Source of the DNA: an uncultured Bacteriovoracaceae bacterium
GTDB lineage: Bacteria > Bdellovibrionota > UBA2428
NCBI GenBank assembly: GCA_937952285.1
Contig: CALFZE010000130.1
Coordinates: 18,282 to 82,281, forward strand
DNA length: 64,000 nucleotides
Direction: 5' to 3'
Shown: in pieces, positions 1 to 64,000 of the stretch
Numbering within the stretch: the stretch's first letter is position 1
How the letters are laid out: each line of letters starts with the position of its first letter
Notes under the pieces: model-generated
What the model saw: the letters and a program-made list of their open reading frames with translations, nothing else
Database searches by the model: none
What the model was told of the DNA's origin: nothing
Program-made: the position numbers and the translations under genes

Positions 1-663
1 GCGGCAGACGCCGCGCTCCTGCCGCGTGACGACGAGCGGCCAGGTCACGAGATCGCCGCGCAACGAGCGGCTCGCGACGAGCGCGACCTCGCGCACGAAG
101 TCCACGCGTTGCTCGGCGTAAAGCGGACGTCCTCGCGCGAGGGCGTCTTCGGCGAAGGCGAGCGCCTCGGCCGGACTCGAAGCGACACAAGTTCCCTTGC
201 CGTCGTAACCGAGCTCGGCCCACTTCAGGACGACGCGATCTTCGAGCAGGCGGCGAGCGCGCTCGACGAAGGCCGAGGCCGTCTCGCCGTCTTCACGCTC
301 CACGAACGGCGAGGTCGGCAAGCCGGCCTCGCGGAAGTGGCGTTTCTGGCGGAGCTTGTTCTGGATCTCGCCGATGACCGGCGGCGCCGGCTGGACGCGC
401 GCCCCCAGCGGCTCGAGCGCCTCGAGCACGGGTTTCGGCACGAACTCGTTCTCGAAAAGGAGCAGGTCGCAATCCGACGCGAAGCGGACCACGCTCTCTT
501 CGTCGTCCGTGGACCCCTCGCGGAAGACGTCGGCGAAGCGAACGGCCGGGTCCGTCGGGCGTTCCGCGAGCACCCTCATCTCGAGCCCCAAACGGCGACC
601 CGCCTGGCAAAGCAAACGGGAGAGCTGCCCCCCGCCCAAGATTCCGACCCGCAACGACGTCAT
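1..663 (-). CDS. purK: N5-carboxyaminoimidazole ribonucleotide synthase (PurK, ATP-grasp); C-terminus runs off the window edge
   Basis: Reverse translation from the ATG at 663-661 gives MTSLRVGILGGGQLSRLLCQAGRRLGLEMRVLAE...LKWAELGYDGKGTCV. The GxGQLxRM N-terminus and YDGKG motif align with E. coli PurK. The ORF has no stop inside the window, so it is absent from the ORF track. Confidence 0.65.
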   Translation of the reverse strand, partial: MTSLRVGILGGGQLSRLLCQAGRRLGLEMRVLAERPTDPAVRFADVFREGSTDDEESVVRFASDCDLLLFENEFVPKPVLEALEPLGARVQPAPPVIGEIQNKLRQKRHFREAGLPTSPFVEREDGETASAFVERARRLLEDRVVLKWAELGYDGKGTCVASSPAEALAFAEDALARGRPLYAEQRVDFVREVALVASRSLRGDLVTWPLVVTRQERGVCR

Positions 664-703
664 GGATTCATAAACTATTCGAGCTCGCGCGGGCCTTCAA
701 CGG

Positions 704-2014
704 TCAGGATCCCGAGGCCAGATCCTTTTTCGCCGTGTCCCCGTGGCGTTTGAGGTAGGCGTCAAAGAAACGCGCCGCAAGGTAAGACGATCGTACCGTC
801 CACTTATCGGGGTTCACCGTCAGCACGCCGATCGCGATCGGCGGGCCGTCGTGGCGCAGGTAACCCACGAACCAATCGCACTTGCCCCGGGGTTCGCCGC
901 CCACGAGGGAGCCCGTCTTGCCGCCGACCTCGAGCTCGTCGTGGCGTTTGAGGCCGTGGACCTGGCGGAAGGACTTGCGCGACGTACCGGCTTCGACCGT
1001 CGCGCGCATGAGTTCGCGAAGCTCGTGGGCCTTCTCGACCTCGAGGGTCCGGGCCCACGGCTCGGGCTTGGCGCCGAAGACGCGCTCGCCGTTCTCGGCG
1101 TAGGCCGCGTCGACGACGTAGGGGCGCATGAGCAGACCGTCCGTCGCGACGACCCCGCCGATGAGGGCACCGTGCAGGACGCTCAGGCTCGAGTCGCGGT
1201 TGAAACCCGAGGCGATCTCGGCGATTTCGTAGGGATCGGCGTTGGCCGGCAGACGGGTCACGCCCGTCTCGAAGGGAAGATCGCTCTCGACCGATTCGTT
1301 GAAGCCGAAGCGCGAAGCGACCTGCCCCATCTTGTCGGGGCCCACGTGAAAGGCGCCGAGCTTGCCGAAGACGGTGTTGATGGAGCGCGCGAAGGCGTCC
1401 TTCAGGCTCATGTAGCGCGTCCAGCGATTGACCTGCGTCTGCTCGATATTCTTTCGGTAGAGCGTGTGGCTGCCGCCGTTGAAGGCGATGACGCTGTCGG
1501 CGTCGAGCCCCTGCGTTTCGAGCGCCGCCGCGGCGGTCACGATCTTGAAGATCGAAGCCGCCGGGAAGCTGGCCTTCAGCACGAGGTTCTTGGCGGCGGG
1601 ATCATGCTTGGCGTAGTTCACGAGGGCGATGACGCGGCCCGTGTCGGCCTCGATCGCCGCGAGGGCCGCGTAATCGGGCGCGTAACGGGAGATGAGCGTC
1701 CCGATCTCCTTCTGCAGCGCTTCGTCGAAGGTGTACTGGATACGCAACGGCCCGTCCTCGGACGGGAGCGACGCCGGGAACTCGGGCAAGGTGCCCTCGA
1801 ACTGCGAACGCAGGAAGCGGCGGAAGTCGCGGAGCTTGGGATCCGGGCCCGGCGGGGCGATCCGCGCCTCGGGCGCCGTGCCCGACCAAAGGGAAGCCGC
1901 GCCCCACACCGCGCCGAGGCCGCCGAGCAGGAGCCCGAACACGGCGAGACGACGCTTCGGATTCGCTCCTCTCAACATCGGAACAGTATGTCGCGAAAAC
2001 GAGGGGCCCGTCAA
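704..2014 (-). CDS. Penicillin-binding protein / serine transpeptidase-domain protein, membrane-anchored
   Basis: 436-aa ORF with an N-terminal TM/signal segment. It carries the SxxK (ASIFK), SxN (SIN) and KTG (GGKTGS) motifs typical of PBP transpeptidase or class-D-like folds. Confidence 0.75.
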   Translation of the reverse strand: MTGPSFSRHTVPMLRGANPKRRLAVFGLLLGGLGAVWGAASLWSGTAPEARIAPPGPDPKLRDFRRFLRSQFEGTLPEFPASLPSEDGPLRIQYTFDEALQKEIGTLISRYAPDYAALAAIEADTGRVIALVNYAKHDPAAKNLVLKASFPAASIFKIVTAAAALETQGLDADSVIAFNGGSHTLYRKNIEQTQVNRWTRYMSLKDAFARSINTVFGKLGAFHVGPDKMGQVASRFGFNESVESDLPFETGVTRLPANADPYEIAEIASGFNRDSSLSVLHGALIGGVVATDGLLMRPYVVDAAYAENGERVFGAKPEPWARTLEVEKAHELRELMRATVEAGTSRKSFRQVHGLKRHDELEVGGKTGSLVGGEPRGKCDWFVGYLRHDGPPIAIGVLTVNPDKWTVRSSYLAARFFDAYLKRHGDTAKKDLASGS

Positions 2015-2046
2015 AGCTCGAAATCCCGCGGGCGCCGCGCGCGACG

Positions 2047-2250
2047 TCAGGACTTCGGCGCTTCGGGCTCCACGATCTCGACTTCGACCCCGGGCTTCAC
2101 CCAGACGAGGCGCCAGCCTTCCGCCCGCACCGCGACTTCGTCGCCGCGCTCGTACTCGACCGCGTAAAGCTTACCCTTCACGAGCACGGGAGAATGCGTG
2201 GCGACGTCACGCAGCGCGCGGACCTGCCGTGGACGGGGCTTTTCGCTCAC
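2047..2250 (-). CDS. Small hypothetical protein (67 aa), GTG start, possibly co-transcribed with the upstream TetR gene
   Basis: ORF track. The GTG start lies 7 nt after the TetR stop. There is no clear SD and no recognisable domain. Confidence 0.35.
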   Translation of the reverse strand: MSEKPRPRQVRALRDVATHSPVLVKGKLYAVEYERGDEVAVRAEGWRLVWVKPGVEVEIVEPEAPKS

Positions 2251-2257
2251 GGACGGC

Positions 2258-2860
2258 TCATTTCAAGAGACTTTCGGCGAGACGCGCGACGGTCGCCGAC
2301 ATCTTTTCGCGCCGCGCGGACTTGCCCTCGCCGAACCAGATTTCCGGGTCGGCCGTCAGGCCGTAGAGCACGCCGATCTTGATGTAGGAAACGAAGCGGA
2401 TCCGGTACTCGTCGGGCTCCGTCTTGTGGAAGTGCTTCCACGCCGCGATCTGCTCCTTGAAGTAAGCCGCCTCGACTTCGCGGATGGCGTCGCCGAAGTA
2501 GCTCTTGTCGCCGCGGTAGCGCAGGTAAAGCGAGGCGGCCCACGGACGCTCGTTCATGAGCAAGTGCGATTGCGAGACGATGAAGTTCTGGAAGGCGCCG
2601 TAGTTCGGGAAACGCTTGTAGTCCTTCACGATCGTCATCTGGACGAAGGTCTTGGCGCCGAAGGCGGCCGCTTCCTTGAGCATGCCTTCGAGCGAGCTAC
2701 CGAAATAGTAGTAGAGCGTGGTGCGCGAAACGCCCGTCCAACGCGAGATCTTGGAATAGCTCAGCGTCTCCGGCGGGTGGCGACTGATGAGACTCAGCAG
2801 CTTCCCGAAGAAGTCGTCGAGGTTCATCTTGGCCCGGCGGCGATTCTCGTTCGCGTCCAT
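2258..2860 (-). CDS. TetR/AcrR family transcriptional regulator
   Basis: N-terminal HTH (SYSKISRWTGVSRTTLYYYFGS) followed by an alpha-helical ligand-binding region. The alternative start at 2827 (MNLDD) overlaps the upstream ORF's stop as ATGA. Confidence 0.85.
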   Translation of the reverse strand: MDANENRRRAKMNLDDFFGKLLSLISRHPPETLSYSKISRWTGVSRTTLYYYFGSSLEGMLKEAAAFGAKTFVQMTIVKDYKRFPNYGAFQNFIVSQSHLLMNERPWAASLYLRYRGDKSYFGDAIREVEAAYFKEQIAAWKHFHKTEPDEYRIRFVSYIKIGVLYGLTADPEIWFGEGKSARREKMSATVARLAESLLK

Positions 2861-3291
2861 CTTCGCAGTTTAGCGGCACGCGAGCGACTCGACGACGTCA
2901 AGAAATGGGCGACCCGATCCGGACCCTTTTCCCGTTCCGTTAGCGGCGGGACTTGGCGCGGTAGAGCTCCCAAGGCGGTCGCCGCGCCGACGCCCTTCGC
3001 GAGGCGTGCCCAAGCGAGGGGGCCGCCGCCGAGCCGCGCGCGGCCTTCCGCCGCGAGGTCCTTGAGTTTGAAGAACACCCGCTCGGCGGCTTCGTCCTGG
3101 ATGAAATTCGGACGCTCGCCGTAGGAGTGGACCGCGGAAAACTCGACGCCGAGTTCGCGCGCGTAGGATTCCACGGCCCGCTCGAGCTCGGCCGACGCGA
3201 GCGCGCGCTCGCAGAGGGCGGCCCCTTCGCGCAATCGCCTCGAGAGTTCCTCGCGCAGGAAGCCGAGCAAGGCCGCTTCGTCCGCGTTCAT
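2824..3291 (-). CDS. Hypothetical protein (155 aa), translationally coupled between the AKR and TetR genes
   Basis: The ATG at 3291-3289 overlaps the AKR stop (ATGA), and its stop overlaps the TetR ATG at 2827 (ATGA). The first ~100 aa have normal composition; the tail is Arg-rich. Confidence 0.4.
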   Translation of the reverse strand: MNADEAALLGFLREELSRRLREGAALCERALASAELERAVESYARELGVEFSAVHSYGERPNFIQDEAAERVFFKLKDLAAEGRARLGGGPLAWARLAKGVGAATALGALPRQVPPLTEREKGPDRVAHFLTSSSRSRAAKLRRWTRTRIAAGPR

Positions 3292-4253
3292 TTGGCGAAG
3301 ATCTCCTCCACCCGGCGCACGAGCTCGGCGTCCAGACGGCGGTACGCATCCAGCGCCCCCAAGTTCTCCTTCAGCTGCTCGAGCCTCGAAGCGCCCAGGA
3401 TGACCGTGCTCACGCGCGGATTCTTGAGACACCAGGCGATGGCGAGCTGGGAGGCCTTGAAGTCGTGCTCACGGGCGAGGCGCGCAAAGCGAACGGATTG
3501 GTCGAGACGCTTTCTTCCCTCTTCGGTCTCGAGGCGCGCGCGCAGCCACTCGTAGCCCTTGAGGGAAAGACGCGAGCCGTCCGGGATGCCGTTCTCGTAC
3601 TTTCCGGTCAGCAATCCCGAAGCGAGCGGGGACCAGATCGTCGTGCCGAGGCCCGGCTTTTCGTAGAGGGGCGCGAACTCGACCTCGACCTTGTGGCGCT
3701 CGTAGAGGTTGTACTGGGGTTGCTCCATGGTCGGGAACGCGAGGTTGCGACGATCCGCGATCTCGCAAGCCTCGGCGATCTGCTTGGCGCTCCACTCGCT
3801 CGTGCCCCAATAGAGGACCTTGCCCTGACGAACGAGGTCGTCCATCGCGCGTACCGTCTCTTCCACCGGCGTCTCGGGATCCGGGCGGTGGCAAAAGTAG
3901 AGGTCGAGGTAATCCACGTTGAGGCGCGCGAGCGCCGCGTGGCAAGCGTCGAAGACGTGCTTGCGGCTGAGGCCCTTCTGGGTCGGCTTCTCGCCGCCCC
4001 AGAAGACCTTGCTCGAGACGAGGTAGGAATCGCGGCGCCACTTGAGGGCCTTCAACGCCGCGCCCATGATCCGCTCCGACTCGCCGCCCGCGTAGACCTC
4101 GGCGTTGTCGAAGAAGTTCACGCCGGCGTCGTAGGCCGTTCCCATGAGACGCTCCGCGGAGTCCTCGCCGACCTGCTGGTGGAAGGTCACCCAGGATCCG
4201 AAGGAAAGGACGCTGACGGGGAGGCCGCTTTGACCGAGTCGACGGTATTCCAT
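3288..4253 (-). CDS. Aldo/keto reductase (Kv-beta / AKR-type NADPH oxidoreductase)
   Basis: The 321-aa C-terminal part of the 644-aa track ORF (MEYRRLGQSGLPVSVLSFGSWVTF...) carries AKR motifs (DNAEVYAGGESE, LDLYFCHRPD, WGTSEW). The ATG at 4253-4251 was checked. The upstream part of the track ORF is a spurious extension. Confidence 0.9.
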   Translation of the reverse strand: MEYRRLGQSGLPVSVLSFGSWVTFHQQVGEDSAERLMGTAYDAGVNFFDNAEVYAGGESERIMGAALKALKWRRDSYLVSSKVFWGGEKPTQKGLSRKHVFDACHAALARLNVDYLDLYFCHRPDPETPVEETVRAMDDLVRQGKVLYWGTSEWSAKQIAEACEIADRRNLAFPTMEQPQYNLYERHKVEVEFAPLYEKPGLGTTIWSPLASGLLTGKYENGIPDGSRLSLKGYEWLRARLETEEGRKRLDQSVRFARLAREHDFKASQLAIAWCLKNPRVSTVILGASRLEQLKENLGALDAYRRLDAELVRRVEEIFAK

Positions 4254-4285
4254 GCGACCCAAGCTAGCACCCGCCCCGCCGAGGG

Positions 4286-5386
4286 TCACGGTTCGACCCG
4301 CGCTTCGATGCTCCCCGTCGAAAGCTCGCCGGGCTCGAGGCCCCATCCCGGCCCCATGTGCTCGAGGCGGGCCCAGGCGTCGGCTTCGAAGGAGAGCCGC
4401 GGCCCTCGCCGGTGCCGCAGCCCCTCCGCGCTGCTTTCCTTGACGACGAGCAGATCGCGCGCCTGCGCGGCGACCGCGAAACCCGCGCGCGCGAGCAACG
4501 GCCCCTCGCCGAGCCGCGACCCGATGACGAGCGGCCAACTCAAATCGCGGACCCGCTCGAGCACCTCGAGCGAGCGCAGGAGCCCGCCCATCTTGGCCAC
4601 GCGCAGGTGCACGGCGTAGCTCCCGTCGCTGCCCTCGAAAGCATCGAAGTCGGCCAGGCGCGCGAGACTTTCGTCGAGGACGAGAACCCGATCGAGTTCG
4701 ACGCTCAAGCGCGAAAGCTCGCGGGCGGGCCGGGCGTCGCCGGGCTCCTTGATCGCCCAGAAGTAATCCCGCAACGGAAGCAGGCGGCGAAGCGCCTCCT
4801 CGCCTCCCTCCCGCCAAAGCGCGCCGGCGTCCACGCGCACGCGCGGTCGCAGCCCCCGGGGCGCGGCGAGGGCGTGTACGCGCCGCAGGCGCCGGAGGTC
4901 CGCCGAGGCGTCCCCGGACAAGCGGAAACGAAAATCCTCGACGCCCCGTTCGAAGGACGTCCGCACGAGCGTCTCGAGGCTTTCGTCCTCTTCGTCGCCG
5001 AGGGACGTCGTGAACCGATAGTCTCCCCGCACGGAAGCGAGTCCGGTGAAGCGCTCGACCGAAAGCCGGGAGGCCCGCGCGAGGGCGTCGAGAAAGGCCA
5101 TCTCGAGGGCGCACCAAGCCATCGGATGCGCGTCGATGTCTTCGCGACGTTCCTGGACGAAGGCCTCGAGCTGGTAAAGCGAAGTGATGCCCGCCACCTG
5201 GGGCTGGAGGCCGAGCAACCAAGATTCGGCTTCCGCAAGGGTCTCCCCGCCCGACACGCTACGGGGGGTCCCCTCGCCGAAACCGATCTCGCCCGCGAGG
5301 GACAAGGTCACGATCAAGCGATCCGAACGGAGCTTCGTTTCCGGTCCGGCGCCGTCGCGGCGGAGCGTAAAGGTGGCGCGGTTCAT
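4286..5386 (-). CDS. Enolase-superfamily enzyme (mandelate racemase / muconate lactonizing / o-succinylbenzoate-synthase-like)
   Basis: 366-aa ORF ending 33 nt upstream of the AKR start. Its composition and length fit the MR/MLE fold. Assignment is by overall similarity pattern only. Confidence 0.6.
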   Translation of the reverse strand: MNRATFTLRRDGAGPETKLRSDRLIVTLSLAGEIGFGEGTPRSVSGGETLAEAESWLLGLQPQVAGITSLYQLEAFVQERREDIDAHPMAWCALEMAFLDALARASRLSVERFTGLASVRGDYRFTTSLGDEEDESLETLVRTSFERGVEDFRFRLSGDASADLRRLRRVHALAAPRGLRPRVRVDAGALWREGGEEALRRLLPLRDYFWAIKEPGDARPARELSRLSVELDRVLVLDESLARLADFDAFEGSDGSYAVHLRVAKMGGLLRSLEVLERVRDLSWPLVIGSRLGEGPLLARAGFAVAAQARDLLVVKESSAEGLRHRRGPRLSFEADAWARLEHMGPGWGLEPGELSTGSIEARVEP

Positions 5387-5673
5387 AGGGTCGCCCCGTC
5401 CACGAGAATCCGGGGCATCCTAGGCCGAAGAGTTCCTTGATTTCGAGCTAACCCATTGGAAACATTGTCTCCATGGGCCGCCCTCGGTCGAGCCATTCGG
5501 AATGTAAAGCGCATGACACGCTCCTTTCGAACGGCATTATGCCGAAGCCCCGATTCCGCCCTCCACCGGCATCACTGACACTTCGGGCGAGATCCGTAGC
5601 CGAAGGGGATATTTTCGACGGCCCCCGCGGGAATCTGTCAAAAGCTCCGGGGCGGGTGTAAAAATCGAGCATA

Positions 5674-7530
5674 GTGGCCTTCCAAGATTTGAAGCGCTTT
5701 ATCCTCGGTGAGGCCCTCTCCAATTCCCAAGCCGAGCACGAAAGGCTTCCCAAGTGGAAAGCCCTTCCCGTCTTCTCGAGCGACGCCATGAGCTCGGTGG
5801 CCTACGCGACCGAAGAGATCCTCATCATCCTCGCGGCGCTTTCGGCGGCCGCGGCCGTGTGGAGTCTGCCCATCGCGCTGACGATCGCGGCGCTGCTCCT
5901 GATCGTCTCGCTTTCGTACCGCCAGACGATCTCCCTCTACCCGCACGGGGGCGGCGCCTACACCGTCGCGCGCGAGAACCTGGGCGAAACGCCGGGGCTG
6001 CTGGCGGGCGCCGCGCTCATGATCGACTACATCCTGACCGTGGCGGTCTCGATCTCGGCCGGCGTCGCGGCCATCACGTCGGCGCTCCCGGAGTGCGCGC
6101 CTTACGCCGTCGCGATCGCGCTGGGGCTCATCCTGATCATGACGCTCTTGAACCTGCGCGGGGCGAGCGAGTCGGGACTCATCTTCTCGATCCCGACCTA
6201 TTTCTTCATCGCCTCCATCTTGATCCTGCTCATCGTCGGATTCTACCGGACCTGGCTGGGCGACTTGCCGCCGAAGGCCGGCATCGTCCACGAGGCGTAC
6301 CCGAAGATCGGCCTTTTTCTCGTGCTGCGGGCCTTCGCGAGCGGTTGCGCGGCGCTCACCGGCATCGAAGCCATCTCGAACGGCGTGCCCGCCTTCCGCG
6401 AACCGTCCGCGAAGAACGCCAAGACGACGCTCATGATCATGATCGCCGTGCTGGGCACTTTTTTCATGGGCGTGACCGCGCTCGCCCACCAGCACCTCAT
6501 CCTGCCGAGCGCGGCGGGCGGGGGCCACGGGGGCGGCGAGACCGTGCTGTCGCAGCTTGCCCGCACGGTCTTCGGCGACAGCATGGCCTACTACGCGATC
6601 CAAACCGCGACGGCGCTCATCCTCGTGATGGCGGCCAACACCGCCTTCGCCGATTTCCCGCGCCTCGCCTCGATCCTCGGCAAGGATCGGTACATGCCGC
6701 GCCAGCTGTCGAACATCGGCGATCGACTCGTTTTCTCGAACGGGATCACGGTGCTGGGCATCGCGGCCGCGCTGCTCATTTACCTCTTCGACGCCGATAC
6801 GCACGCGCTCATTCCGCTCTACTCGGTCGGCGTCTTCCTCTCTTTCACCCTCTCCCAAAGCGGCATGGTCGCGCATCACTTGCGGCACCGCGAACCGCAC
6901 TGGGTGAAGGGGCTCCTGCTCAACCTGGCCGGCGCGATCGCGACGGCGCTCGTGCTTTGCGTCGTCGCCGTGACGAAGTTCACCGAGGGCGCCTACATCA
7001 TCATCCTCGTCATCCCGGCCATGCTTCTGCTCTTCCGCGGCGTGAAGCGCCACTACGAAAGCGTGGGCCGCCAGCTCGCGCTGCCCAAGACCTGGACCCT
7101 CGACCACGTGACGCCTTCGATCGTCGTCGTGCCGATTTCGGGCTTCCACACGGGGGTGCTCAAGGCCCTCGAGTACGCGCGCGGGATCTCGAAGAACATC
7201 CACGTCTGCGTCGTCGACGTGGACGAGCGCGCGACGGCGAACGTGCGTCAGCAGTGGCGACAAAACCTGGGCGAGGAGAGCGCCTCGCCCCTGAAGCTCG
7301 TCGTGCTGGATGCGCCCTACCGTTCGGTCATCGATCCCGTCGTCGATTACCTGAACGAGCTCGAGCGCGGCAACCCGGGGCAGACGCTCACCGTCGTCAT
7401 CCCCGAGTTCGTGACCAAGCACTGGTGGCACGCCACGCTCCACAACCAGACGGCGTTCTTCCTCAAGACGCGACTACGCTACATCGAACGTCGCGTCGTC
7501 GTTTCGGTCAGCTACCACTTGCGGGAGTAG
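5674..7530 (+). CDS. APC-superfamily amino-acid/polyamine permease with a C-terminal cytoplasmic extension
   Basis: 618-aa ORF with about 12 predicted TM helices. The N-terminus (LGEALSNSQAEHERLPKWKALPVFSSDAMSSVAYATEEIL) is characteristic of the APC family. Confidence 0.8.
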   Translation: MAFQDLKRFILGEALSNSQAEHERLPKWKALPVFSSDAMSSVAYATEEILIILAALSAAAAVWSLPIALTIAALLLIVSLSYRQTISLYPHGGGAYTVARENLGETPGLLAGAALMIDYILTVAVSISAGVAAITSALPECAPYAVAIALGLILIMTLLNLRGASESGLIFSIPTYFFIASILILLIVGFYRTWLGDLPPKAGIVHEAYPKIGLFLVLRAFASGCAALTGIEAISNGVPAFREPSAKNAKTTLMIMIAVLGTFFMGVTALAHQHLILPSAAGGGHGGGETVLSQLARTVFGDSMAYYAIQTATALILVMAANTAFADFPRLASILGKDRYMPRQLSNIGDRLVFSNGITVLGIAAALLIYLFDADTHALIPLYSVGVFLSFTLSQSGMVAHHLRHREPHWVKGLLLNLAGAIATALVLCVVAVTKFTEGAYIIILVIPAMLLLFRGVKRHYESVGRQLALPKTWTLDHVTPSIVVVPISGFHTGVLKALEYARGISKNIHVCVVDVDERATANVRQQWRQNLGEESASPLKLVVLDAPYRSVIDPVVDYLNELERGNPGQTLTVVIPEFVTKHWWHATLHNQTAFFLKTRLRYIERRVVVSVSYHLRE

Positions 7531-9034
7531 TCGTGTGCGAGGGGAGCGGACGCTCCATTTCCTCGCCGATGAGCGCTTCGATGTCCGGCGGAACCTGGAC
7601 CTGGAGCCGGCGCCGGAGTTCACCGAATTCCATCGTGGCCCAATCCCGCGGCAAACGGATGCGGAAGCCTTCGGACGGGGCGCCCTCGCCGATCGGTCGC
7701 GCGCGGCAGACGGTATTGCGTTTTCCGATTTTGCGGATCGCCTCCGCGGCGGCGGGGCTCGCCGAGCCGCGGAATTCCGCCGACACCCCGGCGACCGGAG
7801 TCAGGAAGGAGTTGCCGCGCACGTCGACGCCCGCGGCCGCCCCCTCGCGCAAGAAGCACGCGCCCGGCGTCCCGTCGCAGGGCGGACGCGCGACGACGTT
7901 CCCCGTCATTTCGCTGTTCACGACGTCGCCGTAGGCCGTCAGGCCGGCGTAGCCGTTCTTGCGTCCGTCGGCCAAGCTCACGTTGTCGCGGACACGCACG
8001 CCGTCGACCGCTTCGCTGCCGTCGAAACTGCACAGCAGGACGCCCGCGCCGTCGTTGTCGAAGGTCAGGTTCCTTTCGACGACCGCGCGTTTCACGCTGC
8101 CGTCGACGTCGATCCCGCCGCCGTCCGACTTGGAGGCCGTTCGGTTCGCGAAGGAGACGTTGTCGTGGATCCACACGTCCTCGGCGTCCCAGGCCCAGAT
8201 ACCGATCGGCCCGCCGTTCGCTTCGTTGCGCTCGCCGTTGCGGAAGGCGACGTTGCCGGCGAGCTCCACGCGCGCGACGTTCGACACGACGATCCCGTGC
8301 CCGGAATGGTGGCGCTTGCCCGCCATGCCGAGGTTCGAGTGCGCGACGGAATCCCGGACGACGACGTCTTCGTGCCGGAAACTCGGCTTGGGCCAGTTGT
8401 CGCCCGCGACTTGCACCCCGGCCCAGTCGTTGCCGTGGGCGGCGACCCGCTCCAACGAGACCCGACGTAGACCGGGCGACTCCCAGCCGTTGCGTACGAG
8501 GATGCCGTTGCCGAAGGCGGCGACCTTGGGGCCCGCCTCGCCGGCGCGGTCGCCGCGAAAACCGGAGGCCTCGACGTCCCGCACGAGAAGATTCTCGGGC
8601 CTCGAAGCGGGGTCCTCGTTCGAAAGCACGAGTCCGTTCGACGGCGGCAGGTTTTCGCCCACGCGGTCGTCGACGAGCTTGAGTCCTTCGACGACGACGT
8701 GGCTTGCCCCGCGGATCTCGACCGTGCTGCCCCCCTCCTTCGGCACGCGGATAGAGGCCTTACGCCGCGAATCCGAGGCGAGGATCTTCACGGGCGCGGC
8801 GGGGGAACCCGGATCGCCGGCGTCCAGGCGCAGGGGACCTTCGTGCATGCGTCCGCTCTCGAGCAGGATGACGTCGCCCGGCTTGAACTGCCTTCCGTTG
8901 AGGGACGCGAGCGACGCCTCGACTTGGGAGCCGACGGGCGCGTTCTCCGGGCGTCCGACGTAGTAGGTCTTCGCGAACGACTCGCCTTCGCCCAGGGCGA
9001 GGGAAAGCAGCGCGAGCCCCGGAAGAAAACGCAT
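7508..9034 (-). CDS. Secreted right-handed parallel beta-helix (pectate-lyase-fold) repeat protein
   Basis: Signal peptide MRFLPGLALLSLALG. Contains repeated xNxxFxNN/GxGIxV beta-helix rungs. The 3' end overlaps the convergent permease by 23 nt. Confidence 0.65.
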   Translation of the reverse strand: MRFLPGLALLSLALGEGESFAKTYYVGRPENAPVGSQVEASLASLNGRQFKPGDVILLESGRMHEGPLRLDAGDPGSPAAPVKILASDSRRKASIRVPKEGGSTVEIRGASHVVVEGLKLVDDRVGENLPPSNGLVLSNEDPASRPENLLVRDVEASGFRGDRAGEAGPKVAAFGNGILVRNGWESPGLRRVSLERVAAHGNDWAGVQVAGDNWPKPSFRHEDVVVRDSVAHSNLGMAGKRHHSGHGIVVSNVARVELAGNVAFRNGERNEANGGPIGIWAWDAEDVWIHDNVSFANRTASKSDGGGIDVDGSVKRAVVERNLTFDNDGAGVLLCSFDGSEAVDGVRVRDNVSLADGRKNGYAGLTAYGDVVNSEMTGNVVARPPCDGTPGACFLREGAAAGVDVRGNSFLTPVAGVSAEFRGSASPAAAEAIRKIGKRNTVCRARPIGEGAPSEGFRIRLPRDWATMEFGELRRRLQVQVPPDIEALIGEEMERPLPSHTTTPASGS

Positions 9035-9075
9035 CTCTTCCTATCGGAAAAAGCCCCCGCTTTCTGAAGCGGGTC

Positions 9076-9552
9076 TCAAGCGAAGAGGCCGCGCAGCCGC
9101 TCGAGCCCTTCGCGGTCGGCCTCGCCGAAATCGTCGAGGCGCTCGCTGTCGACGTCGAGGACGAAGACGACCTCGCCCGTCGGCGCGAAGAAAGGCACGA
9201 CGATCTCCGAGCGCGACGCCGAGCTGCAGGCGATGTGGCCCGGAAACTTGTCGACGTCGGGCACGACGATCGTGCGGGCCTCGCTCCACGCCGCCCCGCA
9301 CACGCCGCGGCCCCGCGCGATCCGCGAACAAGCGAGCGGCCCCTGGAAGGGACCGAGCACGAGCTCATCGCCCACGACGCGGTAAAAGCCCACCCACAGG
9401 AAAGCGAAGCTCTCTTTGAGCGCCGCCGCGACGTTCGCCATCTTCGCGACGAGATCCGGCTCGTCCGCGACGACCGCGCGGATCTGCGGCCAGAGCTCGG
9501 CGTAGGTCTCGGCGCGCGAGAGTCCCGCGCGAAGGCTCAGCGACTCGCTCAC
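9076..9552 (-). CDS. GAF-domain free methionine-(R)-sulfoxide reductase (fRMsr/MsrC-like)
   Basis: 158 aa with the fRMsr-like GAF core (VDKFPGHIACSSASRSEIVVP). The ATG overlaps the cysK stop (4-nt ATGA). Confidence 0.75.
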   Translation of the reverse strand: MSESLSLRAGLSRAETYAELWPQIRAVVADEPDLVAKMANVAAALKESFAFLWVGFYRVVGDELVLGPFQGPLACSRIARGRGVCGAAWSEARTIVVPDVDKFPGHIACSSASRSEIVVPFFAPTGEVVFVLDVDSERLDDFGEADREGLERLRGLFA

Positions 9553-10553
9553 GTCGCGCCCAGCGGAATCGTCGCGAGGATCTTGTCGTCGACGGGCTGG
9601 GCCGTGAGCGATTGCGCTTTCTGGCGCTCCGCCTCGGCGAGCAGGGTCGAAAGGTAGCGTTCCGTGTAGCTCGGCAAGATCGCGACGATCGTCTTGCCCT
9701 TCATTTCGGGGCGACGGGCGAGCTCGCGCGCGGCGAAGAGGGCCGCGCCCGTCGAGATACCGGCGGGGAGACCTTCCGTGCGGAGGACTTCCTTCGCCGT
9801 GGCGAGGGCCTGCTCGGAACTGACCGAGAGAACGCCGTCCACGACCGAGCGATCGAAGTTCTTCGGCACGAAGCCCGCGCCGATGCCTTGGATCTTATGC
9901 GGTGCGGGCTTGCCGCCCGCGAGCACGGGGGATTCCGTCGGCTCGACCGCCCAGACCTGAATCCCCGCCCGCCGCGCCTTGAAGACGCGGCCGCAGCCCG
10001 TGATCGTGCCGCCCGTGCCGACGCCCGCGACGAAGGCGTCGAAGTCGCCGCCCGTCTCGTTCCAGATCTCCTCGGCCGTCGTGCGCACGTGCACCTCGGG
10101 GTTCGAGGCGTTCTCGAACTGCGAAGGCTGGAAGGCCGATGCGTCGGCGCGCGCGATCTCGAGGGACTTGGCGATGGCCCCGCGCATGCCGAGCGGCCCC
10201 GGCGTCAGCACGAGCTCCGCGCCGAGGAGCAGCAGCAGCGTGCGCCGCTCGAGGCTCGCCGTCTCGGGCATCGTGAGCGTGAGGCGATAGCCCTTGGCCG
10301 CGCACACGAAAGCGAGCGCGATCCCCGTGTTGCCGCTCGTCGGCTCAACGACGTGGGCGCCGGGCTTGAGACGCCCCGCCCGTTCCGCGTCTTCGATCAT
10401 CGCGAGGCCGATGCGGTCCTTGACCGAACCGAGGGGGTTGAAGAACTCGGCCTTGCCGAGGATCGTCGCGCCCGTGTCGCGCCCGAAGTGCTGAAAGCGA
10501 ACGAGGGGAGTCTTGCCGATGAGACCGAGGATCGTCGGGATTTCCGTCTTCAT
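9549..10553 (-). CDS. cysK: Cysteine synthase A (O-acetylserine sulfhydrylase, PLP-dependent)
   Basis: 334 aa with the PLP lysine motif (GSVKDR), the SGNTG loop, a GxGTGGT glycine-rich loop, and a typical CysK N-terminus (GKTPLVRF). Confidence 0.9.
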   Translation of the reverse strand: MKTEIPTILGLIGKTPLVRFQHFGRDTGATILGKAEFFNPLGSVKDRIGLAMIEDAERAGRLKPGAHVVEPTSGNTGIALAFVCAAKGYRLTLTMPETASLERRTLLLLLGAELVLTPGPLGMRGAIAKSLEIARADASAFQPSQFENASNPEVHVRTTAEEIWNETGGDFDAFVAGVGTGGTITGCGRVFKARRAGIQVWAVEPTESPVLAGGKPAPHKIQGIGAGFVPKNFDRSVVDGVLSVSSEQALATAKEVLRTEGLPAGISTGAALFAARELARRPEMKGKTIVAILPSYTERYLSTLLAEAERQKAQSLTAQPVDDKILATIPLGAT

Positions 10554-10600
10554 GGCGCTAAATTAGCGCATCCCGCGACGATCGCCCGCCCCAATCCGCG

Positions 10601-12667
10601 TCAATCTTCCGTGGCCTTCCAAGTTTCGAGCGCCTTAAGGGCGTGCTCGCGGCAAAGCGCGATCTCCTGGTCCGTGATGAGTCCGTTGTGGCCCCGGATC
10701 GCGGCGAGCTTCGCCCCGTGTTTCTTGGCGATGTCGTAGATCTCGATGACCTTGCGGTGGTTGATGTTCTTCGACAGCGTGAAGGATTCGAAGCGTCCGT
10801 CGAGGGCGAGCAAGGCCGTCTCGGCCAGGCAGGCGTAGACGGCGTCGTCGGGCGTGCCGATGTCGCAGTCCAGCTTGACGTCGCCGGGCAACTCGATTTC
10901 GCCCGACTCCACGACGAGCACGTCGGGCCGCTTGACGGCGTCCTCCTCGCTCACGTCGAGGGGTCGACTGACGTCGCAGATCACGCAACCCGGTTTCACC
11001 GCCATGATGTCGAGGACCTTCTTGTCGTAGGAGCTCGTCGAAGTCACGATGAGGTCGCAGCTGCGGGCCGCGGCGTTGGGGCTCGTGACGAGCGTGACTT
11101 TGCAGCGGGGGACGAGCTCCTGGATCTCGGAACGGATTTCGAGCAGCTTGTCCGCGCGGCGCCCCACGAGCACGAGCTCCTCGAAGACGTAGGCGAGGAC
11201 CTTGGCGCAAGCGCCGCCGATCGAGCCCGTCGCGCCGATGATCATCGCCTTGCCGCGCACCTTCGACCCGAGCTTGAACGACGGCAGGAAGCCGAGCTTC
11301 GCGCAGGCGTCGCGCGCCGCCCACAGCGTGGCGGAGGCCGAGAGACTGTTGCCCGTCGTGAGCGGGATCGGGCTGCGCTTGGCCACGGTGATGCCGCCGT
11401 CGCCCACGATCTTGGTGTAGGCGCCGAGGCCGATGATGTCGGCGCCGCGCTCGGAGGCCTTCACGCAGACCTTCGTGAGCACGTCGTACATCTTCTCGGG
11501 CGCTTCCTTCATCATGACCCGCGGCGTCTGGTAGACGATGAAAAAATCACCTTCGACTTCCTGGCCCGTCGCCTCGCTCCGCACGCCCGTGATCTTGCCG
11601 TAGAAACCCGGCGGGATCTTGCCCATGGCCGTCTCGATCTCGGACCCGAAGTTCTCGGCCATCCCCTTGAACGGCTTCAGGAAGGGAATACGGAAGAGCT
11701 GGCGGTAGCTGAGCGGGTGGATGACGAAGGCAAAGCGGCGCGCCTGCGGCTTCGCGGCGCCGTCGATCGCGATCTGGGGCTTGAGCCCGAAGCGGTCCAC
11801 GAACTCGAGGATGTCGTCTTCGCGCAAGGGTTCCCGTTCGGGTTTGAGGCACTGCAGGAGCCCTTCGATGATTCCGAACGAGAAGCGTTCCTGATCGCCT
11901 TCCATCGGGAGGCGCGGGGCGAAACTCACGACGCGCTGGACGCCGGCCTCGTGCAGCCCCTTGAGCACCCCGGGCGTGACGTAGTCGACGAGCAGGGTCT
12001 TGCCCTTGAGGTGATCGAAGCGGAAGCGCTCGAGGAGCGTCATCCGCGTCACGAAGATGTCGCACTTCTCGAAGTCGCCCAGGCCGATCCCGAGCAGGCT
12101 CTTGCGGGTGTGCCGCGGACGGATGTGGCGACCCAGGGGGATGAAGCGCGCGAAGGGCGTGACCCGGCGCAGATAGCTCTCGAGGCCGGGCAAGCTACGG
12201 ATCTCGGTCTTCGCGCCGACGTGCAGGTAGGGATCCAGGAAGACCATGCGCTCGGTCTGCTCGGAGAGCATTTGGGCGAGCCCCATCTCTAGCGCGCCCG
12301 AGTAGAAGCCGATGCGCTTCTTGCGGAAGAAAGCGGGGTCCTTGCGGATGAGCTCGCGCACCGCCCAGGGCAAGTAGGCCGAACGCAGGAGATCTCCCGT
12401 CACGACGATCGAGTGCCGCACGGAATCGAGGAGCGCCTGGGACTCGGGGTGGATCATGCGGCGCGACCCGATGCGCGTGCCGTGCTGGATGCCCTGCAAG
12501 CCGATGACGTCGGCCTTGCCGTCGAACTCGGCGATGAGGCTCCGCATGACGTCGATGTCGAAGTCGCAGCCGAAGTGGCTGACGTGGATGGATTCCCCCT
12601 CGAGCTTGACGTCGGCCTCGAAGTTCGAGGCGCTCGAAGTGAAGGAGATGTTCACGAGGCGTTTCAT
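10601..12667 (-). CDS. Two-domain protein: N-terminal ~340-aa uncharacterised domain fused to a C-terminal acyl-ACP-reductase (AAR)-like NAD(P)-binding domain
   Basis: The last 688 codons of the 1130-aa track ORF; the ATG at 12667-12665 was verified. The C-terminal domain aligns block by block with cyanobacterial AAR (TTGNSLSASATLWAARDAC, IIGATGSIGGACAKVL, CVICDVSRP, ACLAETALLALDGRF). The N-terminal half has no match I recognise. Confidence 0.7.
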   Translation of the reverse strand: MKRLVNISFTSSASNFEADVKLEGESIHVSHFGCDFDIDVMRSLIAEFDGKADVIGLQGIQHGTRIGSRRMIHPESQALLDSVRHSIVVTGDLLRSAYLPWAVRELIRKDPAFFRKKRIGFYSGALEMGLAQMLSEQTERMVFLDPYLHVGAKTEIRSLPGLESYLRRVTPFARFIPLGRHIRPRHTRKSLLGIGLGDFEKCDIFVTRMTLLERFRFDHLKGKTLLVDYVTPGVLKGLHEAGVQRVVSFAPRLPMEGDQERFSFGIIEGLLQCLKPEREPLREDDILEFVDRFGLKPQIAIDGAAKPQARRFAFVIHPLSYRQLFRIPFLKPFKGMAENFGSEIETAMGKIPPGFYGKITGVRSEATGQEVEGDFFIVYQTPRVMMKEAPEKMYDVLTKVCVKASERGADIIGLGAYTKIVGDGGITVAKRSPIPLTTGNSLSASATLWAARDACAKLGFLPSFKLGSKVRGKAMIIGATGSIGGACAKVLAYVFEELVLVGRRADKLLEIRSEIQELVPRCKVTLVTSPNAAARSCDLIVTSTSSYDKKVLDIMAVKPGCVICDVSRPLDVSEEDAVKRPDVLVVESGEIELPGDVKLDCDIGTPDDAVYACLAETALLALDGRFESFTLSKNINHRKVIEIYDIAKKHGAKLAAIRGHNGLITDQEIALCREHALKALETWKATED

Positions 12668-13725
12668 GCGCCACCCCCGGCGATCGTATCGAACTCGTCG
12701 CTTCTCACGAAACGATAGAAAGCTTCGGCGTAGTCGCCGAAAAGCGGAAGGGAAAGGTCGGGATAGTCCTCGCGCAGCGAGTGGTTCGCGAACTGCGCCT
12801 CGGAGTAGAGGTAGTGCTGGAGCGAAGCGGGGATGCCCAGGCGAGGCAGGAGCGCCGGCGGCACGACGCCGCGAGGGAGCGGCACGAGACGCGTGCGGTG
12901 CCCCAGCTCCTGGAAGGAACGCTCCAAGAACTCCGCCATCGGAAAGGCGGGACCGGAAAGGTGGTAGGTCCGCCAACGCCCTTCGAAGAAGGCCGGCTGC
13001 CGGGCGATGCGGGCAAGGACCGCGGCCACGGCGTCCACCGGCACGATGTGCAGGGGCGCCCCCGGATGGAAGGGCAGAGGCGTACGGCCGAAAACGGAGA
13101 GCGCGCGCCAAAGCGGCGCGTGGCGCTTCAGGCTCCGCAGCAAGTAGTAGGGTCCGTCGATCTTGTCGGTGCGGCCCGTGGCGGCGTCGCCGACCAGGAT
13201 GCCCAACCGGCAGACGTACTTGCGGACCTCGGTCTTCCAGGCGCCGACGAGGCCTTCGACGCGGAACTTCGTCGAGGCGTAGGGATTCGGGAAACCCTGC
13301 CCCACGTTGAACATGTTCTCGTGGAAGATCCCCCGGAAGTCCCCCGCCACGGCGATCGTGCTCGTCGACACGAAAGTCTCGAGCGAGGTGAGGCGATCGC
13401 AAAGGCCCAAGAGATTCTGCGTGCCCACGACGTTGTGGAGGTAGTTCTGCGAAGCGCCGATGCGCAGGTCGTAGCTGGCCGCCATGTGCAGGACGCCGCG
13501 AACCTCGGAGGCGAGCTCGTCGATGTGGTCCCGCTCGGTCAGCACGCCGAAGTCGCGCAGGTCGCCCGCGAGCAGCCGCACGTCCTTGCGATCGCCGTAG
13601 AGACGGCGCGCCTGCGCCATCGAGGCCGGGCGAACGACGAGGTAAAGGAGCCCCGGGTAACCTTCGAGGGATTCGAGGACGCGACGGCCCAGGAAGCCGC
13701 TCGCGCCGGTGATCAAGAGACTCAT
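12664..13725 (-). CDS. NAD-dependent reductase of the thioester-reductase / fatty-acyl-reductase (NAD_binding_4, extended SDR) type
   Basis: Starts MSLLITGASGFLGRRVLE (TGxxGFLG) and carries the YASTK catalytic dyad. A GGGGAAG RBS lies upstream. Its stop overlaps the downstream ATG as ATGA. Confidence 0.8.
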   Translation of the reverse strand: MSLLITGASGFLGRRVLESLEGYPGLLYLVVRPASMAQARRLYGDRKDVRLLAGDLRDFGVLTERDHIDELASEVRGVLHMAASYDLRIGASQNYLHNVVGTQNLLGLCDRLTSLETFVSTSTIAVAGDFRGIFHENMFNVGQGFPNPYASTKFRVEGLVGAWKTEVRKYVCRLGILVGDAATGRTDKIDGPYYLLRSLKRHAPLWRALSVFGRTPLPFHPGAPLHIVPVDAVAAVLARIARQPAFFEGRWRTYHLSGPAFPMAEFLERSFQELGHRTRLVPLPRGVVPPALLPRLGIPASLQHYLYSEAQFANHSLREDYPDLSLPLFGDYAEAFYRFVRSDEFDTIAGGGA

Positions 13726-14651
13726 AGTGCTTCCCCCAAAGGACTGAAGAGGCGGAGGCCTTTCGGCATGATCTCGATGTCGAAGCTCGAAGCTTCGCAA
13801 AGGAACTCGCCGTCGCCGAAGAACGGCAAGGTCTGGCCGTCGAGCACGTCGATGCGCACCCGGCGCGCTTCCGCCGTGAAGAACTCGGGATCGTTGCGCG
13901 GGTCGCGTCCGCGGCGGATGTCGAGGAGCCCCTTGAGGAATCCCAGGCGGTGGCGATGCCCGAAGCCTGCCACGTTGAAGGTTCCGTCGTCATTGCGCGT
14001 GCTCGGCGCGATCGCGAAGTTTCCGCCCAGCACGGGCTGGTTGTTGATCATGAGGATGGGCGTGCGGATCTCCGAGACGACGCCGTCGACGTCGATCCGG
14101 AACGGAATGCCCCGGCCGCCCGGGCCGAGCAGCTTAAGCACGACGCCCGCGGAATAGATGTTCGGGCCGGTCAGCTTCATGAAACGCTTGAAAAGGGGGG
14201 CCTGCGCGCGCCACTCGTTCACCTGGAGCGCGACCGAGGCGCCGAGCCCCAACCCGCCGTTCGTCGCCATGTAACGGCCGTTGATGCGGATAAGGTCGAT
14301 GCAACGCTCGTTGGAACGGCGCACGGCCTCGACGGCCCGCTCGATGCGACGGTCCAAGCCGATCTCGCGGGCGAGGTCGTTGGCCGTGCCGGCCGGCACG
14401 AGCAGCAAGGCAACGTTGGATCCCGCGAGGTCTTGGATGAGCGTGTTCGCCGTCCCGTCGCCACCGACCGCGACGATGGCGTCCACGCGGTCGCTCACGG
14501 CGCGCAGCAGCTCCTCGTGCAGGCGATCGAGCCCGTCCGGCGAAACGAATTCGAGCTCGCTGCGGAAGAGCTTACGCTTGAGCCCTTCCACGAGTTCGAC
14601 GCTTTCGCCCGACGAGGCGCGCGGATTCAGGAAAATTCTAATCTTCTGCAT
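13722..14651 (-). CDS. Lipid kinase of the diacylglycerol-kinase catalytic-domain family (YegS/DgkB-like)
   Basis: 309 aa with the AIVAVGGDGTANTL motif and a YegS-type C-terminal domain. Its stop overlaps the SDR ATG (ATGA). Confidence 0.8.
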   Translation of the reverse strand: MQKIRIFLNPRASSGESVELVEGLKRKLFRSELEFVSPDGLDRLHEELLRAVSDRVDAIVAVGGDGTANTLIQDLAGSNVALLLVPAGTANDLAREIGLDRRIERAVEAVRRSNERCIDLIRINGRYMATNGGLGLGASVALQVNEWRAQAPLFKRFMKLTGPNIYSAGVVLKLLGPGGRGIPFRIDVDGVVSEIRTPILMINNQPVLGGNFAIAPSTRNDDGTFNVAGFGHRHRLGFLKGLLDIRRGRDPRNDPEFFTAEARRVRIDVLDGQTLPFFGDGEFLCEASSFDIEIMPKGLRLFSPLGEAL

Positions 14652-14755
14652 AGGGAGCCCTCTCCCTCTTCGGAGAAAACGCTCCCTCGCACAAGCCCGG
14701 CGGGGCCGGCGTCAAACTCTCAACGCCGCCGAAGCGCCGCGGCGCACCGGAACAC

Positions 14756-15150
14756 CTACTTCGGGGCGCGCAAACGCAGGCTCAGATTGATCGCGAGCTT
14801 CCGCAGGATCTGGATGTGGGCCTCGGGGTTGCGTCCCACGAAGTCGTTCATACGGGCGTGGGGGATCAGGAGGACCTTGGCATCATTGCCCGCCACGGTC
14901 GTCGCGCTGGCCGGCTGTCCGTCGAGCCACGACATCTCGCCCAGCATGTCGCCCGATTGGAGGCGAAAACCCGAGGGCTGAACGACGACCTCGCCCTCCA
15001 TCACGATGCAGATGGCGTCGTTGCGACGCCCTGCCTCGGTGAGGTGCGTTCCCGTCGGGAGCTTGGCGATCGAGGAAAGCGAAAGCAGCTCCGTGCTCTC
15101 GTCCGGCGTCAGTTCGTTCAGGAGCCAAGTCTGCAGCAGCAACTGTCTCA
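14756..15150 (-). CDS. Stand-alone cyclic-nucleotide-binding (cNMP) domain protein
   Basis: The C-terminal 131 codons of the track ORF form a CAP-effector-like beta-roll (IVMEGEVVV...GDMLGEMSWLDGQPASATTVAGNDAKVLLI). A GTG at 15150 is preceded by GGAAGGGGGA. The upstream part of the track ORF looks like antisense junk. Confidence 0.5.
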
Positions 15151-15244
15151 CGGTGTCATATCCCCCTTCCCAGGATAATCGAATCGTCCCGACTGCGATA
15201 CGGGTCGCTGGCGTCCGGAGCGGAAGGGACGCATACTTAGAGCC

Positions 15245-16051
15245 ATGAAAACGCACCGCCTGCCCGTTTTGGCCCTCTTCGCGCTCACCCTGAACGGCCC
15301 GGCCTTGGCGCAGAAGGCGCCGAGCGCCGACGAGATCATGCAGAAGAGCGAAAGCGCGCGCCGCATTCCGCAGCTCAAGGCGGAGGGTCTCCTCGCCACG
15401 AGCGGCGACGGTGCCCCTTCCGACAAGACCTTCCTGTTCTCCCGCAAGCTGACCTCGGACGGCACGCGTTTCCGCACGCTCACCCGTTTCAAGACGCCGG
15501 CCACGGTCCGCGACCAGGCCATCCTCTTCCTCGAACGCGACAGCGACTCGAGCGACATCTTCATGTACCTGCCCAACTTCAAGAAGACCCGCCGGGTCGA
15601 GTCCCACGCCCAGAGCGGAAGCTTCATGGGCACGGCCTTCAGCTATTCCGACATCGCGAATCCCCACGCCGAGGACTACACGCACAAGCTGCTCAAGTCC
15701 GAGAAGTGCCCCGGCGGCGCGAACAACTGCTTCGTCGTCGAGTCGACCCCCCGCACCGCGGGCGTGAAGGAACGCACCGGCTACTCGAAGTCCGTCCAGT
15801 GGATCGATTCCGTGAGCTACCTTCCCGTCAAGGGCGAGTTCTACGACGCCAAGACCCAGAAGCTCCGCAAGCAGATGGTGTCGAGCGACATCCAAGCCGT
15901 CGGCGCGAAGAAGGCCCACTACCTCGCCCACCGCTCCGAGATCACGGATCTCACGAACGGCCGCAAGAGCCGCCTCGTGTTCTCGAAAGTCAACGTCGAC
16001 GAGAATCTCCGCGATAACCTCTTCACCCAGGCCGCCCTCGAGTCGCCCTGA
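15245..16051 (+). CDS. Periplasmic LolA-like protein (outer-membrane lipoprotein-sorting-protein family)
   Basis: Signal peptide followed by a 268-aa domain with the layout of LolA-like proteins. It is paralogous to the ORF at 40888-41670. Confidence 0.65.
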   Translation: MKTHRLPVLALFALTLNGPALAQKAPSADEIMQKSESARRIPQLKAEGLLATSGDGAPSDKTFLFSRKLTSDGTRFRTLTRFKTPATVRDQAILFLERDSDSSDIFMYLPNFKKTRRVESHAQSGSFMGTAFSYSDIANPHAEDYTHKLLKSEKCPGGANNCFVVESTPRTAGVKERTGYSKSVQWIDSVSYLPVKGEFYDAKTQKLRKQMVSSDIQAVGAKKAHYLAHRSEITDLTNGRKSRLVFSKVNVDENLRDNLFTQAALESP

Positions 16052-16071
16052 GCGGATCCGCGAAGCGTCCG

Positions 16072-17358
16072 ATGCCGAAGCACGCCCCGTCTCGACGCCT
16101 CGCCCTCCTCGGCCTGGCGTGCGGCCTGGGCGTCGGCGCGCACGCGGCCGAGGTCGCGGGGCGCCTGCTCAGCGCGACCCACTTCGCCGTCGACCCCGGC
16201 GCGCGACGGCCGCTTCTGCAGAACACGCAGCTGGGCTTTCTGCGCGTCCGCGAGAGTTTCGACGAAGGCCCGCGCTTCGAGGGGAGCGTGCGGCTCGTCG
16301 CGGAACCCCGCGGGCTCGACGCCACCGGCAAGACCTTCGAAGCGGACTTTCACGAATTCTACCTCAACCTCCGGCGCGGCGACTGGGATGTTTCGCTCGG
16401 ACGGCGCATCCGCAGCTGGGGCATCGCGGACGGCGTGAACCCGACGCGTTTCTTCGGCGCGAAGGACCACACGCTTCTCCTGTCGAACGAAACCGACAAG
16501 GAGCTCCCGCTCACCCAGCTCATCGTGAACTGGACGCCCGACGGCGGCGCTTGGACTTGGGGCCTCGTTTTCCTGCCGACCTTCGTGCCCGACAAATTCT
16601 ACGTCCCGCCGGAGAGCCTGCCGACGGGCGTCGCCTTCAACGACACCGCTCAGTTTCGCGGCGAGGGATGGGGCGGCGGCGGCGGGCTGCGCCTCGCGTA
16701 CGTCGGCGACGGTTTCGACTTCGCGCTCGTCGGCTTCGCCGGCTTCGACCCGCGTCCCGAGTACGAAGTCCGCGTCGTGAAGGTCCTGCCCGAGCTCGTG
16801 ACGCTTTACCGCAAGCAGGTCGGCGCCGGTCTCGAGGCCTCGACCTCGACGGGCCCCTGGATCTTCCGCCTGGAGGGATCCTTCCGCCACTTCGTTTCGG
16901 AGTGGGATCGCGATCCCTACCTCCTACAACGGACCGAAGGCGTCGTGGGAGTCGAACGCTCGCTCGGCGACAGCTGGCGGATCAACGCGCAGGCGATCGG
17001 CCACCACTCCTCGACCTCGATCGCTTCGGGGAGCTTTCCCCTGACGGCCGAGACCGCCGGGCTCTACGCGGTCGTCCGACTGAACGAGCGGGTCTACCGT
17101 TCGCGAAGGTCGGCGGAAGCCGGCGCGACCTTCCGTCTCGCCTACGATTCCGAAACGAATCCCTTCACGGCGGAAGTTTTCGGCGTGACCTACTTCGCCG
17201 ACCTGGACTGGCTCGGACGAGGCGCTTTGGGATGGAAAGCGCGCGACGGACTCAAGCTAAGTCTCGGCGTCGACTACTACTCGGGGGACGACGAGACGCT
17301 CTTCGGCAGCCTCCACGACCTCTCGGCCGCTTGGTTCGAAGCCGCTTTCGACTTTTAG
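16072..17358 (+). CDS. Outer-membrane beta-barrel protein (partner of the LolA-like protein; DUF1302-like)
   Basis: Signal peptide, amphipathic beta-strands and a C-terminal Phe. The motif GRRIRSWGIADGVNPTRFF is shared with its paralog at 41673-42944. Confidence 0.6.
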   Translation: MPKHAPSRRLALLGLACGLGVGAHAAEVAGRLLSATHFAVDPGARRPLLQNTQLGFLRVRESFDEGPRFEGSVRLVAEPRGLDATGKTFEADFHEFYLNLRRGDWDVSLGRRIRSWGIADGVNPTRFFGAKDHTLLLSNETDKELPLTQLIVNWTPDGGAWTWGLVFLPTFVPDKFYVPPESLPTGVAFNDTAQFRGEGWGGGGGLRLAYVGDGFDFALVGFAGFDPRPEYEVRVVKVLPELVTLYRKQVGAGLEASTSTGPWIFRLEGSFRHFVSEWDRDPYLLQRTEGVVGVERSLGDSWRINAQAIGHHSSTSIASGSFPLTAETAGLYAVVRLNERVYRSRRSAEAGATFRLAYDSETNPFTAEVFGVTYFADLDWLGRGALGWKARDGLKLSLGVDYYSGDDETLFGSLHDLSAAWFEAAFDF

Positions 17359-17374
17359 CTGCTAGAATGAGGGC

Positions 17375-18232
17375 ATGATCCAAATCCACGAGTTCGTCGG
17401 CGAAGAGAGCGGAACGCACCTGCTTATCTTGGGCGGGATCCACGGCAACGAAGTCTGCGGGCCCCGCGCGCTGAGCAAACTCGTCGACGAACTTCGGGGC
17501 GGAAAGCGCACGCTCGCGAAGGGACGCCTGACCATCGTTCCCGTCTGCAACCCCCGGGCCCACGCCGCCAACGTGCGCTTCATCGAAGAGAACCTGAACC
17601 GCGTGTTCGAGCCGAGCGACGCGCCGAAGTCCTACGAACGCCGTCTCGCCCAAAGCCTCGCGCCGCTCGTGGCCCGCTGCGACGCGCTGCTCGACCTGCA
17701 CAGCATGCAATCCAAGGGCGAAGCGTTTTCCGTGCTGAACCAGGATCGGCCGGGCTCGGCGTCGCTTTGCCGCGCGCTGGGCACGCGCTGGATGCTTTCG
17801 GGATGGCCCGAGGTCTACCGCGACCACGCCGACAAGGACAGCTGCTGCACGCAGAGTCTGGCCGACCGCCACGACAAAGCGAGCGCGCTCATCGAATGCG
17901 GACAGCACGGCAGCGTCGAAGCCGATCGCGTCGCCGAAATCGCGATCGAGCGCGCCCTCGCGCATTTCGGCCTGGGCGGGCTTGCGGCGGGTCACGTCGC
18001 GAACCTCGAGCCCCGGCGCGTTCATTTGCGCTCCGTGCATTTCCGCGAATCCGACGGCGACCGGCTCCTGAAGGACTTCGAGAACTTCGAAAGCCTGCGC
18101 CAAGGCGATCCCATCGTAAAGCGCGCCGATGGCCGCGTGGAGCACGCCCCCGAAGACGGGGTCATCGTTTTTCCGAGCCCCCATTCGGCGATCGGCACGG
18201 AGCTCTATTACCTTGGCAAGCTCCAAGGATAG
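17375..18232 (+). CDS. Succinylglutamate desuccinylase / aspartoacylase family (M14-like Zn hydrolase)
   Basis: 285 aa with the LILGGIHGNEVCG zinc-ligand motif typical of the AstE/AspA family. Confidence 0.75.
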   Translation: MIQIHEFVGEESGTHLLILGGIHGNEVCGPRALSKLVDELRGGKRTLAKGRLTIVPVCNPRAHAANVRFIEENLNRVFEPSDAPKSYERRLAQSLAPLVARCDALLDLHSMQSKGEAFSVLNQDRPGSASLCRALGTRWMLSGWPEVYRDHADKDSCCTQSLADRHDKASALIECGQHGSVEADRVAEIAIERALAHFGLGGLAAGHVANLEPRRVHLRSVHFRESDGDRLLKDFENFESLRQGDPIVKRADGRVEHAPEDGVIVFPSPHSAIGTELYYLGKLQG

Positions 18233-18327
18233 TCCCGCTAAGCCTCCGAAAGGACGGAGGATCCGTCCTTCAAAAATACTACACGCCGAGCTAACCCAAA
18301 CTTCACCGGAGCGGGTCTTATCGGCAT

Positions 18328-19386
18328 ATGGAACGTTTTCAACGTCGCCTCCGCCGCTCCCCTTCAATTCTCCTCTTGAGCTTCGTCGCCGGCCTCTCGG
18401 CCTGCGGCAAAGCGACCACGGGCGCCGAGCCCGAGGGCGTCGTCGATAACACGACCCCCCTCGGCACGACGCCCCTTCCCTCGAGTGCCCTCTCCCTCGA
18501 CGTCATCGCCGCGAGCGGGGCGGAATGTCCGGCGGGCGGTTCGGTCCTCGTGCGTTTCGTCGACGCGAACGGCAACGCGACGCTCGACGCGAACGAGAAC
18601 GTCGTCTCGCGTCTGCCGATCTGCAACGGCGCGCGCGGCACGGACGGCGGCGAGGGCATCGCCTCGGGGCTGCTCTTCGAGAACGCGACGAGCGCGAGCT
18701 GCGCTTACGGCGGCTCGAAGCTGACCGCCTTCGCGGACCGCAACGGCAACGGCCAACGGGAGATCGGCGAGGAAATCCGCTCCGAGACGACGATCTGCAA
18801 CGGCCGCGACGGCGCGGACGGTCGCGACGGCGAAGCGGCGAGCTTGAGCGTGGCGCCCGCGAGCGCGGCCCAGTGCCCGGGCGGCGGCGCCGTGTACACG
18901 AGCGTCTCCGCGTCGAGCTCGGCGCAGACGACCGTGGTTTGCAACGGCCAAGACGGTCGCGACGGCCGAAACGGACAGGATGGATCAAACGGGCAAGACG
19001 GAACGAACGGCCGCGACGGATCGAATGGCCGTGACGGCGTGGATGGCCGCGACGCGACCTACGCCATGGGCGCCGTCGGCTCGATCGTGAAGGGACGCGA
19101 CTACTCCGCCTGCCACCACGACTACCTCTACCTGCCGAATCGCGAGGAAGGCGCGCGCGGGTGGCTGCTCTTCCGTCACCAGGCCAACGGCGCGAACGAC
19201 CAGGGCGTCGGTCCGACCGGCTTCCAGGTGTGGAACGTCGACATCGGCGACTTCGCCCTCGTGTCCGAGGTCGGCGGCGTGACCTACTGCCGACTGCGCT
19301 GGCACGCCGAGAAACGGCTCCTCGAGTACGAAGTCGTCGACCGGAGCAACGGGCTAGCGGGCGAGACGGGCCAGATCTCCTTCTGA
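18328..19386 (+). CDS. Lipoprotein with three Cys-bounded modules and collagen-like Gly-X-Y repeats
   Basis: Lipobox LSAC. Three modules run C(P/A)xGG...CNG, each followed by a G-x-x run (CNGQDGRDGRNGQDGSNGQDGTNGRDGSNGRDGVDGRD). Confidence 0.7.
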   Translation: MERFQRRLRRSPSILLLSFVAGLSACGKATTGAEPEGVVDNTTPLGTTPLPSSALSLDVIAASGAECPAGGSVLVRFVDANGNATLDANENVVSRLPICNGARGTDGGEGIASGLLFENATSASCAYGGSKLTAFADRNGNGQREIGEEIRSETTICNGRDGADGRDGEAASLSVAPASAAQCPGGGAVYTSVSASSSAQTTVVCNGQDGRDGRNGQDGSNGQDGTNGRDGSNGRDGVDGRDATYAMGAVGSIVKGRDYSACHHDYLYLPNREEGARGWLLFRHQANGANDQGVGPTGFQVWNVDIGDFALVSEVGGVTYCRLRWHAEKRLLEYEVVDRSNGLAGETGQISF

Positions 19387-19400
19387 GCAAGCGCTCCCCA

Positions 19401-19450
19401 AAAAGCGAAACCCCCGAGCACCGCGAGGCGCTCGGGGGTTTCGCTTTCGC
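19401..19450. terminator. Bidirectional intrinsic-terminator-like hairpin between convergent genes
   Basis: GAAACCCCCGAGC (19407-19419), a 10-nt loop, then GCTCGGGGGTTTC (19430-19442): a 13-bp perfect stem with AAAAA before it and TTTC after it. Confidence 0.55.
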
Positions 19451-19467
19451 TCGGAAGCGTGAAGAAG

Positions 19468-21306
19468 CTACTGGAGGTCGTCGACGACCGTCGCGGAAGG
19501 TTGCAGCAGTTCGGCCGGGTAGACTTCGGGTTCCGCCGCGGCGGCGACCTTACGGCCGGCCGAGCTCGTCTTGACGGCGCCCGTATTCACGCCGAGCATC
19601 TCGTCGCCGACGCTCAGCCCGACCGGGATCGCCCGGCCCGTGTAGAGACCGTAGGCGTCGAGGTAGGCCAGGTACTCGTTGATGAGCGTCTGATGCTTGG
19701 AGCTCGCGACGACGGGCGCGTCGATGCGCACCGACTTCTGGAACATCCCGTAGGCCGGGCTTCCCCACTTCTTGATCTCTTCGTCAGCCGCCGCGAGGCC
19801 CGCCGGCGTTTGCGGCGCCATCGCGCGGAAGGTCACCTCGTCGCCCGGCGCGCGGTAGACGAAGCGGCCTTGGCAGCCCGACCAGCCACACTCGAGGGGG
19901 TTGCCCTTGAAGGGGCTATATCCCGAGGGGCGTTTCTCTTCGGCCGCTTCGAGGGTGCGGATGCACTCGGCGTAGCGCGCATCGCGGTTGTCGTTCGGGC
20001 ACAGGAAGTCGAGCACGCGAATCTTGTAAGCGCGAAAGTCGTTGTTGGGCACCCACTCGGCGCGTCCGCCCCCGGTGGCGACGGGCTTCCAAAGCGGCTC
20101 CGGCGAGGTCCAGCTCATGGCCAAGTGGCCCATGCCCCGGTAGCAACGGGTCATGTCGGGATCCGTCTGCACCTTCACGTTCACGATGTAAGTCTCGACG
20201 CGACGGCGCTCCCAGGGGAAGCGAGGCTCGATGACGCGACGCTGTTCGCGCGGCTCCATCTTGAAACCCGGCGCGAAGTCGCAGAAGGCTTTGAAGAAGC
20301 CCAAGCCGCCGCCCCGGTACTGGGGTTTGCGCTTGGTCGGGTCCGGGTTCAGGTCGAGCGGGTCCTTCTCGGGCGAGGGACCGTAGTTCCCCCAAACCCC
20401 GGAGTACGGAAAGTTATTCGGCTTCATGCGCAAGCAGCCGCGCGAGCAGTCGTAGGTGTCGCCCTGCGAGAAAGCCGTCGTGGACGGCGCCCAGGGATAA
20501 GAGGCGAAGGGCTTGGCTTGGCCCTCGGCGAGCGGCGGGTTCGGATAGCCGTAGCCGGTCATGTAGAAGCGGCCGTCGGCGTGCAGTCGCTCGAAGTCGG
20601 TGAAGCTGAGCGAGCCGAGGACGGGGATGCCCCACGCCCGCGACAGCAGCGGCGCCAAGGTGAAGCCGGAGTTGCAGCCCCAGAGGGCGGCGAAGGCGTT
20701 CGGGCTGAAACGCGGAGCGAGCGCCGCGATGCCGGGATGGAGGGCGCGCACGTCCGGATTGCCCGTGGCGTACATGTTCGCGATCGGCTGCGCGAGCGGA
20801 AAGCGGAAGTTCCAGTCCTTCGTTCCCATCGCCGCGCCCGAGGGCCAGCTCGCGTGCGAAAAGACCTCGAAGCCTTCGATCGAGCCGAACTGCGAAGCGA
20901 TCGCGGCCATCTCGGCGGATCCGAGGGTTCCACGGGGCTGCGACACGACGTGCAGACGCGCGCCCTTGATCCACGCGGTCTCGCGGTCGCCGGCCTTGAC
21001 GCCCTTCGCGATGAGCGGCTTGCGCAGGACTTCGTCGATGTTCTCGATGGGCTCCATCGGCACGTAGGCCAGGACCTGACGCTCGGGGAACTGCGACGAG
21101 AGCACGCTCAGGCGCGTCGCGACGGCGTCGAAGAGCGCCTTGCCCAATTCGTTGGGCGCGCCCATGAAAAGAAGGTGCGCGGGGAGCCGCGAGTTCACCG
21201 GGCGATCCGGCGTGGCCGAAAGCACGTAGTAATCCGCCCGCGACGCCGACGTGACCGAGACCAAGGCGCAGCCGAGCAACGCGCGCGTGAAGAATTTTTT
21301 CTGCAT
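19468..21306 (-). CDS. Secreted hypothetical protein (612 aa)
   Basis: Long ORF with a signal peptide (MQKKFFTRALLGCALVSVTSASRA) and globular composition. No family recognised. Confidence 0.65.
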   Translation of the reverse strand: MQKKFFTRALLGCALVSVTSASRADYYVLSATPDRPVNSRLPAHLLFMGAPNELGKALFDAVATRLSVLSSQFPERQVLAYVPMEPIENIDEVLRKPLIAKGVKAGDRETAWIKGARLHVVSQPRGTLGSAEMAAIASQFGSIEGFEVFSHASWPSGAAMGTKDWNFRFPLAQPIANMYATGNPDVRALHPGIAALAPRFSPNAFAALWGCNSGFTLAPLLSRAWGIPVLGSLSFTDFERLHADGRFYMTGYGYPNPPLAEGQAKPFASYPWAPSTTAFSQGDTYDCSRGCLRMKPNNFPYSGVWGNYGPSPEKDPLDLNPDPTKRKPQYRGGGLGFFKAFCDFAPGFKMEPREQRRVIEPRFPWERRRVETYIVNVKVQTDPDMTRCYRGMGHLAMSWTSPEPLWKPVATGGGRAEWVPNNDFRAYKIRVLDFLCPNDNRDARYAECIRTLEAAEEKRPSGYSPFKGNPLECGWSGCQGRFVYRAPGDEVTFRAMAPQTPAGLAAADEEIKKWGSPAYGMFQKSVRIDAPVVASSKHQTLINEYLAYLDAYGLYTGRAIPVGLSVGDEMLGVNTGAVKTSSAGRKVAAAAEPEVYPAELLQPSATVVDDLQ

Positions 21307-21406
21307 AGCGATTCCTCCCCGCGAATCAGTCTAAAGTGATTGCGTCGAGAGGGCAGCCGCAAAGCTTTGACGCCCGATTCGAGGGCGAAACACCGATAAT
21401 GCCCTC

Positions 21407-21808
21407 ATGTCCCCAACCCCAACGCTACGCACGCTCGAAGGGATGCGCCTGCTCATCGTCGACGACGAGGGCGCGCTCCGCGAGATTCTCGCGGAAGAAT
21501 TTGAAAGCCACGGCGCGATCGTGACGAGCGCGGGCGATGGACGCGCCGCGCTCGAGCTTTGGCGGCCGGACCGCTTCGACGCCGTCCTCTCCGACATGCG
21601 CATGCCCGAGATCGACGGCTTAACGCTCGTGCGACGCGCACGCGCCGCCGGCGACCTCCGCACGCCCGTGCTGCTTTGCTCAGGCTACAACGATATCGAC
21701 GACGAGGAACGGCGCAAACTCGGCATCGTCGAAGTCTTCGCGAAGCCCTTCAAGGTCTCCGAGCTGCTAGCGCGCGTCGCCCAACTTCGGGCCCCGAAGC
21801 GAGACTGA
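21407..21808 (+). CDS. Single-domain response regulator (CheY-like receiver)
   Basis: LIVDDE acidic pocket, DAVLSDMRMP with the phospho-acceptor Asp, and a conserved Lys (FAKPF). Confidence 0.85.
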   Translation: MSPTPTLRTLEGMRLLIVDDEGALREILAEEFESHGAIVTSAGDGRAALELWRPDRFDAVLSDMRMPEIDGLTLVRRARAAGDLRTPVLLCSGYNDIDDEERRKLGIVEVFAKPFKVSELLARVAQLRAPKRD

Positions 21809-21870
21809 GTCCAGGCCGCCCCGCGAGCGGCCTTGCTTCGGCCGCCGCTTGGGCTATCTCGAAGCCCCGC

Positions 21871-23541
21871 ATGTCGCTTCCTTCGCTGGCCCTCGTCTTT
21901 CTCGTCTTGATCGCCCTCGCCTACCGCTTCTACGGCGGCTGGGTCGCCCGTCAGTTGGCCGTCGACCCGAGTCGCGTGACGCCGGCCCACCGGCAGTCGG
22001 ACGGCGTCGATTTCGTGCCGACGCCGCCCTTTTACCTTTTCGCCCAGCATTTCTCGGCGATCGCCGCGGCGGGGCCGATCGCGGGGCCCATCCTCGCGGC
22101 GCAAAGCTTCGGCTGGTTACCGGCGCTCCTCTGGATCGGACTCGGCGTCGTGCTCATCGGCGCCGTGCACGACTTCGCGAGCCTCACCGCCTCGGTGCGG
22201 CACGAGGCGGGATCGATCGCCGACATCGCCGGTCGCCAGCTCGGACGCGGCGCGGGGCTCGCCGTGATGGCCTTCATCTCGATCGCGCTCGTGTACATCA
22301 TCGTCGCCTTCGCCGACATCACCGCGGCGAGTTTCGTCGCGGCGCCCGAGGAGCTCGCGGGCCGCGCGCTCGATTTCCATCCCGGCGGGGCCGTGGCCGC
22401 GGCGAGCGTCTTCTTCCTGGGGATCTCGCTGCTCATGGGCGTCGTGCAACGCTACTTGAATCCGCCGCTCTGGCTGCTGACGCTTCTCTTCGTCCCGGCC
22501 ACGCTCGGCGCCGTCTGGGCGGCGACCTACGCGTCGCACTGGTTCACTTTCGACGCCAAGACTTGGGCGCTCCTCATCATGGGCTACTGCGGCCTCGCCT
22601 CGGTCGCCCCGGTTTGGCTCCTGCTGCAACCGCGCGGGTATCTGGGGGGCTTCGTCCTCTACGGGGCGCTGGGGCTCGGCGTCATCGGGATCTTCTTCGG
22701 CGGCTACGAGATCGCGCAGCCCGCCTTCCGCGGGTGGCATAGCGGCGGCGCGACCGGATCGCTGCTGCCCTTCCTCTTCGTCACGATCGCCTGCGGCGCC
22801 TGCTCGGGCTTCCACGGGCTCGTCTGCTCGGGCACGACTTCCAAGCAGATCGACCGCGAGTCGCACCTCCACCCCATCGGGTACGGCGCCATGCTGGCCG
22901 AGGCCTTCGTCGCTTTCGTCGCGCTCGCCATCGTCATGATCGCGAGTGACGCGCAACTCGCGGGCCTCAAACCGGGCACCATCTACGGCAACGGCATCGG
23001 CGAGTTCCTGACCCTGCTCATCGGGCGGGAGAACCTGGGCTTCGCGATCACCTTCGGCGCGATGGCCTTCTCGACCTTCGTCTTCGACACGCTCGACGTC
23101 AGTACGCGGCTGGGCCGCTACCTTTTGCAGGAATTGAGCGGGCGCAAAGGCTTTGCGGCGTCCGCCGCCGCGACCCTCGTCATGATCGGCGTGCCCGCGC
23201 TCATCCTTTGGCACGGCGACGAGGGCGGCTGGCTGCGTTTTTGGACCCTCTTCGGCGCCTCCAACCAACTGCTCGCCGCGCTCACCCTGCTCACCATCAC
23301 GCTTTGGCTCTACCGCGCGCGGCGCCGCATCGCCTTCACGCTCCTGCCCATGCTCTTCGTGCTCGTCGTCACCTTCTGGGCGCTCGCGGAACTCGTCGTG
23401 GCGAATTTCAAAGCCTCGAAAGGCTTCGACATCGCCTTCTTCAACGCGGCGGCCTCGCTCGCCCTGCTCGGCCTCGCGATCTACGTCGTGCTGGCCGCGC
23501 TCAAACAGGTCCGGCGAGAACGCCGAACGACGAGCCTTTGA
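21871..23541 (+). CDS. cstA: Carbon starvation protein A (CstA family peptide/pyruvate transporter)
   Basis: 556-aa polytopic membrane protein starting MSLPSLALVFLVLIALAYRFYGGWVARQL. The 5' part of the 660-aa track ORF is a spurious extension that overlaps the receiver gene. Confidence 0.85.
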   Translation: MSLPSLALVFLVLIALAYRFYGGWVARQLAVDPSRVTPAHRQSDGVDFVPTPPFYLFAQHFSAIAAAGPIAGPILAAQSFGWLPALLWIGLGVVLIGAVHDFASLTASVRHEAGSIADIAGRQLGRGAGLAVMAFISIALVYIIVAFADITAASFVAAPEELAGRALDFHPGGAVAAASVFFLGISLLMGVVQRYLNPPLWLLTLLFVPATLGAVWAATYASHWFTFDAKTWALLIMGYCGLASVAPVWLLLQPRGYLGGFVLYGALGLGVIGIFFGGYEIAQPAFRGWHSGGATGSLLPFLFVTIACGACSGFHGLVCSGTTSKQIDRESHLHPIGYGAMLAEAFVAFVALAIVMIASDAQLAGLKPGTIYGNGIGEFLTLLIGRENLGFAITFGAMAFSTFVFDTLDVSTRLGRYLLQELSGRKGFAASAAATLVMIGVPALILWHGDEGGWLRFWTLFGASNQLLAALTLLTITLWLYRARRRIAFTLLPMLFVLVVTFWALAELVVANFKASKGFDIAFFNAAASLALLGLAIYVVLAALKQVRRERRTTSL

Positions 23542-23609
23542 CGGGACGGCTTCGAAGCGAGACTCCGTCTCGGCGACTTCTGCCTTAGAATGAGGGCGGG
23601 AGGAACACG

Positions 23610-25019
23610 ATGAGACGTTTTGCACTTTGGCCCCTGGGACTCGGGCTCATCGGGGCGTGTACGCACGGATCGGACCGGATCGCCTCGCACGAGACGAAGC
23701 CGGTCGTCGCGCGACGGGTCGCCTTCACCTCGAAGAACGCGACCGAGGCCGTCATGCGCTTCTCCCACGTCGTCACGCTGGCCCAGGCCACCGAGCCGAC
23801 CGCCGAAGAGGCCCGCGAGCAAGTCGAAGAGCAGATCGCGCATCTCTTCGGTCCCATGGAACGCGCCGAGTACATGGCCGCCCCCAAGGAGGACCACCGC
23901 CTCGCCAACATCCGCGTCGTGGCCCGGGCCGGCGCGACCGATCTCTACGATATCACCTACGACTACGAGGGCACGATCGTCCTTCAGAACGGCCCCACGG
24001 AAAGCTACGAGATCCTCCTGCCCAACGATCCCGACGCGATCTACGGACAGGCGATGGTCGGGGACCGCAATCCCTGCACGGACGACGAATACCAAGGCGA
24101 AGGCGACTTTTGGTACTTCTGGAGCCCCGCGCCCATCCGCAAGGAGTGTCGCCTCAAGGAAGGCGAGCACTACCGTCGCATCCCGGCGAGCATCGCGCGC
24201 ATCCCGAAGGGAAGCCACGCGACCTACCCGGAGTACGATCGCCTCGCCGATCTCAAGGGGGAAATCCAGGTCGCCCTCTTTTACGGGATGGACCATCCCT
24301 CGGACAGCGCGCGCAACCCGCGTCGTTCCGAGGACCTGAACGCGGAAAACTTTCTGGAGACCAAACGGCTCCTGCGCAAGATGGGCTTCAAGCTTCGCCG
24401 CTGGACCAACACCGAGATCCGCAAAGTCGTGAAGGTCCGCGACGAGTCGCGCCTACCCTACATCGAAGAAGCCACGCTCGAGTACCCGCGTAAGCGTCTC
24501 AAGCTCCGCATCCGTCTTTTCTTCGGCGAGACGGGCATCGACGAGGCGAGCCGTCCCTTTCACTACTTCTTCCGGGACGCGCTCCGCAACGCGAGCGTCA
24601 TGATCTACGACGGCCACAGCGGCCTCGGCGGGCACCTGGACCTCGGATCGATCGCCGAGGCGAACGATTTCCGCATCACGCCGAACAAGCAGCGCTACCA
24701 GATCTACTTCTTCAACAGCTGCACGTCGTACACCTACTACAACACGAAGTACTTCCAACGGAAGCGTCGCGAGGGCGGCAACTTCGACCCCAAGGGCACG
24801 AAGAACCTCGACGTGCTCGCGAACGGCCTCTCGACCGCCTTCGAAGGCATGCCCGCTATCAACCTCGCGCTCGTCCGCTCCGTTATCGACTGGCTCGAAC
24901 GCGACGAATGGACCTCGTACCAGCGGCTGGCCGACTTCATGGAGGCCGATAACCTCTTCACGGTGAACGGCGACGAGGACAACCCCCGCGAGCCGCGGCG
25001 CGGAGCGATCCGGCCCTAG
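23610..25019 (+). CDS. Lipoprotein of unknown function with a putative His/Cys dyad (possible clan-CD-like peptidase fold)
   Basis: Lipobox LIGAC. VMIYDGHSGLGG and QIYFFNSCTSY resemble the beta-strand-His and beta-strand-Cys arrangement of caspase/gingipain-like enzymes. This is inference only. Confidence 0.6.
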   Translation: MRRFALWPLGLGLIGACTHGSDRIASHETKPVVARRVAFTSKNATEAVMRFSHVVTLAQATEPTAEEAREQVEEQIAHLFGPMERAEYMAAPKEDHRLANIRVVARAGATDLYDITYDYEGTIVLQNGPTESYEILLPNDPDAIYGQAMVGDRNPCTDDEYQGEGDFWYFWSPAPIRKECRLKEGEHYRRIPASIARIPKGSHATYPEYDRLADLKGEIQVALFYGMDHPSDSARNPRRSEDLNAENFLETKRLLRKMGFKLRRWTNTEIRKVVKVRDESRLPYIEEATLEYPRKRLKLRIRLFFGETGIDEASRPFHYFFRDALRNASVMIYDGHSGLGGHLDLGSIAEANDFRITPNKQRYQIYFFNSCTSYTYYNTKYFQRKRREGGNFDPKGTKNLDVLANGLSTAFEGMPAINLALVRSVIDWLERDEWTSYQRLADFMEADNLFTVNGDEDNPREPRRGAIRP

Positions 25020-25022
25020 CCG

Positions 25023-25748
25023 CTAGTGCGCGAGATCCCCGTGCTCCAGGTAGAGACTCGACTCGACCCGTAGCCGGAGGCGCTTGGCATCGAGCGCGCT
25101 CTCGAAGTCCGCGAGCGCGGCCGCCGCGAGGGGACGCGTCGCGGGCGCGCCCTTGAGCTTCAGCTCGAGCGTCTTCGCCCCGCCCCGCTCGACGGGCGCC
25201 GCGCTCCGCACGCGCAGAACCTGGTCGAAGTCCGGCTTCGCCTCGATCAAATGGGCCAGGTACTGATCCCGCCCTTCGCCGAAGAGAAGGTAGCTCGCCT
25301 CGCGGCTTCGCGTCGCCTTCGGATCGAAACGGCGAAAATGCAGGACTTCCTTCAGAGTCACCCGCACGTCCCCGGCGATGAGCTCCCCGCCGCGCTCGAA
25401 GTGGCCGCGATAAAGCTGGGCGCGAAAGGGACGCGGGGACCGGACGAGTTCCGGCAGCACGAAAGTCTCGGGAACGAGCGTGTAGACCGTTTCTTGCGAA
25501 GCGATTCGGCTCCGGCGGTAGGCGGATTGGGCCGCGCGGTCGAGCTCAGCCTCCAGGATGACTTGGTAGTCGTGCGGGGAGTGGAACATCGGCAGGTGCG
25601 AGAGGAACACGCGCTCCTCGCCGAAGAGCAGCATTCCGTGCACCGACGGCAGATCGGCGGGGACGGACGTGGGGCCGGGGAACTGCGGACGGCCCCAGGC
25701 CGACCCGGTCGAGAGAAAGGACAAAATGATCGTGAGCGCGGCTTTCAT
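25023..25748 (-). CDS. Secreted hypothetical protein (241 aa)
   Basis: Signal peptide MKAALTIILSFLSTGSAWG; no recognisable domain. Confidence 0.55.
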   Translation of the reverse strand: MKAALTIILSFLSTGSAWGRPQFPGPTSVPADLPSVHGMLLFGEERVFLSHLPMFHSPHDYQVILEAELDRAAQSAYRRSRIASQETVYTLVPETFVLPELVRSPRPFRAQLYRGHFERGGELIAGDVRVTLKEVLHFRRFDPKATRSREASYLLFGEGRDQYLAHLIEAKPDFDQVLRVRSAAPVERGGAKTLELKLKGAPATRPLAAAALADFESALDAKRLRLRVESSLYLEHGDLAH

Positions 25749-25810
25749 GGCGATCTCCTTCGCCCCGCGAAAGTAGCGTCCGATCCTCTATCCGTAAAAT
25801 TGATTATTTT

Positions 25811-25843
25811 AAGGTCAGAATTAGAGTAACTAATTCTGACCTT
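25811..25843. promoter_or_regulatory. AT-rich perfect 14-bp inverted repeat (AAGGTCAGAATTAG-agtaa-CTAATTCTGACCTT) between the MCP stop and the next gene's start
   Basis: Read directly from the sequence. It is flanked by a T-run and a G-run, so it could be the MCP terminator and/or an operator. Confidence 0.5.
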
Positions 25844-25851
25844 GGGGCGCC

Positions 25852-27519
25852 TCAGGCCGCCCGGCGGGTCGCGGTCGAAGCGCCGCGCGGGGCCGGCAAC
25901 GCGTGAACGCTCGCTCCCTTGCCGGCAAACTTGGCCGTCTCGCCGCTTCCGGCGCCCTCGATGGCCAGCTTGAGCTCCAGGACGGCGTCCTTGAGCGAGC
26001 GGGCCTGCGCCGAAAGCTCCTCGGCCGCGCGGGCCGTTTCTTCGCTCGTGCCGGCGTTCTGCTGCGTGACGGTGTCGAGCTGCCCCATGGCCTTGTTGAT
26101 CTCGGCCACCCCCTGCGACTGCTCCTTGCTGGCGCTCGAGATGTCCTCGGCGAGCCCGGAGACGCGCGAGACGTTCTGTACGATCTCGTTCAGCACTTCC
26201 GCGCACTGGCGGGCGACGTCGACGCCCGAGCTGACCTTCTGCTTGCCTTGCTCGACGAGCATCTCGACCTTGACCTTCGTATCGTTCACGATGCCTTCGA
26301 CCTTCGAGATGCTGCCGGCGAGCATCTCCGAGATGTCCTTGGCGGCGTTGCCGCTCATCTCGGCCAGGTTGCCGACTTCCTCGGCGACGACGGCGAAGCC
26401 TTTGCCGTGCTCGCCGGCGCGGGCGGCCTCGACCGAGGCATTGAAGGAGAGGAGTTTCGTTTGGAAGACGATCTCGTTGATGACCTTCGTCTTGTTGCCG
26501 ATCTCCTGGATGACCTTCACGATCTCGGCCATCTGGCGGTTGCTCGTTTCGATCTGCTCCATGATGGCCGCGTTGCTCTGGCTGATTTCCTCCATCGAGG
26601 TCATCATCTGGTTCACGGCCTGCTGGCCCTGCTCGGCCTTCTCGTGCGACTCCTTGGAGCTCGAAGCCGTCGTCGTCGCGCTGTCGGCGGCCTTCGTGAT
26701 CATGGCGCCGATCTCCTCGAGCGACGCCGCGGTTTCTTCGAGCGAAGCAGCCTGTTCGGTGGTCGCCTGCGAGAGGGATTGGGACGACGAAGCGATTTGG
26801 GTCGAAGCGACCGTCACGCGGTCCGCGTTCGCGCCCAGGGCGTCCGAGATCGCGGAGATCGTCTTGGCCATGCCGCTCGAGAAAACCCAGCCCACGCCAA
26901 GTCCCAGCACGATGCCCGCGATGACCATGATCAAGACGAGTTTGTTCGTCATGGCCGCCGCCGATCGCGCTTCGGCGACGTCACGGTTCGAGTTTTCTTG
27001 CGTGAAGACGAGGAGTTTTTTGATGGAGGCTCGGTAGTTCGCGGCGGCATCGGGGCAGTCCTTCAAGAAGATGCCCATCATCTTCTCGCGGCCTTCCGGC
27101 GTGCCTTCTCGGTAGTGGGCGAGCGCGCGCTCACCGATCGAGCGGAAGGCTTTCCAGTTTTTCGAAACTTCGTCGTAGAGAGCCTTTTCGCCTTCGGAGA
27201 AGGGAACCCCGACGTAGATCTTTTCCGCCACGTCGTAGTCCTTCATACTTTCGGTGACAGATTCGATCGCGCGTTCCGCGGCTTCCTTCGAAAGGCCCGG
27301 CAACCCGAGCGTCCGCAGATGAATGCGGACGTTACGGTAGGCCAAGAACATTTCGTTCAGATGGACGACAGTCGGAAGGGCGATATCCGAGACCTTGGAA
27401 TAGGCGCGGGCGACCCGGTTCAACCCAAAGTAGGAAGTGATCCCGACGCTCGCCCCCATCGCGCACAAAATGCCGCAAAGCATGAGGAGCTTGGTTTTGA
27501 AGCTGAAACTTTTCATCAT
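25852..27519 (-). CDS. Methyl-accepting chemotaxis protein
   Basis: 555 aa: TM, periplasmic sensor region, TM, then the MCP signalling domain with the highly conserved [16 protein letters not shown] / [10 protein letters not shown] region. The start MMKSF is preceded by AAGGAAG. Confidence 0.9.
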
Positions 27520-27828
27520 AGAGTCTATCTTCCTTCTGTCCTTCGTTTCGACCCTTCCCCGCCGCGGCTTTAAGGCGCTCACATTCCAGGTTCCCGGATT
27601 CGATCGGGGGCCGAATACGGCGCACCTCGGAGATCGCGCTAATCCCCGGAGCTCGCAGGGTTTTTTGGGCGCGGACCGCCCCGGCATTAAGTTCTTCGAA
27701 AGGCTCGGGCGACGGCCAAGATGCCCCCCAAAAGCGGGACTTTTTGGGACCAATTCCAATTTCCTTCGCCCTAAGCCCCCAAGATTAGGGAAAGCGAGCT
27801 TTGGCAAACGCTTTGCATTCCAGCTCGT

Positions 27829-28512
27829 ATGAACGAACGTTATCGACTTCCCCCCATCGACCGAAAGGCCGCGGCCGTGCCGTCGCTCTTCTCCGAAGAG
27901 CAGTTCGACGCGCACTACTCGAAGCACCACCGGACCTACATCGACAAAACGAACAAGAGCGTCGAAGAGGGCGAGTTCTCCCATTCGAGCATGCTCGAGT
28001 ACCTCGCTTCGACCACCTCGGGCGCGACCTTTAATCAAGTCGCCCAGGCCTGGAACCACACCTTCTTCTGGTTTTCGCTGGGCCTCATGCGGTTCCCTAA
28101 GACGGCCAGCGACGCGCCCCCCGCGCCGATCAAGGCGAAGGCCGCGGAGCTTCGCGAGGAATGGATCGAGGCGGCCGCTTCGCACTTCGGCTCGGGATGG
28201 GTGTGGCTCGTCACGAACGACGAGGGCAAGCTTCGCGTCGTCACGACGCCGAACGGCGAGACGCCGCTTCCGAGCGGCGAGCGCCCGCTTCTCGTCATGG
28301 ACGTTTGGGAACACGCCTATTACCTCGATTACCAGTCGGAAAAGAAGGCCTACGCCGAAAAGTGCTGGGAGCACCTGAACTGGGAATGGGCCGAGGCGCT
28401 CAACCGCGACCCGCAACTCCTCGCGCACGTCGAGACGACGATGTGCCAGGATGCCGCCTGCCGGACTTCACCGTCACAACCAAGGAGAGAACATGAACAA
28501 GGAAACCGCTAA
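27829..28512 (+). CDS. Fe/Mn superoxide dismutase with a ~30-aa C-terminal extension
   Basis: Carries [18 protein letters not shown] and the other SOD metal ligands. Its stop lies 20 nt inside the dps ORF. Confidence 0.85.
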
Positions 28513-28945
28513 AACCCCGTCCGACGAAGCCGATCTTCGCAGCTTCCTCTCGGAGACCTTCGTCGTCTACATGAAGACGTACGCGCTCCACTGGAACTAC
28601 GAAGGGCCCAAGTTCTACGGGATCCACAAGCTGACGGAAACGCAGTACACCGACATCGCGACCGCGATCGACGAGGTCGCCGAGCGTATCCGCGCGATCG
28701 GGCAGCCGGCCCCCGTTTCGCTGTCGCAGATCCTCGAGAACTCGAGCCTCAAGGAGTTCCGCAACGCGCAATTCAACGACCAGGCGATCAAGGACCTCGC
28801 CCAGTCGCACCGCAAGCTGAGCCAACTCGCCAAGCGGGTCGCCAAGAAGGCGGAGGAAGAGAAAGACCTCTTCACGCACGACCTTATGGTCGCGCGCTCG
28901 GGCGCGCACGACAAGTTCGCGTGGCTGCTCGAAAGCGTCTTCTGA
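28493..28945 (+). CDS. dps: Dps (DNA-binding ferritin-like protein from starved cells)
   Basis: MNKETAKT... with ferroxidase-centre residues (HWNYEGPKFYGIHKL, DEVAERI). The RBS is AAGGAGAGAAC. The first 14 codons of the track ORF are an upstream extension. Confidence 0.8.
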   Translation: MNKETAKTPSDEADLRSFLSETFVVYMKTYALHWNYEGPKFYGIHKLTETQYTDIATAIDEVAERIRAIGQPAPVSLSQILENSSLKEFRNAQFNDQAIKDLAQSHRKLSQLAKRVAKKAEEEKDLFTHDLMVARSGAHDKFAWLLESVF

Positions 28946-28972
28946 TTCGCTTCGTTCCCGATTCGCCAAGGC

Positions 28973-29010
28973 GGCCCCGTCTTCCTCGGAAGGCGGGGCC
29001 TTTTTCTTTG
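28973..29010 (+). terminator. Rho-independent terminator after dps
   Basis: GGCCCCG-(13 nt)-CGGGGCC followed by TTTTTCTTTG. Confidence 0.6.
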
Positions 29011-29022
29011 TCCGGCGCCGAT

Positions 29023-29107
29023 GCGTTCGCGCCTCAAACGCGTTTGCACCTTAGACGCCTTCGCGCCTTACACGCGTTCGCGCCTTACACGCGTTCGCGG
29101 CGTGAGC
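29023..29107. repeat. Five tandem copies of a 17-bp unit (GCGTTCGCGCCTTACAC consensus)
   Basis: The units are at 29023, 29040, 29057, 29074 and 29091. The last copies overlap the final codons and stop of the P-type ATPase gene. Confidence 0.6.
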
Positions 29108-31787
29108 GCACGAACTTCTCGATGGCCACGACCGGCCAGACGATCGCGCCGGCCGCGATGGCCTTCGCCCAAGCCGCCCCGCTGAGCGAGGCCGTGCCGA
29201 AGAGCGCCTGCAGGAAGGGCGCGTGCACGAAAGCCGCGTGGAGCGCGACGAGCCCCAAGATGCCCACGAAGACGACCCGGTTCGAGAAGACCCCGATCGT
29301 GAAGACGCTGCCCAGGAGCGAACGGCAATTGAAGAGGTAGAAGATCTGAAAGAAGATCACCGTCGTGACGGCCATCGTCTGCGCTTCGCGCAGCGCGAGG
29401 GCGCCTTCGACGCCGGCCTTGAGGAGGGCCTCGTACTCGTAGAGGAAGAGCCCGATGGAGCCCGCCGCCATGAGCAACGCCACCATCACCGTCCGGTAAA
29501 GCACGAAGCGGCCGAGCAGCGGCGCCGAGGGATCCCGGGGCTTGCGCGCCATGAGGTCAGGTTCTTTGGCCTCGAAGGCGAGCGGCAACGCGAGCGCGAC
29601 CGTCGCGACGAGGTTGATCCACAAAATCTGGACCGGAAGGATGGGCATGAGCGCTTGCCCGTCTACGATGGGGAAAAAGAGCACGGCGACCAGGATGATG
29701 AGCGCCTCGCCCAGGTTCGTGGGCAGCACGAAGGCGAGCGACTTGACGAGGTTGTCGTAGACGCGGCGCCCTTCCTCGACGGCCGCCCGGATCGTCGCGA
29801 AGTTATCGTCCGTCAGCACGAGCTCGGCCGCTTCCTTGGAAACCGAAGTTCCCGTGATGCCCATCGCGACCCCGATATTGGCTTGCTTGAGGGCGGGCGC
29901 GTCGTTCACGCCGTCGCCCGTCATCGCGACGACCTGGCCCTCGGACTGGATGGCGCGCACGAGACGAAGCTTGTGCTCGGGCGCGACGCGCGCGAACACG
30001 TTCGAACGCATCGCGACCGGCCGCAGCTCTTCGTCGGAGAGCCGCGAAAGCTCCTCGCCCGAAACGGGGTCGGCGCCGTTGTCGAGGCCGAGACGCTTGG
30101 CGATGGCGTGCGCCGTCTCACGGTGGTCGCCCGTGATCATCTTGACCGTGATGCCGGCGGAGCGGCACTCGCGCACGGCCTCGATGGCCTCGGCGCGCGG
30201 CGGGTCGATCATGGCCTGCAGGCCGATGAAGTCGCAGTCCTTGAGGTCCGCGGGATCGATCGCGTCGCCCGCGACGCGGCGGCCCGCGAAGGCGAGCACG
30301 CGCATCCCCTCACGGGCGTAGGCCTGCACGCGCTCGACGGCCCGGGCCTCGAGCGCGGGATCCCCGAAGCGGCAACGCGCAAGGATGACCTCGGGCGCGC
30401 CCTTCAAGAGGAGCCGATGCTCGCGGGCCTCGCCCTCGCGATGCAAAGTCGCCATGTACTGGTGTTCGGATTCGAAGGGCACCACGTCGATGCGCGGATT
30501 CGCCCGACGCAGTTCCTCGGCCGAACCGGCCAGTTTTTCGAAGACCACGACGAGCGCACCTTCCGTCGGATCGCCCTGCAGGACCCAACGCCCGTGGACC
30601 GAGTTCAAGGTCGCGTCGCTACAAAGCACCCCGGCTTTGAGCAACGGCAGAAGCTCCTCGGGCAGGGCCGCGCGCACGCCTTCCTTCAGCAGCTCGCCCT
30701 CGGGGGCGTAACCGCCGCCCGTCACGCGGTAGTCCGCGCCGCCGGCCCAAGCGGCCTGCACCGTCATCTCGTTCTTCGTGAGCGTACCCGTTTTGTCGGA
30801 GCAGATGACGCTCGTGCTGCCGAGGGTTTCCACCGCGGGCAGTCGCCGCACGACGGCGCGACGCGAGGCCATGCGGCGCACGCCGATCGCGAGCGTGATC
30901 GTGACGATGGCCGGCAGCCCCTCGGGGATGGCCGCCACGGCGAGCGTGATCGAAGCGAGCAAGGCGTCCGAGATCTCGTAACCACGCAGCCACCCCACCC
31001 CGAAGAGCGCGACGGCCACGGCCGAGATCCCCACGGTCAAGGTCGCCCCGACCTTCGCGAGGGACTTCGTCAGGGGCGTCTCGAGCACGCTCGCCTGCTT
31101 CAGCATCGAGGAAATCTTGCCGAGCTCCGTCGTCGCGCCCGTACGTACCACGACGCCGCGGGCCGCGCCGTAGGTCACGAGCGTGCCGCCGTAGGCCATG
31201 TTCACCCGATCGCCGAGCGCGGCCTCGGCCCCGCTCACGCGCAGACTCTTCTCGACGGGCACGGACTCGCCCGTGAGCGCGGCCTCTTCGACTTTGAGGG
31301 TCTTTACTTCGACGAGACGCAGATCGGCCGGGACCTTGTCGCCGCTCTGGACGAAGACGAGGTCCCCCGGCACGAGGAGCTCGGCGCCGATCTCGACGCG
31401 CTTGCCGTCGCGCCACGCGGTCGCCCGCTCGGGCACCATGGACGCCAGCGCCTCGAGCGCCTTACCCGCGCGGTATTCCTGCACGAAGCCGATGACCGAG
31501 TTCAACACGACCACGCCCAGCACGACGCCGGCGTCGGTCCACTGCCCCATGAGCGCGGCGAGGGCCGCCGACCCGAGCAAGACGTAAACGAGGGGATTGT
31601 GGAACTGCCGAAGGAAAACTTTGAGCGGACCTTCGCCGGCCGCCTTCGGCAGGGCATTCGCCCCGAAACGCTCGCGGCGCGCCGTGGCCTCGGCTTCCGT
31701 CAGCCCTTCGGCCGCGCGGAGCTCCAAAGCGTTCAAAGTTTCATCGAGGGAAAGGGAATGGAACGGGATCGAAGCCGGATCGGACAA
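29085..31787 (-). CDS. Cation-transporting P-type ATPase (P2-type, Ca2+/Mg2+-ATPase-like)
   Basis: 900 aa with DKTGTLT (phosphorylation site), TGES, and GDGVNDAPAL motifs. Confidence 0.9.
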   Translation of the reverse strand: MSDPASIPFHSLSLDETLNALELRAAEGLTEAEATARRERFGANALPKAAGEGPLKVFLRQFHNPLVYVLLGSAALAALMGQWTDAGVVLGVVVLNSVIGFVQEYRAGKALEALASMVPERATAWRDGKRVEIGAELLVPGDLVFVQSGDKVPADLRLVEVKTLKVEEAALTGESVPVEKSLRVSGAEAALGDRVNMAYGGTLVTYGAARGVVVRTGATTELGKISSMLKQASVLETPLTKSLAKVGATLTVGISAVAVALFGVGWLRGYEISDALLASITLAVAAIPEGLPAIVTITLAIGVRRMASRRAVVRRLPAVETLGSTSVICSDKTGTLTKNEMTVQAAWAGGADYRVTGGGYAPEGELLKEGVRAALPEELLPLLKAGVLCSDATLNSVHGRWVLQGDPTEGALVVVFEKLAGSAEELRRANPRIDVVPFESEHQYMATLHREGEAREHRLLLKGAPEVILARCRFGDPALEARAVERVQAYAREGMRVLAFAGRRVAGDAIDPADLKDCDFIGLQAMIDPPRAEAIEAVRECRSAGITVKMITGDHRETAHAIAKRLGLDNGADPVSGEELSRLSDEELRPVAMRSNVFARVAPEHKLRLVRAIQSEGQVVAMTGDGVNDAPALKQANIGVAMGITGTSVSKEAAELVLTDDNFATIRAAVEEGRRVYDNLVKSLAFVLPTNLGEALIILVAVLFFPIVDGQALMPILPVQILWINLVATVALALPLAFEAKEPDLMARKPRDPSAPLLGRFVLYRTVMVALLMAAGSIGLFLYEYEALLKAGVEGALALREAQTMAVTTVIFFQIFYLFNCRSLLGSVFTIGVFSNRVVFVGILGLVALHAAFVHAPFLQALFGTASLSGAAWAKAIAAGAIVWPVVAIEKFVRSRRERV

Positions 31788-31979
31788 GGAACCTCCAAGG
31801 TTTTGGATTGGTCTTGCCCAACGACTCCCGGCGCCGGGAACCTCGCGGTTCCGTGTTGACGACGACGGGCCCTTTCGACTCGAAAGGGGGCTACTCCCCG
31901 ATCACTGACTTTGTTCAGGTTACCGAGCCCCGTGGGGCCAATCAAGCGAGATCGGCCGCCAAAAAACGAAGGTTTCCGC

Positions 31980-33005
31980 TCAGCTTCGACGCGCTTTGCT
32001 CCGGGAGGCGATGAGCCTTTGGACCCGGCCGTCTTCGTGTTCGTCGTAGATCTCGCCGAAGACCTCTTCGTTGATGTCTTCCAGGGTGACGATTCCCTTG
32101 ATGCCGTCCACGATAGCCAGGTGACTCCGCTTTTCTTGGAGGAGCTTGAGCGCGTTCAGCACGGACTCCGTGCTTTTGACGTGCACGGCGGGGCGCAGGA
32201 CGGTCAGCCAGTCCGAGATGCCCGATTCGCGGGTCGCGAGGATTTCCTTCGCGTTCACGACGCCGACGACGGCGCCGGCTTGCGTGACGGGCAAACGCGT
32301 GTGCCCCGCGCGAAAGATGAGCGCGACGACATTCTCGAGGGTCTCGTTCATATCGACGTGGGCGACCTCGTCCCACGTCACGTAGACGTCGCGCACGAGG
32401 CGCTTTTCGATGTTCGCCATGTTGAGCAGGATCTGGCGGTGCTGCTGCGTGAGGTGGGTCAGCTCGACGGCGGACTCTTCGGGCGCCGAGACGGATTTGC
32501 CCCGCTCGAAGAAAGTCTTCACGATGAAGCGGGTCGACAGCTCGAGGAAAGAAATGACGGGGCCCAGGACCTTATCCGCCACGATGAGGATGCGGCCGCC
32601 CCAGAGCGCGATCGCGGCCGGGCGCCGGAGCGCGAGGGTCTTCGGCACGAGCTCGCCGACGACGACGCTGAAATAGGTGATGGGCAAAACGACGAGCGCG
32701 ATCGAAAGAAACTCGGCCGTTCCCTCGCGCAGCCCTTGGCGGATGAGGAAGGGCTCGAGGGACTCGCTCGCGCCCGCGCCGCCGACCGCGGCCGAAAGGG
32801 CCCCGACGAGCGTGATGCCGATCTGAATGACGGAGAGCGTTCTCTCGGGAGACTCGCGCAGCGGCAGCAGACTCCTCGCGACCTTGCTGCCTTCGCGCGC
32901 CAAGCGCCGCAGCTCGACCTTGGGAACCGAGACGAACGCCATCTCGAACGCGGAGAGAAAGGAGTTAACGGCCAAACACGCGACGACGACGATGAGCTCT
33001 TCCAT
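31980..33005 (-). CDS. CNNM/CorC-family protein (DUF21 transmembrane domain plus CBS pair)
   Basis: The ATG at 33005-33003 was verified. The N-terminal DUF21 TM domain (MEELIVVVACLAVNSFLSAFEMAF) is followed by two CBS motifs. There is no CorC_HlyC C-terminal domain. Confidence 0.8.
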   Translation of the reverse strand: MEELIVVVACLAVNSFLSAFEMAFVSVPKVELRRLAREGSKVARSLLPLRESPERTLSVIQIGITLVGALSAAVGGAGASESLEPFLIRQGLREGTAEFLSIALVVLPITYFSVVVGELVPKTLALRRPAAIALWGGRILIVADKVLGPVISFLELSTRFIVKTFFERGKSVSAPEESAVELTHLTQQHRQILLNMANIEKRLVRDVYVTWDEVAHVDMNETLENVVALIFRAGHTRLPVTQAGAVVGVVNAKEILATRESGISDWLTVLRPAVHVKSTESVLNALKLLQEKRSHLAIVDGIKGIVTLEDINEEVFGEIYDEHEDGRVQRLIASRSKARRS

Positions 33006-33170
33006 TGGGGGCGACTCGTTTGTAGCACAAATTCGCTCCCTCCGTCGCCCCGTCCGCCCCCGCGGCCCGCCCAACGCCGCGCGAAAGCGCTTTTTTATTA
33101 ACAAGTTACAAAAAACTTTGGTGCGCCCGACGGCCTCGACAAGGGCGACCGGGGAGAGGATCTTCTTGGG

Positions 33171-33827
33171 ATGAAGAAGAAGCTCGTCCTCTTCGACTGC
33201 GACGGAACCTTGCTCGATACCGAGATCATCCTCGCGCGCGTCTTTCTTTCGACTTGGGCCGAGCGCGGGGTCCACATGAGCCTCGAGGACTACACGCGGC
33301 TCTTCGTGGGCACCGGCCACGACGCTCCCGTCGTGCGCGAGACGTGGGAGCGCATGCCGCCCGACACCGAAGCGCTCTGCCACGCGCGCTGCGCGGAGGC
33401 TTTCCGCACCGAGCTTCGCGCCGTAAGGGGTATCCCCGAGCTACTCGCGAAACTCGGCCCCGAAATGGAGACTTGCGTGGCCTCCAATAGCTCGGCGCCC
33501 TACCTTAAAAATGTCCTCGCGATGACGAAGCTCGACGCCTTCTTCGGCGATCGCGTCTACAGCGCCCACGTGGTGGGGCGCGCCAAGCCCGCGCCCGATC
33601 TCTTCCGGCACGCCGCGCAAAACCTCGGCTACGCGCCCGATCGCTGCCTCGTCGTGGAAGACAGCCCGGCGGGCATCCGCGCCGCCCGCGCGGCGGGCAT
33701 GCGGGTTATCGCGTTCGTGGCCGGTGGCCACTGCCGACCGAGCGTCGTCGAGCGGCTGCGCGGCGAGGGCCCCGATGGCCTGGTCGAGGACGCCGAGCAG
33801 CTCGCGCGTCTCATCGAAGCGTTCTAG
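33171..33827 (+). CDS. HAD-superfamily hydrolase (phosphatase-like)
   Basis: Motif I LVLFDCDGTLLDT; motif IV VEDSPAGIRAARAAGM. Confidence 0.8.
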   Translation: MKKKLVLFDCDGTLLDTEIILARVFLSTWAERGVHMSLEDYTRLFVGTGHDAPVVRETWERMPPDTEALCHARCAEAFRTELRAVRGIPELLAKLGPEMETCVASNSSAPYLKNVLAMTKLDAFFGDRVYSAHVVGRAKPAPDLFRHAAQNLGYAPDRCLVVEDSPAGIRAARAAGMRVIAFVAGGHCRPSVVERLRGEGPDGLVEDAEQLARLIEAF

Positions 33828-33860
33828 AAGAGGGCCGCTTCGAAACCCCGGCGGGCACGC

Positions 33861-34832
33861 TTAGCGGGCCGCGCGGCGATGACGAGCGCGCGCCAGTTTC
33901 GCGGGGCCGAAGGTGTCGAGCGCGGCCAGCGCGTTGTGGGCGAGGCAGCGCAGCCGCAGGTTCTCGGGCGTTTGCGTGCCGCCGAGCGCAAAAGCATGGA
34001 TATGATCAAATTGCAGTCCGCTCCGCGTCTCGCAGCTACGCCCCGTGCGGGGATCACGGTAGGTGCAGCGTCCTTCGTCGCGAGTCCAGACTTCGCGGCG
34101 CACTTGTGCCGGAACGTAGCGCGAAGCTTTCTTCGTCTTCATCTCCACCGGCGGAGGTGAATCCGCGCGCGGAATTTCGCAGGTCGAAGGCTTGGAAAAT
34201 CTCGCGCGCTCGCGAACCAAGGTTTTTCCTACGCAATAGGCGATGACTTCTTTAAGGCTCATCCCCGGCTTCGAGCCCGCGAGAAAGGCCTTCATCTCTT
34301 CAAGATTCTGGAGAAGCTCCTCATCCAGTACGAGATTCAAAGCGTGGTGCGTCGGCGAGACCTGTCGAAGCTTCTCCCGAATGAGCTTCGCCGGTTCCGT
34401 GGCCCGGCCCACCAACTCACGCTCCACTTCCCGGCGGGACTTACCCACGAGGGTGGCCAAAACCTCTCGCTTCGCTTCGGCGCTTTCGATCTTCTCCGTC
34501 CGAAAGAAGCTTTGCGCCTGCGACAGGGTGGATAGCGGCAGCGATCCCTCTTCAACCTTCGTTTCGAGTTCCGGCAGATCCCGCAAGAGGCGCATACTTG
34601 CAATACGCCGGTGAGCGGCTCCCTCGCTATACCCAAGCTCTTTCACGACATATTCGTAAAGGCTACTATAGCCGAGCCTGGCGAAGAGGTAGCGACGCTC
34701 GACTTCGCGCAGGTGCCGGAGCACCCGGACCGTGAGTTCGCGCTCCTGCTGCGCGAGTCCCTTCAAGGTTTCAAGCAGCAAATTATCCGAGAGCCTCTGC
34801 ACTTCCGTCGTCATAGACAGAAGTCCTAGCAC
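33861..34832 (-). CDS. DUF222 domain plus HNH endonuclease protein (REP13E12-like)
   Basis: The C-terminal HNH motif is LQFDHIHAFALGG...NLRLRCLAHN. The N-terminal domain resembles DUF222 of the actinobacterial 13E12-repeat HNH proteins. Confidence 0.7.
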   Translation of the reverse strand: MLGLLSMTTEVQRLSDNLLLETLKGLAQQERELTVRVLRHLREVERRYLFARLGYSSLYEYVVKELGYSEGAAHRRIASMRLLRDLPELETKVEEGSLPLSTLSQAQSFFRTEKIESAEAKREVLATLVGKSRREVERELVGRATEPAKLIREKLRQVSPTHHALNLVLDEELLQNLEEMKAFLAGSKPGMSLKEVIAYCVGKTLVRERARFSKPSTCEIPRADSPPPVEMKTKKASRYVPAQVRREVWTRDEGRCTYRDPRTGRSCETRSGLQFDHIHAFALGGTQTPENLRLRCLAHNALAALDTFGPAKLARARHRRAAR

Positions 34833-35088
34833 GCCTTTTTAGCGCGAGATTTTTCGCGTTAAACGCCCCGAAGATCTCCGAGGCCCCGCTTTCCGACGAA
34901 AACGGTTTTTCGTTCGCGATCCGCGCCCCACGCCGAATACGCGGCGGCACAATCCAAACCCGCGCACGAATAGCGGCCCACGCCTCGACCTACGCAAAAC
35001 GCCGTCAAGCGCGCACGAAAAAATAGTTTCCGTTGAGACGATGCGAGAGATCCGCTCCGCCGCGCTTCGGCCCGAGGGATAGGGCGCC

Positions 35089-35973
35089 TCAACCCTGGAC
35101 TTTGCCGACGCGCACGAGCTCGTGCACGAGCAGGTCGTCGATCTCGTCCTGCGCGATGACGGTGCGGCCCAGACCGTGTTGACGCGCGAGACGGCGGTTC
35201 TTGCGGAGCGAAAGCTCGAAGAAGACGCGCAAAGTCTTCAGATCGCGTTCGATCGTCGGGTAGTGAAACGGCGGGATCTCGAGATTCTCGAGCAGCGCGA
35301 TCGCGAGGGCCTCGGTCAGACCGCCCCGCGTTCCGCGCAGGTAGGCGCGCACCCGCGCGAGCCACGCCTCGGAAAGCACGACCGTATCGTCGCGGCCACG
35401 GCGAAAGCGCAGGAAACGCGCCGGTCGCTCGAAGCGCGCCAGGCTCTCGCGGGTCACGGCGTTCGGCGGCACGAGCCAAAGCAGGCGGAGCAAAGATCCG
35501 TAGGCCGCGCGCGCGAGGCGGCGGGCCTTGAAGCTGCCGTAGACCTCGTAGGGTTTGAAATCCGGGTGCCCGGCCGGGCGCGAGGTGAAGCGCAGCTCCA
35601 CGCCGTGCGGCCGCACGCGGAGCGCCAGGAAGCAGTAGCCTTCGGGCGACTTGTTCACGACGTTGTAGAAGGGGCGATACCGGCGCAGGAGCTCGTTCTC
35701 GCGCAGGAGCGCCGCCGCCTCGCTCGCGCATTCCTCGATGCGGACGGCGTGGGCTTGGCGCAAGAGACGCTGCACTTTGCGCGACACGCTCTCGGCCGTC
35801 GCGCGTTTGTAGGATTGGAGGCGCGCGCGGAGGTCCTTGGCCTTGCCGACGTAGAGAATCGTACCGCTCTCGCCCAGGAAGGTGTAAACGCCCGGCGTGC
35901 GCGGAAGTCCCCGGAAGAAATCCGCCCCTACCCGCCGGAGCAAAGCGTTCTCGAAGGAAAGCTCGGGCCGCAT
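35089..35973 (-). CDS. cho: Cho (UvrC-homologue) GIY-YIG excinuclease
   Basis: PRTPGVYTFLGESGTILYVGKAKDLRARLQSY aligns closely with E. coli Cho PTRPGVYLFHGESDTMPLYIGKSVNIRSRVLSH. The 294-aa length also matches. Confidence 0.75.
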   Translation of the reverse strand: MRPELSFENALLRRVGADFFRGLPRTPGVYTFLGESGTILYVGKAKDLRARLQSYKRATAESVSRKVQRLLRQAHAVRIEECASEAAALLRENELLRRYRPFYNVVNKSPEGYCFLALRVRPHGVELRFTSRPAGHPDFKPYEVYGSFKARRLARAAYGSLLRLLWLVPPNAVTRESLARFERPARFLRFRRGRDDTVVLSEAWLARVRAYLRGTRGGLTEALAIALLENLEIPPFHYPTIERDLKTLRVFFELSLRKNRRLARQHGLGRTVIAQDEIDDLLVHELVRVGKVQG

Positions 35974-36056
35974 GCCGCCAGCTTAGCCAAAGGCGCGCCG
36001 AAAACGAGAGGCTTTCACGCTCCCCGAAAGCCGCGACGCGCGCTAAGATCGGCACG

Positions 36057-36557
36057 ATGGAACAAGTCTTCGGCCCCCTTCGTTTTGCCCCCGTCGATTT
36101 GTCGCGGCACGAAGAAATCTGCCGCCGCTTTCGCGCCGATTCCTTCGCCGTGTCCTTTGGCGACGCGAGCCGCTTTCACGAGGAAGATGGCCTCGGCGGA
36201 GATCGCTACGTCGAATGGCTTCGCGGCAAGCAGGCGCGGGATCCCGCCTCGGTCGTCCACGTTTGGCAGGGCGACGAGATCATCGGACAAATGGAGCTCG
36301 GGCGTCTACGCGGCTTGGAAGGCGTGGGCTACGTGAATCTCTACTACCTGGCCCCCGCGCATCGCGGCCGGGGCCTTGCCAAGCATCTCGACGAATACGC
36401 CGCTTCGTACCTGCGCGGGCTCGGTTTTACGAAGGCGCAACTCTCCGTGAGTCCTTCGAACGCCCGGGCCATCGCTTACTACCAAAAAATGGGATGGCGT
36501 GACCTGGGACCGCGGGCCGACGAACCCAGCGTCCACTCCATGGAAAAAGATCTCTAA
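36057..36557 (+). CDS. GNAT-family N-acetyltransferase
   Basis: 166 aa with the acetyl-CoA-binding motif RGRGLAKHL. Confidence 0.75.
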   Translation: MEQVFGPLRFAPVDLSRHEEICRRFRADSFAVSFGDASRFHEEDGLGGDRYVEWLRGKQARDPASVVHVWQGDEIIGQMELGRLRGLEGVGYVNLYYLAPAHRGRGLAKHLDEYAASYLRGLGFTKAQLSVSPSNARAIAYYQKMGWRDLGPRADEPSVHSMEKDL

Positions 36558-36677
36558 AATGGGGCATCGCGCCACGGCGAATTCCGTTTAGGCGCCTTTC
36601 GACTGAGCCCGGAAAAAGTGAGCGTCGCGCTTCGCGCGCCGGGTGCGCCCCCACCTTTTGGGCTATCCTCGGGCGCC

Positions 36678-37382
36678 ATGAGCGAAGCCTCGATCGAACT
36701 CACGAACGTCGTCAAAGAATACCAGCTCGGCAAGGTCACCGTGCCGGCCCTCAAGCAAGTGAGCTTGCGCATCGAGAACGGCGAATTCACCGTCATCGCC
36801 GGCCCGTCGGGCAGCGGCAAGACGACGCTCCTGAACCTCATCGGCTGCGTGGACCTCGCCACGCGCGGGAACGTCGTGGTGAGCGGCAAGGACACGGCCC
36901 AGCTCACGGAGCGCGAGCTCACGGACCTGCGCTTGCACCGCATCGGTTTTATCTTTCAATCCTTCAACTTGATCTCCGTGCTGAACGTCTACGACAACGT
37001 CGAGTTCCCCCTCCTCTTGATGAAGGACCTCGACGCGAAGGAACGCCGGGAGCGGGTCCTCCACTTTATCCATAAAGTCGGCCTGCAAGACCACATGAAG
37101 CATCGTCCGAACGAGCTTTCGGGCGGCCAGCGCCAGCGCGTCGCGATCGCGCGCGCGCTCGTCACGAAACCGCGCATCGTCCTCGCCGACGAGCCCACCG
37201 CGAACCTCGATTCGCAGACGGGCCAGAGCATCCTCGACCTCATGAAGCACATCAACGAGAGCGAAAAGACGACCTTCCTCTTTTCGACGCACGACGATCG
37301 CGTCATCCGCCAGGCCCGCCGCATCGTCAAGCTGCGCGACGGCGCGATCGAGTCGCTCGGTCTCGAAGGCCGCGCGAACTAG
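36678..37382 (+). CDS. ABC transporter ATP-binding protein (LolD/MacB-type)
   Basis: Walker A GPSGSGKTTLLN, signature LSGGQRQRVAIARAL, Walker B IVLADEPT. The start is taken at MSEASIELTNV; the track ORF begins 60 nt upstream. Confidence 0.9.
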   Translation: MSEASIELTNVVKEYQLGKVTVPALKQVSLRIENGEFTVIAGPSGSGKTTLLNLIGCVDLATRGNVVVSGKDTAQLTERELTDLRLHRIGFIFQSFNLISVLNVYDNVEFPLLLMKDLDAKERRERVLHFIHKVGLQDHMKHRPNELSGGQRQRVAIARALVTKPRIVLADEPTANLDSQTGQSILDLMKHINESEKTTFLFSTHDDRVIRQARRIVKLRDGAIESLGLEGRAN

Positions 37383-37393
37383 GGGAGCCTGGG

Positions 37394-39487
37394 ATGCTAC
37401 TTTGGAAGCTCGCGTTCCGTAACCTCTTCGTCCACCGCCTCAAAACGGCGGTGACGGGGCTTATCATCGTCTTCGGCACGACGCTCGCGATCGTGGGCAA
37501 CGCCGTGGTCGACGCCATCTCGGGCGGCATGCAGAAGAGCCTCACGAACAGCATCACGGGCGATTTGCAGATCTACGCGGGCGACGCGCCCGAGAAGATC
37601 GCCGTGCTCGGCGGCTTCGACGGCAACATGCCCGACATCGGCCACCTGAACGACTTCCGCAAGGTGAAAGACGCGCTCACCGCGAAAGTGCCGAACGTGC
37701 GCGACGTCATCCCGATGGGGATCAGCCAGGCCTTCTTCAACCCCGGCAACATCCTCGACCTCAAGCTCGCCGAGTTGCGCAAGACTTTCTACGAGAACCC
37801 GAGGCCGGTGGAGCGCCTCCAGACGCAGAAAGAGCACCTCGTCGAGATCGTACGCGACATCGAGCGCAGCCGCCGCGAGAACGCCGAGCTCCTGGGGAGC
37901 ATCTACGGCGGCGAGGAGCTCTTCAAGACGGCGCCGGCCGACATCGAGCGAGCCCTTTCGCCCGCATTCTGGGCGAACTTCGACGCCCACTTCGAGGAAC
38001 GCGTCGAGTTCCTGGCGAACCGCATGGCGCCCCTCATCTTCGACGATAACCAGCTCTTCCTGAGCTACATCGGCACCGTGCCCGAGCTCTTTCGCGACTC
38101 CTTCTCGCAGTTCGAGATCGCGAAGGGCGAAATGATCCCCGAGGGGGCGCGCGGATTCCTGTTCAGCGATTACATCTACGAGAACCAGGTCAAACACCGC
38201 GTGGCCCGGCGCCTCGACCAGATCAAAAAGCAGATCGATAAGGAAAAGCGCACGATCAAGGACACGAAGGAGCTCCAGGACCGCGTCGCGGCGAACGTCG
38301 CGCAGGCCGCCGAGGTCTACAACCAACTCGACCCGGCGCGGGGCCGCGAGCTCGCCCCCAAGCTCCGCGACTTCCTCAAGTCCGAAAAAACGACGATCGC
38401 GGAACTCGTGCAGGAGTTCCTCGCCACGACCGACGAGAACTTCGCGTCCCACTACGAGTTCTTCTACGCCGAGATCGCGCCCCACATCCTTCTCTACAAG
38501 GTCAAAGTCGGCGATGTCTTCCCGCTTACGGCCTTCACGAAGTCGGGCTATTCGTCTTCGACGAACGTCAAGGTTTACGGCACTTATCGTTTTAAGAGCT
38601 TCGAGAGTTCCCCGCTCGCTTCGAGCTTCAACATCCTCGACATGGTCTCCTTCCGCACGCTCTTTGGTTTCATGACCGAAGCGCGACGCCAAGAAACGGC
38701 CGACATCGACCGCGAAATGGGTGCCGCCGATGTGGGCCGCGACGACATCGAATCCCTCTTCGGGGGCGGAGCCACCGTCGTCCAGGAAGCCCGCGGCGAA
38801 GCAAAAGCGCTCCGGAGCCTGGGCCAAGAAAAGTTCGGACGCATCGATGCCGTCCGACGCGACGCCGACACCAAGTATTCCCGCGAAGAGATGGAAAATG
38901 GCGTCTTCATGAACGCCGCCGTCTTGCTCAAGGATTCCGCCCGGCTCGACTCGACGCTCGACGAGATCCGCAAGGTCTCGACCGACGACGGTCTCGGGAT
39001 CCAGGCCACGGGTTGGCGCGAGGCCGCCGGCGGCGTGGGACAGCTCACCGTGATCGTGCGTGGGGTGCTCTACCTCTTCGTGATCGTCATCTTCGGCGTG
39101 GCGACCTTCATCATCATGAACTCGATGCTCATGGCGACGCTCGAGCGTGCCCGCGAGATCGGCACGATGCGCGCGATCGGGGCCCAGCGTTCCTTCCTCA
39201 TGGGGCTCTTCCTGCGCGAGACCTTCGTGCTGAGCTTCCTCTTCGGACTCGTTGGGACCCTGATCGGCGTGGGCATCGTGCTCGCCGTCGGCGCGCAGGG
39301 CATCCCCTCGATGGGCGACGTGACGACCTTCTTCTTCTCGGGCGACCGGCTTTACCTGAGCGTGAACCCGCTCCACATCTTGATCGTCTTCGGCTGCATG
39401 ACCCTCGTCGCCGTCGTTTCGACCCAATACCCGGCCTGGCGCGCGATGCGAATCTCGCCGCTCGAAGCCATGCAGCAGAGCGAGTGA
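37394..39487 (+). CDS. ABC transporter permease, FtsX/MacB-like, with a ~500-aa periplasmic domain
   Basis: 697 aa: TM1, a large extracytoplasmic domain, then three C-terminal TM helices with the FtsX-like signature (ATLERAREIGTMRAIGAQR). Confidence 0.85.
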   Translation: MLLWKLAFRNLFVHRLKTAVTGLIIVFGTTLAIVGNAVVDAISGGMQKSLTNSITGDLQIYAGDAPEKIAVLGGFDGNMPDIGHLNDFRKVKDALTAKVPNVRDVIPMGISQAFFNPGNILDLKLAELRKTFYENPRPVERLQTQKEHLVEIVRDIERSRRENAELLGSIYGGEELFKTAPADIERALSPAFWANFDAHFEERVEFLANRMAPLIFDDNQLFLSYIGTVPELFRDSFSQFEIAKGEMIPEGARGFLFSDYIYENQVKHRVARRLDQIKKQIDKEKRTIKDTKELQDRVAANVAQAAEVYNQLDPARGRELAPKLRDFLKSEKTTIAELVQEFLATTDENFASHYEFFYAEIAPHILLYKVKVGDVFPLTAFTKSGYSSSTNVKVYGTYRFKSFESSPLASSFNILDMVSFRTLFGFMTEARRQETADIDREMGAADVGRDDIESLFGGGATVVQEARGEAKALRSLGQEKFGRIDAVRRDADTKYSREEMENGVFMNAAVLLKDSARLDSTLDEIRKVSTDDGLGIQATGWREAAGGVGQLTVIVRGVLYLFVIVIFGVATFIIMNSMLMATLERAREIGTMRAIGAQRSFLMGLFLRETFVLSFLFGLVGTLIGVGIVLAVGAQGIPSMGDVTTFFFSGDRLYLSVNPLHILIVFGCMTLVAVVSTQYPAWRAMRISPLEAMQQSE

Positions 39488-39497
39488 GGAATCCGAA

Positions 39498-40856
39498 ATG
39501 AGCCAACTCTTCACCATCGCCCGCCGCAACCTCATCAGCCACCGCGGACGCACGCTCATCCTGGGCGGCGCGATCGCGCTCGTCACTTGTCTCATGGTCT
39601 TCATGATGGCCCTCACCCGCGGCATCAAGGCCCGTATGATCGAGAACGCCACGGCTCTCTCAACGGGGCACGTGAACGTAGGTGGTTTTCTCAAGATCAG
39701 CCAAAGTTCGGCCGCGCCGATCGTCACGCAAGCCGCGCGCGTGCGCGAGCTCCTTGCGCGCGAAGTTCCCGAGGCCACCCTCATCGTGGACCGCGTGCGG
39801 GCCTACGGCAAGATCATCTCGGATACGAACTCGATCATGGTGCCCATCACGGGCATCAACATGGCCACGGAAAAGCGCATCCTGGGCGGGCTCAACCTGG
39901 CCCGCGTGCGCGACTACGTGGAGGCCTACGCCCCCGCCCCGGGCGCCCCGGAAGCCGAAGGGAGCATGGCCGACCTCGAGCAACGCGGCGGTCTCGCGAT
40001 CTTCGCTTCGCACGCCCGCAAGCTCAAGGCCCGCGTGGGCGACGTCGTGACCGTCTCGATGCCGACCTACCGCAACGTCTACAACACGAAGGACGTGCGC
40101 ATCGCCGCCATCCTGCAGGACCTCGGCATGATCTCGAGCTTCACCATGTTCATGCACCACGAAGACGTGCGCGAGATCTACGACATGGCGGCCGACACGA
40201 CGAGCGTCTTCCAGATCTACCTGCCTTCGCTCGACGCCGTGCCCGCCGTCGAGGACCGCCTCCGCAAAGCACTCTCCGCCGCGAGCTTTACGCTCATGGA
40301 CAAGGACGCGAACCCCTACTGGATGAAGTTCGAACGCGTGGCCGGCGAGTCCTGGACGGGCCAACGTCTCGACCTCACGAACTGGGAAGACGAGACTTCG
40401 TTCCTCAAGTGGGTCCTGGATATCTTCAACGCGCTCACCTTCGCCCTCACTTTCGTGTTGATGGTCATCATCGTGATTGGCCTCATGAACAACATGTGGA
40501 TGGCCATCCGGGAGCGTACCTCGGAGATCGGCACGATGCGCGCCGTGGGGCTGCAGCGGCGGGGCGTGCTCGTCATGTTCCTGCTCGAATCGCTCCTGCT
40601 CGCGACGGCGAGCGTCGGGATCGGCATTGTGGCCGGCTCGCTGCTCGCCACGGGCGTCGCTGCCCTCGAGATCCCGATCCGATCGGACGCCTTCGTCATG
40701 TTCTTCATGTCGAACTCGCTCTGGCTCCAGGTCGGCGCGGGCGACCTGGCCTTCACCTTCGTCCTGCTCTCGACCTTGCTCATGGTGGGCGCGCTGCTGC
40801 CCGCCTACCGCGCGAGCAAGCTCGAACCCATCACGGCGATTAACCACGTCAATTAA
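39498..40856 (+). CDS. ABC transporter permease, FtsX/MacB-like (second subunit)
   Basis: 452 aa with the same topology (AIRERTSEIGTMRAVGLQR). Confidence 0.85.
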   Translation: MSQLFTIARRNLISHRGRTLILGGAIALVTCLMVFMMALTRGIKARMIENATALSTGHVNVGGFLKISQSSAAPIVTQAARVRELLAREVPEATLIVDRVRAYGKIISDTNSIMVPITGINMATEKRILGGLNLARVRDYVEAYAPAPGAPEAEGSMADLEQRGGLAIFASHARKLKARVGDVVTVSMPTYRNVYNTKDVRIAAILQDLGMISSFTMFMHHEDVREIYDMAADTTSVFQIYLPSLDAVPAVEDRLRKALSAASFTLMDKDANPYWMKFERVAGESWTGQRLDLTNWEDETSFLKWVLDIFNALTFALTFVLMVIIVIGLMNNMWMAIRERTSEIGTMRAVGLQRRGVLVMFLLESLLLATASVGIGIVAGSLLATGVAALEIPIRSDAFVMFFMSNSLWLQVGAGDLAFTFVLLSTLLMVGALLPAYRASKLEPITAINHVN

Positions 40857-40887
40857 ACGCGGGCGCGACCCGCAGGAAGGACCGAAC

Positions 40888-41670
40888 ATGAAACGCCCGC
40901 TCAAGATCCTCGGACTCGCGGCCCTCGCCGCGTTCTCCGCTCCCGTGGCCCGCGCCGCCCTCTCCGAGAAGGACGCGCTCGAGCTCGTGAAGCTCGTCGA
41001 CGAGAAGCAACGCAACTCGGGCGATTACGCCTCGCTTTGCTTCGTCAAGGAAACCGAACGCAAGAAGGAGCCCAAGGTCTTCCAGGCCATGGTCTATCGC
41101 CGCGACGCCGACGACAAGTTCATGATCCTCTTCACCAAGCCCAAAGAGGAGGCCGGCAAGGGTTACCTCAAGATCGACAAGAACCTGTGGATGTACGACC
41201 CCTCCACGGGCAAGTGGGAGCGCAAGACGGAGCGCGAGCGCATCGGCGGCACGAACTCGCGGCGCTCGGATTTCGACGAATCGCGTCTCGTCGAGGAGTA
41301 CGACATCAAGGTCGACGGCGAAGGCACGCTCGGCAACTTTAAGGTGCACAAACTCAAGCTCACCGCGAAGAAGGGCAAAGACGTCGCCTACCCCGTGCTG
41401 GGCCTCTGGATCGACCAGGCCGACAAGAACGTGCTCAAGCGCGAGGAGTTCTCGCTCTCGGGCAAGCTCATGCGCACGACCTTCTACCCGAAGTGGACCA
41501 AGAAGTTCAGCGAGTCCAAGAAGGCCGACGTCTGGATCCCCGAAGAGATGCGTATTTTCGACGAGCTCGAGAAGGGCAACTCGACGGTCGTCACGATCAA
41601 GGAAACCGACCTCAAGCCCCTCGATGCCAACATCTTCACCAAAGCCTGGATCGAATCCAAGAGTAAATAG
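40888..41670 (+). CDS. Periplasmic LolA-like protein (outer-membrane lipoprotein-sorting-protein family), paralog of 15245-16051
   Basis: The start MKRPLKILGLAALAAFSAPVARA is preceded by GGAAGGACCGAAC. The 260-aa protein has the LolA-like architecture; the 5' part of the track ORF is spurious. Confidence 0.7.
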   Translation: MKRPLKILGLAALAAFSAPVARAALSEKDALELVKLVDEKQRNSGDYASLCFVKETERKKEPKVFQAMVYRRDADDKFMILFTKPKEEAGKGYLKIDKNLWMYDPSTGKWERKTERERIGGTNSRRSDFDESRLVEEYDIKVDGEGTLGNFKVHKLKLTAKKGKDVAYPVLGLWIDQADKNVLKREEFSLSGKLMRTTFYPKWTKKFSESKKADVWIPEEMRIFDELEKGNSTVVTIKETDLKPLDANIFTKAWIESKSK

Positions 41671-41672
41671 GG

Positions 41673-42944
41673 ATGACCATGACGAAGATTAAGCTGCAGT
41701 CCCTGACTTACGCGCTTCTCGTGGCGAGCCTTCCGGCCTCCGCGCAGGATGCGGCTCCGCAACCCGCCCCGCCGACTACCGAAGCCGAAGGTGGCACGAG
41801 CGAGGATTTCGAGCGCGGGTTCGGCGCCGAAGGCGGGATGTCGGAGGCCGACAAGGGCACGACCGACGCGGACCGACTCAAGATCGGCGGCACGCTCGCC
41901 GCGGATCTCTACGTCTTCGGCACCCGGGATCGCGACTACCTCAAGAACCTCAACACGCTTTGGGTCTACGCCGACGCGCAGCTACGCGAGGACGTGCGGG
42001 CCTTCGCCAAGTTCCGTGGCGTCGTCGATGCCCTCCCGACGGGCGGCGCGGTCGGCGCCAGCATCCCGGCCGCGCGCTCCGACGTCGAGGAGCTCAAGCT
42101 CATGTTTAACGCCGGCAAGGCCGTCTTCTTCACGGCCGGCCGCCAGAAGATCAAATGGGGCGCGGGTAAGTTCTGGAATCCGACCGACGTCATGAACTCC
42201 GCGCGCCGCGACCTGCGCTACACGGACGACCGGCGCTCGGGTATGGACCTGCTCAAGACCCACGTGCCGGTAGGCCCGGCGAATTTTTACCTCGTGCAAG
42301 GTTTCAACGGCGCCACCCGCGTGAACGAGATCGCGCACGCCGCGCGCGTCGAAGTTCCGTGGAGTTCGGGCGAGGCTTCGCTCAGCGTGGCCAAGCGCCG
42401 CGGCGAGAACACCGTGCTCGGCGCCGACCTCTCCTTTGCCGTGTGGGATCTCGATCTGCACGCCGAAGTCGCGGGCTCGAGCCCTTCGAATCAACTTCGC
42501 TTCGGCCCCACGGGCCCCGTCGCCACGAACGGAACGCACGTGAGCTGGGTCGCGGGCGCGAGCTACGAGCTCCCGTACGGCGACAACGACTCGCTTAGCC
42601 TTATCGTCGAGTACTTCCGCAACGGCGACGGCTACGCCAAGGCCGACTACGCTTGGCCGATCGCGAACGGGGCCTACGCCCCCTACTACCTCGCCAAACA
42701 GTACCTGCTCGCGATGCTGCTCGTGCCGACGCCTGGCTCGTGGAACGACACGACCTTCAGTCTGCTCAACCTCTTTAACCTCGAGGACGGCAGCGCCTAC
42801 ACCAAGTTCACGACGGGCTTCAGCTTCCTGCGCGACCTCACCTGGCAGATCGGCGCGAGCCTCAACTACGGCAAGTCCGACGGCGAGCTCCGCTTCGGCG
42901 GCCAACGCTACGGCCTCGAAACCCGCCTCCTCGCCAATTTCTAA
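41673..42944 (+). CDS. Outer-membrane beta-barrel protein, paralog of 16072-17358
   Basis: Signal peptide and C-terminal F. GRQKIKWGAGKFWNPTDVMN matches the GRRIRSWGIADGVNPTRFF of the other OMP. Confidence 0.65.
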   Translation: MTMTKIKLQSLTYALLVASLPASAQDAAPQPAPPTTEAEGGTSEDFERGFGAEGGMSEADKGTTDADRLKIGGTLAADLYVFGTRDRDYLKNLNTLWVYADAQLREDVRAFAKFRGVVDALPTGGAVGASIPAARSDVEELKLMFNAGKAVFFTAGRQKIKWGAGKFWNPTDVMNSARRDLRYTDDRRSGMDLLKTHVPVGPANFYLVQGFNGATRVNEIAHAARVEVPWSSGEASLSVAKRRGENTVLGADLSFAVWDLDLHAEVAGSSPSNQLRFGPTGPVATNGTHVSWVAGASYELPYGDNDSLSLIVEYFRNGDGYAKADYAWPIANGAYAPYYLAKQYLLAMLLVPTPGSWNDTTFSLLNLFNLEDGSAYTKFTTGFSFLRDLTWQIGASLNYGKSDGELRFGGQRYGLETRLLANF

Positions 42945-42955
42945 AAGGAGCGTTC

Positions 42956-43600
42956 ATGTCTGACGCCACCTTGGCCTTGCTCTTGGGACTCGGGGCTTTG
43001 ACCACGGTGATCGTGATCGTCGTGGTGGCGTTGTCGCGGGGACGCGGCGACCTCCGCTATTTTGAGACGCATTCCATCGCCGAGTTTCGTCGGGACGTGG
43101 CCTTCATAGATCTCGCGAGCGCGGACTACGATTTCTTCGCCCTCCATCCCATCGCGGAGTGGTCGCGCACGGAACTCCTCCTCTTGAACGAGGCGAAGAC
43201 CAGCGTTGGCCGTTACCTGCGCCCGGCCATTGGGCTCTGGATGAACTTCGAACTCAACGGGCAGGCTTACGTCGTGCGCTTTCCGAAGTATGAAGTCGGC
43301 ACGAAGCTCTTGGACGAGAGAGAAACCTTACTTGCGACGGCCGCGCGGGAGTCGATGGGATCGGACGGTATCCGGGTGGACTTCGCGGATGGCTCGCGAC
43401 TCCACGCTCGGCCACCCAAGCCGGAAACGGCGAGCATCTTCAAGGCCCCCCGCATGAATTGGCTCGATGCGAGCGGCCACATCGTGGCGCGCACGCTTCA
43501 CGTGAGCGGCAAACGCGCCTCGAACGTTTACGTCTTCGCCCTCCGCAAAGACATCACGCCGATGCAACGCCTGGCCGTCTTCGCCTACTTCGCAAGCTAG
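42956..43600 (+). CDS. Membrane-anchored hypothetical protein (214 aa)
   Basis: One N-terminal TM helix. The start is 9 nt after the OMP stop. No domain recognised. Confidence 0.5.
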   Translation: MSDATLALLLGLGALTTVIVIVVVALSRGRGDLRYFETHSIAEFRRDVAFIDLASADYDFFALHPIAEWSRTELLLLNEAKTSVGRYLRPAIGLWMNFELNGQAYVVRFPKYEVGTKLLDERETLLATAARESMGSDGIRVDFADGSRLHARPPKPETASIFKAPRMNWLDASGHIVARTLHVSGKRASNVYVFALRKDITPMQRLAVFAYFAS

Positions 43601-43621
43601 GTCCGGCTAGGCGTCAGGCAT

Positions 43622-43716
43622 TTTTTCGTGTCGCAACTGCGTCATTTAACGCGTGTGCGACACGAAAAAGCGCCGGGGGCGCCTAGCCGGGGGCGCCTAG
43701 CCGGGGGCGCCTAGCC
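43622..43716. repeat. Composite intergenic repeat: 14-bp perfect inverted repeat with a 20-nt spacer, followed by 3 tandem copies of CCGGGGGCGCCTAG
   Basis: TTTTTCGTGTCGCA (43622-43635) pairs with TGCGACACGAAAAA (43656-43669). Tandem 14-mers sit at 43673, 43687 and 43701. Confidence 0.55.
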
Positions 43717-43806
43717 TGACGCCTCCTTCGCTGCGGTTTGTCGATGCTGCATTCTTCGTGGGGAGCGGGCTAGGCGAGACGAAAACGGAACCGTAGAATC
43801 GGCGCC

Positions 43807-44847
43807 ATGAAAGCTAAAGCTTACGCCGCCCAGAGTGCCACTTCTCCCCTGGCCCCGACCGAGATCGAGCGCCGCAAGCCGCGGCCCGACGACGTCGTCA
43901 TCGAGATCGCTTACTGCGGGATCTGTCACTCCGACATCCACACGGCGCGCGGCGAGTGGGGCCCGACGCACTACCCCTGCGTGCCCGGCCACGAGATCGT
44001 GGGCCGCGTCGTGGAGACCGGCAAGAAGGTGAAGCGCTTCAAGGTCGGCGACCTCGCCGGCGTCGGCTGCTTCGTGGACTCTTGCGGCAAGTGCACGCAC
44101 TGCAAATCGCACGAACAGCAGTTCTGCCTGAAGGGCGCCGCCTTCACCTACAACGGCACCGAACTCGACGGCAAGACCCCCACCTACGGCGGTTACGCTT
44201 CGCACATCGTCGTGCGCGACGGCTACGCGCTCAAGATCAAAAAAGGCCAGCCCCTCGAGCGCATCGCGCCGCTGCTTTGCGCCGGCATCACGACCTACGC
44301 CCCGCTCAAGCGCTTCGGCACGAAGAAAGGCAGCAAGGTCGGCGTCGTGGGTCTGGGCGGTCTCGGCCACATGGCCGTCAAACTCGCCAAGGCCATGGGC
44401 GCCGAAGTCACGGTCTTCAGCACCTCGCCGAACAAGGAAGCCGACGCCAAGAAGCTCGGCGCCAAGCACTTCGTCATCACGCGCGATCCGCAAAACTTCG
44501 CGAAGGTCGCGGGCAAACTCGACCTCATCGTGAACACGGTCTCGGCCAAGCACGACTTCAGCCCCTACCTCGGCGCGCTCAAGCACGCCGGCACGATGGC
44601 GCTCGTGGGCGCCTCGCCCGAACCCAACGAAGTCGCCGCCTTCGGCCTCATCTTCGGCCAGAAGAAGATCGCGGGCTCGCTCATCGGCGGTATCAAGGAA
44701 ACGCAGGAGATGCTCGATTTCTGCGCCCGCAAGAAGGTTTTCTCGGACGTCGAGCTCATCTCGGCTTCGCAGATCAACGACGCCTACGAGCGTACGATCA
44801 AGGGCCAGGTCAAGTACCGCTTCGTGGTCGACACGAAGACGCTCTAA
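43807..44847 (+). CDS. yahK: Zn-dependent NADPH aldehyde reductase of the cinnamyl-alcohol-dehydrogenase family (YahK-like)
   Basis: Aligns throughout with E. coli YahK (IEIAYCGICHSDIH, PCVPGHEIVGRVV, GVGCFVDSCGKCTHC, GVVGLGGLGHMAVKLA, ETQEMLDFCA, VKYRFVVD). Confidence 0.85.
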   Translation: MKAKAYAAQSATSPLAPTEIERRKPRPDDVVIEIAYCGICHSDIHTARGEWGPTHYPCVPGHEIVGRVVETGKKVKRFKVGDLAGVGCFVDSCGKCTHCKSHEQQFCLKGAAFTYNGTELDGKTPTYGGYASHIVVRDGYALKIKKGQPLERIAPLLCAGITTYAPLKRFGTKKGSKVGVVGLGGLGHMAVKLAKAMGAEVTVFSTSPNKEADAKKLGAKHFVITRDPQNFAKVAGKLDLIVNTVSAKHDFSPYLGALKHAGTMALVGASPEPNEVAAFGLIFGQKKIAGSLIGGIKETQEMLDFCARKKVFSDVELISASQINDAYERTIKGQVKYRFVVDTKTL

Positions 44848-44936
44848 GCCGAACCCGTCGGGCGGCGCGCACCGTTTCGCGCCGTCCGTCAAAGGGATCG
44901 CTTGCCGAAGCCCGACCCAACTGACAACCTTGAGCG

Positions 44937-46202
44937 ATGCGTTCTTTTTCGCTGCTGGTCGCGCTCGGGCTCGGAGGATCGGCCTTCGCGGCCACGCGCG
45001 AACTCTCGGAGAGCACGGTGCCACGGCTCGGCGCCCACCTCCCGCAAGGGAACGACGCCGTTGAACATCTTTACGGCGAACTGGGCACCTGGCGCGAAAT
45101 CAAGGACCTCAGCTACACCGTCAACTACTACGAAATCAAACCTCCCCTCGCCGAACACCCCTTCGATAAAGGGGCCCTCTTGCGGATCGCTCGCGATCGC
45201 CACACGACCGCGCTCGACGCCAACCGAATCCTGCTCACGGACGCGAACCGCGACGGCGAGCTCGACGCGACCTCGGGCGGCGCCGCCTTCATGGAGCACA
45301 ACGCCATCGGGGACGGCGGCGACCGGAAGGGTTGGCCCTTCCACCAGTTTTGGTTCGACGACAACGACTTCGCGCAATCCCTCGCGCGGGCCTACGCGCG
45401 CCCCCTTCCCTGGGGCCTCTTCGACCCCGGACGGCCTTTGCGCTGGAGTCCGGTGGCCGGACGCCCGAACTACACGCCCTACCCCTCCGCGCACAAGTAC
45501 GTGGACCAGCTCGCGCTCAACGGAATGCACCGCCTCAACACAAAAAACCTGCCGGCGGCGCTCCGTGATTTCCGCGACGCGGTCACGCTCCTGCAGGCGA
45601 AGTACGACGATGCCGAGGGCCGCTACCACTACCCCGGCCTCACGAGCTTCTACCATCTGGGCCTCACGAAGATTCTCGCCGAGTGGCTCCTGCGCGAAGC
45701 ACGCCTGTCCCGCGGCGAGCGCGCGGAGATCCTGCAGCACGCGCGAAGCCAACACGCGCTGCTGCTCACCCACCAGGTCCGTCACCGGGTCTCGGGCGCG
45801 CGACTCGGTTGGAAGAGCGGACTCAAACCCACGGACCTCATCAACACGGAGACGACGAGCGCCTCGGCGCTCGCGCTCGGGGCCGGCGCGCTCTGGACCC
45901 TCGAGCCCGAGGACTTCGTCGCGAACGACTACCGACTGCCGGAAGGCCGCTACGTGGCCGAGATCGAGGCGCGACCGAAGTCCGGTCCCCAAGCCACTTT
46001 CTTCCTGCGCGTGCGGCAAGCCACGGGCACGCTTCGGGTCCAACGCTTCGAAGTCGAGGGCACGCCCGGCCAGACGAAGTGGCAAAGGTTCTCGATCCCT
46101 TTCGCGCAGCGCCGGGGGCGCGTGCCGCTCAAGTTCGACGTGGGCGAGACCGCGAACGAAGCGATCGAGTTCGGTCCGCTGCGGATCTTCGCGGCGAAGT
46201 GA
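44937..46202 (+). CDS. Secreted hypothetical protein (421 aa)
   Basis: Signal peptide MRSFSLLVALGLGGSAFA; no recognised domain. Confidence 0.55.
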   Translation: MRSFSLLVALGLGGSAFAATRELSESTVPRLGAHLPQGNDAVEHLYGELGTWREIKDLSYTVNYYEIKPPLAEHPFDKGALLRIARDRHTTALDANRILLTDANRDGELDATSGGAAFMEHNAIGDGGDRKGWPFHQFWFDDNDFAQSLARAYARPLPWGLFDPGRPLRWSPVAGRPNYTPYPSAHKYVDQLALNGMHRLNTKNLPAALRDFRDAVTLLQAKYDDAEGRYHYPGLTSFYHLGLTKILAEWLLREARLSRGERAEILQHARSQHALLLTHQVRHRVSGARLGWKSGLKPTDLINTETTSASALALGAGALWTLEPEDFVANDYRLPEGRYVAEIEARPKSGPQATFFLRVRQATGTLRVQRFEVEGTPGQTKWQRFSIPFAQRRGRVPLKFDVGETANEAIEFGPLRIFAAK

Positions 46203-46205
46203 AGG

Positions 46206-47021
46206 CTACGGCTTTCCCTCGAAGGTAAGCAGCGCCGTGAGCTCGGCGCCGATGAAGACGATAAGCGAGGAATAGTAGACCCAGACCAAGAAGAGCATGA
46301 GCGACCCCGTGGCGCCGTACGCCGACGCGACCGCGCTCTGCGCGAGGTAGACGCCGATGAGTTCCTTGCCGAGCGTGAAGAGCAGCGCCGTGACGAAGCC
46401 CCCCACGTAGGCGCTCGACCAAGGCAAGCGCCGGTCGGGCAAGACCTTGAAGATCGCCGCGAAAAGGCTCGAGAAGACGGCGATCGAAAGGAGCGCGTTG
46501 ACGAGCGTCCATACGACGCCTTCCTGCGTGAAGACGAAGCTCAGCACCGTCGTCACGAGGAGCGAGACGATCGCGAGAAAGCCGATCGTGAAGACCATGC
46601 CCATCGAGATGAAGCGGCGTCGCAGCCAGCGCCAAATCCCGTTCTTGGCCTCGGACTCGGCTTCCCAGATCAGGTTGATCGAAGCTTGGAGCTGCGCGAA
46701 GACGCCGCTCGCCGAGAACAGGAGGGCCCCCACCCCCAGGATCCCCCCGATCTTCGAAAGATCCGGACGCTCGTTGGCGCCTTCCACCACGACCTTGATC
46801 ATCTCGCCGGCTTGCTCGCCGATGACCCCTTGAACCTGCGCGATGAGCTTGGCCTGGGAATCGCCCCCCAAGACGCCGAGCACGGTCAAGGTGATGAGCA
46901 GGAGCGGCGCGAGCGAAAGCGCGGTGTAAAAGGCGAGCGCCGCCGCCAAGGTCAGCAAGTCATGCTTGGCGAAACGCTCGATGAACTCGATCCCAAATTT
47001 TTTGGCGCGCCGAAAAAGCAT
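46206..47021 (-). CDS. YihY/BrkB-family membrane protein
   Basis: 271 aa, six TM helices, N-terminal FIERFAKHDLLTLAAALAFYTALSLAPLLL. Confidence 0.75.
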   Translation of the reverse strand: MLFRRAKKFGIEFIERFAKHDLLTLAAALAFYTALSLAPLLLITLTVLGVLGGDSQAKLIAQVQGVIGEQAGEMIKVVVEGANERPDLSKIGGILGVGALLFSASGVFAQLQASINLIWEAESEAKNGIWRWLRRRFISMGMVFTIGFLAIVSLLVTTVLSFVFTQEGVVWTLVNALLSIAVFSSLFAAIFKVLPDRRLPWSSAYVGGFVTALLFTLGKELIGVYLAQSAVASAYGATGSLMLFLVWVYYSSLIVFIGAELTALLTFEGKP

Positions 47022-47129
47022 CGCGATACCCTACCCGTAGCCAATGACCCCGCGACGAAGACGCGGTGAAGTTTTTGCCACTCCGTCTTCGGTTGACCGG
47101 CGACGCGACGACTGACATCTTCGGCGCCC

Positions 47130-47660
47130 ATGCGATCCTTCACGCTTTGCCTCGGCCTCGCGTTCGCGTCCCTGACTTCGATCGGCGCCCGGGCGGAGAC
47201 TCCGATCCCGACCCGAAATCCCGTCGGAGAATCGACCAAGTTCAAGCGGCAGCCTCCCCAAACTTGGGTCGCGCTCGGGCTCCGCGAGGCCCAACGCATC
47301 GCCCGCGCGATGGCCATCGTCCGGACCGCGCCGTACCGAGAGCATTTTGCCGCGATCTCGGCCGCCCTTTCCCACGCCGAAGTCGTTTGGAAAGAAACGG
47401 GGGACTATCCGGCTTGCGGCGCCAAGACGATGGCCTACGTCCTCGGGCGCGAACCCCGTATCCACCTCTGCGCGATCGTGATGCGACACCCGGACTTCGG
47501 GGTCGACGCGCTCGCGCAGACCCTGATTCACGAGGGCGCCCACCTCGCGGGCTTCCGCCGCGAGTGCGACGCGACGAAACTCGAGATCGCGGCCGTGCGC
47601 TTCGTCACGGACGGGCTCGCCTACCGCAATGCCTACATGCCAGGCTGCGGGCTTCGCTGA
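47130..47660 (+). CDS. Small secreted protein with an HExxH motif (putative metallopeptidase-like)
   Basis: Signal peptide plus LIHEGAHLAG. Confidence 0.5.
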   Translation: MRSFTLCLGLAFASLTSIGARAETPIPTRNPVGESTKFKRQPPQTWVALGLREAQRIARAMAIVRTAPYREHFAAISAALSHAEVVWKETGDYPACGAKTMAYVLGREPRIHLCAIVMRHPDFGVDALAQTLIHEGAHLAGFRRECDATKLEIAAVRFVTDGLAYRNAYMPGCGLR

Positions 47661-47662
47661 GC

Positions 47663-48370
47663 TTAGGCGACCGTCGCGCCGAAGAGACGGCCGATGAGCG
47701 CCGTCGCCGCCATCGCGAAGGCCCCCCAAAAGCCGACGCGCGCGGCCCCCCGCCAAGGGCTCGCGCCGCCGACCCGCGCGGCGAGCGCGCCCAGCGCCAA
47801 GAGACAGACGAGCGACGCGCCCGACGCGTAAAGCCCGAGGCGTTCCATCGGCGCCCAAATCGCGATCGCGAGCGGGAGCGCGGCGCCGACGGCAAAAGTT
47901 CCCGCCGAAGCGACGGCCGCTTGGAGCGGGCGCGCCATGCCGAAATCCGTGATCCCGAGCTCGTCCCGGGCGTGCGCCCCGAGAGCGTCGTGCCGGGTGA
48001 GCTGTTCGGCGACTTGACGGGCCAGCTCGGGCGTCAGGCCGCGGGCGACGTAGATCGCTTTGAGCTCTTCGAGCTCATGCTCGGGGCTCTCGACGAGTTC
48101 GCGACGCTCGACGGCCAAATCGGCCCGCTCCGTATCGGCCTGGGAACTCACCGAGACGTATTCCCCCGCCGCCATCGACAGCGCGCCCGCCACGAGACCG
48201 GCCACCCCGCTCAGAAGAATCTCTTCGCGCCCCGAGGCGGCCGCGGCCACGCCGACCACGAGACTGGCGGTCGAAACGATCCCGTCGTTGGCGCCCAGGA
48301 CGGCGGCGCGCAACCACCCGACGCGATCCGTCCGGTGACGTTCGGAATGACGTAAAGTTCCCGTCGACAT
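47663..48370 (-). CDS. VIT1/CCC1-family Fe/Mn transporter
   Basis: 235 aa with the N-terminal LGANDGIVSTASLVVGVA motif and five TM helices. Confidence 0.8.
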   Translation of the reverse strand: MSTGTLRHSERHRTDRVGWLRAAVLGANDGIVSTASLVVGVAAAASGREEILLSGVAGLVAGALSMAAGEYVSVSSQADTERADLAVERRELVESPEHELEELKAIYVARGLTPELARQVAEQLTRHDALGAHARDELGITDFGMARPLQAAVASAGTFAVGAALPLAIAIWAPMERLGLYASGASLVCLLALGALAARVGGASPWRGAARVGFWGAFAMAATALIGRLFGATVA

Positions 48371-48523
48371 GGCTCGAGCTTAACCGAGAAATCCCGTCTT
48401 CGCCGCCCCGCCCGCGCCGTTCTAAGCCCCGGAACCTTTTTCCTTTCGAGCTTCGTCCGAGAATGTCCGTTCTGGCGGGGCCCCTAACCCGACTAAAGCG
48501 GGCCTACCAAAGGAGCCCTTCCC

Positions 48524-49636
48524 ATGACCCGAATGATTCTGACTTCCGCCCTCTTGACCCTTTCCTCCCTCGCGCACGCCGCCCTGGACACCCGCGGCGT
48601 CCGGATCGACGAGCAATGGTACGTCCAAAGCCTGCAGACCGCGAAGGTCGTTCCCCACTTCGAAGGCCCGAGCGACGCGCTCGCGGACTCGTTCCGCGAG
48701 CCGCTGGCGATCTTCGACGAGAGCGTGCCCCGACTCCTCGCGCTCAAGTTGAGCGCCCTCCTCGAGAAGGAGCCCCTCCTCGGGGGCATCCTGCGTCAAG
48801 CCCTGCTGATGATGACCTGGGACGTCGCCGGCCACGCGACCTTCGAACCCGTCACGGGCGCCGAGAGTCCCGCCGCGCCCACCGGCCGGGTCCTCGTGAT
48901 CGCCCGTCGGATCAAGCGCACGGTCTACGTTCGCGACGGCGTGCTCGAACGCATGTCCGCTCCCCAGCAAGCCGCCCTCGTGCTGCAGCAGGCTTTGCTC
49001 GCGACGCTGAACCCGCGCGCCATCGCCCTCCAAAGCGACAAAGAGCTCTACGAGCAAGATCCCGCCGGCGCGAACGCCGTGCTCGCGATCCTTCTGCCCC
49101 AGGACTGGGCCGCGCGCCTGGACGACCAACGAAACGTCGCGGTGCTCGACCGCTACTTCCTGAACCGCGACGTCGACGCCGCCTACGTCTCGAAGGACGG
49201 CACGAAAGCCTTCACGACGTCGATCTGGCGCGAATCGCGGGTGTCCGGCGGCGCCGGTTGGGTCGGCCTCAGCTTCCCCGGCCTGGGCCAAGACTGGAAC
49301 CAAGGCCTCGAAGGCCTCATCGGGCGCTACTGCCAGAACGTGAGCGGCGCCAACTCGGTCGGGCTTGACGAGCTCTCGTCGCCTTCGGCCGCCTACACGC
49401 CGAAGTGGCAAGGCTACCGCTCCTTCGAAGGTCGCGAGGAATTCCAGCTCCGTTGGTCCGGCGTCCACATCACGTCGACGATCTACGAGCGGCGGGCGAA
49501 CGTGCGCAAGATCGACACGGCCTTTTCGAGCGTCGCCGCTTGTCGCCAGGTCTTCCGTCGTTACCGTGACCTCCCGGCCTGGGCCGGCGAAAGCCTCGCC
49601 GAGTTCGGCGTTCGCTTCGAACGCGATTTCCGCTGA
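48524..49636 (+). CDS. Secreted hypothetical protein (370 aa)
   Basis: Signal peptide MTRMILTSALLTLSSLAHA; RBS AAAGGAG. Confidence 0.55.
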   Translation: MTRMILTSALLTLSSLAHAALDTRGVRIDEQWYVQSLQTAKVVPHFEGPSDALADSFREPLAIFDESVPRLLALKLSALLEKEPLLGGILRQALLMMTWDVAGHATFEPVTGAESPAAPTGRVLVIARRIKRTVYVRDGVLERMSAPQQAALVLQQALLATLNPRAIALQSDKELYEQDPAGANAVLAILLPQDWAARLDDQRNVAVLDRYFLNRDVDAAYVSKDGTKAFTTSIWRESRVSGGAGWVGLSFPGLGQDWNQGLEGLIGRYCQNVSGANSVGLDELSSPSAAYTPKWQGYRSFEGREEFQLRWSGVHITSTIYERRANVRKIDTAFSSVAACRQVFRRYRDLPAWAGESLAEFGVRFERDFR

Positions 49637-49687
49637 GCCGGCGGGCCTTGCGGTTCGGGGGATTCCGGGGGACCCTGAAGGGATCGC

Positions 49688-50455
49688 ATGTTCACGCACC
49701 GAATCGACCAACCCTCGGACCGCAAGGCTTCCTTGAACTGGCTCCTGCTCGGGTTCAACGGCGGCTTCATCAACGCCGGCGGTTTTCTCGTCACGGGACG
49801 CTTCGTGACGCACGTGACGGGCTTCGCGACGCTCTTCGGCGTCGACTCCGTCCAACACGGCTGGGACGAGGCGCTGGGGATCCTTTCCGTCCCGCTTTTC
49901 TTTCTGGGAGGCTCCTTCCTCGCGGGCTGGCTCATCGACCGACGCGCCTTCCGGGGCGAGGCCCCGCACTACGACTACGTCATGGCGCTTTGCGCGGGCG
50001 CCCTGCTCGTGGCGGCCTTCGCGACTTCCTTCACGCATTTCGTCCCCTTCGGCGAGACTTTGCGGGTGAAAGAGGTCTACCTCGTGCTCGCGGCGCTCTG
50101 CCTCGCGAGTGGATTGCAGAACGCGGCCCTGACTTCTTCGTCGGGAAACTCCGTCCGGACGACGCACCTGACGGGCATCACCACCGACTTGGGACTCGGG
50201 CTCGCCCGGCTCCTCTCGCTCGGCTCCCGGGACGAGCGGGCCGCGCGTGAGCGCCACGCGAATCGGCTGCGCGCCGGCACGATCCTCGCTTTCATCGCCG
50301 GCTCGGCCGTGGGCGCCTGGGTCTTTTTCCACACACGCTACGTCGGCTTTCTGATCCCGGCCTTCATCGCCGCCACCGCCGCGTGGCAGGGTCGCCGGAC
50401 GAAGCTCCGCCTTCGGGCCGCCCTGGGCGCTTCCCCTTCCCGTGAAGACGCATGA
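49688..50455 (+). CDS. DUF1275/YoaK-family membrane protein
   Basis: Six TM helices and N-terminal LLLGFNGGFINAGGFL. Confidence 0.65.
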   Translation: MFTHRIDQPSDRKASLNWLLLGFNGGFINAGGFLVTGRFVTHVTGFATLFGVDSVQHGWDEALGILSVPLFFLGGSFLAGWLIDRRAFRGEAPHYDYVMALCAGALLVAAFATSFTHFVPFGETLRVKEVYLVLAALCLASGLQNAALTSSSGNSVRTTHLTGITTDLGLGLARLLSLGSRDERAARERHANRLRAGTILAFIAGSAVGAWVFFHTRYVGFLIPAFIAATAAWQGRRTKLRLRAALGASPSREDA

Positions 50456-51246
50456 GCCCCGAAGCCGTCGTCCGCGACATCGAGCTCCGTTCGATCCTGG
50501 CGTTGTCGCCCCTCGAGATGGCCAAAGTGATCCTCTCCGGCGCGGACTACCATCCCGGCCTCTGGCGCGAATCCCCGGCCTGGGAGCAGATCCGCCACGA
50601 CGAACGCTACATGAAGTGGATCAACTTTCTGGAGATGCTCCAGCTTTCGCACAAAGGTCGCCGCTGGACGAAATCCCAGTGGGGCGCGGCGCACGCGCAC
50701 GTCCACCGGCTCGCCTACGGGCCGAAGAGCCGGGGCGATCTCCAAGCCTCGCCTTCCGAACGGATCAACGCGAGCCGCGCGGCGATCCGCCGGGCCATCC
50801 GGCATCGCTTCGACGAAGCCCGGTCGATCTCGCTCGTTTGCGTCGACGTCGAGACGGCTTACGAGTCCCTCTCGCCCGGCGAAAGCTACTACTTCATGGG
50901 CAGCGTCCTGCGCTTCGATCGGGACCGGTTTCGGGTCGGCTACGATCACGTCAAGGGCACGGCGACGCTCGACCTTGCGGTCGGCTTCGACGAAGTCTCG
51001 GACTTCGTCGCGCGAAGCTTCGGTCCCCGGCGTTTTTCCGACCTCTTTCTGAAGGCCGAAGTCGTGGCCCACGTCCATTTTTCGGAGGACGACGGGGGCC
51101 GCGTCGAAGCCGGAAACTTCGACGAAAGCGCGTGGACGAGGTTCTCCTTCTCGAGTCCGATCCTCGCCGCGGCGGAGCGCGAGATCCAGTCTCCGATCCG
51201 CTTCGCGCAACCTTTGGCGGTGAGCGATGTCACGCGACTTGTTTGA
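50452..51246 (+). CDS. Hypothetical protein (264 aa)
   Basis: ATGA overlap with the upstream gene; globular composition. Confidence 0.5.
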   Translation: MSPEAVVRDIELRSILALSPLEMAKVILSGADYHPGLWRESPAWEQIRHDERYMKWINFLEMLQLSHKGRRWTKSQWGAAHAHVHRLAYGPKSRGDLQASPSERINASRAAIRRAIRHRFDEARSISLVCVDVETAYESLSPGESYYFMGSVLRFDRDRFRVGYDHVKGTATLDLAVGFDEVSDFVARSFGPRRFSDLFLKAEVVAHVHFSEDDGGRVEAGNFDESAWTRFSFSSPILAAAEREIQSPIRFAQPLAVSDVTRLV

Positions 51247-51634
51247 GCTCGTTCGGCTCGCGAAGGACGAAGCCCTCGCGGCCGGCGTCGTCGGGCACGA
51301 AGGATCCCGGCTCCGGGTGCTCTTCTCGGAGCTTCGTCGCTGGCATTCCCCGACGGAGTGGATCGTCTTCTACCGGCACGCGGGCACCTACTACTACCCA
51401 CTCGCCTTCGAATTCCGCTCGGTGAACAACAACCTGCTGCACTTGGTCCTGGAACTCGGGATCCGGGACTTCGACGTCTTGGCGAGCTTCGTACAGGATT
51501 CCCTGCAGAGGCACGAGCGCCTCGAAACCGTCGTGCGCGCGCTCGTCGTGGAGATGCCGTCGGAGCCCCCCTATGCGGTGCCGCTCCGAGACTTCTCCAT
51601 TTCCGAGGCGCTCCGCGATCTCGTCTACTTGTGA
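51227..51634 (+). CDS. Hypothetical protein (135 aa)
   Basis: Overlaps the upstream ORF by 20 nt; same strand. Confidence 0.4.
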   Translation: MSRDLFELVRLAKDEALAAGVVGHEGSRLRVLFSELRRWHSPTEWIVFYRHAGTYYYPLAFEFRSVNNNLLHLVLELGIRDFDVLASFVQDSLQRHERLETVVRALVVEMPSEPPYAVPLRDFSISEALRDLVYL

Positions 51635-52929
51635 GCGTCCTTGAGCTCCGAAACGCGGACCGGGATCTGGAAGGACTTCTCGATCGCGATCTTCGCCTTG
51701 ATGAACTCGATCTTCAGTTCGGAGCGGCGCTTCTTGGCCTCGAGCCAGGTTTCCTCGGCGCCCTTGACGTCGGCCCCGTTCTTCACGCCCCGACCGAACT
51801 CGGCCAGCGTGGAGCGGTAGAGCCGCTCGGCCCGGGCTTCGTTGCTCACCTCGATGTCCACGCGTTGGGTGATCGACTGCAGTTTGCGGATGCCCGACTC
51901 GACCTCGGCCATGCCGCCGAGGAGCGCCTGCTTGGCGTTGAATTCGTCGCGTCGTAGCTCGGCCTCGGCCCGCGCGCCTTCCGCGCTCGTGCGGAAACCC
52001 GAAAAAAGCTCCCAGGAAGCCATCACCCCCGCCGAATAACTCACCCGCTCGCCGTCGAAACGATCGGCCAAAGGTAAAGCCCCGAAGCGGGCCTCGACGT
52101 CGAGCTTGGGCATCCACCCCGCCCGCGACGCCTTGAGCGCCGCGAGCGATCCCTGCGCCGTCAGGCTGGCCTGCCGCACGCTCTCGCTCCTCTCCTTCAC
52201 GAGGGCCAAGTAGGAATCGACCGTCCCCTCGAGGTGCCAATGCGGAAGCTCGCCGCGCGGCTCGAAGCCCATCCCGAGCTCCGGCCCGAGGCGTCGCACG
52301 AGACTCAGCTTGATCTCGTCGAGCTCCTGCTTCGTTCGATTGAGTTCGGACAGCAGCGAAGAATCCCGGAGCTCGAAATCCATGAGATCCGACTCGGAGG
52401 AAAGTCCCGAAGCCTTGCGCCGTTTGACCGCCCCCAGGTGCTTCGCGTTCAGCTCGATCGACTCCGCCACGTAGTCGTGGACGCGCTTCTTGAAGAGGTA
52501 GTCGTAAAAGAGGCCTTCGACCTCGAGCCGAAGCTCGTTCACGGCCTGCTCGTAGCGGCTTTCGGAGAGCTGCCGGAGCGTGTCGGCTCGCCGACCTTCG
52601 TTACGATCGGCGAGCCCATTGAAAAGGTTCCAACGGCCGTAGACGAAGCCGACGGGCGCCGACTCCCGCGCGCCCGCGCTCCCTTCGACCTCGAAGCCCC
52701 CGGCGACGCCGAGCTTCGGGTAGAAGTTCGAGCGCGACGAACGAAGCGCGGCCGCCTGGACCGAGACCTCCGCCTTCAAAGCCTGCACCCCGAAGTTGTT
52801 CGCGACGGCGTAGGCTTTGGCGTCTTCGACGCCGACGTAGCGGACGCCCGGCTCCGCTCCCCACGCGAGGGACGAAGCGAGGGTACCCAGGACCAAGGCC
52901 AGTCGTCCAAGCGGCTCCATAGGCTTCAC
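51625..52929 (-). CDS. Outer-membrane efflux protein (TolC/CzcC-like OMF)
   Basis: 434 aa with a signal peptide and two tandem OEP repeats rich in coiled-coil heptads. Confidence 0.75.
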   Translation of the reverse strand: MKPMEPLGRLALVLGTLASSLAWGAEPGVRYVGVEDAKAYAVANNFGVQALKAEVSVQAAALRSSRSNFYPKLGVAGGFEVEGSAGARESAPVGFVYGRWNLFNGLADRNEGRRADTLRQLSESRYEQAVNELRLEVEGLFYDYLFKKRVHDYVAESIELNAKHLGAVKRRKASGLSSESDLMDFELRDSSLLSELNRTKQELDEIKLSLVRRLGPELGMGFEPRGELPHWHLEGTVDSYLALVKERSESVRQASLTAQGSLAALKASRAGWMPKLDVEARFGALPLADRFDGERVSYSAGVMASWELFSGFRTSAEGARAEAELRRDEFNAKQALLGGMAEVESGIRKLQSITQRVDIEVSNEARAERLYRSTLAEFGRGVKNGADVKGAEETWLEAKKRRSELKIEFIKAKIAIEKSFQIPVRVSELKDAHK

Positions 52930-52932
52930 TCC

Positions 52933-53358
52933 TCAGTTTCTTTCGACTTTGTAGGCCACGCTGTCGGCCTTGCCGTTGATCTTGAAGGCGACCTTGAGCG
53001 TGTAGAGGTGGCTCTTCTTGGGATCGAAGCTCGTCTCGAAGTGATCCGCGTTCGACTTGAGCACGAGCTTCGTGACGACGGGCTTCGCGTTCTTGGCCGG
53101 CACGACCTCGGCCGTCGCCTCGACGTCCGAGAGCGCCGTCATCGGCAACGCCTTCGTCTTGCCGTCGTAGGGATAAATTTTGAGGACGTTGCCGATGCGA
53201 ACGAGCTCGAGGTAGCCGCCCAGCGCGGGCTGGATCTCGCCGCCCTTGGGCGCCGCGACGGCGCCGGGAACGCCGTGATCGTGCCCCTCGCCGGCCGCGG
53301 CCGAGAAGCCGCCACCCAGGATGGCCAACAGTGCGATCGTCGAAGACAATTTTTTCAT
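52933..53358 (-). CDS. Small periplasmic protein (141 aa) encoded between the RND pump and the OMF
   Basis: The start MKKLSSTIALLAILGG is preceded by AAAGGAGAGAAA, 10 nt after the RND pump's TAA. It has a signal peptide and an N-terminal GEGHDHG. Confidence 0.55.
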   Translation of the reverse strand: MKKLSSTIALLAILGGGFSAAAGEGHDHGVPGAVAAPKGGEIQPALGGYLELVRIGNVLKIYPYDGKTKALPMTALSDVEATAEVVPAKNAKPVVTKLVLKSNADHFETSFDPKKSHLYTLKVAFKINGKADSVAYKVERN

Positions 53359-53368
53359 TTTCTCTCCT

Positions 53369-56300
53369 TTATTCATTTCCTTCGTCCTCCCCTCGGAGGA
53401 CGCTTCTTTCGGACGCCTTCCGGGCGAAGGCGTAGAACGCGGTGGGCGTGACGACGAAATCCAGGATCGTCGAGCTCAGCAGACCGCCGACGATGACGAC
53501 CGCCACGGGGTGAAGGATCTCGCTCCCGGGTTGTCCCTTCGCGAAGACGAGCGGCATCAAGCCGAGCGCGGCCGTGAGGGCCGTCATCAAGACGGGAATG
53601 AGCCGCTCGAGCGATCCGCGGATGACCATCTCCTTCGTGAACTTCTCGCCCTCGTGCTTCATGAGGTGCAAGTAGTGCGAGATCATCATGATCCCGTTGC
53701 GGCTCGCGATCCCGCAGAGGGTCACGAGGCCGATGAGGCTCGCCACCGAGAAGACGCGATCGATCGCGAAGAGCGAATAGAGCCCGCCCATAAAGGCGAG
53801 CGGGACCGTGAGCATGATCTGCGCCGTGATCATCGCCGACTTGAAATGCGCGAAGAGCACGAAGGCGATGCCGAGTACGCTCACCAAGCTGAACAATACG
53901 ATCCGGCGCGTCGCCGAGCGCTGGGCCTCGAACTGGCCGCCGTACGCGACGTAGTAGCCTTCGGGGAGCTCGACCTTCTCCTGCACCCGCCGTTGGATGC
54001 TCTCCACGACGCTGCCGAGGTCGCGGCCGGCCACGTTGCCGTAGACCACGATGCGTCGCATGCCGTTCTCGCGGTTGACCTGGTTCGGTCCGCTCGACTC
54101 GTAGACGTCCGCGATCATGTCGAGGGTCACGCGCCGGCCGTCGGGCATCGTCTTGAAGGGCGTATTCTTCATGAGCTCCAGGTTGCCGCGCGAGACGTCG
54201 TCAAAACGGTAGAAGACGTCGTAGACTTTCTGGTCCTCGATGACCTGCGAAACGATGCGGCCGCCGAAGGCGAGCTCGAGCATCTTGGAGACCTCGCCCA
54301 CGTTGAGACCGTAGCGCAGCGTCTCCTCGCGCAGGAGATGGATCTTGACCTGGGGAATGAGGGCCTGCTGCTCGACGTTCAGATCGACGAGCCCCTCGAT
54401 ATCCTGGATCGCCCCGCGAAGCTCGGCCGCCTTGACCCGTAGCATGGCGAGGTCGCTCCCGAAGATCTTGATGGCGAGCTGGGCGTTCACGCCCGACAGG
54501 AGGTGATCGAGCCGGTGCGAGATCGGCTGGCCGATGTTGACCGCGACGTTCGGGATGGCTTCCAGGTTCTCGCGCAGCTCGTCGAGGATGGCCTCGCGTG
54601 AGCGCGTCGCGTCCTTGCGGAAGGAGACGTCGATCTCGGAGACGTTAACGCCTTCGGCGTGCTCGTCGAGCTCGGCCCGGCCCGTCCGGCGCGAAACGAA
54701 CTTCACTTCGGGGGTCTTCAGGATCAGGTTTTCGGCCTCGGAGCCAATCGCGTTCGATCGCTCGAGCGAGGTTCCCGGCACCGAAACGACCGAGACCATG
54801 GCCGTGCCTTCGTTGAACTTCGGCAGGAAGTCCTTGCCCATGAAGGGGAGCAACGCGATCGAGCCGAGGAACATCACAAAGGCGACCGACAGCACTTTTT
54901 TCGGGTGATCGAGCGCCCACTCCAGGATGCGGCGATCGAAGGCCTTGAGCTTCGTGACGATCTTCGTCTCGTGGTGTTCCTTGAACTCCGCGTTCCGGAA
55001 GAAGAAAGAACAGAGCACGGGCGTCACGGTGAGCGACACGAGAAGCGACGCGCCCAGCGCCGTCACGTAAGCGATGGCGAGCGGGGTGAAGAGACGACCC
55101 TCGAGTCCATCCAGCGCGAAGAGCGGGATGAAGACGAGCGCGATGATGACCGTCGCGAGGACGATCGAGTTGCGAACCTCGCTCGACGCCTCGAAGACGA
55201 TCTTGAGGATCGACCGCTTGGCGCCCGCGGCCCGGTTCTCCTTGAGACGCCGAAAGACGTTCTCGACGTCGACGATGGCGTCGTCCACGACCTCGCCCAC
55301 GGCGATGGCGAGACCCCCGAGGGTCATCGTATTCACCGAAAGCCCGAAGAGCTCGAAGACGATCGCCGTCACGAGGAAGGACAGCGGAATGGCCGTGAGC
55401 GTGATGGCCGTCATGCGGAGGTTCGCCAGGAAGAGCAGCAGGATGACCGTCACGAGGATGCTGCCGTACTTGAGCTTGCCCTTGACGCCCGCGATCGAGA
55501 CCTCGATGAAGTCCGACTGCTTGAAGATCTCCGGGTTCACTTCGACGCCCTTCGGAAGCGTCCGTTGGATCTCGGCGATGGCCGCGTCGACCCGCTCCGT
55601 GAGCGCGACGGTATCCGTGCCGGGTTGTTTTTGGATCGACATCACGACGGCGGGCTTGGCCATGAAGGAACCGTCCCCGCGCTTGGTGCGCGGGCCGATC
55701 TTCACTTCGGCGACGTCCTTGATGAGGATTGAGCGGCCCAGGTGAACGCCGATGACCGTGTTCTCGATATCCTCGACGCTCTTCACGGCGCCGATGTTGC
55801 GGACAAGAAACTCCTTCTGATCCTTATCCAAGAAGCCGCCCGTCGTGTTCGTACCGACGTGACCCAGGTACTCGTCGAGCGCCTGCAGGTCGAGCTGGTA
55901 GTTCTTGAGCTTGGTCGCCGAGAAAAGGATCTGGTACTGCTTGAGCCCGCCCCCGATCGAGATGACCTGGGCGATGCCCGGGATCGTGAGGAGCCGGGGC
56001 CGGATCGTCCACTCCGCCAGGGTCCGCAGGTCGAGGGGCGTGACTTCGGGGTTGCTCGAGGACAACGCGATCGTCTGGATCTGCCCCATGATCGAGCTGA
56101 TCGGCCCCATCACGGGCTGGATCCCCTCGGGAAAATGCTCCGCCGCGACCGCGAGTTTCTCCGCGACGAGCTGCCGGTTGCGGAAGATGTCCGTTCCCCA
56201 GTCGAACTCGACGTAGACCACGGACAGGCCGACGCCCGACGACGAGCGGATCCGCTGCACCCCGGGGAGGCCGTTCAGGTTCGACTCGAGCGGCAAGGTC

Positions 56301-56494
56301 ACGAGCGTCTCGACCTCCTCGGGCGCCATGCCACCCGCCTCGGTCATGATCGTCACGGTCGGCCGGTTCAAATCCGGAAAGACGTCGATGGGAAGTTTGA
56401 AGAGCGTGGCCCCGCCCCATACGACGATCAGCGCCACGAGGGCGAGAACGACGAGCCGGTGCCGAAGGGCCGCCTTGATGATGAGATCTAACAT
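53369..56494 (-). CDS. Heavy-metal-efflux RND transporter permease (CzcA/CusA family)
   Basis: 1041 aa with 12 TM helices and two large periplasmic loops. N-terminus MLDLIIKAALRHRLVVLALVALIVVWG...DVFPDL. Confidence 0.9.
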   Translation of the reverse strand: MLDLIIKAALRHRLVVLALVALIVVWGGATLFKLPIDVFPDLNRPTVTIMTEAGGMAPEEVETLVTLPLESNLNGLPGVQRIRSSSGVGLSVVYVEFDWGTDIFRNRQLVAEKLAVAAEHFPEGIQPVMGPISSIMGQIQTIALSSSNPEVTPLDLRTLAEWTIRPRLLTIPGIAQVISIGGGLKQYQILFSATKLKNYQLDLQALDEYLGHVGTNTTGGFLDKDQKEFLVRNIGAVKSVEDIENTVIGVHLGRSILIKDVAEVKIGPRTKRGDGSFMAKPAVVMSIQKQPGTDTVALTERVDAAIAEIQRTLPKGVEVNPEIFKQSDFIEVSIAGVKGKLKYGSILVTVILLLFLANLRMTAITLTAIPLSFLVTAIVFELFGLSVNTMTLGGLAIAVGEVVDDAIVDVENVFRRLKENRAAGAKRSILKIVFEASSEVRNSIVLATVIIALVFIPLFALDGLEGRLFTPLAIAYVTALGASLLVSLTVTPVLCSFFFRNAEFKEHHETKIVTKLKAFDRRILEWALDHPKKVLSVAFVMFLGSIALLPFMGKDFLPKFNEGTAMVSVVSVPGTSLERSNAIGSEAENLILKTPEVKFVSRRTGRAELDEHAEGVNVSEIDVSFRKDATRSREAILDELRENLEAIPNVAVNIGQPISHRLDHLLSGVNAQLAIKIFGSDLAMLRVKAAELRGAIQDIEGLVDLNVEQQALIPQVKIHLLREETLRYGLNVGEVSKMLELAFGGRIVSQVIEDQKVYDVFYRFDDVSRGNLELMKNTPFKTMPDGRRVTLDMIADVYESSGPNQVNRENGMRRIVVYGNVAGRDLGSVVESIQRRVQEKVELPEGYYVAYGGQFEAQRSATRRIVLFSLVSVLGIAFVLFAHFKSAMITAQIMLTVPLAFMGGLYSLFAIDRVFSVASLIGLVTLCGIASRNGIMMISHYLHLMKHEGEKFTKEMVIRGSLERLIPVLMTALTAALGLMPLVFAKGQPGSEILHPVAVVIVGGLLSSTILDFVVTPTAFYAFARKASERSVLRGEDEGNE

Positions 56495-56521
56495 TCTATT
56501 CCTCGCCGATTTCGGAGGCCG

Positions 56522-57292
56522 TTAGAGAAGGACGCGAAGACCGAGCTCGATCGACCACGCCCGCAGGGGCGCGCTCGCCGACAATCCGCGGTGGATCGCC
56601 CCGGACAACGTGATTCCGTCAAGCCAAGCGTCGGGGGCCCGCGACGAAGCCGCCGTCTCGAAAAGGCTCAGGCCCCCCCGCAGCGCGAGGTTCGGGATCC
56701 AGTAGCCTTGGTCCATGCCGTCGAGCGCGCCGCTCTGGTAGAAGAACTGCGCCCCCAACGACGGCGCCAGGAAGGCCGTGACCGCCGGGGCCGCGCGAAG
56801 CGGGTGGCTCACGCGCACGCCCGCCGCCAGGGGCAACGCGTGCACGCTCACGAAGTCCTTGAGCACGGCGCTCTGCGCCGAAACCACGTCGACGAGCGCC
56901 TCGCGCATCCCGTAACCCACCGCGACGAACGGCTCGACGCCGAATCCCCGCGCGTCGAACTTCTTCGACGCCGAGATCTGCACCGAGGGAAGCGCGCCCA
57001 TCTGCGAAGCGTAGTCGACCGAGAAGAAAGCGTTCGACAGCTCGAGCGCCGACCACGAGAGGTACGAGGCGCCGAACTCCAGATGGAAGGGACTCGCCTC
57101 GCGCGCGAGGGAAGCGTCCATCTCCCGCGCGGATCGCGAAAAGAGGCTCCGGAAGTTGGATTCGTCGACCGCGATGCCGGGCGTCGCCGGCGCTGCGGCG
57201 GGCGCCGCGGCCTTGGGCTTTTCGCGGGCGCCGACGGGAAGCGCGAAGAACGCGCCCAGACCCAAGGCGATGACTCGTTGACGAGCAAACAT
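56522..57292 (-). CDS. Small outer-membrane beta-barrel-like protein (256 aa)
   Basis: The start MFARQRVIALGLGAFFALPVGA was verified at 57292-57290. It shows alternating amphipathic strands and ends LGLRVLL. The track ORF begins 66 nt upstream. Confidence 0.5.
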   Translation of the reverse strand: MFARQRVIALGLGAFFALPVGAREKPKAAAPAAAPATPGIAVDESNFRSLFSRSAREMDASLAREASPFHLEFGASYLSWSALELSNAFFSVDYASQMGALPSVQISASKKFDARGFGVEPFVAVGYGMREALVDVVSAQSAVLKDFVSVHALPLAAGVRVSHPLRAAPAVTAFLAPSLGAQFFYQSGALDGMDQGYWIPNLALRGGLSLFETAASSRAPDAWLDGITLSGAIHRGLSASAPLRAWSIELGLRVLL

Positions 57293-57294
57293 GA

Positions 57295-57813
57295 TTAACG
57301 ACCTCCTTCGCGGGAGAGCCGGAGCGTCCCCGACGCGCCGACCGAGGCGGCGCTCCAAACGCCGACGAGATCCGCCCCCTGCACCGAAACGTTGAGCACG
57401 AGATCCTGGAACTGCGAGTGAACGACGACGAGGTTCAGGCGTCCCGGGGCCGCGAAGTACTCCGCCGAGCCGACCGGGGCGTCGGAATACTCGCCGACCT
57501 CTTCGCTGCCGTAAAGAAAGCGCAGGTAGCCGATCAGCTTGGGCACCAGCACGGGATCGACCCCCGCCCCGCTTTGCCCTTCCGGGACGTCGCGCACCTC
57601 GAGATTCAGGACGACGGGCTGCTCGTAATCGGACGCGCCGAGCAAGTTCCCGGCGTACCGGCCGCCGACCTGGCCGAGCTCCGAGCGTTTGACCTCGGCC
57701 AAGTTCATGTCGCGCTGGCGGGCGATCTCGCGATCGCTCGGCCGGCGCTGGCTACAAGCCGACAGCGCCGCGAGCGAGAGCGCGAGCGCGAAAAGCCGGA
57801 TGTTCTTTCTCAT
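57295..57813 (-). CDS. Lipoprotein (172 aa)
   Basis: Lipobox LAALSAC. Its stop is 2 nt before the next ATG. It shares a VGVWSAASVGASG motif with neighbouring paralogs. Confidence 0.55.
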   Translation of the reverse strand: MRKNIRLFALALSLAALSACSQRRPSDREIARQRDMNLAEVKRSELGQVGGRYAGNLLGASDYEQPVVLNLEVRDVPEGQSGAGVDPVLVPKLIGYLRFLYGSEEVGEYSDAPVGSAEYFAAPGRLNLVVVHSQFQDLVLNVSVQGADLVGVWSAASVGASGTLRLSREGGR

Positions 57814-58631
57814 TGTACGCTCTCCAATTCGATCGTGCCGACGCGGCCGAGGCCGTCCGCGAAGACGTCCGCGACGAAATCGCCGTCGGGGGAAAGCACG
57901 CCCTTCAGCGTGATCCCGTGCTGGGCCGTTTTAAGGGTGAGGTAACGGTTGTAGAAGTTGAACTTCGCCTCGGCGATCGGCGTCTCGACGAACTCCCCCG
58001 AGCCGAAATCGCCCAGGTAAAAGCGCAGGTTGCCGGAGATGCGGAGCTCGACCGTTCCTCCTTCCGCGGGAGTTTGCGTCGTGACGAGCGACAGGCTGAG
58101 TCGCTCGGGAAGGTTGGATTCGGGATGGGTGTTCACGAGCGTCCCGCGGTAGTGGCCGGTGACCGTCTTCACGAGAACCGAGCCGCGCTCGATCGCGGGC
58201 ACCTGCGACTTCTGGGCGGCGAAGCGACCGACGCGACCCGCGCTCGACGAAAACCATTCCCCCGTGATGGCGCCGTTGCGAAGCGTCCCGATGAAACTCA
58301 CGTCGTTGCCGTCGGCGCGGAGGCTCAGCTGCCGGGTGAGCAGGTTCATCGGCACGTCCGGGTACTCGTAGGTCAGGAACTCGTTCGAGCTCCAGTCGCC
58401 GAAGATCATCCGCACGCTCGCCGAAATCTTGAGCGTGCCGCCGATGTTCACGGTGCGAATCGTGAGCGTGGCGAACTGATGGTACTTCGTCGGCTCCGCG
58501 CCCCGGGGTTCGTGGTTGAGGACCGTCCGGTAGGTCCCTTGGATGGACTCGGTTTGCGCCCCCGCGACCGGGGTCGCGAGAAAGGCGGCCCCGAGCGCGA
58601 GCGAAGGAAGGTATCGGGTGAAGAAGTTCAT
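57810..58631 (-). CDS. Secreted protein with two copies of a ~130-aa module
   Basis: Signal peptide; modules IFGDWSSNEFLTYEYPDV ... GEWFSSSAGRVGRFAA; ATGA overlaps at both ends. Confidence 0.6.
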   Translation of the reverse strand: MNFFTRYLPSLALGAAFLATPVAGAQTESIQGTYRTVLNHEPRGAEPTKYHQFATLTIRTVNIGGTLKISASVRMIFGDWSSNEFLTYEYPDVPMNLLTRQLSLRADGNDVSFIGTLRNGAITGEWFSSSAGRVGRFAAQKSQVPAIERGSVLVKTVTGHYRGTLVNTHPESNLPERLSLSLVTTQTPAEGGTVELRISGNLRFYLGDFGSGEFVETPIAEAKFNFYNRYLTLKTAQHGITLKGVLSPDGDFVADVFADGLGRVGTIELESVQ

Positions 58632-60207
58632 GGTTTCTCCTCGTTCAAGACTTTGAACAGACGGGGCGCCTCGAAGACGGGCATGATCGTGCCGTAGCCG
58701 TTGGAGGTCATGAGGGCGCTCAAGTGGGCGCCCTCATGGCGTTTGGCGCTAAAAAGGCGGTCGTCGCCGTAGAGCAGCGCGAGGCGCCCCACGTAAAAAT
58801 CATAGCTGCCGGCGACGACGTTCTCCTTGGCGGCGCCGCGGAACCACATCGTGCCGCCAAGCTGCAGCGGATAGTACGGGTTCTCGGTGTTGGGCGGCGT
58901 CGTGCCCTGGAAGACTTTCAGATCGAGCGAGAAGGTGTCGTGTCCGTAGCGGGCCGTGAGCGGGACGACGCGACGGGCGTCGGGCCGGGGCTTCACGCCG
59001 CCGTCTTTGGCCGCCTCGAAGGACCCCACCCGGCCGAAGAGCAGCGAGTACCACTCCCCGCGGATCGTGCCGTCCTTCAGCGTCGTGACCTTGAGGAAGG
59101 CGTCGACGTCGTCGTCCAGCCGACTCAAGACGAAGTCCGAACGGAGGATCGGATTCGGGTAATCCCGCGGCTCGAAGCGGTAGGCGATCGCCTCGTGGCT
59201 GCGCTCCGACCCGAAGAAGAGCGTCGCCACGGCCGAGATCCGGAGCGTCGACTCTCGTCCGTCCGTGGCCTGGTAGGTGGCCACGTCGATGCGAATGGGC
59301 TGGTAGGCGTCGAGGTACTCGTGGTGGACGTAGCCCCGGTAGGCGCCCGCGATCGCGGAAGGCGACGACGAAGCGGCCGCTTGCTCGCGCACGAAGCTCG
59401 CCTTCGCTCGCGGCGGCGCGAACTCGCGCGAGCGGGACTCGGAAGAGCGCCGCTCGAAGCGACAGCCCGCCCCGCAGTTCAGCGCGTTCCCCTCGACTTT
59501 ACAGTCAAGGTTCGAGAGGCGGCCCACGAGCTCAAGCTGGCCTCGGTAGAAGTCGTAGGTCCCCTGGGTGAAGGTGTCGCGGTTGCACACCCGCCCGCTC
59601 CCTTGGTCGAAGCAGAGGGAATCGTTGAGCACGCCGACTTGCGCCCGCACGTCGTAGGCCGCGAAGGGCGACCCGATGCGCGAGGAGTCCCCGGTGGAGC
59701 GGAAAGTGTGGATCTGGAGCGCCCGATTCTCGCCTTCGCACTTGCCGACGTATTCGCCGTTCAACGGCTCGATGAGCGGCCGGGCCGGATTCGCCACGCC
59801 GTCGAGGTTGAGCGAAAGCTCGCCGATCTGCCCAGCTTGGCCACGAGCTCTCCCGCCGCGAAACGCGTCGTGACGATCGTCGCGTCTTCGTCGGCCGAGT
59901 CGAAGGTGAGAACGCCGGTCACGAGTCCGTAGTGAACCTTGTCGAAATGGTACGAGACGTACTCCCCACTCCGGAAGTCGCCGAAGTGGAGAGTCAAGAC
60001 GGCCTTGAGGTCGAGCTCGTTGCCGGCGGTCCGCGACATCACGAAGTCGAGCTTCGCGAGCTGCTCCCTTCCGAGTCGCTCGTGCTTGAGGGTCCCGACG
60101 TAGCGGCCAAAGACGCCGCTTTGCGCCCACGCCCGAACGGAAGCAAACGAAGCCGCGCAAACGAGAACGAGGACGGACAGACGGCGAACGAGTTTTCGAC
60201 CTCCCAC
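58628..60207 (-). pseudogene. Paralogous secreted protein (~527 aa) interrupted by a frameshift near 59800-59830
   Basis: The N-terminal 149 aa (GTG at 60207, RBS AAAGGGGG, signal peptide, HFGDFRSGEYVSYHFDKV) are in the frame of track ORF 59761-60657. The rest (IRGEWYSLLFGRVGSFEAA...) is in the frame of 58628-60433, which has no start codon near the switch. Confidence 0.5.
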
Positions 60208-60218
60208 GATCGCCCCCT

Positions 60219-60593
60219 TTACTCGCTTCGCGAGGCGGCCTTCTCGACCGTATCGCCTTCCTTGAAGTCGACGCCTTCGGGGAAGCTCGCGACCGAATAG
60301 TGGGCGTCGTAAACCTTGCGAATCGTTCCCGTCCCGATCGTGCGGGGACGGCAGCGGAACTCGGCGGCGCCCGAGGCGCGGCCGCCGGCGACCTTCTCCG
60401 CGACGCATTCGTGCCGGACGACGCGAACGGCATCGCCCACGGCGACCTGTTTGTTGCCGAGGCAGACGTGCGCCTCGCCGCCCTCCGTCTTCATGACGAC
60501 GGACCCGCGGTGTTCGCCTTCGTGAGGTTTCGCGGTCGCGCAAGCACTCAAGACCAGTCCAATAAGCCCAAGCATGGGCATTGAGATTTTCAT
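60219..60593 (-). CDS. Small His/Cys-containing lipoprotein (124 aa)
   Basis: Lipobox LVLSAC with an internal start MKISMPMLG. It is the first gene of the co-directional cluster. Confidence 0.5.
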   Translation of the reverse strand: MKISMPMLGLIGLVLSACATAKPHEGEHRGSVVMKTEGGEAHVCLGNKQVAVGDAVRVVRHECVAEKVAGGRASGAAEFRCRPRTIGTGTIRKVYDAHYSVASFPEGVDFKEGDTVEKAASRSE

Positions 60594-61109
60594 GTTTTCC
60601 TTTTCGTGGACCCACGCGCCCAAACGCGTGGGTCGAGGGTGGGCACGGGCCGTTCACGGCCCTTTCGTTAAGTGGAAGCGGCGGAAGAAAAGGCGACTAA
60701 GCGCGCGGGGGACGGAAAAGCGAAGCGAGGTGCGGCGAGCCGGGGACCGACCAATCGGTCGCGGCTTTGAGGGCCGACGTAGCGGGTTCGAAGCTTCTCA
60801 AAGCGATTTGCCGGATCGGCAGCACGCAAGAAGTACAAGCATGAACGTGGACATGGGCATGATCGGCTTTGCGGTCCTCGTCGTGCGGGTCCGCGCCATG
60901 GTCCTCGTCGAGGCAACCCGCCGCGTCCTGGCAGGCCAGCTCAGCCGTCTGAAGATGCGTGATCGATTCGAAGCGGGCCTGGAGACCGGAGAGCGCGAAG
61001 GCTCCCAGCATCAAGAGCGAAAAGAAGAACTTCTTGGGGCCCACGAGTCTTTGATACCAAATCCCTCGCATCTTGAGAAGCCCCTTTAAATGACTCCGCC
61101 TCCGTCCGC

Positions 61110-61808
61110 TTAGACTTCGTGCAGGAAGAGCTCCGACGCCAGACGCACGTGCGTCGAAGGCGCCGGCGCCTTCGCGGCGCGCCCCACGCCGAACACCATG
61201 ACGACGCGCGAAGCCCGCCCCAGCCCGAGCAAGCGCTTCACGCGCTTTTCGTCGAAGCCTTCCATCGGGCAGCTCGCGTAACCCTGATCGACGACCGAGA
61301 GCATGAAGTTTTCGCAGGCCAGGGCCGTCGTCTTCGTCACGACCTCGACGAGTTCCGCGCGCGTGGAGGGCCCGCGCGGCACGGGCCGCCAAAGCCCCAC
61401 GACGCCAAAGAAAATCCGTTTGAGCAAACCCGCCAAGCCGAAGGGATCTTGCCAATAGGCCGCCGGCACGACTTTGCGGTAGTAGTTCGTGAGGTAGGCC
61501 GGTACGGGGCCTTCGCTCGCGAGCTTTTCGAGCAGGAGAGCGCGGTTGCGGCGCCACGTGTCCGTCCGCGCAACGGCCACGACGAGTTCCGCGGCCGTGC
61601 GCGCGGCCGCCTGCGAGAAGCAAGCTTCGACCAGCTTAGCCTTCGAGGACGGCGTCCGGACCCAGTAGAATTCCCAAGGCTGCATGTTCGAGGAATTCGG
61701 CGCGAGCAGGGCGTCCTCGAGCGCCCGACGGATCACGGCCTCCGGAACGGCTTCCGACGCAAACTGACGAACGCTCCGGCGAGCGGCGAGGACGGCCTTG
61801 AATTCCAT
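61110..61808 (-). CDS. Nitroreductase-family protein
   Basis: N-terminal RRSVRQF FMN-binding motif and 232-aa length. Confidence 0.75.
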   Translation of the reverse strand: MEFKAVLAARRSVRQFASEAVPEAVIRRALEDALLAPNSSNMQPWEFYWVRTPSSKAKLVEACFSQAAARTAAELVVAVARTDTWRRNRALLLEKLASEGPVPAYLTNYYRKVVPAAYWQDPFGLAGLLKRIFFGVVGLWRPVPRGPSTRAELVEVVTKTTALACENFMLSVVDQGYASCPMEGFDEKRVKRLLGLGRASRVVMVFGVGRAAKAPAPSTHVRLASELFLHEV

Positions 61809-62409
61809 GCGACCTTTTTACGCCCCTTATCGCTTCGACGCACCCACGAAACGAAAGACGCACCCAGCCACATCTGTAACTTGCCCTTACATAAAAATCG
61901 GAGGCTCCAGGCATTCGCCCGCTCTCCGCACGAGAGGCATCAATGCGACGCCTCACTATCGTGAGCACGGCGAGTGGGAGGTCTACGACTATCTGCACGC
62001 AACTGATTGGCGCAAAGTAGAACGCCGCCTTCATCGAGCCTTTTCCAGCAGCAAGAAGAAATCAAATTCAGCAAATGAACTCTATTCGGCTTCTCTTCTG
62101 GAAGCGCAAAACGCACTTCACAGCGCGCCCCTCGATCTACAAGTTGGCCGGGAGAAACTCGAACGCTTCAGACAAGACAGAGCACTGAAGTCCTACTTGA
62201 ACGAGTCGCTTCTTACGACTTGCCTATACGGACACCTGGACCCACAGGGAACATGGGCACTGAAGCTATTTCCCCCTACGGCGGGCGGACGCCAGTTCAC
62301 ACTAAGCATTGGCTCACACGAAGTCGTCTTCTCGGCAAACACTTCGGCGAATCATCATTGCCTCGTAATGGATGAACTCGCGCGCGATATTCCCGAATTA
62401 AAGAGGTGA
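61798..62409 (+). CDS. T5orf172 (GIY-YIG-like) domain protein; start uncertain
   Basis: PYIKIGGSRHSPALRTRGINA...EWEVYDYLHATDWRKVERRLHRAF fits the T5orf172/Mug113 pattern (KIGxT...R...E...H..F). The gene lies in a roughly 48% GC segment. Confidence 0.45.
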   Translation: MNSMRPFYAPYRFDAPTKRKTHPATSVTCPYIKIGGSRHSPALRTRGINATPHYREHGEWEVYDYLHATDWRKVERRLHRAFSSSKKKSNSANELYSASLLEAQNALHSAPLDLQVGREKLERFRQDRALKSYLNESLLTTCLYGHLDPQGTWALKLFPPTAGGRQFTLSIGSHEVVFSANTSANHHCLVMDELARDIPELKR

Positions 62410-62694
62410 CTGGAGAAGCACCGAGGCGGCTGCCAAAGGGCTGCCTATAGAACAGCCGGGGATCGAGCCCTCTCGGTCCATTTCAACGGCGATCTTTCCG
62501 ACGCTCAGCGCTTTCTTAAGGTTCGCGGAGTACGACGGGCGCTAGTCGCCTACTGGGCAGATTAACTCGCCAACTTACGAGAACGAGCGGAACAAAGCCC
62601 GTACGCGAGGTATTACGACCACAATGCTGTCATGGACCTCGTGGACTATTAGCGCGCCTATTCTCCATAGGCCCGCAACCCTAGCCTTGCGCTA

Positions 62695-63114
62695 TTAGTC
62701 GCACCGATACGCTGAGGTGAAAAACTGGGGCGACCCCTGAGGAGCTGGCTGTTGGTGAATAAAGTACGTCGGAAAGAATTTCGATCCGGGGATTAGAGTC
62801 CAAAAGAAGACGTCTCCAGAATCTAGCTTCTCGTAAAATGACCTATCACCAACTTTCGTCAGTTTTGACTGGCGACCAGAATTCTTAAAAAGCGCATGAT
62901 CCTTGGTGACGGCAATTGAGACTACTTCGGCGTCCTTTGGAGTGCGCACCTCACCCTCCATCCGCCCAGTTTTTAGTTCGGTCGCGGCTCCCATACGATG
63001 AGACAAATGCGACATTGTTTCCAGCTTGCAGGAGTAGATCCTATCCTGAGCTTGGGCCGAATGCGTGACTGCAAAAATCCAAACACTCAATCCAACCAAC
63101 AAGGTTCTCTTCAT
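62695..63114 (-). CDS. Small secreted hypothetical protein in the low-GC island
   Basis: Internal start MKRTLLVGLSVWIFAVTHSAQAQ (signal peptide). Confidence 0.4.
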   Translation of the reverse strand: MKRTLLVGLSVWIFAVTHSAQAQDRIYSCKLETMSHLSHRMGAATELKTGRMEGEVRTPKDAEVVSIAVTKDHALFKNSGRQSKLTKVGDRSFYEKLDSGDVFFWTLIPGSKFFPTYFIHQQPAPQGSPQFFTSAYRCD

Positions 63115-63221
63115 TCCCTCAAATGTAACACGAGCCGAGAACCCGTGGGTAGACATGCGGGAGGCGCGCCAAACAATCCCGAACGAGCATCTCACGCCGA
63201 CGGCGAGCTGCGAGCTCGGAA

Positions 63222-63983
63222 CTAAATGCCTCGACCCTGTACCCTTATCCGAAAGTCCTCAGGCGTTGTCCTAATCCAAACTGAAGCAAAAAGGTGTCCC
63301 ACATCCGGGCCTTGGCCTGGGTGTGGCGGAAAAGGTTGAATCTGCCCATTCAAGACTTTTCGGATACCGATATGCCTCTGCCCGCTGAGATGAAGAGCAA
63401 TCTCAGCGTCCTCAACCCGTATCGGACGCCCATACCCAGCCCACCGAACAAATGGAATTGATAAATAGACCCCCTGATACGTCGACAGAGACCCTGAGCT
63501 CTTAGCAAAGATCTCGCTACTCTCTTTGGCCACAATTTTTGCATAAAACTCAGCTCTCTTGCCGGGCTCAAGAATACGAAACTGATAGAGCTCGACTAGA
63601 GTGAACTCCACCGTCTCCCCATTTCCATTCGGGACCAGCCTAGCAAGCACGGTGTCACGGACAGGGAGCGCAATGGTGTACGCGCTAAAAGGGCAGTTTT
63701 CTTCAGTCCATTCACCCGAGAATCGCACTTTTACAACCCCACTTAGAGTCTTTATGCGATCCTGCTCAATGGCCAACCGGCTAGTGAGTTCCTGTATTCG
63801 AATGGCCTGACTAAGATTCTCATTCTTCAAGAGCAAAGAATCATTCTGAATACTGAGCACCTGATTCTCAGAGGCTGCAACCTTCAAACTCTGTTCATTG
63901 GACTCAATTCGACCAAGATGCGCAGCCCAAACCGCCAAAGCCGCGACGAAAAAAGAAACAGACTTTAATGCCTTTCGGGCCAA
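63222..63983 (-). CDS. Membrane-anchored hypothetical protein with a coiled-coil segment (low-GC island)
   Basis: Signal/anchor MARKALKSVSFFVAALAVWAA followed by heptad-rich LSIQNDSLLLKNENLSQAIRIQELTSRLAIEQDRIKTL. Confidence 0.45.
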   Translation of the reverse strand: MARKALKSVSFFVAALAVWAAHLGRIESNEQSLKVAASENQVLSIQNDSLLLKNENLSQAIRIQELTSRLAIEQDRIKTLSGVVKVRFSGEWTEENCPFSAYTIALPVRDTVLARLVPNGNGETVEFTLVELYQFRILEPGKRAEFYAKIVAKESSEIFAKSSGSLSTYQGVYLSIPFVRWAGYGRPIRVEDAEIALHLSGQRHIGIRKVLNGQIQPFPPHPGQGPDVGHLFASVWIRTTPEDFRIRVQGRGI

Positions 63984-64000
63984 TGGCTGACTTTCAAAAA

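Follow-up and report, generated by a model that had tools for sequence, protein, structure and literature searches.

What does the gene at the head of Table 1 encode, and does the Gly-X-Y pattern of its product lie in the DNA or in the protein? A sequence-only reading of the window (the whole stretch of DNA analysed, 64,000 nucleotides) had described a collagen-like lipoprotein with three cysteine-bounded modules, encoded by a repeat prone to slippage. The open reading frame is real, and an identical protein (P0001) is contained in public assemblies. The order of its parts is common to about 50 homologues, which supports the annotation of the whole gene. The module HMM and the C-terminal-domain HMM matched only this open reading frame within the window, where no paralogue was found. 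Two antisense open reading frames (18503-19390 and 18364-18951, both on the minus strand) are Arg-rich and were dismissed as artefacts of high G+C content; similarity to them was seen at 2 loci only, in the stretch antisense to the conserved C-terminal domain. The hairpin listed last in Table 1 sits between this gene and the convergent gene 19468-21306 (minus strand). It folds at -44.8 kcal/mol (z = -7.0), none of 200 shuffles folds as well, and the terminator scan matched on the minus strand at 19428-19412; it is probably a bidirectional intrinsic terminator. Across 20 related loci, no recurrent gene was found beside the family gene and none of the neighbour genes in the window was common to these loci; the closest homologues of the upstream AstE/AspA-like gene were found in unrelated contexts.

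Table 1. Coordinates of the gene, the parts of its product and the adjoining hairpin within the window
Feature	Position (nt)	Strand	Basis
Whole gene, 352-aa lipoprotein precursor: DUF7151 modules, Gly-X-Y spacers, conserved C-terminal domain	18328..19386	+	Part order common to homologues
Predicted signal peptide with lipobox L-S-A-C (aa 23-26, nt 18394-18405)	18328..18405	+	Read from sequence
Thr/Pro/Ser-rich low-complexity tether, aa 27-53	18406..18486	+	AF2 model, family alignment
DUF7151 module 1, aa 54-100, Cys67 and Cys99, three predicted beta-strands	18487..18627	+	Pfam, AF2
Module 1 EF-hand-like loop D79-A-N-G-N-A-T-L-D-A-N-E90	18562-18597	+	Loop statistics
Gly-X-Y run 1, 4 triplets, aa 101-112	18628..18663	+	
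DUF7151 module 2, aa 113-158, Cys125 and Cys157	18664..18801	+	Second Pfam DUF7151 stretch
Module 2 EF-hand-like loop D137-R-N-G-N-G-Q-R-E-I-G-E148	18736-18771	+	
Gly-X-Y run 2, 4 triplets, aa 159-170	18802..18837	+	
Short DUF7151-like module 3, aa 171-206, Cys183 and Cys205	18838..18945	+	Module HMM
Gly-X-Y run 3, 12 uninterrupted triplets, aa 207-242	18946..19053	+	
Conserved all-beta C-terminal domain, aa 243-352	19054..19383	+	Alignment, AF2
G+C-rich long hairpin with A-run and T-run flanks	19402..19447	.	RNA fold, terminator scan

The N-terminus reads MERFQRRLRRSPS-ILLLSFVAG-LSAC26. A basic n-region and a hydrophobic h-region precede the lipobox LSAC, which follows the signal peptidase II substrate pattern [LVI][ASTVI][GAS]C, and the earlier description of a lipoprotein is thereby upheld at the level of the motif. 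At least 90% of the aligned three-module members keep Cys26, a lipobox was recognised by a strict regular expression in most members of the family, and Cys26 is predicted to be the lipidated N-terminus of the mature protein. The other eight Cys residues form four invariant pairs, with disulfides expected at 67-99, 125-157, 183-205 and 262-321; this pairing fits an oxidising compartment. The tether that follows has a pLDDT below 50 in the full-length model and is gapped and variable in the family alignment.

The three Cys-bounded modules were recovered as proposed (C67-PAGG...I-C99-NG, C125-AYGG...I-C157-NG and C183-PGGG...V-C205-NG), and sequence comparison identifies them with a catalogued Pfam domain, DUF7151 (PF23657), that the sequence-only reading had missed. 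The protein matched this domain in two stretches (E 2.9e-10; 40.4 bits against a cutoff of 27.2), and the best stretch within module 1 spans aa 62-90. The module HMM built here, which included this protein, gave domain i-E values of 1.7e-15 for module 2 and 1.9e-08 for module 3. The frame of two Cys residues with a C-x-x-G-G start and a C-N-G end is invariant at C67/C99, C125/C157 and C183/C205 among 30 homologues. Modules 1 and 2 are 35 aa long and carry an EF-hand-like Asp/Asn loop; module 3 measures 25 aa from Cys to CNG and is loop-less. This short form is the third module in three-module homologues and occupies positions 3 to 6 in six-module members. Three strands were predicted by AF2 in each module at pLDDT 71-89, namely, 54-61, 71-79 and 91-99 in module 1 (pLDDT 75-89), 112-119, 129-137 and 150-157 in module 2, and 171-177, 187-194 and 200-205 in module 3. 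The two invariant Cys residues of each module probably form a disulfide that closes it. Pfam lists DUF7151 as a domain of unknown function; the literature searched contained no paper that mentions it.

The module loop resembles that of an EF-hand: it has 12 residues, of which 1, 3, 5 and 9 are Asp or Asn and the last is Glu. It differs in being surrounded by predicted beta-strands rather than by two helices. Across 80 family loops, Asp occupies position 1 in 100%, Asn position 3 in 90%, Asn or Asp position 5 in 93%, Gly position 6 in 75%, Leu, Phe or Tyr position 8 in 71%, Asp position 9 in 71% and Glu or Asp position 12 in 96%. No strict match to the PROSITE pattern PS00018 was obtained in this protein, whose loops deviate at non-ligand positions (Ala at position 6 of loop 1 and Arg at position 8 of loop 2) and have D, N, N, D/E and E at positions 1, 3, 5, 9 and 12. 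The strict pattern matches 19 of the retrieved proteins, the matches listed being module loops, and Pfam EF-hand models match within a DUF7151 module of one relative (P0052). The loops of modules 1 and 2 probably bind calcium.

The C-terminal portion of approximately 110 aa, which was also missed earlier, is by alignment the most conserved part of the protein: homologues share 54-66% identity over it and 42-50% over the whole protein. Among 44 sequences, 26 columns of the domain are invariant, including C262-H-H-D, W279-L, R283-H-Q, N287-G, D291-Q-G, T297-G-F, W302, D305, E314 and Y320-C321. The AF2 model of the domain has eight strands (pLDDT 83.8, pTM 0.78). No match to it was obtained in Pfam, NCBIfam, PHROGs, PDB sequences (profile search) or by Foldseek against PDB and BFVD, where the best match reached E 0.2 and a TM-score of approximately 0.4. 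Weak fold matches to FHA, OspA and lipocalin (TM at most 0.45) were set aside as generic beta-sheet resemblance, and the full-length model gave spurious beta-propeller alignments only against PDB (rmsd about 20 Å). At E < 1e-10, only 18 clusters were retrieved among 1.84 billion representatives, and the domain is C-terminal in all of them. The head is an orphan in these searches, and as judged by sequence and model comparison it appears to belong to no described family. It is likely the functional head of the protein.

Every named source of the approximately 50 homologues is a member of Bdellovibrionota. The host of this gene, an uncultured relative of the predatory Bdellovibrio, is assigned by the names of homologues only. 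Most of them have a lipobox, followed by 0-6 modules, each with 0-15 triplets, and the strongly conserved C-terminal domain. In the module-free members P0122, P0043, P0044 and P0130, a lipobox and 16-28 triplets precede the same domain. The family was found at 20 loci among 185,579 species genomes, with one copy per assembly in 20 assemblies. Elsewhere, stalks of DUF7151 and collagen-like repeats end in CBM_2 (CBM2), Lcl_C or a PD40 propeller, which suggests that heads are interchangeable on DUF7151 stalks; CBM2 and Lcl_C are heads with a known binding role. Literature searches found nothing relevant that links Bdellovibrio with collagen-like proteins.

On these grounds, we propose that the gene product is exported and lipid-anchored, is probably a trimer and consists of a stalk with an end domain that serves as its ligand-binding head, and we assign this reading a probability of approximately 0.5. 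The stalk would consist of the flexible tether and three DUF7151 beta-modules, each followed by a Gly-X-Y spacer. Three chains would associate through the C-terminal domain, the Gly-X-Y runs would form short collagen-type triple helices, and the gain or loss of whole triplets would set the distance to which the head projects from the membrane. The head would most likely bind a ligand, such as a glycan or another cell-surface structure, in which case the protein would be an adhesin or receptor of the Bdellovibrionota cell envelope with the lollipop architecture known from Legionella Lcl. The confinement of the family to Bdellovibrionota makes the protein a candidate envelope adhesin or receptor. 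The higher conservation of the head, its constant C-terminal place and the module-free members point to this domain as the unit of both trimerisation and function. Against the proposal, the modelled head has no counterpart among known binding or trimerising folds, the loops fall outside the strict PROSITE pattern, and the gene lacks a conserved neighbourhood that would point to a pathway; the composition and shortness of the Gly-X-Y runs also count against it.

It is on these runs that the likeliest alternative turns. Gly-X-Y triplets follow each module as described earlier, in runs of 4, 4 and 12. The third run (GQD GRD GRN GQD GSN GQD GTN GRD GSN GRD GVD GRD) is Pro-free and has Asp or Asn at every Y position. 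It is far longer than chance allows: 20,000 shuffles of the residues gave at most 8 triplets in a row, and the expected number of runs of 12 is approximately 6e-8. In PHROGs it weakly matches collagen-like tail proteins. This alternative holds that the protein is a monomeric lipoprotein built as beads on a string, in which the Gly-X-Y runs are flexible hydrophilic linkers of Gly, Asn and Asp and no triple helix forms. Most runs in the family comprise 2-8 triplets (median approximately 4), some homologues lack triplets after the last module, Pro makes up approximately 2% of the triplets, and Asn or Asp stands at 61% of Y positions, all of which would suit a linker. The same holds for the Pfam Collagen score (PF01391; 24.3 bits, below the cutoff of 27.2) and for AF2 confidence below 50 in the Gly-X-Y runs (pLDDT 34-38 for run 3). 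However, low pLDDT is expected for a collagen chain modelled as a monomer, and Gly is kept strictly at every third residue although the DNA repeat has decayed, which argues for a triple-helix constraint. The length changes are quantised as well. The inter-module Cys-to-Cys spacings (17, 20, 23 ... 38) are congruent to 2 modulo 3 in 80 of 81 cases, and the spacing from the last module to the head, which ranges from 24 to 105, is a multiple of three in 39 of 46; slippage by 9 or 18 bp could, by itself, also yield multiples of three residues. The module-free members carry their long unbroken runs on the same end domain, and PF01391 matches are on record for several homologues, including P0043 and P0044. 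The linker reading is regarded as less likely than the stalk-and-head proposal. If the runs do form helices, such short Pro-poor segments would need clamping on both sides.

A different role for the head is also conceivable. The C-terminal domain could be a small enzyme or a metal-binding site carried on a stalk, with the invariant Cys-His-His-Asp, Arg-His-Gln, Asp and Glu as the candidate site. Unusually many polar residues are invariant within approximately 110 aa (C, H, H, D, R, H, Q, N, D, Q, T, D and E), and the invariant loop N-G-x-x-D-Q-G-x-G-x-T-G-F is modelled with low confidence, as would be expected if its ordering required a ligand, a metal or a partner chain. Nevertheless, no enzyme or metalloprotein family was similar by sequence or fold in Pfam, NCBIfam, PDB or Foldseek searches, and these invariant positions might just as well lie at a trimer interface or in a sugar-binding site. 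This alternative is judged improbable.

The sequence-only reading had placed the periodicity in the DNA, as a near-perfect 9-bp repeat whose number may vary between strains, in a protein that could mediate adhesion. The corresponding model is a contingency-type adhesin gene, in which the repeat slips during replication and its copy number varies rapidly between strains or within a population. The near-perfect repeat did not survive closer analysis. The 12 9-mers of run 3 are 49.5% identical when adjacent and 59% identical on average, with 72% identity at an offset of 18; stretches repeated exactly reach at most 5 nt at offset 9, 7 nt at 18 and 9 nt at 36, and at none of the offsets tested do they exceed 9 nt. 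Tandem Repeats Finder reported only a period of 18 with 2.3 copies (79-86% match), copies in the repeat search were 61-73% identical, and the Gly codons of the run are synonymously mixed (GGC 6, GGA 4, GGT 1 and GGG 1). The periodicity lies in the protein, as Gly, X and Asp/Asn, and not in the DNA. The DNA repeat is degenerate, without the near-identical short tandem copies that characterise contingency loci, and the locus is therefore not a classic substrate for slipped-strand length variation. Triplet numbers do vary among homologues, from 0 to 15 after a module and up to 28 in module-free members; the relative P0128 has expansions of approximately 25 and 16 triplets with a 6-residue period, and repeat-number polymorphism is documented for Lcl (PMC6460258). 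At the 90% identity level, however, the cluster comprises one sequence on about three public contigs, which may be re-assemblies of one sample. The nearest homologue is approximately 50% identical for this gene and for its upstream neighbour alike, exact-word scans of JGI metagenomes for further copies gave no match, and the only extra contig with an identical upstream gene stops before this gene. We consider a rapidly varying contingency gene highly unlikely.

Equally doubtful is a periplasmic spacer or tether with a role like that of Braun's lipoprotein, anchored in one membrane and spanning the periplasm as a rod with its end domain on peptidoglycan or a partner: a lipid anchor, rod and conserved end domain, a stand-alone single-copy gene and Cys pairs that suit the periplasm as well as the cell surface would fit, but the stalk varies several-fold among relatives (0-6 modules, 4-41 triplets), which fits poorly with an envelope of fixed dimension, no LysM, OmpA_C, SPOR or other known peptidoglycan-binding domain was detected in Pfam and NCBIfam searches, and the distribution of the family is patchy.

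The stalk-and-head proposal can be extended to an undescribed collagen-like fibre of Bdellovibrionota, in which Pro-free G-x-[Asp/Asn] helices are clamped by trimerising, disulfide-closed and calcium-binding DUF7151 knobs, a tip of new fold lets the cell, possibly a predator, recognise prey or another surface, and the stalk evolves in length by whole triplets and modules; this extension is speculative and, on present evidence, rather unlikely to hold in full. The protein does not open a long-standing question. What is new is a strongly conserved and taxon-restricted C-terminal domain without a described relative or fold match, and both this domain and DUF7151 gain a concrete hypothesis as exchangeable head and stalk module, respectively. 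If the stalk is a triple helix, it would show a way for bacteria to stabilise Pro-free helices a few triplets long, namely, by holding them clamped at both ends with small calcium-binding, disulfide-closed modules. Short clamped helices, if they exist, would be relevant to research on collagen folding and to the design of biomaterials. In Bdellovibrionota, cell-cell recognition is central and only partly understood.

Compared with the Pfam DUF7151 family, to which it belongs, the protein shares the frame of two Cys residues, the C-x-x-G-G opening, the Asp/Asn loop and the C-N-G close that leads into Gly-X-Y. What its subfamily has in addition is a short third module that lacks the loop, together with a C-terminal domain not contained in Pfam. 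Streptococcus Scl1/Scl2 and Bacillus BclA have far longer uninterrupted helices and other anchors (LPXTG and the exosporium basal layer, respectively). In them, too, Gly-X-Y repeats adjoin a flanking non-collagenous domain from which trimerisation starts, and one end of the protein is attached to the cell surface (review PMC8968730). An NCBIfam match to SclB was rejected as compositional (30.5 bits against a cutoff of 325), and a C1q/TNF-like jelly-roll head of the BclA type was not found by Foldseek. Within the same phylum, the mosaic adhesive trimer (MAT) fibres of Bdellovibrio bacteriovorus are trimeric fibres on the predator surface with exchangeable, beta-rich C-terminal tips of previously unseen folds that serve prey recognition (PMC10769870). 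Their stalks are a beta-helix or beta-prism, often with an S74 chaperone-protease, and the paper mentions neither collagen nor lipoproteins (PMC10769870). The present protein has no such Pfam domains and no similarity to solved MAT tips in PDB sequence or Foldseek searches.

The order of parts is that of Legionella pneumophila Lcl: an N-terminal membrane-association element comes first, then a collagen-like stalk and, at the C-terminus, a globular head. Lcl forms a trimeric lollipop whose collagen stalk carries a glycosaminoglycan-binding head at its C-terminal end (PMC11162425); it binds glycans, responds to divalent cations and is polymorphic in its number of Gly-X-Y triplets (PMC11162425, PMC6460258). 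The anchor differs, being a lipobox here and an N-terminal helix in Lcl; the stalk here is interrupted by DUF7151 modules; and its triplets are Pro-poor G-x-[DN] on a degenerate DNA repeat, whereas those of Lcl read GPQGLPGPKGD(K/R)GEA. Lcl_C (PF07603, formerly DUF1566) gave no Pfam match at E ≤ 10 in this protein, which resembles Lcl in architecture and is not a member of its family. A DUF7151 stalk with a true Lcl_C head does exist in P0079.

The collagen-like gene encodes a 352-aa putative lipoprotein, and an identical protein (P0001) is called in public assemblies, one source of which is the bioreactor-sludge metagenome SRR1506984 / PRJNA254356. By sequence motif, the protein begins with a signal peptide, MERFQRRLRRSPS-ILLLSFVAG-LSAC, whose lipobox Cys is residue 26. 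The other eight Cys pair by position (67/99, 125/157, 183/205 and 262/321). The architecture stands as the sequence-only reading described it, namely, three Cys-bounded modules that lead directly into Gly-X-Y runs. These runs have 4, 4 and 12 triplets, and the 12-triplet run is far above chance (none of 20,000 shuffles reached 12; maximum 8). The features of the locus are listed in the table.

Coordinates of the collagen-like gene and other features in the window
Feature	Position	Strand	Description
Collagen-like gene	18328-19386	+	ORF, 352 aa
Hairpin	19402-19447		3' of the collagen-like stop codon, facing the convergent downstream gene; -44.8 kcal/mol, z = -7
612-aa protein	19468-21306	-	apparent signal peptide; convergent with the collagen-like gene
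Upstream gene pair	15245-17358	+	TP_0789-like/DUF1329 (LolA-like) protein, then 428-aa signal-peptide protein
CzcA/CusA-type RND pump	53369-56494	-	

The collagen-like protein is a member of an uncharacterised, Bdellovibrionota-restricted DUF7151 subfamily. Approximately 50 proteins share the plan of lipobox, modules, Gly-X-Y runs and a C-terminal domain of ~110 aa. A strict lipobox expression is matched in most members, and the lipobox Cys is conserved in at least 90% of the three-module alignment. Members contain 0, 1, 2, 3 or 6 modules, and the run after each module comprises 0-15 triplets, or up to about 25 (read by eye) in the homologue P0128. Almost all of the named sources and of the 20 loci from species-representative genomes carry a Bdellovibrionota label (Bacteriovoracaceae, Bacteriovorax, Oligoflexia and Bdellovibrionia MAGs), and the MAG labels of a few are vague or odd. 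The family gene occurs at one locus per assembly, no neighbour gene is conserved across these loci, and no paralogue was found in the 64-kb window.

P0128 (407 aa) has ~25 triplets after module 2 and ~16 after module 3, and these runs clearly repeat every 6 residues (G-R-N/D-G-V-D). Otherwise invariant residues are substituted in its C-terminal domain (CHYD, GNSGHQVRNYD); a recent repeat expansion with relaxed constraint on that domain is possible. In a related Bacteriovoracaceae MAG (locus L002, ~5700-6200), the family gene is broken into two ORFs, and a run of N lies within or near the Gly-X-Y-coding region, where either the sequence was masked or the assembly has a gap at the repeat.

The conserved core of the family is the C-terminal domain, which is undescribed, narrowly distributed and strongly constrained. 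Homologues share 54-66% identity with it, versus 42-50% with the whole protein, and 26 columns are invariant in 44 sequences, including C-H-H-D, W-L, R-H-Q, N-G, D-Q-G, T-G-F, W, D, E and Y-C. AlphaFold2 modelled the domain as a confident all-beta structure (pLDDT 83.8, pTM 0.78), with the invariant loop N-G-x-x-D-Q-G-x-G-x-T-G-F as the low-confidence exception. No match was obtained in Pfam, NCBIfam or PHROGs or among PDB sequences, and Foldseek searches against PDB or BFVD returned none (best E 0.09-0.2, TM ~0.4). When 1.84 billion representatives were scanned exhaustively with HMMER, only 18 clusters reached E < 1e-10; all have the domain at the C-terminus, and no remote relatives were found.

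The modules (C-P-A-G-G...I-C-N-G, C-A-Y-G-G...I-C-N-G and C-P-G-G-G...V-C-N-G, framed by the first three Cys pairs) were assigned by Pfam to DUF7151 (PF23657; 40.4 bits, cutoff 27.2), of which no mention was found in the literature searched. In the full-length AlphaFold2 model, based on 30 homologues, each module has three beta-strands (pLDDT 71-89), with the first Cys in the turn that leads into strand 2 and the second where strand 3 ends; these modelled positions therefore suggest a disulfide within each module. Modules 1 and 2 span 35 aa from Cys to C-N-G, and each carries a loop of 12 residues (DANGNATLDANE and DRNGNGQREIGE). In the 80 family loops of this type, Asp occupies position 1 in 100%, Asn position 3 in 90%, Asn/Asp position 5 in 93%, Gly position 6 in 75%, Leu/Phe/Tyr position 8 in 71%, Asp position 9 in 71% and Glu/Asp position 12 in 96%. 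This is the ligand pattern of the EF-hand calcium loop, and the loop is a putative calcium site. Pfam EF-hand models match within a DUF7151 module of the relative P0052, and the strict PROSITE EF-hand pattern is present in 19 retrieved proteins, in module loops in all the matches listed. The strict pattern is absent from the collagen-like protein, in which both loops deviate at a non-ligand position. Module 3, at 25 aa, lacks the loop; the same short form is the third module in three-module homologues and occupies positions 3 to 6 in six-module members.

A near-perfect 9-bp DNA repeat prone to slipped-strand variation had been proposed for the 12-triplet run; neither the repeat nor the mechanism was borne out. 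Among the twelve 9-mers of 18946-19053, neighbours share 49.5% identity, identity at offset 18 is 72%, and the longest exact repeats are 5, 7 and 9 nt at offsets 9, 18 and 36, respectively. Tandem Repeats Finder detected only an 18-bp unit in 2.3 imperfect copies (79-86% match), and find_repeats gave copies 61-73% identical. The run uses four Gly codons; GGA accounts for 4 of 12, versus 9% in eight other window genes (Fisher p = 0.02), and nearly all Gly codons elsewhere in the gene are GGC. This excess may reflect scrambling of the repeat or a segment of different origin. Given the low 9-mer identity, short exact runs and mixed Gly codons, the periodicity therefore persists in the protein despite divergence of the DNA, the reverse of what is expected of a fresh tract prone to slippage.

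The odds that the Gly-X-Y runs form a triple helix are roughly even. Three indirect arguments favour it. Firstly, Gly is retained at every third residue despite the decayed DNA repeat. Secondly, length variation among homologues is quantised in triplets: the distance between successive modules (last Cys to first Cys) is 17, 20, 23 ... 38 (80 of 81 ≡ 2 mod 3), and that between the final module and the C-H-H-D Cys, ranging over 24-105, is ≡ 0 mod 3 in 39 of 46. Thirdly, in the module-free homologues P0122, P0043, P0044 and P0130, 16-28 uninterrupted triplets are fused directly to the same C-terminal domain, there is hardly any further globular part, and Pfam Collagen matches are on record for P0043 and P0044. 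Collagen helices generally require a trimerisation element (PMC8968730; PMC11923368), and the C-terminal domain is the only candidate in these proteins. Several points speak against a triple helix: the triplets contain almost no Pro and have Asn (34%) or Asp (27%) in the Y position, most runs have only 2-8 triplets, some homologues lack triplets after the last module, and the Pfam Collagen score of the collagen-like protein falls under the cutoff. Moreover, the whole-triplet indels could be past slippage events of 9 or 18 bp.

A gap of 96 bp separates the end of the upstream gene from the start codon, and the collagen-like gene thus looks like its own transcription unit. The hairpin between the two convergent genes has an A-run and a T-run at its two flanks and resembles a bidirectional intrinsic terminator. 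The 612-aa protein is an orphan secreted protein, with no Pfam or PHROG match, and its gene was not seen beside the family gene at other loci. The upstream pair, whose 428-aa protein has no Pfam match, may handle envelope lipoproteins; no connection with the collagen-like gene was established. The organism has a G+C content of 65%. The RND pump is 63-65% identical to named homologues in Bdellovibrio, Pseudobdellovibrio and Oligoflexia, which assign the organism to the phylum of the family, Bdellovibrionota. The pump is 82-90% identical to homologues in JGI metagenomes, whereas the closest matches of the collagen-like gene and its upstream neighbour are at ~50%; either these genes are conserved to different degrees or the pump was transferred horizontally.

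Other DUF7151/collagen stalks retrieved in the same search end in known binding domains, namely CBM_2 (P0055, P0107), which binds cellulose, Lcl_C (P0079) or a PD40 propeller (P0056). These combinations suggest that, in Bdellovibrionota and Bacteroidota, DUF7151 and a collagen-like run constitute a general stalk cassette whose heads can be exchanged. By position, conservation and analogy with these stalks, the orphan C-terminal domain is most likely a functional head. This head would be carried on a length-adjustable spacer consisting of the lipid-anchored tether, the modules and the triplets, to which calcium and disulfides probably lend stiffness. Adhesion, as proposed from the sequence, is a plausible candidate role.

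The best-studied protein working in this manner is Legionella Lcl, a trimeric lollipop in which a collagen stalk bears a glycosaminoglycan-binding head at the C-terminus (PMC11162425); Lcl also shows divalent-cation-dependent aggregation and repeat-number polymorphism (PMC11162425; PMC6460258). In the same phylum as the collagen-like protein, the MAT fibres of Bdellovibrio use exchangeable, beta-rich tips with novel folds to recognise prey (PMC10769870). Membership of either family was rejected, since the protein has neither an Lcl_C domain nor a MAT-type stalk and shows no fold similarity to them. The collagen-like protein is a variant of the bacterial collagen-like stalk-and-head theme, and its head domain is undescribed.

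Follow-up and report, generated by a model that had tools for sequence, protein, structure and literature searches.

Five consecutive genes in a 64,000-nucleotide stretch of DNA from an uncultured Bacteriovoracaceae bacterium (the window) form a real and widely conserved unit. On balance, we consider that this unit provides a self-contained export route across the envelope for hydrophobic cargo, in which a soluble shuttle takes the place of a tunnel, and that it is an accessory system and not the housekeeping Lol machinery. The interpretation offered in a preliminary description of the locus, that of a six-gene Lol-like exporter dedicated to the extraction and delivery of a specific lipid or lipoprotein class, is partly supported.

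Layout of the operon

The operon comprises six head-to-tail ORFs, all on the + strand, that span positions 36678-43600 and are called g1 to g6 here, with a hairpin behind them:

36678-37382, + strand: g1, ABC ATPase (234 aa)
37394-39487, + strand: g2, long type VII ABC permease (697 aa) whose ~495-aa periplasmic domain has large helical insertions
39498-40856, + strand: g3, short type VII ABC permease (452 aa)
40888-41670, + strand: g4, soluble periplasmic LolA-fold protein (260 aa) of PF17131 ("LolA_like"/"TP_0789-like")
41673-42944, + strand: g5, outer-membrane beta-barrel (423 aa) of an unannotated, faintly DUF1302-like family
42956-43600, + strand: g6, lineage-specific protein (214 aa) with a single N-terminal TM helix
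43617-43674, no strand assigned: hairpin directly 3' of g6 (26-nt arms, 6-nt loop, 81% complementary)

The hairpin is likely to mark the end of the operon, and is followed by a 14-nt tandem repeat (3.2 copies, 43672-43716). The measured intergenic gaps, from g1 to g6, are 11, 10, 31, 2 and 11 nt, which agrees with the upper end of the range of 3-31 nt given earlier but lowers the other end to 2 nt. Since GC3 is 0.81-0.90 across the six genes as against ~0.63 overall, all of them are coding. An in-frame GTG at 36618 offers an alternative start for g1. On the 5' side the operon is flanked by a GIY-YIG gene (- strand) and then a GNAT gene, and on the 3' side by a Zn-ADH gene followed by a gene for a 421-aa secreted protein that has no assigned function.

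A domain search of the flanking ORFs revealed neither an HlyD/MFP nor an OEP domain, in keeping with the reported lack of a MacA-type fusion protein, and the adjacent MFP gene that the preliminary description allowed for just beyond its ORF calls is not present in these ORFs either. The sole OEP gene of the window (51625-52929, - strand) lies 8 kb off and adjoins an RND gene; the operon itself contains no RND or BNR gene. Apart from g1-g4, the window holds no further FtsX, ABC or LolA-like gene.

Although there are six ORFs, as described, the conserved unit consists of five genes, g1-g5. The sixth had been counted as a membrane-anchored component of the system, and its product does have a single N-terminal hydrophobic helix (residues 1-30), but it is an ORFan that is absent from every related locus. 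A homologue search of 5.8 billion proteins returned only the protein itself, and among the related loci g6 is missing from the 82 others and matched only in two (L006 and L007) that are the source organism's own DNA. The motif RGRGD directly after the hydrophobic stretch suggests that the C-terminal domain is cytoplasmic. With a GC3 of 0.81, a ribosome-binding site (AAAGGAG) before its start and a start codon 11 nt past g5, g6 is presumably co-transcribed with g1-g5 while standing outside the conserved module, as a lineage-specific addition.

The ATPase and the permeases

The preliminary description recognized one ATPase and two FtsX-type permeases, and the domain assignments bear this out. 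g1 is an ABC_tran protein (PF00005, E 3.7e-33) whose translation has intact Walker A (GPSGSGKT), signature (LSGGQRQR) and Walker B (LADEPT) motifs. Its top NCBIfam match is LolD (TIGR02211), at 231.6 bits and thus below the cutoff of 307.75, and several other families score close to it (DevA 222.7, DarD 215.3 and FtsE 212.3 bits). The nearest solved structures are MJ0796, YtrE, the MacB NBD and LolD. Identity to counterparts in related loci is 59-85%.

In g2 an FtsX domain was found at the C-terminus only (residues 561-689). In the AF2 model (pLDDT 81.5) TM1 covers residues 15-51 and TM2-4 residues 547-685, and the region between them (~52-546) is periplasmic, so that the periplasmic domain of about 500 aa noted previously measures ~495 aa. 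An N-terminal TM helix, a large periplasmic domain and three further TM helices constitute the type VII ABC fold, and the model has all of these. Helices occupy residues 120-214 and 259-364 of the periplasmic region, and an alignment of relatives is invariant in many columns from residue 193 to 425, i.e. the insertion is conserved. The best Foldseek matches are LolE/LolC (9rlc_E, 5e-11; target TM 0.57-0.67), followed by MacB and YtrF.

g3 carries both MacB_PCD (25-257) and FtsX (316-444) domains; its nearest solved sequences are MacB, a Spr0695-type permease, YtrF and FtsX, with LolE weaker (1.4e-3). Against the LolCE family (TIGR02212, cutoff 362.45 bits) g2 and g3 score 70.4 and 59.7 bits, respectively, and in both cases the match is confined to the C-terminal FtsX part. 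In related loci g3 always co-occurs with g2, and it is presumed to be its heterodimer partner; this pairing is supported by a beta-proteobacterial variant in which both halves are fused in one permease. JGI labels the permeases "ABC-type lipoprotein release transport system permease".

The carrier and the barrel

The assignment of g4 as LolA-like also stands: it is a periplasmic protein of the LolA fold that matches PF17131 over profile positions 2-183 of 184 (136.3 bits, E 1.2e-39; gathering score 30 bits), and its PDB matches include NE2245, described as "LolA superfamily" (3buu, 6.6e-11), and 4z48 (4.6e-5). Neither g4 nor five relatives matched the LolA family PF03548 even at E <= 10, PF17131 being the only hit, and g4 has no NCBIfam match, the LolA family TIGR00547 included. 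One relative gives a weak match to DUF1329 that is below the Pfam threshold. g4 and 72 of 73 relatives alike have a signal peptide in which an A-x-A cleavage site is present and a lipobox cysteine is missing; since the protein is thus predicted to be soluble and periplasmic almost throughout, it fits the role of a shuttle. At 55-81% identity in related loci, g4 is second only to the ATPase in conservation. Conservation this strong across phyla would also be compatible with an endogenous ligand that is itself conserved, the acyl anchor of lipoproteins being one example.

As for g5, a signal peptide and a C-terminal Phe are present, and there is no Pfam family or PDB sequence match. That it is a beta-barrel outer-membrane protein, as previously proposed, is upheld by its AF2 model (pLDDT 82, pTM 0.75), a barrel of ~18 strands (18-20 DSSP strand segments) whose best Foldseek PDB matches are porins (MOMP, OmpF, OccAB1; TM ~0.5). 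The top 50 of these matches comprise MOMP, OmpF/OmpC-type, Occ and OmpU porins, with no BamA or TamA among them, and the protein has no OEP domain, its fold being porin-like and not that of TolC. An invariant motif, GRQKIKWGxGKFWNPTD, sits in a 32-residue loop between strands 5 and 6. By a family profile search, g5 is no one-off but a member of a large unannotated family with 2414 cluster representatives; a pattern scan found relatives in 352 of 185,579 species genomes. The start of g5 lies 2 nt past the g4 stop, and in relatives the stop and start codons are shared or overlap, so that the two genes are predicted to be translationally coupled.

g5 itself does not match DUF1302 (PF06980, gathering score 23.2 bits). 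Scores below this threshold were obtained for two of its relatives (P0030, 16.0 bits, E 0.0064; P0032, 12.6 bits) and for a Ralstonia homologue (19.8 bits, E 4.4e-4). The sub-threshold matches of the relatives are colinear, run over profile positions ~4-248 and cover the GRQ...WG...NPxD motif.

Conservation and genomic neighbourhood

The source organism groups with the Bdellovibrionota. Among related loci with enough flanking sequence, in Bdellovibrionota and Myxococcota, 61 of 63 have g1-g5 in identical order, with 28-85% identity across the module. The idea of a dedicated extraction-and-delivery system fits this strict conservation of the unit. One MAG contains two copies of the module (L060 and L068). 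An independent, rearranged variant is found on plasmids of Ralstonia and Burkholderia, in the order LolA-like protein, ATPase, fused permease and g5 homologue; the permease (830 aa) has two FtsX and two MacB_PCD stretches, and the homology of the barrel was confirmed by hhalign (probability 97.9%, E 3.6e-13).

The genes surrounding the module differ from locus to locus and are not catabolic. In 14 loci a MarR-family regulator lies immediately upstream, and single loci have upstream HTH regulators of MarR_2, PadR, HTH_3/HTH_31 or MmpR5 type; the closest Bdellovibrionota loci, this window included, lack a MarR-type regulator. In related loci, the 106 ORFs upstream of the module and the 132 downstream of it include no HlyD-type adaptor or OEP. 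Nor is a biosynthetic, cargo or lipoprotein gene conserved beside the module, and the cargo therefore cannot be read from context.

Proposed mechanism and alternatives

We propose that two copies of g1 would drive a heterodimer of the unlike permeases g2 and g3, with ATP binding and hydrolysis coupled mechanically to their periplasmic domains in the manner of MacB and LolCDE. These domains would pick up a greasy molecule, whether it resides in the periplasm or in the outer leaflet of the inner membrane, and pass it to g4, which would shield it on its way through the periplasm, dock on g5 and hand it over; g5 would then put the cargo into the outer membrane or release it outside. The enlarged and conserved periplasmic domain of g2 may be the platform on which g4 docks and is loaded. 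The data fit a diffusing shuttle and a static bridge made of the g2 domain, g4 and g5 alike, and the two cannot be told apart. The most likely cargo is a lipid or some other small molecule of hydrophobic or amphipathic nature, which may be endogenous or else a toxic compound that the cell expels. Some loci have MarR-type regulators upstream, and the module is distributed patchily and occurs on plasmids, all of which favours an accessory exporter of lipids or small molecules.

A more ambitious reading, which we regard as improbable though not to be neglected, is that the module represents a third general mode of crossing the Gram-negative envelope, beside tunnels (MFP plus TolC) and bridges (Lpt, AsmA-like), in which an extractor of the MacB class, driven by ATP, charges a soluble LolA-fold shuttle that then empties into a DUF1302-like barrel of its own. 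In Bdellovibrionota and Myxococcota it would handle either a specific endogenous lipid of the outer membrane or lipoproteins exposed at the surface. If true, this would fill a gap in LolB-less bacteria, namely the step of insertion or flipping at the outer membrane.

One may also consider a dedicated lipoprotein pathway, in which g4, like LolA, carries a subset of acylated proteins that the ABC complex has extracted, and g5 provides for their insertion or for their flipping to the surface, acting as a functional LolB substitute or Slam-like device. In favour of this are the structural matches of g2 to LolE and LolC, the fold class and high conservation of g4, the need of LolB-less bacteria for another way to finish lipoprotein insertion (PMC11784454), the apparent existence of at least two lipoprotein secretion routes in M. 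xanthus (PMC3222651) and a comparable computational proposal for Borrelia BBJ23-29 (PMC13078400). However, g3 is closer in sequence to MacB, YtrF and FtsX than to LolE, the LolCE, LolD and LolA family thresholds are missed, g5 is porin-like and not an Omp85 or Slam-type barrel, no conserved lipoprotein gene is nearby, and MarR-type regulators together with plasmid carriage would be unusual for protein-sorting machinery. We therefore hold this pathway to be rather unlikely.

Transport might also run inwards, as a retrograde or uptake route, g5 admitting or extracting a hydrophobic compound that g4 carries to the ABC complex for delivery to the inner membrane. The Mla system consists of a barrel, a soluble lipid carrier and an ABC complex, and the parallel with the present module is evident. 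To our knowledge, however, all characterized type VII transporters (MacB, LolCDE, HrtBA) expel or extract outwards and have no transmembrane import path, and it is in this MacB class that the structural matches of g2 fall. DUF1302/DUF1329 genes do occur in catabolic clusters for hydrophobic substrates, and growth on Tween 20 and fatty esters suffers when they are mutated (bioRxiv 10.1101/2020.07.04.188060; 10.1101/072470), but the neighbours of this module are not of that kind and AmeABCD behaves as an efflux system (PMC6394551). An inward route thus seems unlikely indeed.

Still less probable is that g1-g4 are a divergent housekeeping Lol system (LolD, two LolC/E-like permeases and LolA) to which an unrelated porin gene has become attached. 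Such a view would account for the JGI label of the permeases and for the lack of a second set of FtsX, ABC or LolA-like genes within the 64-kb window. Nevertheless, one would not expect scores so far under the equivalog cutoffs (70 and 60 vs 362 for LolCE, 232 vs 308 for LolD), nor a carrier without a LolA-family match, and the synteny of the barrel in 61 of 63 loci implies that it is not a passenger. The pattern scan mentioned above moreover found relatives of g5 in just 352 species genomes. Ralstonia and Burkholderia are beta-proteobacteria and possess the canonical Lol pathway, and yet it is on their plasmids that homologous modules occur. Likewise, T. pallidum has LolA and LolCDE in addition to the PF17131 namesake TP0789 (bioRxiv 10.64898/2026.05.05.717303), and the gene order differs from that of the typical lolF-lolD operon (PMC11784454).

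Finally, an ABC transporter of the ordinary MacB type, for efflux or peptide resistance, might merely neighbour an unrelated periplasmic protein and porin, the evidence that joins the parts being genomic and g5 matching only generic porins in structure. This is very improbable given that order and adjacency are kept in 61 of 63 loci from two phyla, with identities of 28-85%, that beta-proteobacterial plasmids carry the same parts in another order, that the gaps are 2-31 nt and that the g4/g5 start and stop codons overlap in relatives.

Comparison with known systems

With MacAB-TolC the accessory exporter proposed here shares the FtsX plus MacB_PCD permease class and a mechanotransmission-type ATPase. 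In contrast to MacAB-TolC, the ATPase is a separate polypeptide, neither a MacA-type adaptor nor a TolC/OEP channel is encoded in or beside the operon, here or in relatives, and a soluble carrier and a barrel replace the tunnel.

The likeness to Lol (LolCDE-LolA(-LolB) or LolDF-LolA) that was noted previously holds at the level of fold class: both have a type VII ABC transporter with a separate ATPase and 4-TM permeases with large periplasmic domains, two unlike permeases (LolC/LolE there, g2/g3 here) and a soluble carrier of the LolA fold class, both lack an MFP and TolC, and LolE/LolC are the top structural matches of g2. It does not extend to the family level, where the module does not reach the curated cutoffs for LolCE and LolD and has a carrier from PF17131 instead of the LolA family. 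In addition, g2 has ~250-300 extra, mostly helical periplasmic residues, the order is ATPase, permease, permease, carrier, barrel as opposed to that of the typical lolF-lolD operon, and the outer-membrane partner is an operon-encoded ~18-strand barrel where Lol uses the lipoprotein LolB or a bifunctional LolA. A missing LolB, which had been put forward as a distinguishing feature, does not set the module apart in a member of the Bdellovibrionota, since lolB is not identifiable outside beta- and gamma-proteobacteria (PMC11784454).

The Borrelia BBJ23-BBJ29 system, a computational proposal of 2026 (PMC13078400), also does without LolB, but its permease is proposed to be a homodimer whereas two different permeases are present here, its barrel (BBJ25) is Omp85-like and not porin-like/DUF1302-like, and it includes two TPR proteins that have no counterpart in the module. 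In Porphyromonas and Prevotella, PF17131-type genes (by NCBI product name) lie beside MMPL and ABC ATPase genes in TetR-regulated operons that low iron or haem stress strongly induces (PMC10434189). These operons resemble the module in combining a LolA-like protein with inner-membrane exporters and a small-molecule-type repressor; they differ in phylum, in their MMPL/RND-type partner and in having ABC proteins that are not FtsX-type, and a g5-type barrel is not known from them.

The remaining comparison is with the DUF1302/DUF1329/BNR/RND (HAE3) systems, such as AmeABCD of Castellaniella defragrans, in which a DUF1302 barrel, a DUF1329 LolA-like protein and an RND pump carry out monoterpene efflux (PMC6394551), and PP_0765/0766 with PP_2018/2019 of P. 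putida; in several species DUF1302 and DUF1329 genes show cofitness with RND genes (bioRxiv 10.1101/072470). In these systems the energizing component is a proton-driven RND pump (HAE3/COG1033) and not an ATP-driven MacB-class ABC transporter, a BNR/COG4447 protein is present that the module lacks, the carrier is a DUF1329 protein of ~450 aa as compared with the 260-aa PF17131 protein, and the barrel has ~600 aa vs ~400 aa for that of the module, which misses the DUF1302 threshold. The overall plan is nevertheless the same, i.e. an inner-membrane pump combined with a periplasmic protein of the LolA superfamily and an outer-membrane barrel of its own, with neither MFP nor TolC, and the g5 family, its Ralstonia relative included, has colinear matches to DUF1302 over GRQxxxWG...NPxD that stay below the threshold. 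Judging from this faint similarity of the barrel, the links of the module would be with the DUF1302/DUF1329/RND systems and not so much with Lol.

An operon for an ABC motor, a carrier and an outer-membrane barrel

Six consecutive ORFs occupy 36678-43600 on the plus strand:

36678-37382, plus strand: g1, ABC ATPase with intact Walker A, signature and Walker B motifs (Pfam, NCBIfam)
37394-39487, plus strand: g2, long permease of 697 aa with an FtsX domain at the C-terminus only (Pfam, NCBIfam)
39498-40856, plus strand: g3, short permease of 452 aa with MacB_PCD and FtsX domains (Pfam, NCBIfam)
40888-41670, plus strand: g4, LolA-like carrier of 260 aa matching PF17131 "LolA_like" (E 1.2e-39), called "TP_0789-like" in precomputed annotations
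41673-42944, plus strand: g5, barrel protein of 423 aa, no match in Pfam or NCBIfam
42956-43600, plus strand: g6, protein of 214 aa, no match in Pfam or NCBIfam

The intergenic gaps from g1 to g6 are 11, 10, 31, 2 and 11 nt and GC3 is 0.81-0.90, so that all six ORFs are coding. This agrees with the preliminary description of a head-to-tail cluster of six ORFs, in its domains as well as in the barrel; of the gap range given there (3-31 nt) the upper value holds, but the smallest gap, between g4 and g5, is 2 nt.

In its AF2 model (35 homologues, pLDDT 81.5), g2 has a first TM helix, a periplasmic region of ~495 aa with two large helical insertions, and then three TM helices. The best matches among solved structures are LolE and LolC, followed by MacB, YtrF, HrtB and FtsX, and the modelled fold is that of a type VII ABC protein. 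In 72 of 73 relatives, g4 carries a cleavage site for signal peptidase I but lacks a lipobox, which marks it as a soluble periplasmic protein. g5 carries a signal peptide ahead of the barrel and ends in Phe; in its AF2 model (32 homologues, pLDDT 82, pTM 0.75), 18-20 DSSP strand segments, counted as ~18, make up a barrel in which a 32-residue loop between strands 5 and 6 (residues 159-190) is invariant and the N-terminal helices are conserved. The 50 best PDB matches of this model in Foldseek are porins only (MOMP, OmpF/C, Occ, OmpU; TM ~0.5), with neither Omp85 nor TolC among them, and an Omp85-like identity, considered by analogy with Borrelia, was therefore rejected. A sequence search of g5 against the PDB gave no match, no source names the g5-family proteins, and the family has no Pfam entry.

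g6 has a single N-terminal hydrophobic helix. A search of 5.8 billion proteins returned only g6 itself, and the gene is absent from every related locus. We conclude that g6 is a real but lineage-specific gene and that the conserved system consists of five genes: the six ORFs first described as a cluster are all present, but the conserved unit is g1-g5. A role of g6 as a substitute for a membrane-fusion protein was considered and rejected, since the protein is shorter than such a role would require, lacks both a coiled-coil and a lipoyl signature and is not conserved, and since its charge pattern suggests a cytoplasmic domain.

Directly 3' of g6, the 206-nt spacer 43601-43806 holds a hairpin with 26-nt arms (43617-43674), after which the 14-nt unit GCCGGGGGCGCCTA is perfectly repeated in tandem, x3.2 (43672-43716); the start of the spacer also pairs with additional short inverted repeats. 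The region may represent a terminator or else a REP-like element. Scans for sigma-70 and terminator consensus sequences gave matches no higher than shuffled controls, and no RNA family was found in the entire window at the Rfam gathering threshold.

Genomic surroundings

The following genes lie around the operon:

33861-34832, minus strand: DUF222-like gene with an HNH-like C-terminus, upstream
35089-35973, minus strand: GIY-YIG gene, just upstream
Plus strand, upstream, listed after these two: GNAT acetyltransferase gene
Downstream: Zn-dependent alcohol dehydrogenase gene
44937-46202, plus strand, two genes downstream: secreted 421-aa protein with a signal peptide, GC3 0.85 and no Pfam family
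Downstream, listed after the 421-aa protein: BrkB gene
51625-52929, minus strand: OEP gene
53369-56494, minus strand: RND pump gene (ACR_tran, public annotation)
56522-57358, minus strand, upstream of the RND gene: 278-aa ORF with no Pfam match

Two nuclease-type genes (33861-35973, minus strand) sit just upstream of the operon. Two much longer ORFs overlap the GIY-YIG gene, 34859-36055 (minus) and 35122-36336 (plus); from their GC3 (0.50 and 0.71) both were dismissed as non-coding, the GIY-YIG gene being the true one. No membrane-fusion or TolC-like protein is encoded among the genes flanking the operon, and no HlyD-type adaptor among the neighbours of related loci, which upholds the earlier claim that the system has no adaptor. 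The sole OEP gene of the window lies 8 kb away on the opposite strand, beside the RND gene; this RND/OEP efflux operon (51625-57358, minus strand) is likewise without a recognisable membrane-fusion protein. Neither paralogues of g1-g4 nor other Lol-like genes occur elsewhere in the window. Its right end (62001-64000) has a GC content of 0.52, compared with 0.61-0.69 elsewhere, and may be foreign or non-coding DNA.

Conservation and a rearranged version on plasmids

Relatives of g5 are present in 352 of 185,579 species genomes, and its profile retrieved 2414 cluster representatives from a 1.84-billion-protein library (572 at E<=1e-30). Carriers in the Bdellovibrionota include Bacteriovorax-like organisms, Bdellovibrio, Oligoflexia and Silvanigrellaceae, those in the Myxococcota Anaeromyxobacter, Archangium, Myxococcus, Corallococcus, Hyalangium, Vitiosangium, Polyangia and Bradymonadaceae, and one Spirochaetales MAG also has a relative. 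The window's own DNA is contained in MAG GCA_002343545.1, and the nearest relatives are Bdellovibrionota MAGs. Complete carrier genomes include those of Anaeromyxobacter oryzae (AP025591), Archangium gephyra (CP102578) and Pyxidicoccus parkwayensis (CP071090). Of 63 loci whose upstream sequence is long enough, 61 have g1-g2-g3-g4-g5 in identical order. Compared with the window proteins, relatives are 59-85% identical in g1, 55-81% in g4, 34-70% in g2, 35-68% in g3 and 28-53% in g5; the stop of g4 and the start of g5, 2 nt apart in the window, share or overlap codons in relatives. Exceptions to the synteny are L027, where the g5 homologue has no g1-g4 in the 8 kb upstream, and L060, where g2, g3 and g5 are present and g1 and g4 are not detectable. 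L060 comes from the same MAG as a second locus, L068, so that some genomes hold two barrel copies. Gene neighbourhoods differ between loci: upstream, a MarR-family regulator is the one neighbour that recurs (14 loci), with other HTH regulators (MarR_2, PadR, HTH_3/HTH_31-type, MmpR5-type) at single loci, and downstream recurrence is limited to DUF302 (7 loci).

A weak tblastn match of g5 led to a variant on plasmids of beta-proteobacteria:

L088, 3634-10529: Ralstonia pickettii pRp12D0
L089, 1634-9137: Burkholderia thailandensis p1

Here the order is PF17131 LolA-like protein, ABC ATPase, a single 830-aa permease in which FtsX and MacB_PCD stretches each occur twice, a hypothetical protein of 381 aa and a UbiB/ABC1 kinase. 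Profile comparison of the 381-aa protein with g5 (hhalign probability 97.9%, E 3.6e-13) identifies it as a true homologue. The UbiB/ABC1-family kinase gene is directly 3' of the plasmid module; a VTT (DedA-like) domain gene adjoins it in B. thailandensis and lies ~6 kb off in Ralstonia, where an isoprenylcysteine carboxyl methyltransferase-family gene is also near the module.

Proposed function and alternatives

Folds, localisation signals, synteny and distribution are established by the analysis; beyond these we infer complex formation, direction of transport and the kind of cargo as follows. A g1 dimer would power a g2/g3 heterodimer, in which periplasmic domains, and no transmembrane channel, would handle the substrate, as in MacB and LolCDE. 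The substrate would come either from the periplasm or from the inner membrane, out of its outer leaflet. Recruiting g4 and loading cargo onto it would fall to the periplasmic domain of g2, which is both enlarged and conserved, and g4 would hand the cargo to barrel g5, where the invariant loop and the N-terminal helices are candidates for docking or gating. The MarR-type regulators, the variable neighbourhoods, plasmid carriage and the two copies in one MAG favour an accessory exporter whose cargo is a lipid or some other small hydrophobic molecule, a reading that seems to us probable, if by no means certain. All of the plasmid neighbours (UbiB/ABC1, VTT, methyltransferase) come from families that handle lipids, a hint that this cargo may be a lipid, perhaps an isoprenoid.

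That the module forms a dedicated route for lipoproteins is unlikely. Retrograde transport or uptake, i.e. the reverse of the export proposed here, we regard as improbable.

One may also consider that the module is simply the organism's housekeeping Lol pathway. The Lol resemblance noted at the outset stands for fold class, but does not extend to the LolCE, LolD and LolA families: with a cutoff of 362 bits for LolCE, g2 reaches 70 and g3 60, g1 scores 232 against 308 for LolD, with nearly equal scores for DevA, DarD and FtsE, g4 matches only PF17131 and no LolA family even at E<=10, and the sequence of g3 is nearer MacB, YtrF and FtsX than LolE. On this evidence a housekeeping role is unlikely. 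The lack of LolB, presented earlier as a distinguishing trait, is uninformative and to be expected here, since lolB is not identifiable outside beta/gamma-proteobacteria, the usual arrangement being a lolF-lolD operon plus lolA (PMC11784454). Beta-proteobacteria have, as a class, the canonical LolCDE-LolA-LolB pathway (general knowledge; PMC11784454), and in these hosts, at least, the module is accessory. Treponema pallidum has an annotated LolA (TP0333) and LolCDE-like TP0580-0582 besides TP0789, the namesake of PF17131 (bioRxiv 10.64898/2026.05.05.717303).

Mere adjacency of the genes is scarcely credible, as the retention of the parts in a new order, with a fused permease, on the plasmids supports a functional unit and a g2/g3 heterodimer.

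Significance and comparison with known systems

Few systems (Lol, Mla) are understood in which hydrophobic molecules are delivered to or across the outer membrane with neither tunnel nor bridge. The operon is a compact, self-contained candidate, with motor, carrier and outer-membrane receptor in a single transcription unit, and is of note for its conservation in two phyla, its mirror on beta-proteobacterial plasmids, its Pfam-less barrel family and the unusually enlarged permease domain. Since cultured bacteria are among the carriers (Myxococcus, Corallococcus, Archangium, Anaeromyxobacter; plasmids of Burkholderia thailandensis and Ralstonia) and some are genetically tractable, the hypothesis is directly testable. 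The module is a well-defined candidate for shuttle-type trans-envelope export. No experimental work on it was found in the literature on TP0789, PF17131 or LolA-like proteins with FtsX/MacB.

Several systems share its parts. Colinear, below-threshold DUF1302 matches were observed in three barrel-family members (P0030, P0032 and the Ralstonia protein; best E 4.4e-4, 19.8 bits against a cutoff of 23.2), covering the N-terminal third with the invariant GRQxxxWGxGxFWxPxD motif. One g4 relative has a weak DUF1329 match, and g4 matches PDB 4z48 (E 4.6e-5), which is listed among LolA-superfamily structures (PMC6394551). DUF1302 (PF06980; outer-membrane barrel) and DUF1329 (PF07044; LolA superfamily) proteins function together with a BNR protein and an RND pump (PMC6394551; bioRxiv 10.1101/072470), as in the monoterpene efflux system AmeABCD of Castellaniella defragrans (PMC6394551); in Shewanella, Kangiella and Pseudomonas all four genes show cofitness (bioRxiv 10.1101/072470), and P. 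putida mutants of such a system have defects on Tween 20 and fatty esters (bioRxiv 10.1101/2020.07.04.188060). In Porphyromonas/Prevotella, genes annotated as "outer membrane lipoprotein-sorting protein", the NCBI product name of PF17131 proteins, lie beside MMPL transporters in TetR-regulated operons that are induced >100-fold in low iron (PMC10434189). Whereas the motor of DUF1302/DUF1329 systems is an RND pump, that of the present module is a MacB-class ABC transporter, which suggests, but does not prove, that the carrier and barrel form a transferable pair able to couple to different inner-membrane motors (RND or ABC). The closest published precedent is computational: for Borrelia BBJ23-29, a system combining a MacB-like ABC transporter with a LolA-like protein and a barrel of Omp85-like type has been proposed (PMC13078400). 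In contrast, the module described here has two unlike permeases, one of them greatly enlarged, its barrel is porin-like or DUF1302-like and comes from a family without annotation, and it is widespread in Bdellovibrionota and Myxococcota.

Follow-up and report, generated by a model that had tools for sequence, protein, structure and literature searches.

The window analyzed here, the whole 64-kb stretch of DNA, carries eight co-directional genes on its minus strand between positions 51,625 and 60,593, each with a Shine-Dalgarno-like sequence. From the first gene of the cluster to the last, these are:

60,219-60,593, minus strand: lipoprotein of 124 aa, first cluster gene (ORF with start and Shine-Dalgarno-like sequence; lipobox LSAC)
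58,628-60,207, minus strand: secreted paralog of ~530 aa with one frameshift near 59,835 (tblastn with intact homologs)
57,810-58,631, minus strand: secreted paralog of 273 aa, two 8-stranded up-and-down beta-barrels (predicted fold)
57,295-57,813, minus strand: lipoprotein of 172 aa with one barrel-domain copy (jackhmmer domain matches)
56,522-57,292, minus strand: small OMP-like secreted protein of 256 aa (amphipathic beta pattern)
53,369-56,494, minus strand: HME-family RND pump of 1041 aa (PF00873, TIGR00914)
52,933-53,358, minus strand: periplasmic CrdA-like putative metal-binding protein of 141 aa (predicted fold, His/Asp motifs)
51,625-52,920, minus strand: outer-membrane channel (OMF) of the TolC family, 431 aa (PF02321, two repeats)

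The gaps between these genes are 11, -4, -4, 2, 27, 10, and 12 nt, and the co-directional cluster with spacings of -4 to 27 nt described in the sequence-only reading was recovered with all eight genes present. Alternative starts were seen upstream of the 124-aa lipoprotein gene at 60,623 and, for the OMF gene, at 52,929. A promoter and terminator scan gave no more hits than chance would and revealed no noteworthy internal terminator.

The pump and the channel proposed in that reading are both real. The pump matched PF00873 with an E value of 2.6e-273 over profile positions 1-1020 of 1021 and scored 819.8 bits against TIGR00914 (CusA/CzcA, cut-off of 701.45), which makes it a member of this family. 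Its best solved relatives were ZneA (E 4e-146) and CusA (E 8.5e-140, full-length alignment). The charged TM4 residues equivalent to D405 and E412 of CusA were found as Asp and Glu in all 19 members of the clade described below and in 60-61 of 61 relatives. The likeness to CusA did not, however, extend to the metal site: Ser, Val, and His take the place of M573/M623/M672, the Met triad of CusA, and M403, M410, M486, M501, and M1009 are also replaced, leaving only M391. The absent triad and the replaced channel methionines set it apart from CusA-type Cu(I)/Ag(I) pumps. Because the periplasmic site offers His/Glu instead, its substrate is likely a divalent metal, for instance Zn, Cd, Co, Ni, or Cu(II). 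The OMF matched PF02321 over two repeats (E 3.4e-41), as expected of the TolC family, and since it fell below the cut-offs of TIGR01844 and TIGR01845 it was not placed in a named subfamily.

No match to the membrane fusion protein (MFP) families of Pfam and NCBIfam was found on the nine cluster translations at E ≤ 1, nor, at E ≤ 1e-3, on some 40 further ORFs chosen by GC3 in the 64-kb window. An unfiltered search of the window with a custom HME-MFP profile detected no MFP core, a profile restricted to the membrane-proximal (MP) domain gave no match there, and the predicted structures of two cluster proteins showed no MFP-like fold. Together, these searches and structures bear out the earlier claim that the cluster genes include no MFP. 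That no MFP profile would fall on a cluster ORF held for the MFP core but not to the letter, as the custom profile touched the ORF at 52,933-53,376 (E 3.4e-5). This match covered only positions 9-64 of 574, which correspond to an accessory domain at the N-terminus of long MFPs and not to the MFP core. Several candidates were rejected. An MFP elsewhere in the 64-kb window was found by none of the Pfam, NCBIfam, custom, and MP-only profiles. The 124-aa lipoprotein, which resembles an MP-like domain by eye (GxVV...G..V.VGD.V.VV), reached an hhalign probability of 1.4%. The idea that the 273-aa protein, the barrel-domain lipoprotein, or the paralogs are divergent MFPs was dismissed, as these are closed 8-stranded avidin/lipocalin-like barrels with no Pfam or PDB sequence match. 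The canonical RND, MFP, and OMF operon, with the MFP gene adjoining the RND gene, is found neither in the window nor at any of the 19 loci of the clade.

This clade was defined in an NJ tree of 87 related pumps, whose neighbourhoods were inspected over as much as 10 kb in either direction, along with 64 kb of the source genome. The window pump and 18 others without a neighbouring MFP formed a single Bdellovibrionota clade, and these 19 pumps span three classes. At every intact locus from outside the Bdellovibrionota (58 in the tree), an MFP gene lies upstream of the pump gene, mostly directly adjacent to it; the few remaining loci flagged as having no MFP were cut by contig ends or had a split MFP gene. 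Precomputed Pfam assignments on neighbour genes also agreed with the gap, and no MFP was found among the families matched by at least two of the 107 neighbour ORFs scanned. The missing linked MFP is a lineage trait and not an accident of one genome. At all loci of the MFP-less clade that extend far enough, the OMF gene is linked to the pump gene. The usual pattern is a linked MFP gene with an OMF that is often encoded in trans, so the MFP-less loci show the reverse.

The window pump shares 85% identity with the pump of locus L001 and sits in a 90%-identity cluster of 8 sequences. Identities of at least 85-90% across genomes of 37-65% GC indicate strong purifying selection. Neither the pump, compared with MFP-bearing relatives, nor the OMF, compared with the OMFs of MFP-bearing loci, showed clade-specific insertions or deletions, and the idea that the head of the pump or the tip of the OMF had been extended in compensation was rejected on this ground. 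Only 2 residues, both conservative changes, are fixed differently between the clades in ~1040 pump columns. With the architecture of pump and OMF unchanged and almost no fixed differences, nothing structural visibly compensates for the missing adaptor. Divergence of the pump from MFP-bearing relatives is greatest in its docking subdomains DN and DC (0.34-0.35 identity), which are nonetheless better conserved within the MFP-less clade (0.50 vs. 0.43), and the OMF tips carry the clade-specific conserved motifs SGL..SD and RGVKNS. We take D155, R771, R777, and E584 of CusA to be its salt-bridge partners for CusB. The equivalents of D155, R771, and R777 are kept in the MFP-less clade and only E584 is relaxed, consistent with continued binding of an MP-type domain by the pump.

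The 141-aa periplasmic protein had no match in Pfam or NCBIfam at E ≤ 1, CopC Pfam included, and none to the YtkA-like family PF13115. Its predicted structure is a CrdA-like (CopC-type) beta-sandwich, which assigns it to the CopC/CrdA fold. The mature N-terminus is invariant (AG(E/D)GHDHGVPG..KGGEI) and contains H26-D27-H28; an invariant D105-H106 pair and one internal Met were also observed. In sequence it does not belong with CrdA, as it has neither the Met-rich Cu(I) motif nor the His1/His91 Cu(II) site, and it lacks the small OB-fold barrel and Met2His(Trp) site of CusF. In MFP-bearing relatives, the CrdA-like domain is encoded either downstream of the pump gene or between the OMF and MFP genes, or else it is joined to the N-terminus of the MFP, and the homologous N-terminal domain of a long MFP in L053 matched PF13115 weakly (E 0.061). 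Since it coexists with MFPs, this domain is a common accessory rather than a stand-in for the adaptor. A truncated MFP was rejected for the same reason and because the fold is CrdA-like, not that of an MP domain or beta-barrel. HME adaptors are known to carry extra domains that also exist as stand-alone proteins (PMC4446572). Judging from the CrdA fold, the invariant His/Asp motifs, and the fusions to MFP N-termini, the 141-aa protein most likely serves as a metallochaperone that captures metal and would hand it to the pump, like CusF or the accessory domains of adaptors.

The paralogous secreted proteins had been put forward as alternative periplasmic partners of the pump. According to the predicted structure of the 273-aa protein, they are avidin/lipocalin-like 8-stranded barrels. 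The ~530-aa paralog comprises four barrel-domain lengths, and the two-barrel profile of the 273-aa protein matched it twice in tandem; tblastn with intact homologs of 534-550 aa placed its frame switch at 59,833-59,866, and GCA_041447055.1 has an intact 529-aa gene at the same position. The 172-aa lipoprotein, for which no Pfam family was found, has homologs of 411-416 aa with three barrel copies in L006, L009, and L071. No Pfam or NCBIfam family was found for the 124-aa lipoprotein, and its one homolog (L009:463-816) is encoded immediately downstream of a further RND pump that has no MFP. The gene of the 256-aa OMP-like protein is directly upstream of the pump gene, and the family (motif YQSGxLDGxEQGFWxP) is conserved only in the window-type loci L006, L007, L009, and L071. 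This protein had no Pfam or PDB sequence match, and profiles of the OMP-like and barrel families gave nothing significant against PDB sequences. Barrel and OMP-like genes occur with the pump only in one sub-clade (L006, L007, L009, L071, L084-L086, and GCA_041447055.1), and in L087 their four-gene module precedes an OMF gene without an RND pump. Being limited to one sub-clade and found once beside a pump-less OMF, the barrel paralogs are no general adaptor substitute, and the partnership proposed for them was not borne out.

A second type of operon was found in Bdellovibrionota, in the order OMF, small protein, and RND. Here the small protein corresponds to the MP domain of an MFP without the other domains, and in most members a His-rich stretch comes before it. 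With one of these proteins as the seed, a search retrieved the C-terminal domain of 73 real MFPs (E ~1e-24). The MP-only family has 660 homologs, the best 120 of which are all 128-223 aa long, and the complete Bdellovibrio sp. qaytius genome also encodes it. As none of the domains known to reach the OMF is present in these proteins, coupling without a hairpin seems to be already present in the phylum.

Taken together, it is well supported that the operon represents a heavy-metal efflux type specific to Bdellovibrionota, composed of an HME-RND pump, a CrdA-like protein, and a TolC-family duct. The best explanation we can offer, to which we give an even chance of being correct, is a metal-efflux operon without a classical adaptor, in which pump and channel are coupled in a non-canonical, hairpin-free way. 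The proton-driven HME-RND pump would move a divalent metal, captured and handed over by the CrdA-like protein through its H-D-H N-terminus, and the TolC-family OMF would be the exit duct. The classical four-domain adaptor would stand outside the system, with pump and channel joined without a hairpin, most likely by the RND head docking directly on the OMF tip. This docking may be aided by a mini-adaptor like that of the sister operons, made up of the MP domain only, with its gene at another site in the genome. Extended to the phylum, the proposal would be that metal RND pumps of Bdellovibrionota dock directly on TolC-family channels without a hairpin-bearing adaptor, one operon type being adaptor-free and the other MP-domain-only; we put this forward tentatively and rather doubt it as it stands. 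The hairpin-less BesA has been judged compatible only with direct RND-OMF binding (PMC4446572). However, every characterized RND-OMF pump needs an MFP (PMC8277102, PMC4446572), which counts against the adaptor-free reading.

The same requirement (PMC8277102) speaks for a normal tripartite system whose adaptor gene has been displaced, where a full-length classical MFP encoded elsewhere in the genome serves the pump in trans. This would agree with the unchanged RND and OMF architecture and with the retained equivalents of CusA R771, R777, and D155, and the adaptor search covered 64 kb of the source genome. Nevertheless, MFP genes are normally adjacent to the RND gene, as at the 58 intact non-Bdellovibrionota loci, while none was found in the sequence inspected, at most 10 kb on either side, around the 19 related pumps from three classes, where the OMF has stayed linked. 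Furthermore, the sister operons keep only the MP domain, which argues that the hairpin-bearing part was dispensed with and not moved. An MFP acting in trans is accordingly a possible explanation, but one we think is more probably wrong than right. We consider it very unlikely that cluster proteins unrelated to MFPs (the barrel lipoprotein, the secreted paralogs, or the OMP-like protein) form a new kind of adaptor. Their tiny or overlapping spacings predict co-transcription with the pump, they are conserved with it throughout the sub-clade listed above, and one candidate is a lipoprotein, like many MFPs. On the other hand, most MFP-less loci do not have them (L003, L004, L005, L008, L012, L019, L020, L026, and L044), so they do not explain the clade-wide gap, and the module of L087 precedes an OMF without a pump. 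The closed, soluble 8-stranded barrel also has no coiled coil, lipoyl, or MP domains, and one paralog is frameshifted in the window. That frameshift would suit a decaying cluster or, alternatively, no trans-envelope complex would exist, the RND protein alone moving metal to the periplasm and the OMF serving other systems. RND proteins without OMF partners do exist in other families. Against either version, all loci that extend far enough have intact and closely spaced genes for the RND pump, the small protein, and the OMF, and the pump is held at the identities given above over a wide range of GC contents, leaving this scenario highly improbable.

Periplasmic adaptors are regarded as indispensable in tripartite pumps and attract interest as drug targets. 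The debate over whether pump and channel meet tip-to-tip via adaptor hairpins or by direct docking has so far drawn mainly on a single natural case, the hairpin-less BesA. An adaptor gap common to a whole Bdellovibrio-like lineage provides a natural test of this indispensability, and the two operon types are natural simple systems in which minimal RND activation and OMF recruitment could be examined. If pump and channel dock directly, they would be the first RND-OMF pumps to do without an adaptor in nature and a counter-example to the rule of a hexameric adaptor sleeve. If an unlinked adaptor serves them, they would represent an organization with linked OMF and unlinked MFP that is missed by annotation pipelines and operon-based pump catalogues. 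Full-text literature searches for MFP-less Bdellovibrio pumps or adaptor-independent RND pumps returned no relevant paper on either operon feature.

Among known systems, the CrdA-CrdB-CzcB-CzcA copper efflux system of Helicobacter pylori has the MFP CzcB, and its CrdA binds metal via a Met-rich loop without His (PMC9182242). By comparison, the window cluster has no MFP, and its 141-aa protein carries H-D-H and D-H motifs and shares just 9-12% sequence identity with CrdA. Like CusCFBA of Escherichia coli, the cluster combines an HME-RND pump, an OMF, and a putative periplasmic metallochaperone in one operon, but E. coli also has the MFP CusB, and its CusF is an OB-fold whereas the small protein of the window is an Ig-like sandwich. 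Acidic and His residues instead of Met at the site are shared with ZneCAB and CzcCBA of Cupriavidus metallidurans, and ZneA is the best solved match, although those systems carry the MFPs ZneB and CzcB. In the TM4 motif that we assume for divalent pumps, the first Asp position is Ala in the window pump (A399 equivalent). A further likeness is to BesABC of Borrelia burgdorferi, a natural RND-OMF pump with an adaptor devoid of an alpha-hairpin, which has been brought up in the literature as evidence that RND and OMF touch directly (PMC3807786, PMC4446572). BesA still keeps its lipoyl, beta-barrel, and MP domains, whereas the window cluster encodes no adaptor at all. AcrD of E. coli is an orphan RND pump without an adjacent MFP gene and uses AcrA in trans. 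Yet AcrD, which has no linked OMF, is a close paralog of AcrB that borrows the adaptor of AcrB, while in the window the OMF is linked to the pump and the MFP gap is an ancient clade trait across three classes.

The cluster under study (51,625-60,593) lies on the minus strand and consists of eight co-directional genes, each with a Shine-Dalgarno-like sequence and with intergenic spacings (5' to 3') of 11, -4, -4, 2, 27, 10, and 12 nt. A scan for intrinsic terminators within the cluster gave no signal above chance. From 5' to 3', the genes are:

Gene 1, minus strand, lipoprotein of 124 aa
Gene 2, minus strand, secreted protein of approximately 530 aa with one frameshift near 59,835
Gene 3, minus strand, secreted paralog of 273 aa
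Gene 4, minus strand, lipoprotein of 172 aa
Gene 5, minus strand, OMP-like protein of 256 aa
Gene 6, 53369-56494, minus strand, RND pump of 1041 aa (TIGR00914, PF00873)
Gene 7, 52933-53358, minus strand, periplasmic protein of 141 aa
Gene 8, minus strand, outer-membrane factor (OMF) of 431 aa with two OEP repeats

The pump scored 819.8 bits against TIGR00914 (CusA/CzcA family; cut-off 701) and matched PF00873 end to end, while the six genes other than pump and channel had no Pfam or NCBIfam family match. The sequence-only reading, which had described an RND pump and a TolC-like channel without a membrane-fusion protein (MFP) gene inside a lipoprotein/secreted-protein cluster and had suggested an MFP-profile check of its ORFs, proved accurate on the make-up of the cluster: none of the genes matched an MFP family of Pfam or NCBIfam, even at E ≤ 1. 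Comparison with intact homologs (tblastn) placed the frame switch of gene 2 at 59,833-59,866, which may mean either a genuine pseudogene or a mistake in the assembly; this barrel-repeat paralog is intact in GCA_041447055.1. At the end of the window (62001-64000), GC falls from approximately 0.64-0.67 to 0.52 and the ORFs 62695-63195 and 63222-63983 belong to no Pfam family; this portion may be foreign DNA.

Pfam scans of approximately 40 further GC3-selected ORFs across the rest of the 64-kb window revealed no HlyD/MFP family. Using the pump to scan species-representative genomes, we obtained 80 loci (loci are given below by L numbers) and built a family-specific MFP profile with jackhmmer, using as seed the gene upstream of the L053 pump, itself an MFP according to Pfam (HlyD_3, HlyD_D23). 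Each locus from outside the Bdellovibrionota yielded an MFP in this search. With filters off, the profile found no MFP core in the window or in the Bdellovibrionota loci, and its sole significant matches there were the small periplasmic proteins, aligned to the first 60-150 of 574 model positions only. A profile restricted to the membrane-proximal (MP) domain found nothing in the window, including stop-to-stop ORFs of at least 40 aa. The window also contains two gene pairs (15179-17358 and 36558-42944) in which a LolA-like protein precedes an unannotated one of approximately 425-446 aa. The second pair directly follows an ABC ATPase and two FtsX/MacB-like permease genes, a region likewise without a MacA-type MFP gene.

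A neighbour-joining tree of 87 pumps grouped the window pump into one clade with 18 others that have no MFP gene nearby (L001, L003-L014, L019, L020, L026, L044, and L071). This clade spans three classes of the phylum Bdellovibrionota, those of its records that are named being Bdellovibrio, Pseudobdellovibrionaceae, Bacteriovoracaceae, Bacteriovorax, and Oligoflexia. The few remaining "no MFP" flags came from loci truncated at contig ends or from a split MFP gene. In a scan of 107 ORFs that neighbour the clade's pumps, the Pfam families matched by at least two ORFs included no MFP family, and precomputed Pfam annotation of pump neighbours in further contigs agreed with the gap. The conserved core of the clade has the order RND - small protein - OMF; L012 and L019 instead have OMF - RND - small protein. 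As a rule, the MFP gene of RND systems is always linked to the pump, and the OMF gene is often unlinked. This rule is inverted in the clade, where the OMF gene is linked and no MFP gene is, and the gap is a lineage trait.

The small CrdA-like protein of 141 aa has only nine close homologs, among which the mature N-terminus AG(E/D)GHDHGVPG..KGGEI and a D-H pair at positions 105-106 are invariant. AlphaFold2 predicted a confident seven-stranded beta-sandwich (pLDDT 85-90 over residues 45-140) preceded by a disordered His-rich N-terminus. An iterated search showed that this domain regularly accompanies pumps of the subfamily: in MFP-bearing loci it stands free downstream of the pump (e.g., L030, L035, L036, and L053) or between OMF and MFP (L033, L038, and L041), and it forms the N-terminal ~130 residues of long MFPs of 550-580 aa (L053, L065, L082, and others), one of which has a weak YtkA Pfam match in this domain. 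We therefore rejected the protein as a Bdellovibrionota-specific adaptor substitute, since the same domain accompanies real MFPs in relatives. Adaptors of metal pumps have extra metal-chaperoning domains that exist also as stand-alone proteins (PMC4446572). Because its occurrence matches that of these reviewed domains, the 141-aa protein is best read as a putative periplasmic metallochaperone.

Just upstream of eight other MFP-less pump operons, we observed genes for small His/Cys-rich secreted proteins (105-145 aa) with the motif (I/F)(K/R)PP(I/L/R)(A/S/V) at the extreme C-terminus (L001:4534-4923, L004:9626-9949, L005:9368-9697, L012:902-1249, L019:3381-3707, L020:7426-7782, L026:2306-2644, and L044:5228-5608); the window cluster has none. 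Among the accessory genes of the window type, an avidin/lipocalin-like barrel domain of ~120 aa recurs, with one copy in the 172-aa lipoprotein, three in its homologs of 411-416 aa, and a length equal to about four in the frameshifted paralog. These barrel genes and the 256-aa OMP-like gene are limited to window-type loci (L006, L007, L009, L071, L084-L086, and GCA_041447055.1). In L087 (8425-13530), a module of 528-aa, 291-aa, and 168-aa barrel proteins and a 253-aa OMP-like protein lies directly before an OMF gene, with neither RND pump nor small protein, so the four genes may go with the outer-membrane channel rather than with the pump.

A second, separate clade of Bdellovibrionota pumps has the order OMF - small protein - RND (L009, L020, and L086) or OMF - RND only (L007). 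The small proteins (128-197 aa) all contain the N-terminal strand and the C-terminal part of the MP domain, in most cases behind a His-rich stretch. The MP-only proteins in the adaptor slot are:

L009:4019-4600, minus strand, MP-only protein
L020:15543-15929, plus strand, MP-only protein
L086:1326-1853, plus strand, MP-only protein
L088:10001-10543, MP-only protein
L089:10001-10594, MP-only protein

Seeded with one of these mini-adaptors, a search retrieved 73 genuine MFPs through their C-terminal domain (~1e-24). Their profile matched 660 database proteins, of which the best 120 were all Bdellovibrionales "hypothetical proteins" of 128-223 aa, a few of them with Pfam PF25989. Bdellovibrio sp. 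qaytius, whose genome is complete, carries the operon, as does a MAG contig of 2.4 Mb. Lacking beta-barrel, lipoyl, and hairpin domains, the mini-adaptors look like MFPs stripped of these parts; OMF recruitment in such operons therefore cannot use the canonical adaptor sleeve, barring another adaptor in trans. In four loci (L007, L009, L020, and L086), only a few kb separate an adaptor-less operon from one of the mini-adaptor type, so that the mini-adaptor might serve both pumps. Only a P-type ATPase, a thioredoxin-like protein, and a 114-aa ORF separate the two in L086. The window has no second system.

Among solved structures, ZneA (E 4e-146) and CusA (E 8.5e-140) come closest to the window pump. 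Alignment with E. coli CusA showed that the charged TM4 residues D405 and E412 are conserved, as are E567 and E625 (CusA numbering), and that the Cu(I) methionine triad is replaced by S/V/H, position 617 being His. The clade shares this metal-site pattern with MFP-bearing relatives, and related loci adjoin CDF transporters, ZnuABC, P-type ATPases, ArsR/MerR regulators, and DsbA/B. We infer that the substrate would be a divalent metal or Cu(II). The pump, which falls in a 90%-identity cluster of eight sequences, is 85% identical between the 65%-GC window (53369-56494) and the 37%-GC locus L001 (6870-10004), compared with 53% for the adjacent small protein and only 27% for the OMF. Either the pump is much more strongly constrained than its partners, or the partners have been swapped.

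Hairpin-free coupling of pump and channel, in which the RND pump would dock directly onto the OMF, with or without the help of an MP-only protein encoded elsewhere in the genome, has about an even chance of being correct. It is favoured by the clade-wide loss of the MFP gene while the OMF remains linked, by MP-only adaptors next door in the same phylum, and by clade-specific conserved motifs at the OMF tips. The docking subdomains, whose boundaries were set approximately after those of AcrB and CusA, are the part of the pump most diverged from MFP-bearing relatives, yet are more conserved inside the clade. Counting against hairpin-free coupling, neither pump nor OMF has clade-specific insertions or deletions, and almost no residues are fixed differently between clade and relatives. 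Moreover, three of four CusA residues that reportedly form salt bridges with CusB (Su et al. 2011) are kept, only E584 being relaxed, and every pump studied needs an adaptor (PMC8277102).

A classical MFP encoded in trans is possible, if rather doubtful. That the cluster itself encodes novel adaptors is very unlikely: the barrel and OMP-like genes are absent outside window-type loci, occur also in the pump-less L087, and were rejected as an explanation of a clade-wide gap. The paralogous secreted proteins, which the sequence-only reading had put forward as possible pump partners, thus cannot account for it. About equally unlikely is that pump and channel form no trans-envelope complex.

The component families (HME-RND, OMF, and CrdA-like fold) are already known, and the window system would work like CusCFBA, CrdA-CrdB-CzcB-CzcA, or ZneCAB. 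Unlike the canonical tripartite operon, which is defined by an adjacent MFP gene, the window cluster has none. Our full-text literature searches found no description of lineage-wide MFP absence with a linked OMF, nor of MP-only adaptors. The nearest precedents are AcrD, which borrows its adaptor in trans, and BesABC, whose adaptor has no hairpin (PMC3807786); in neither is the adaptor gene wholly missing throughout a lineage that keeps the OMF linked.
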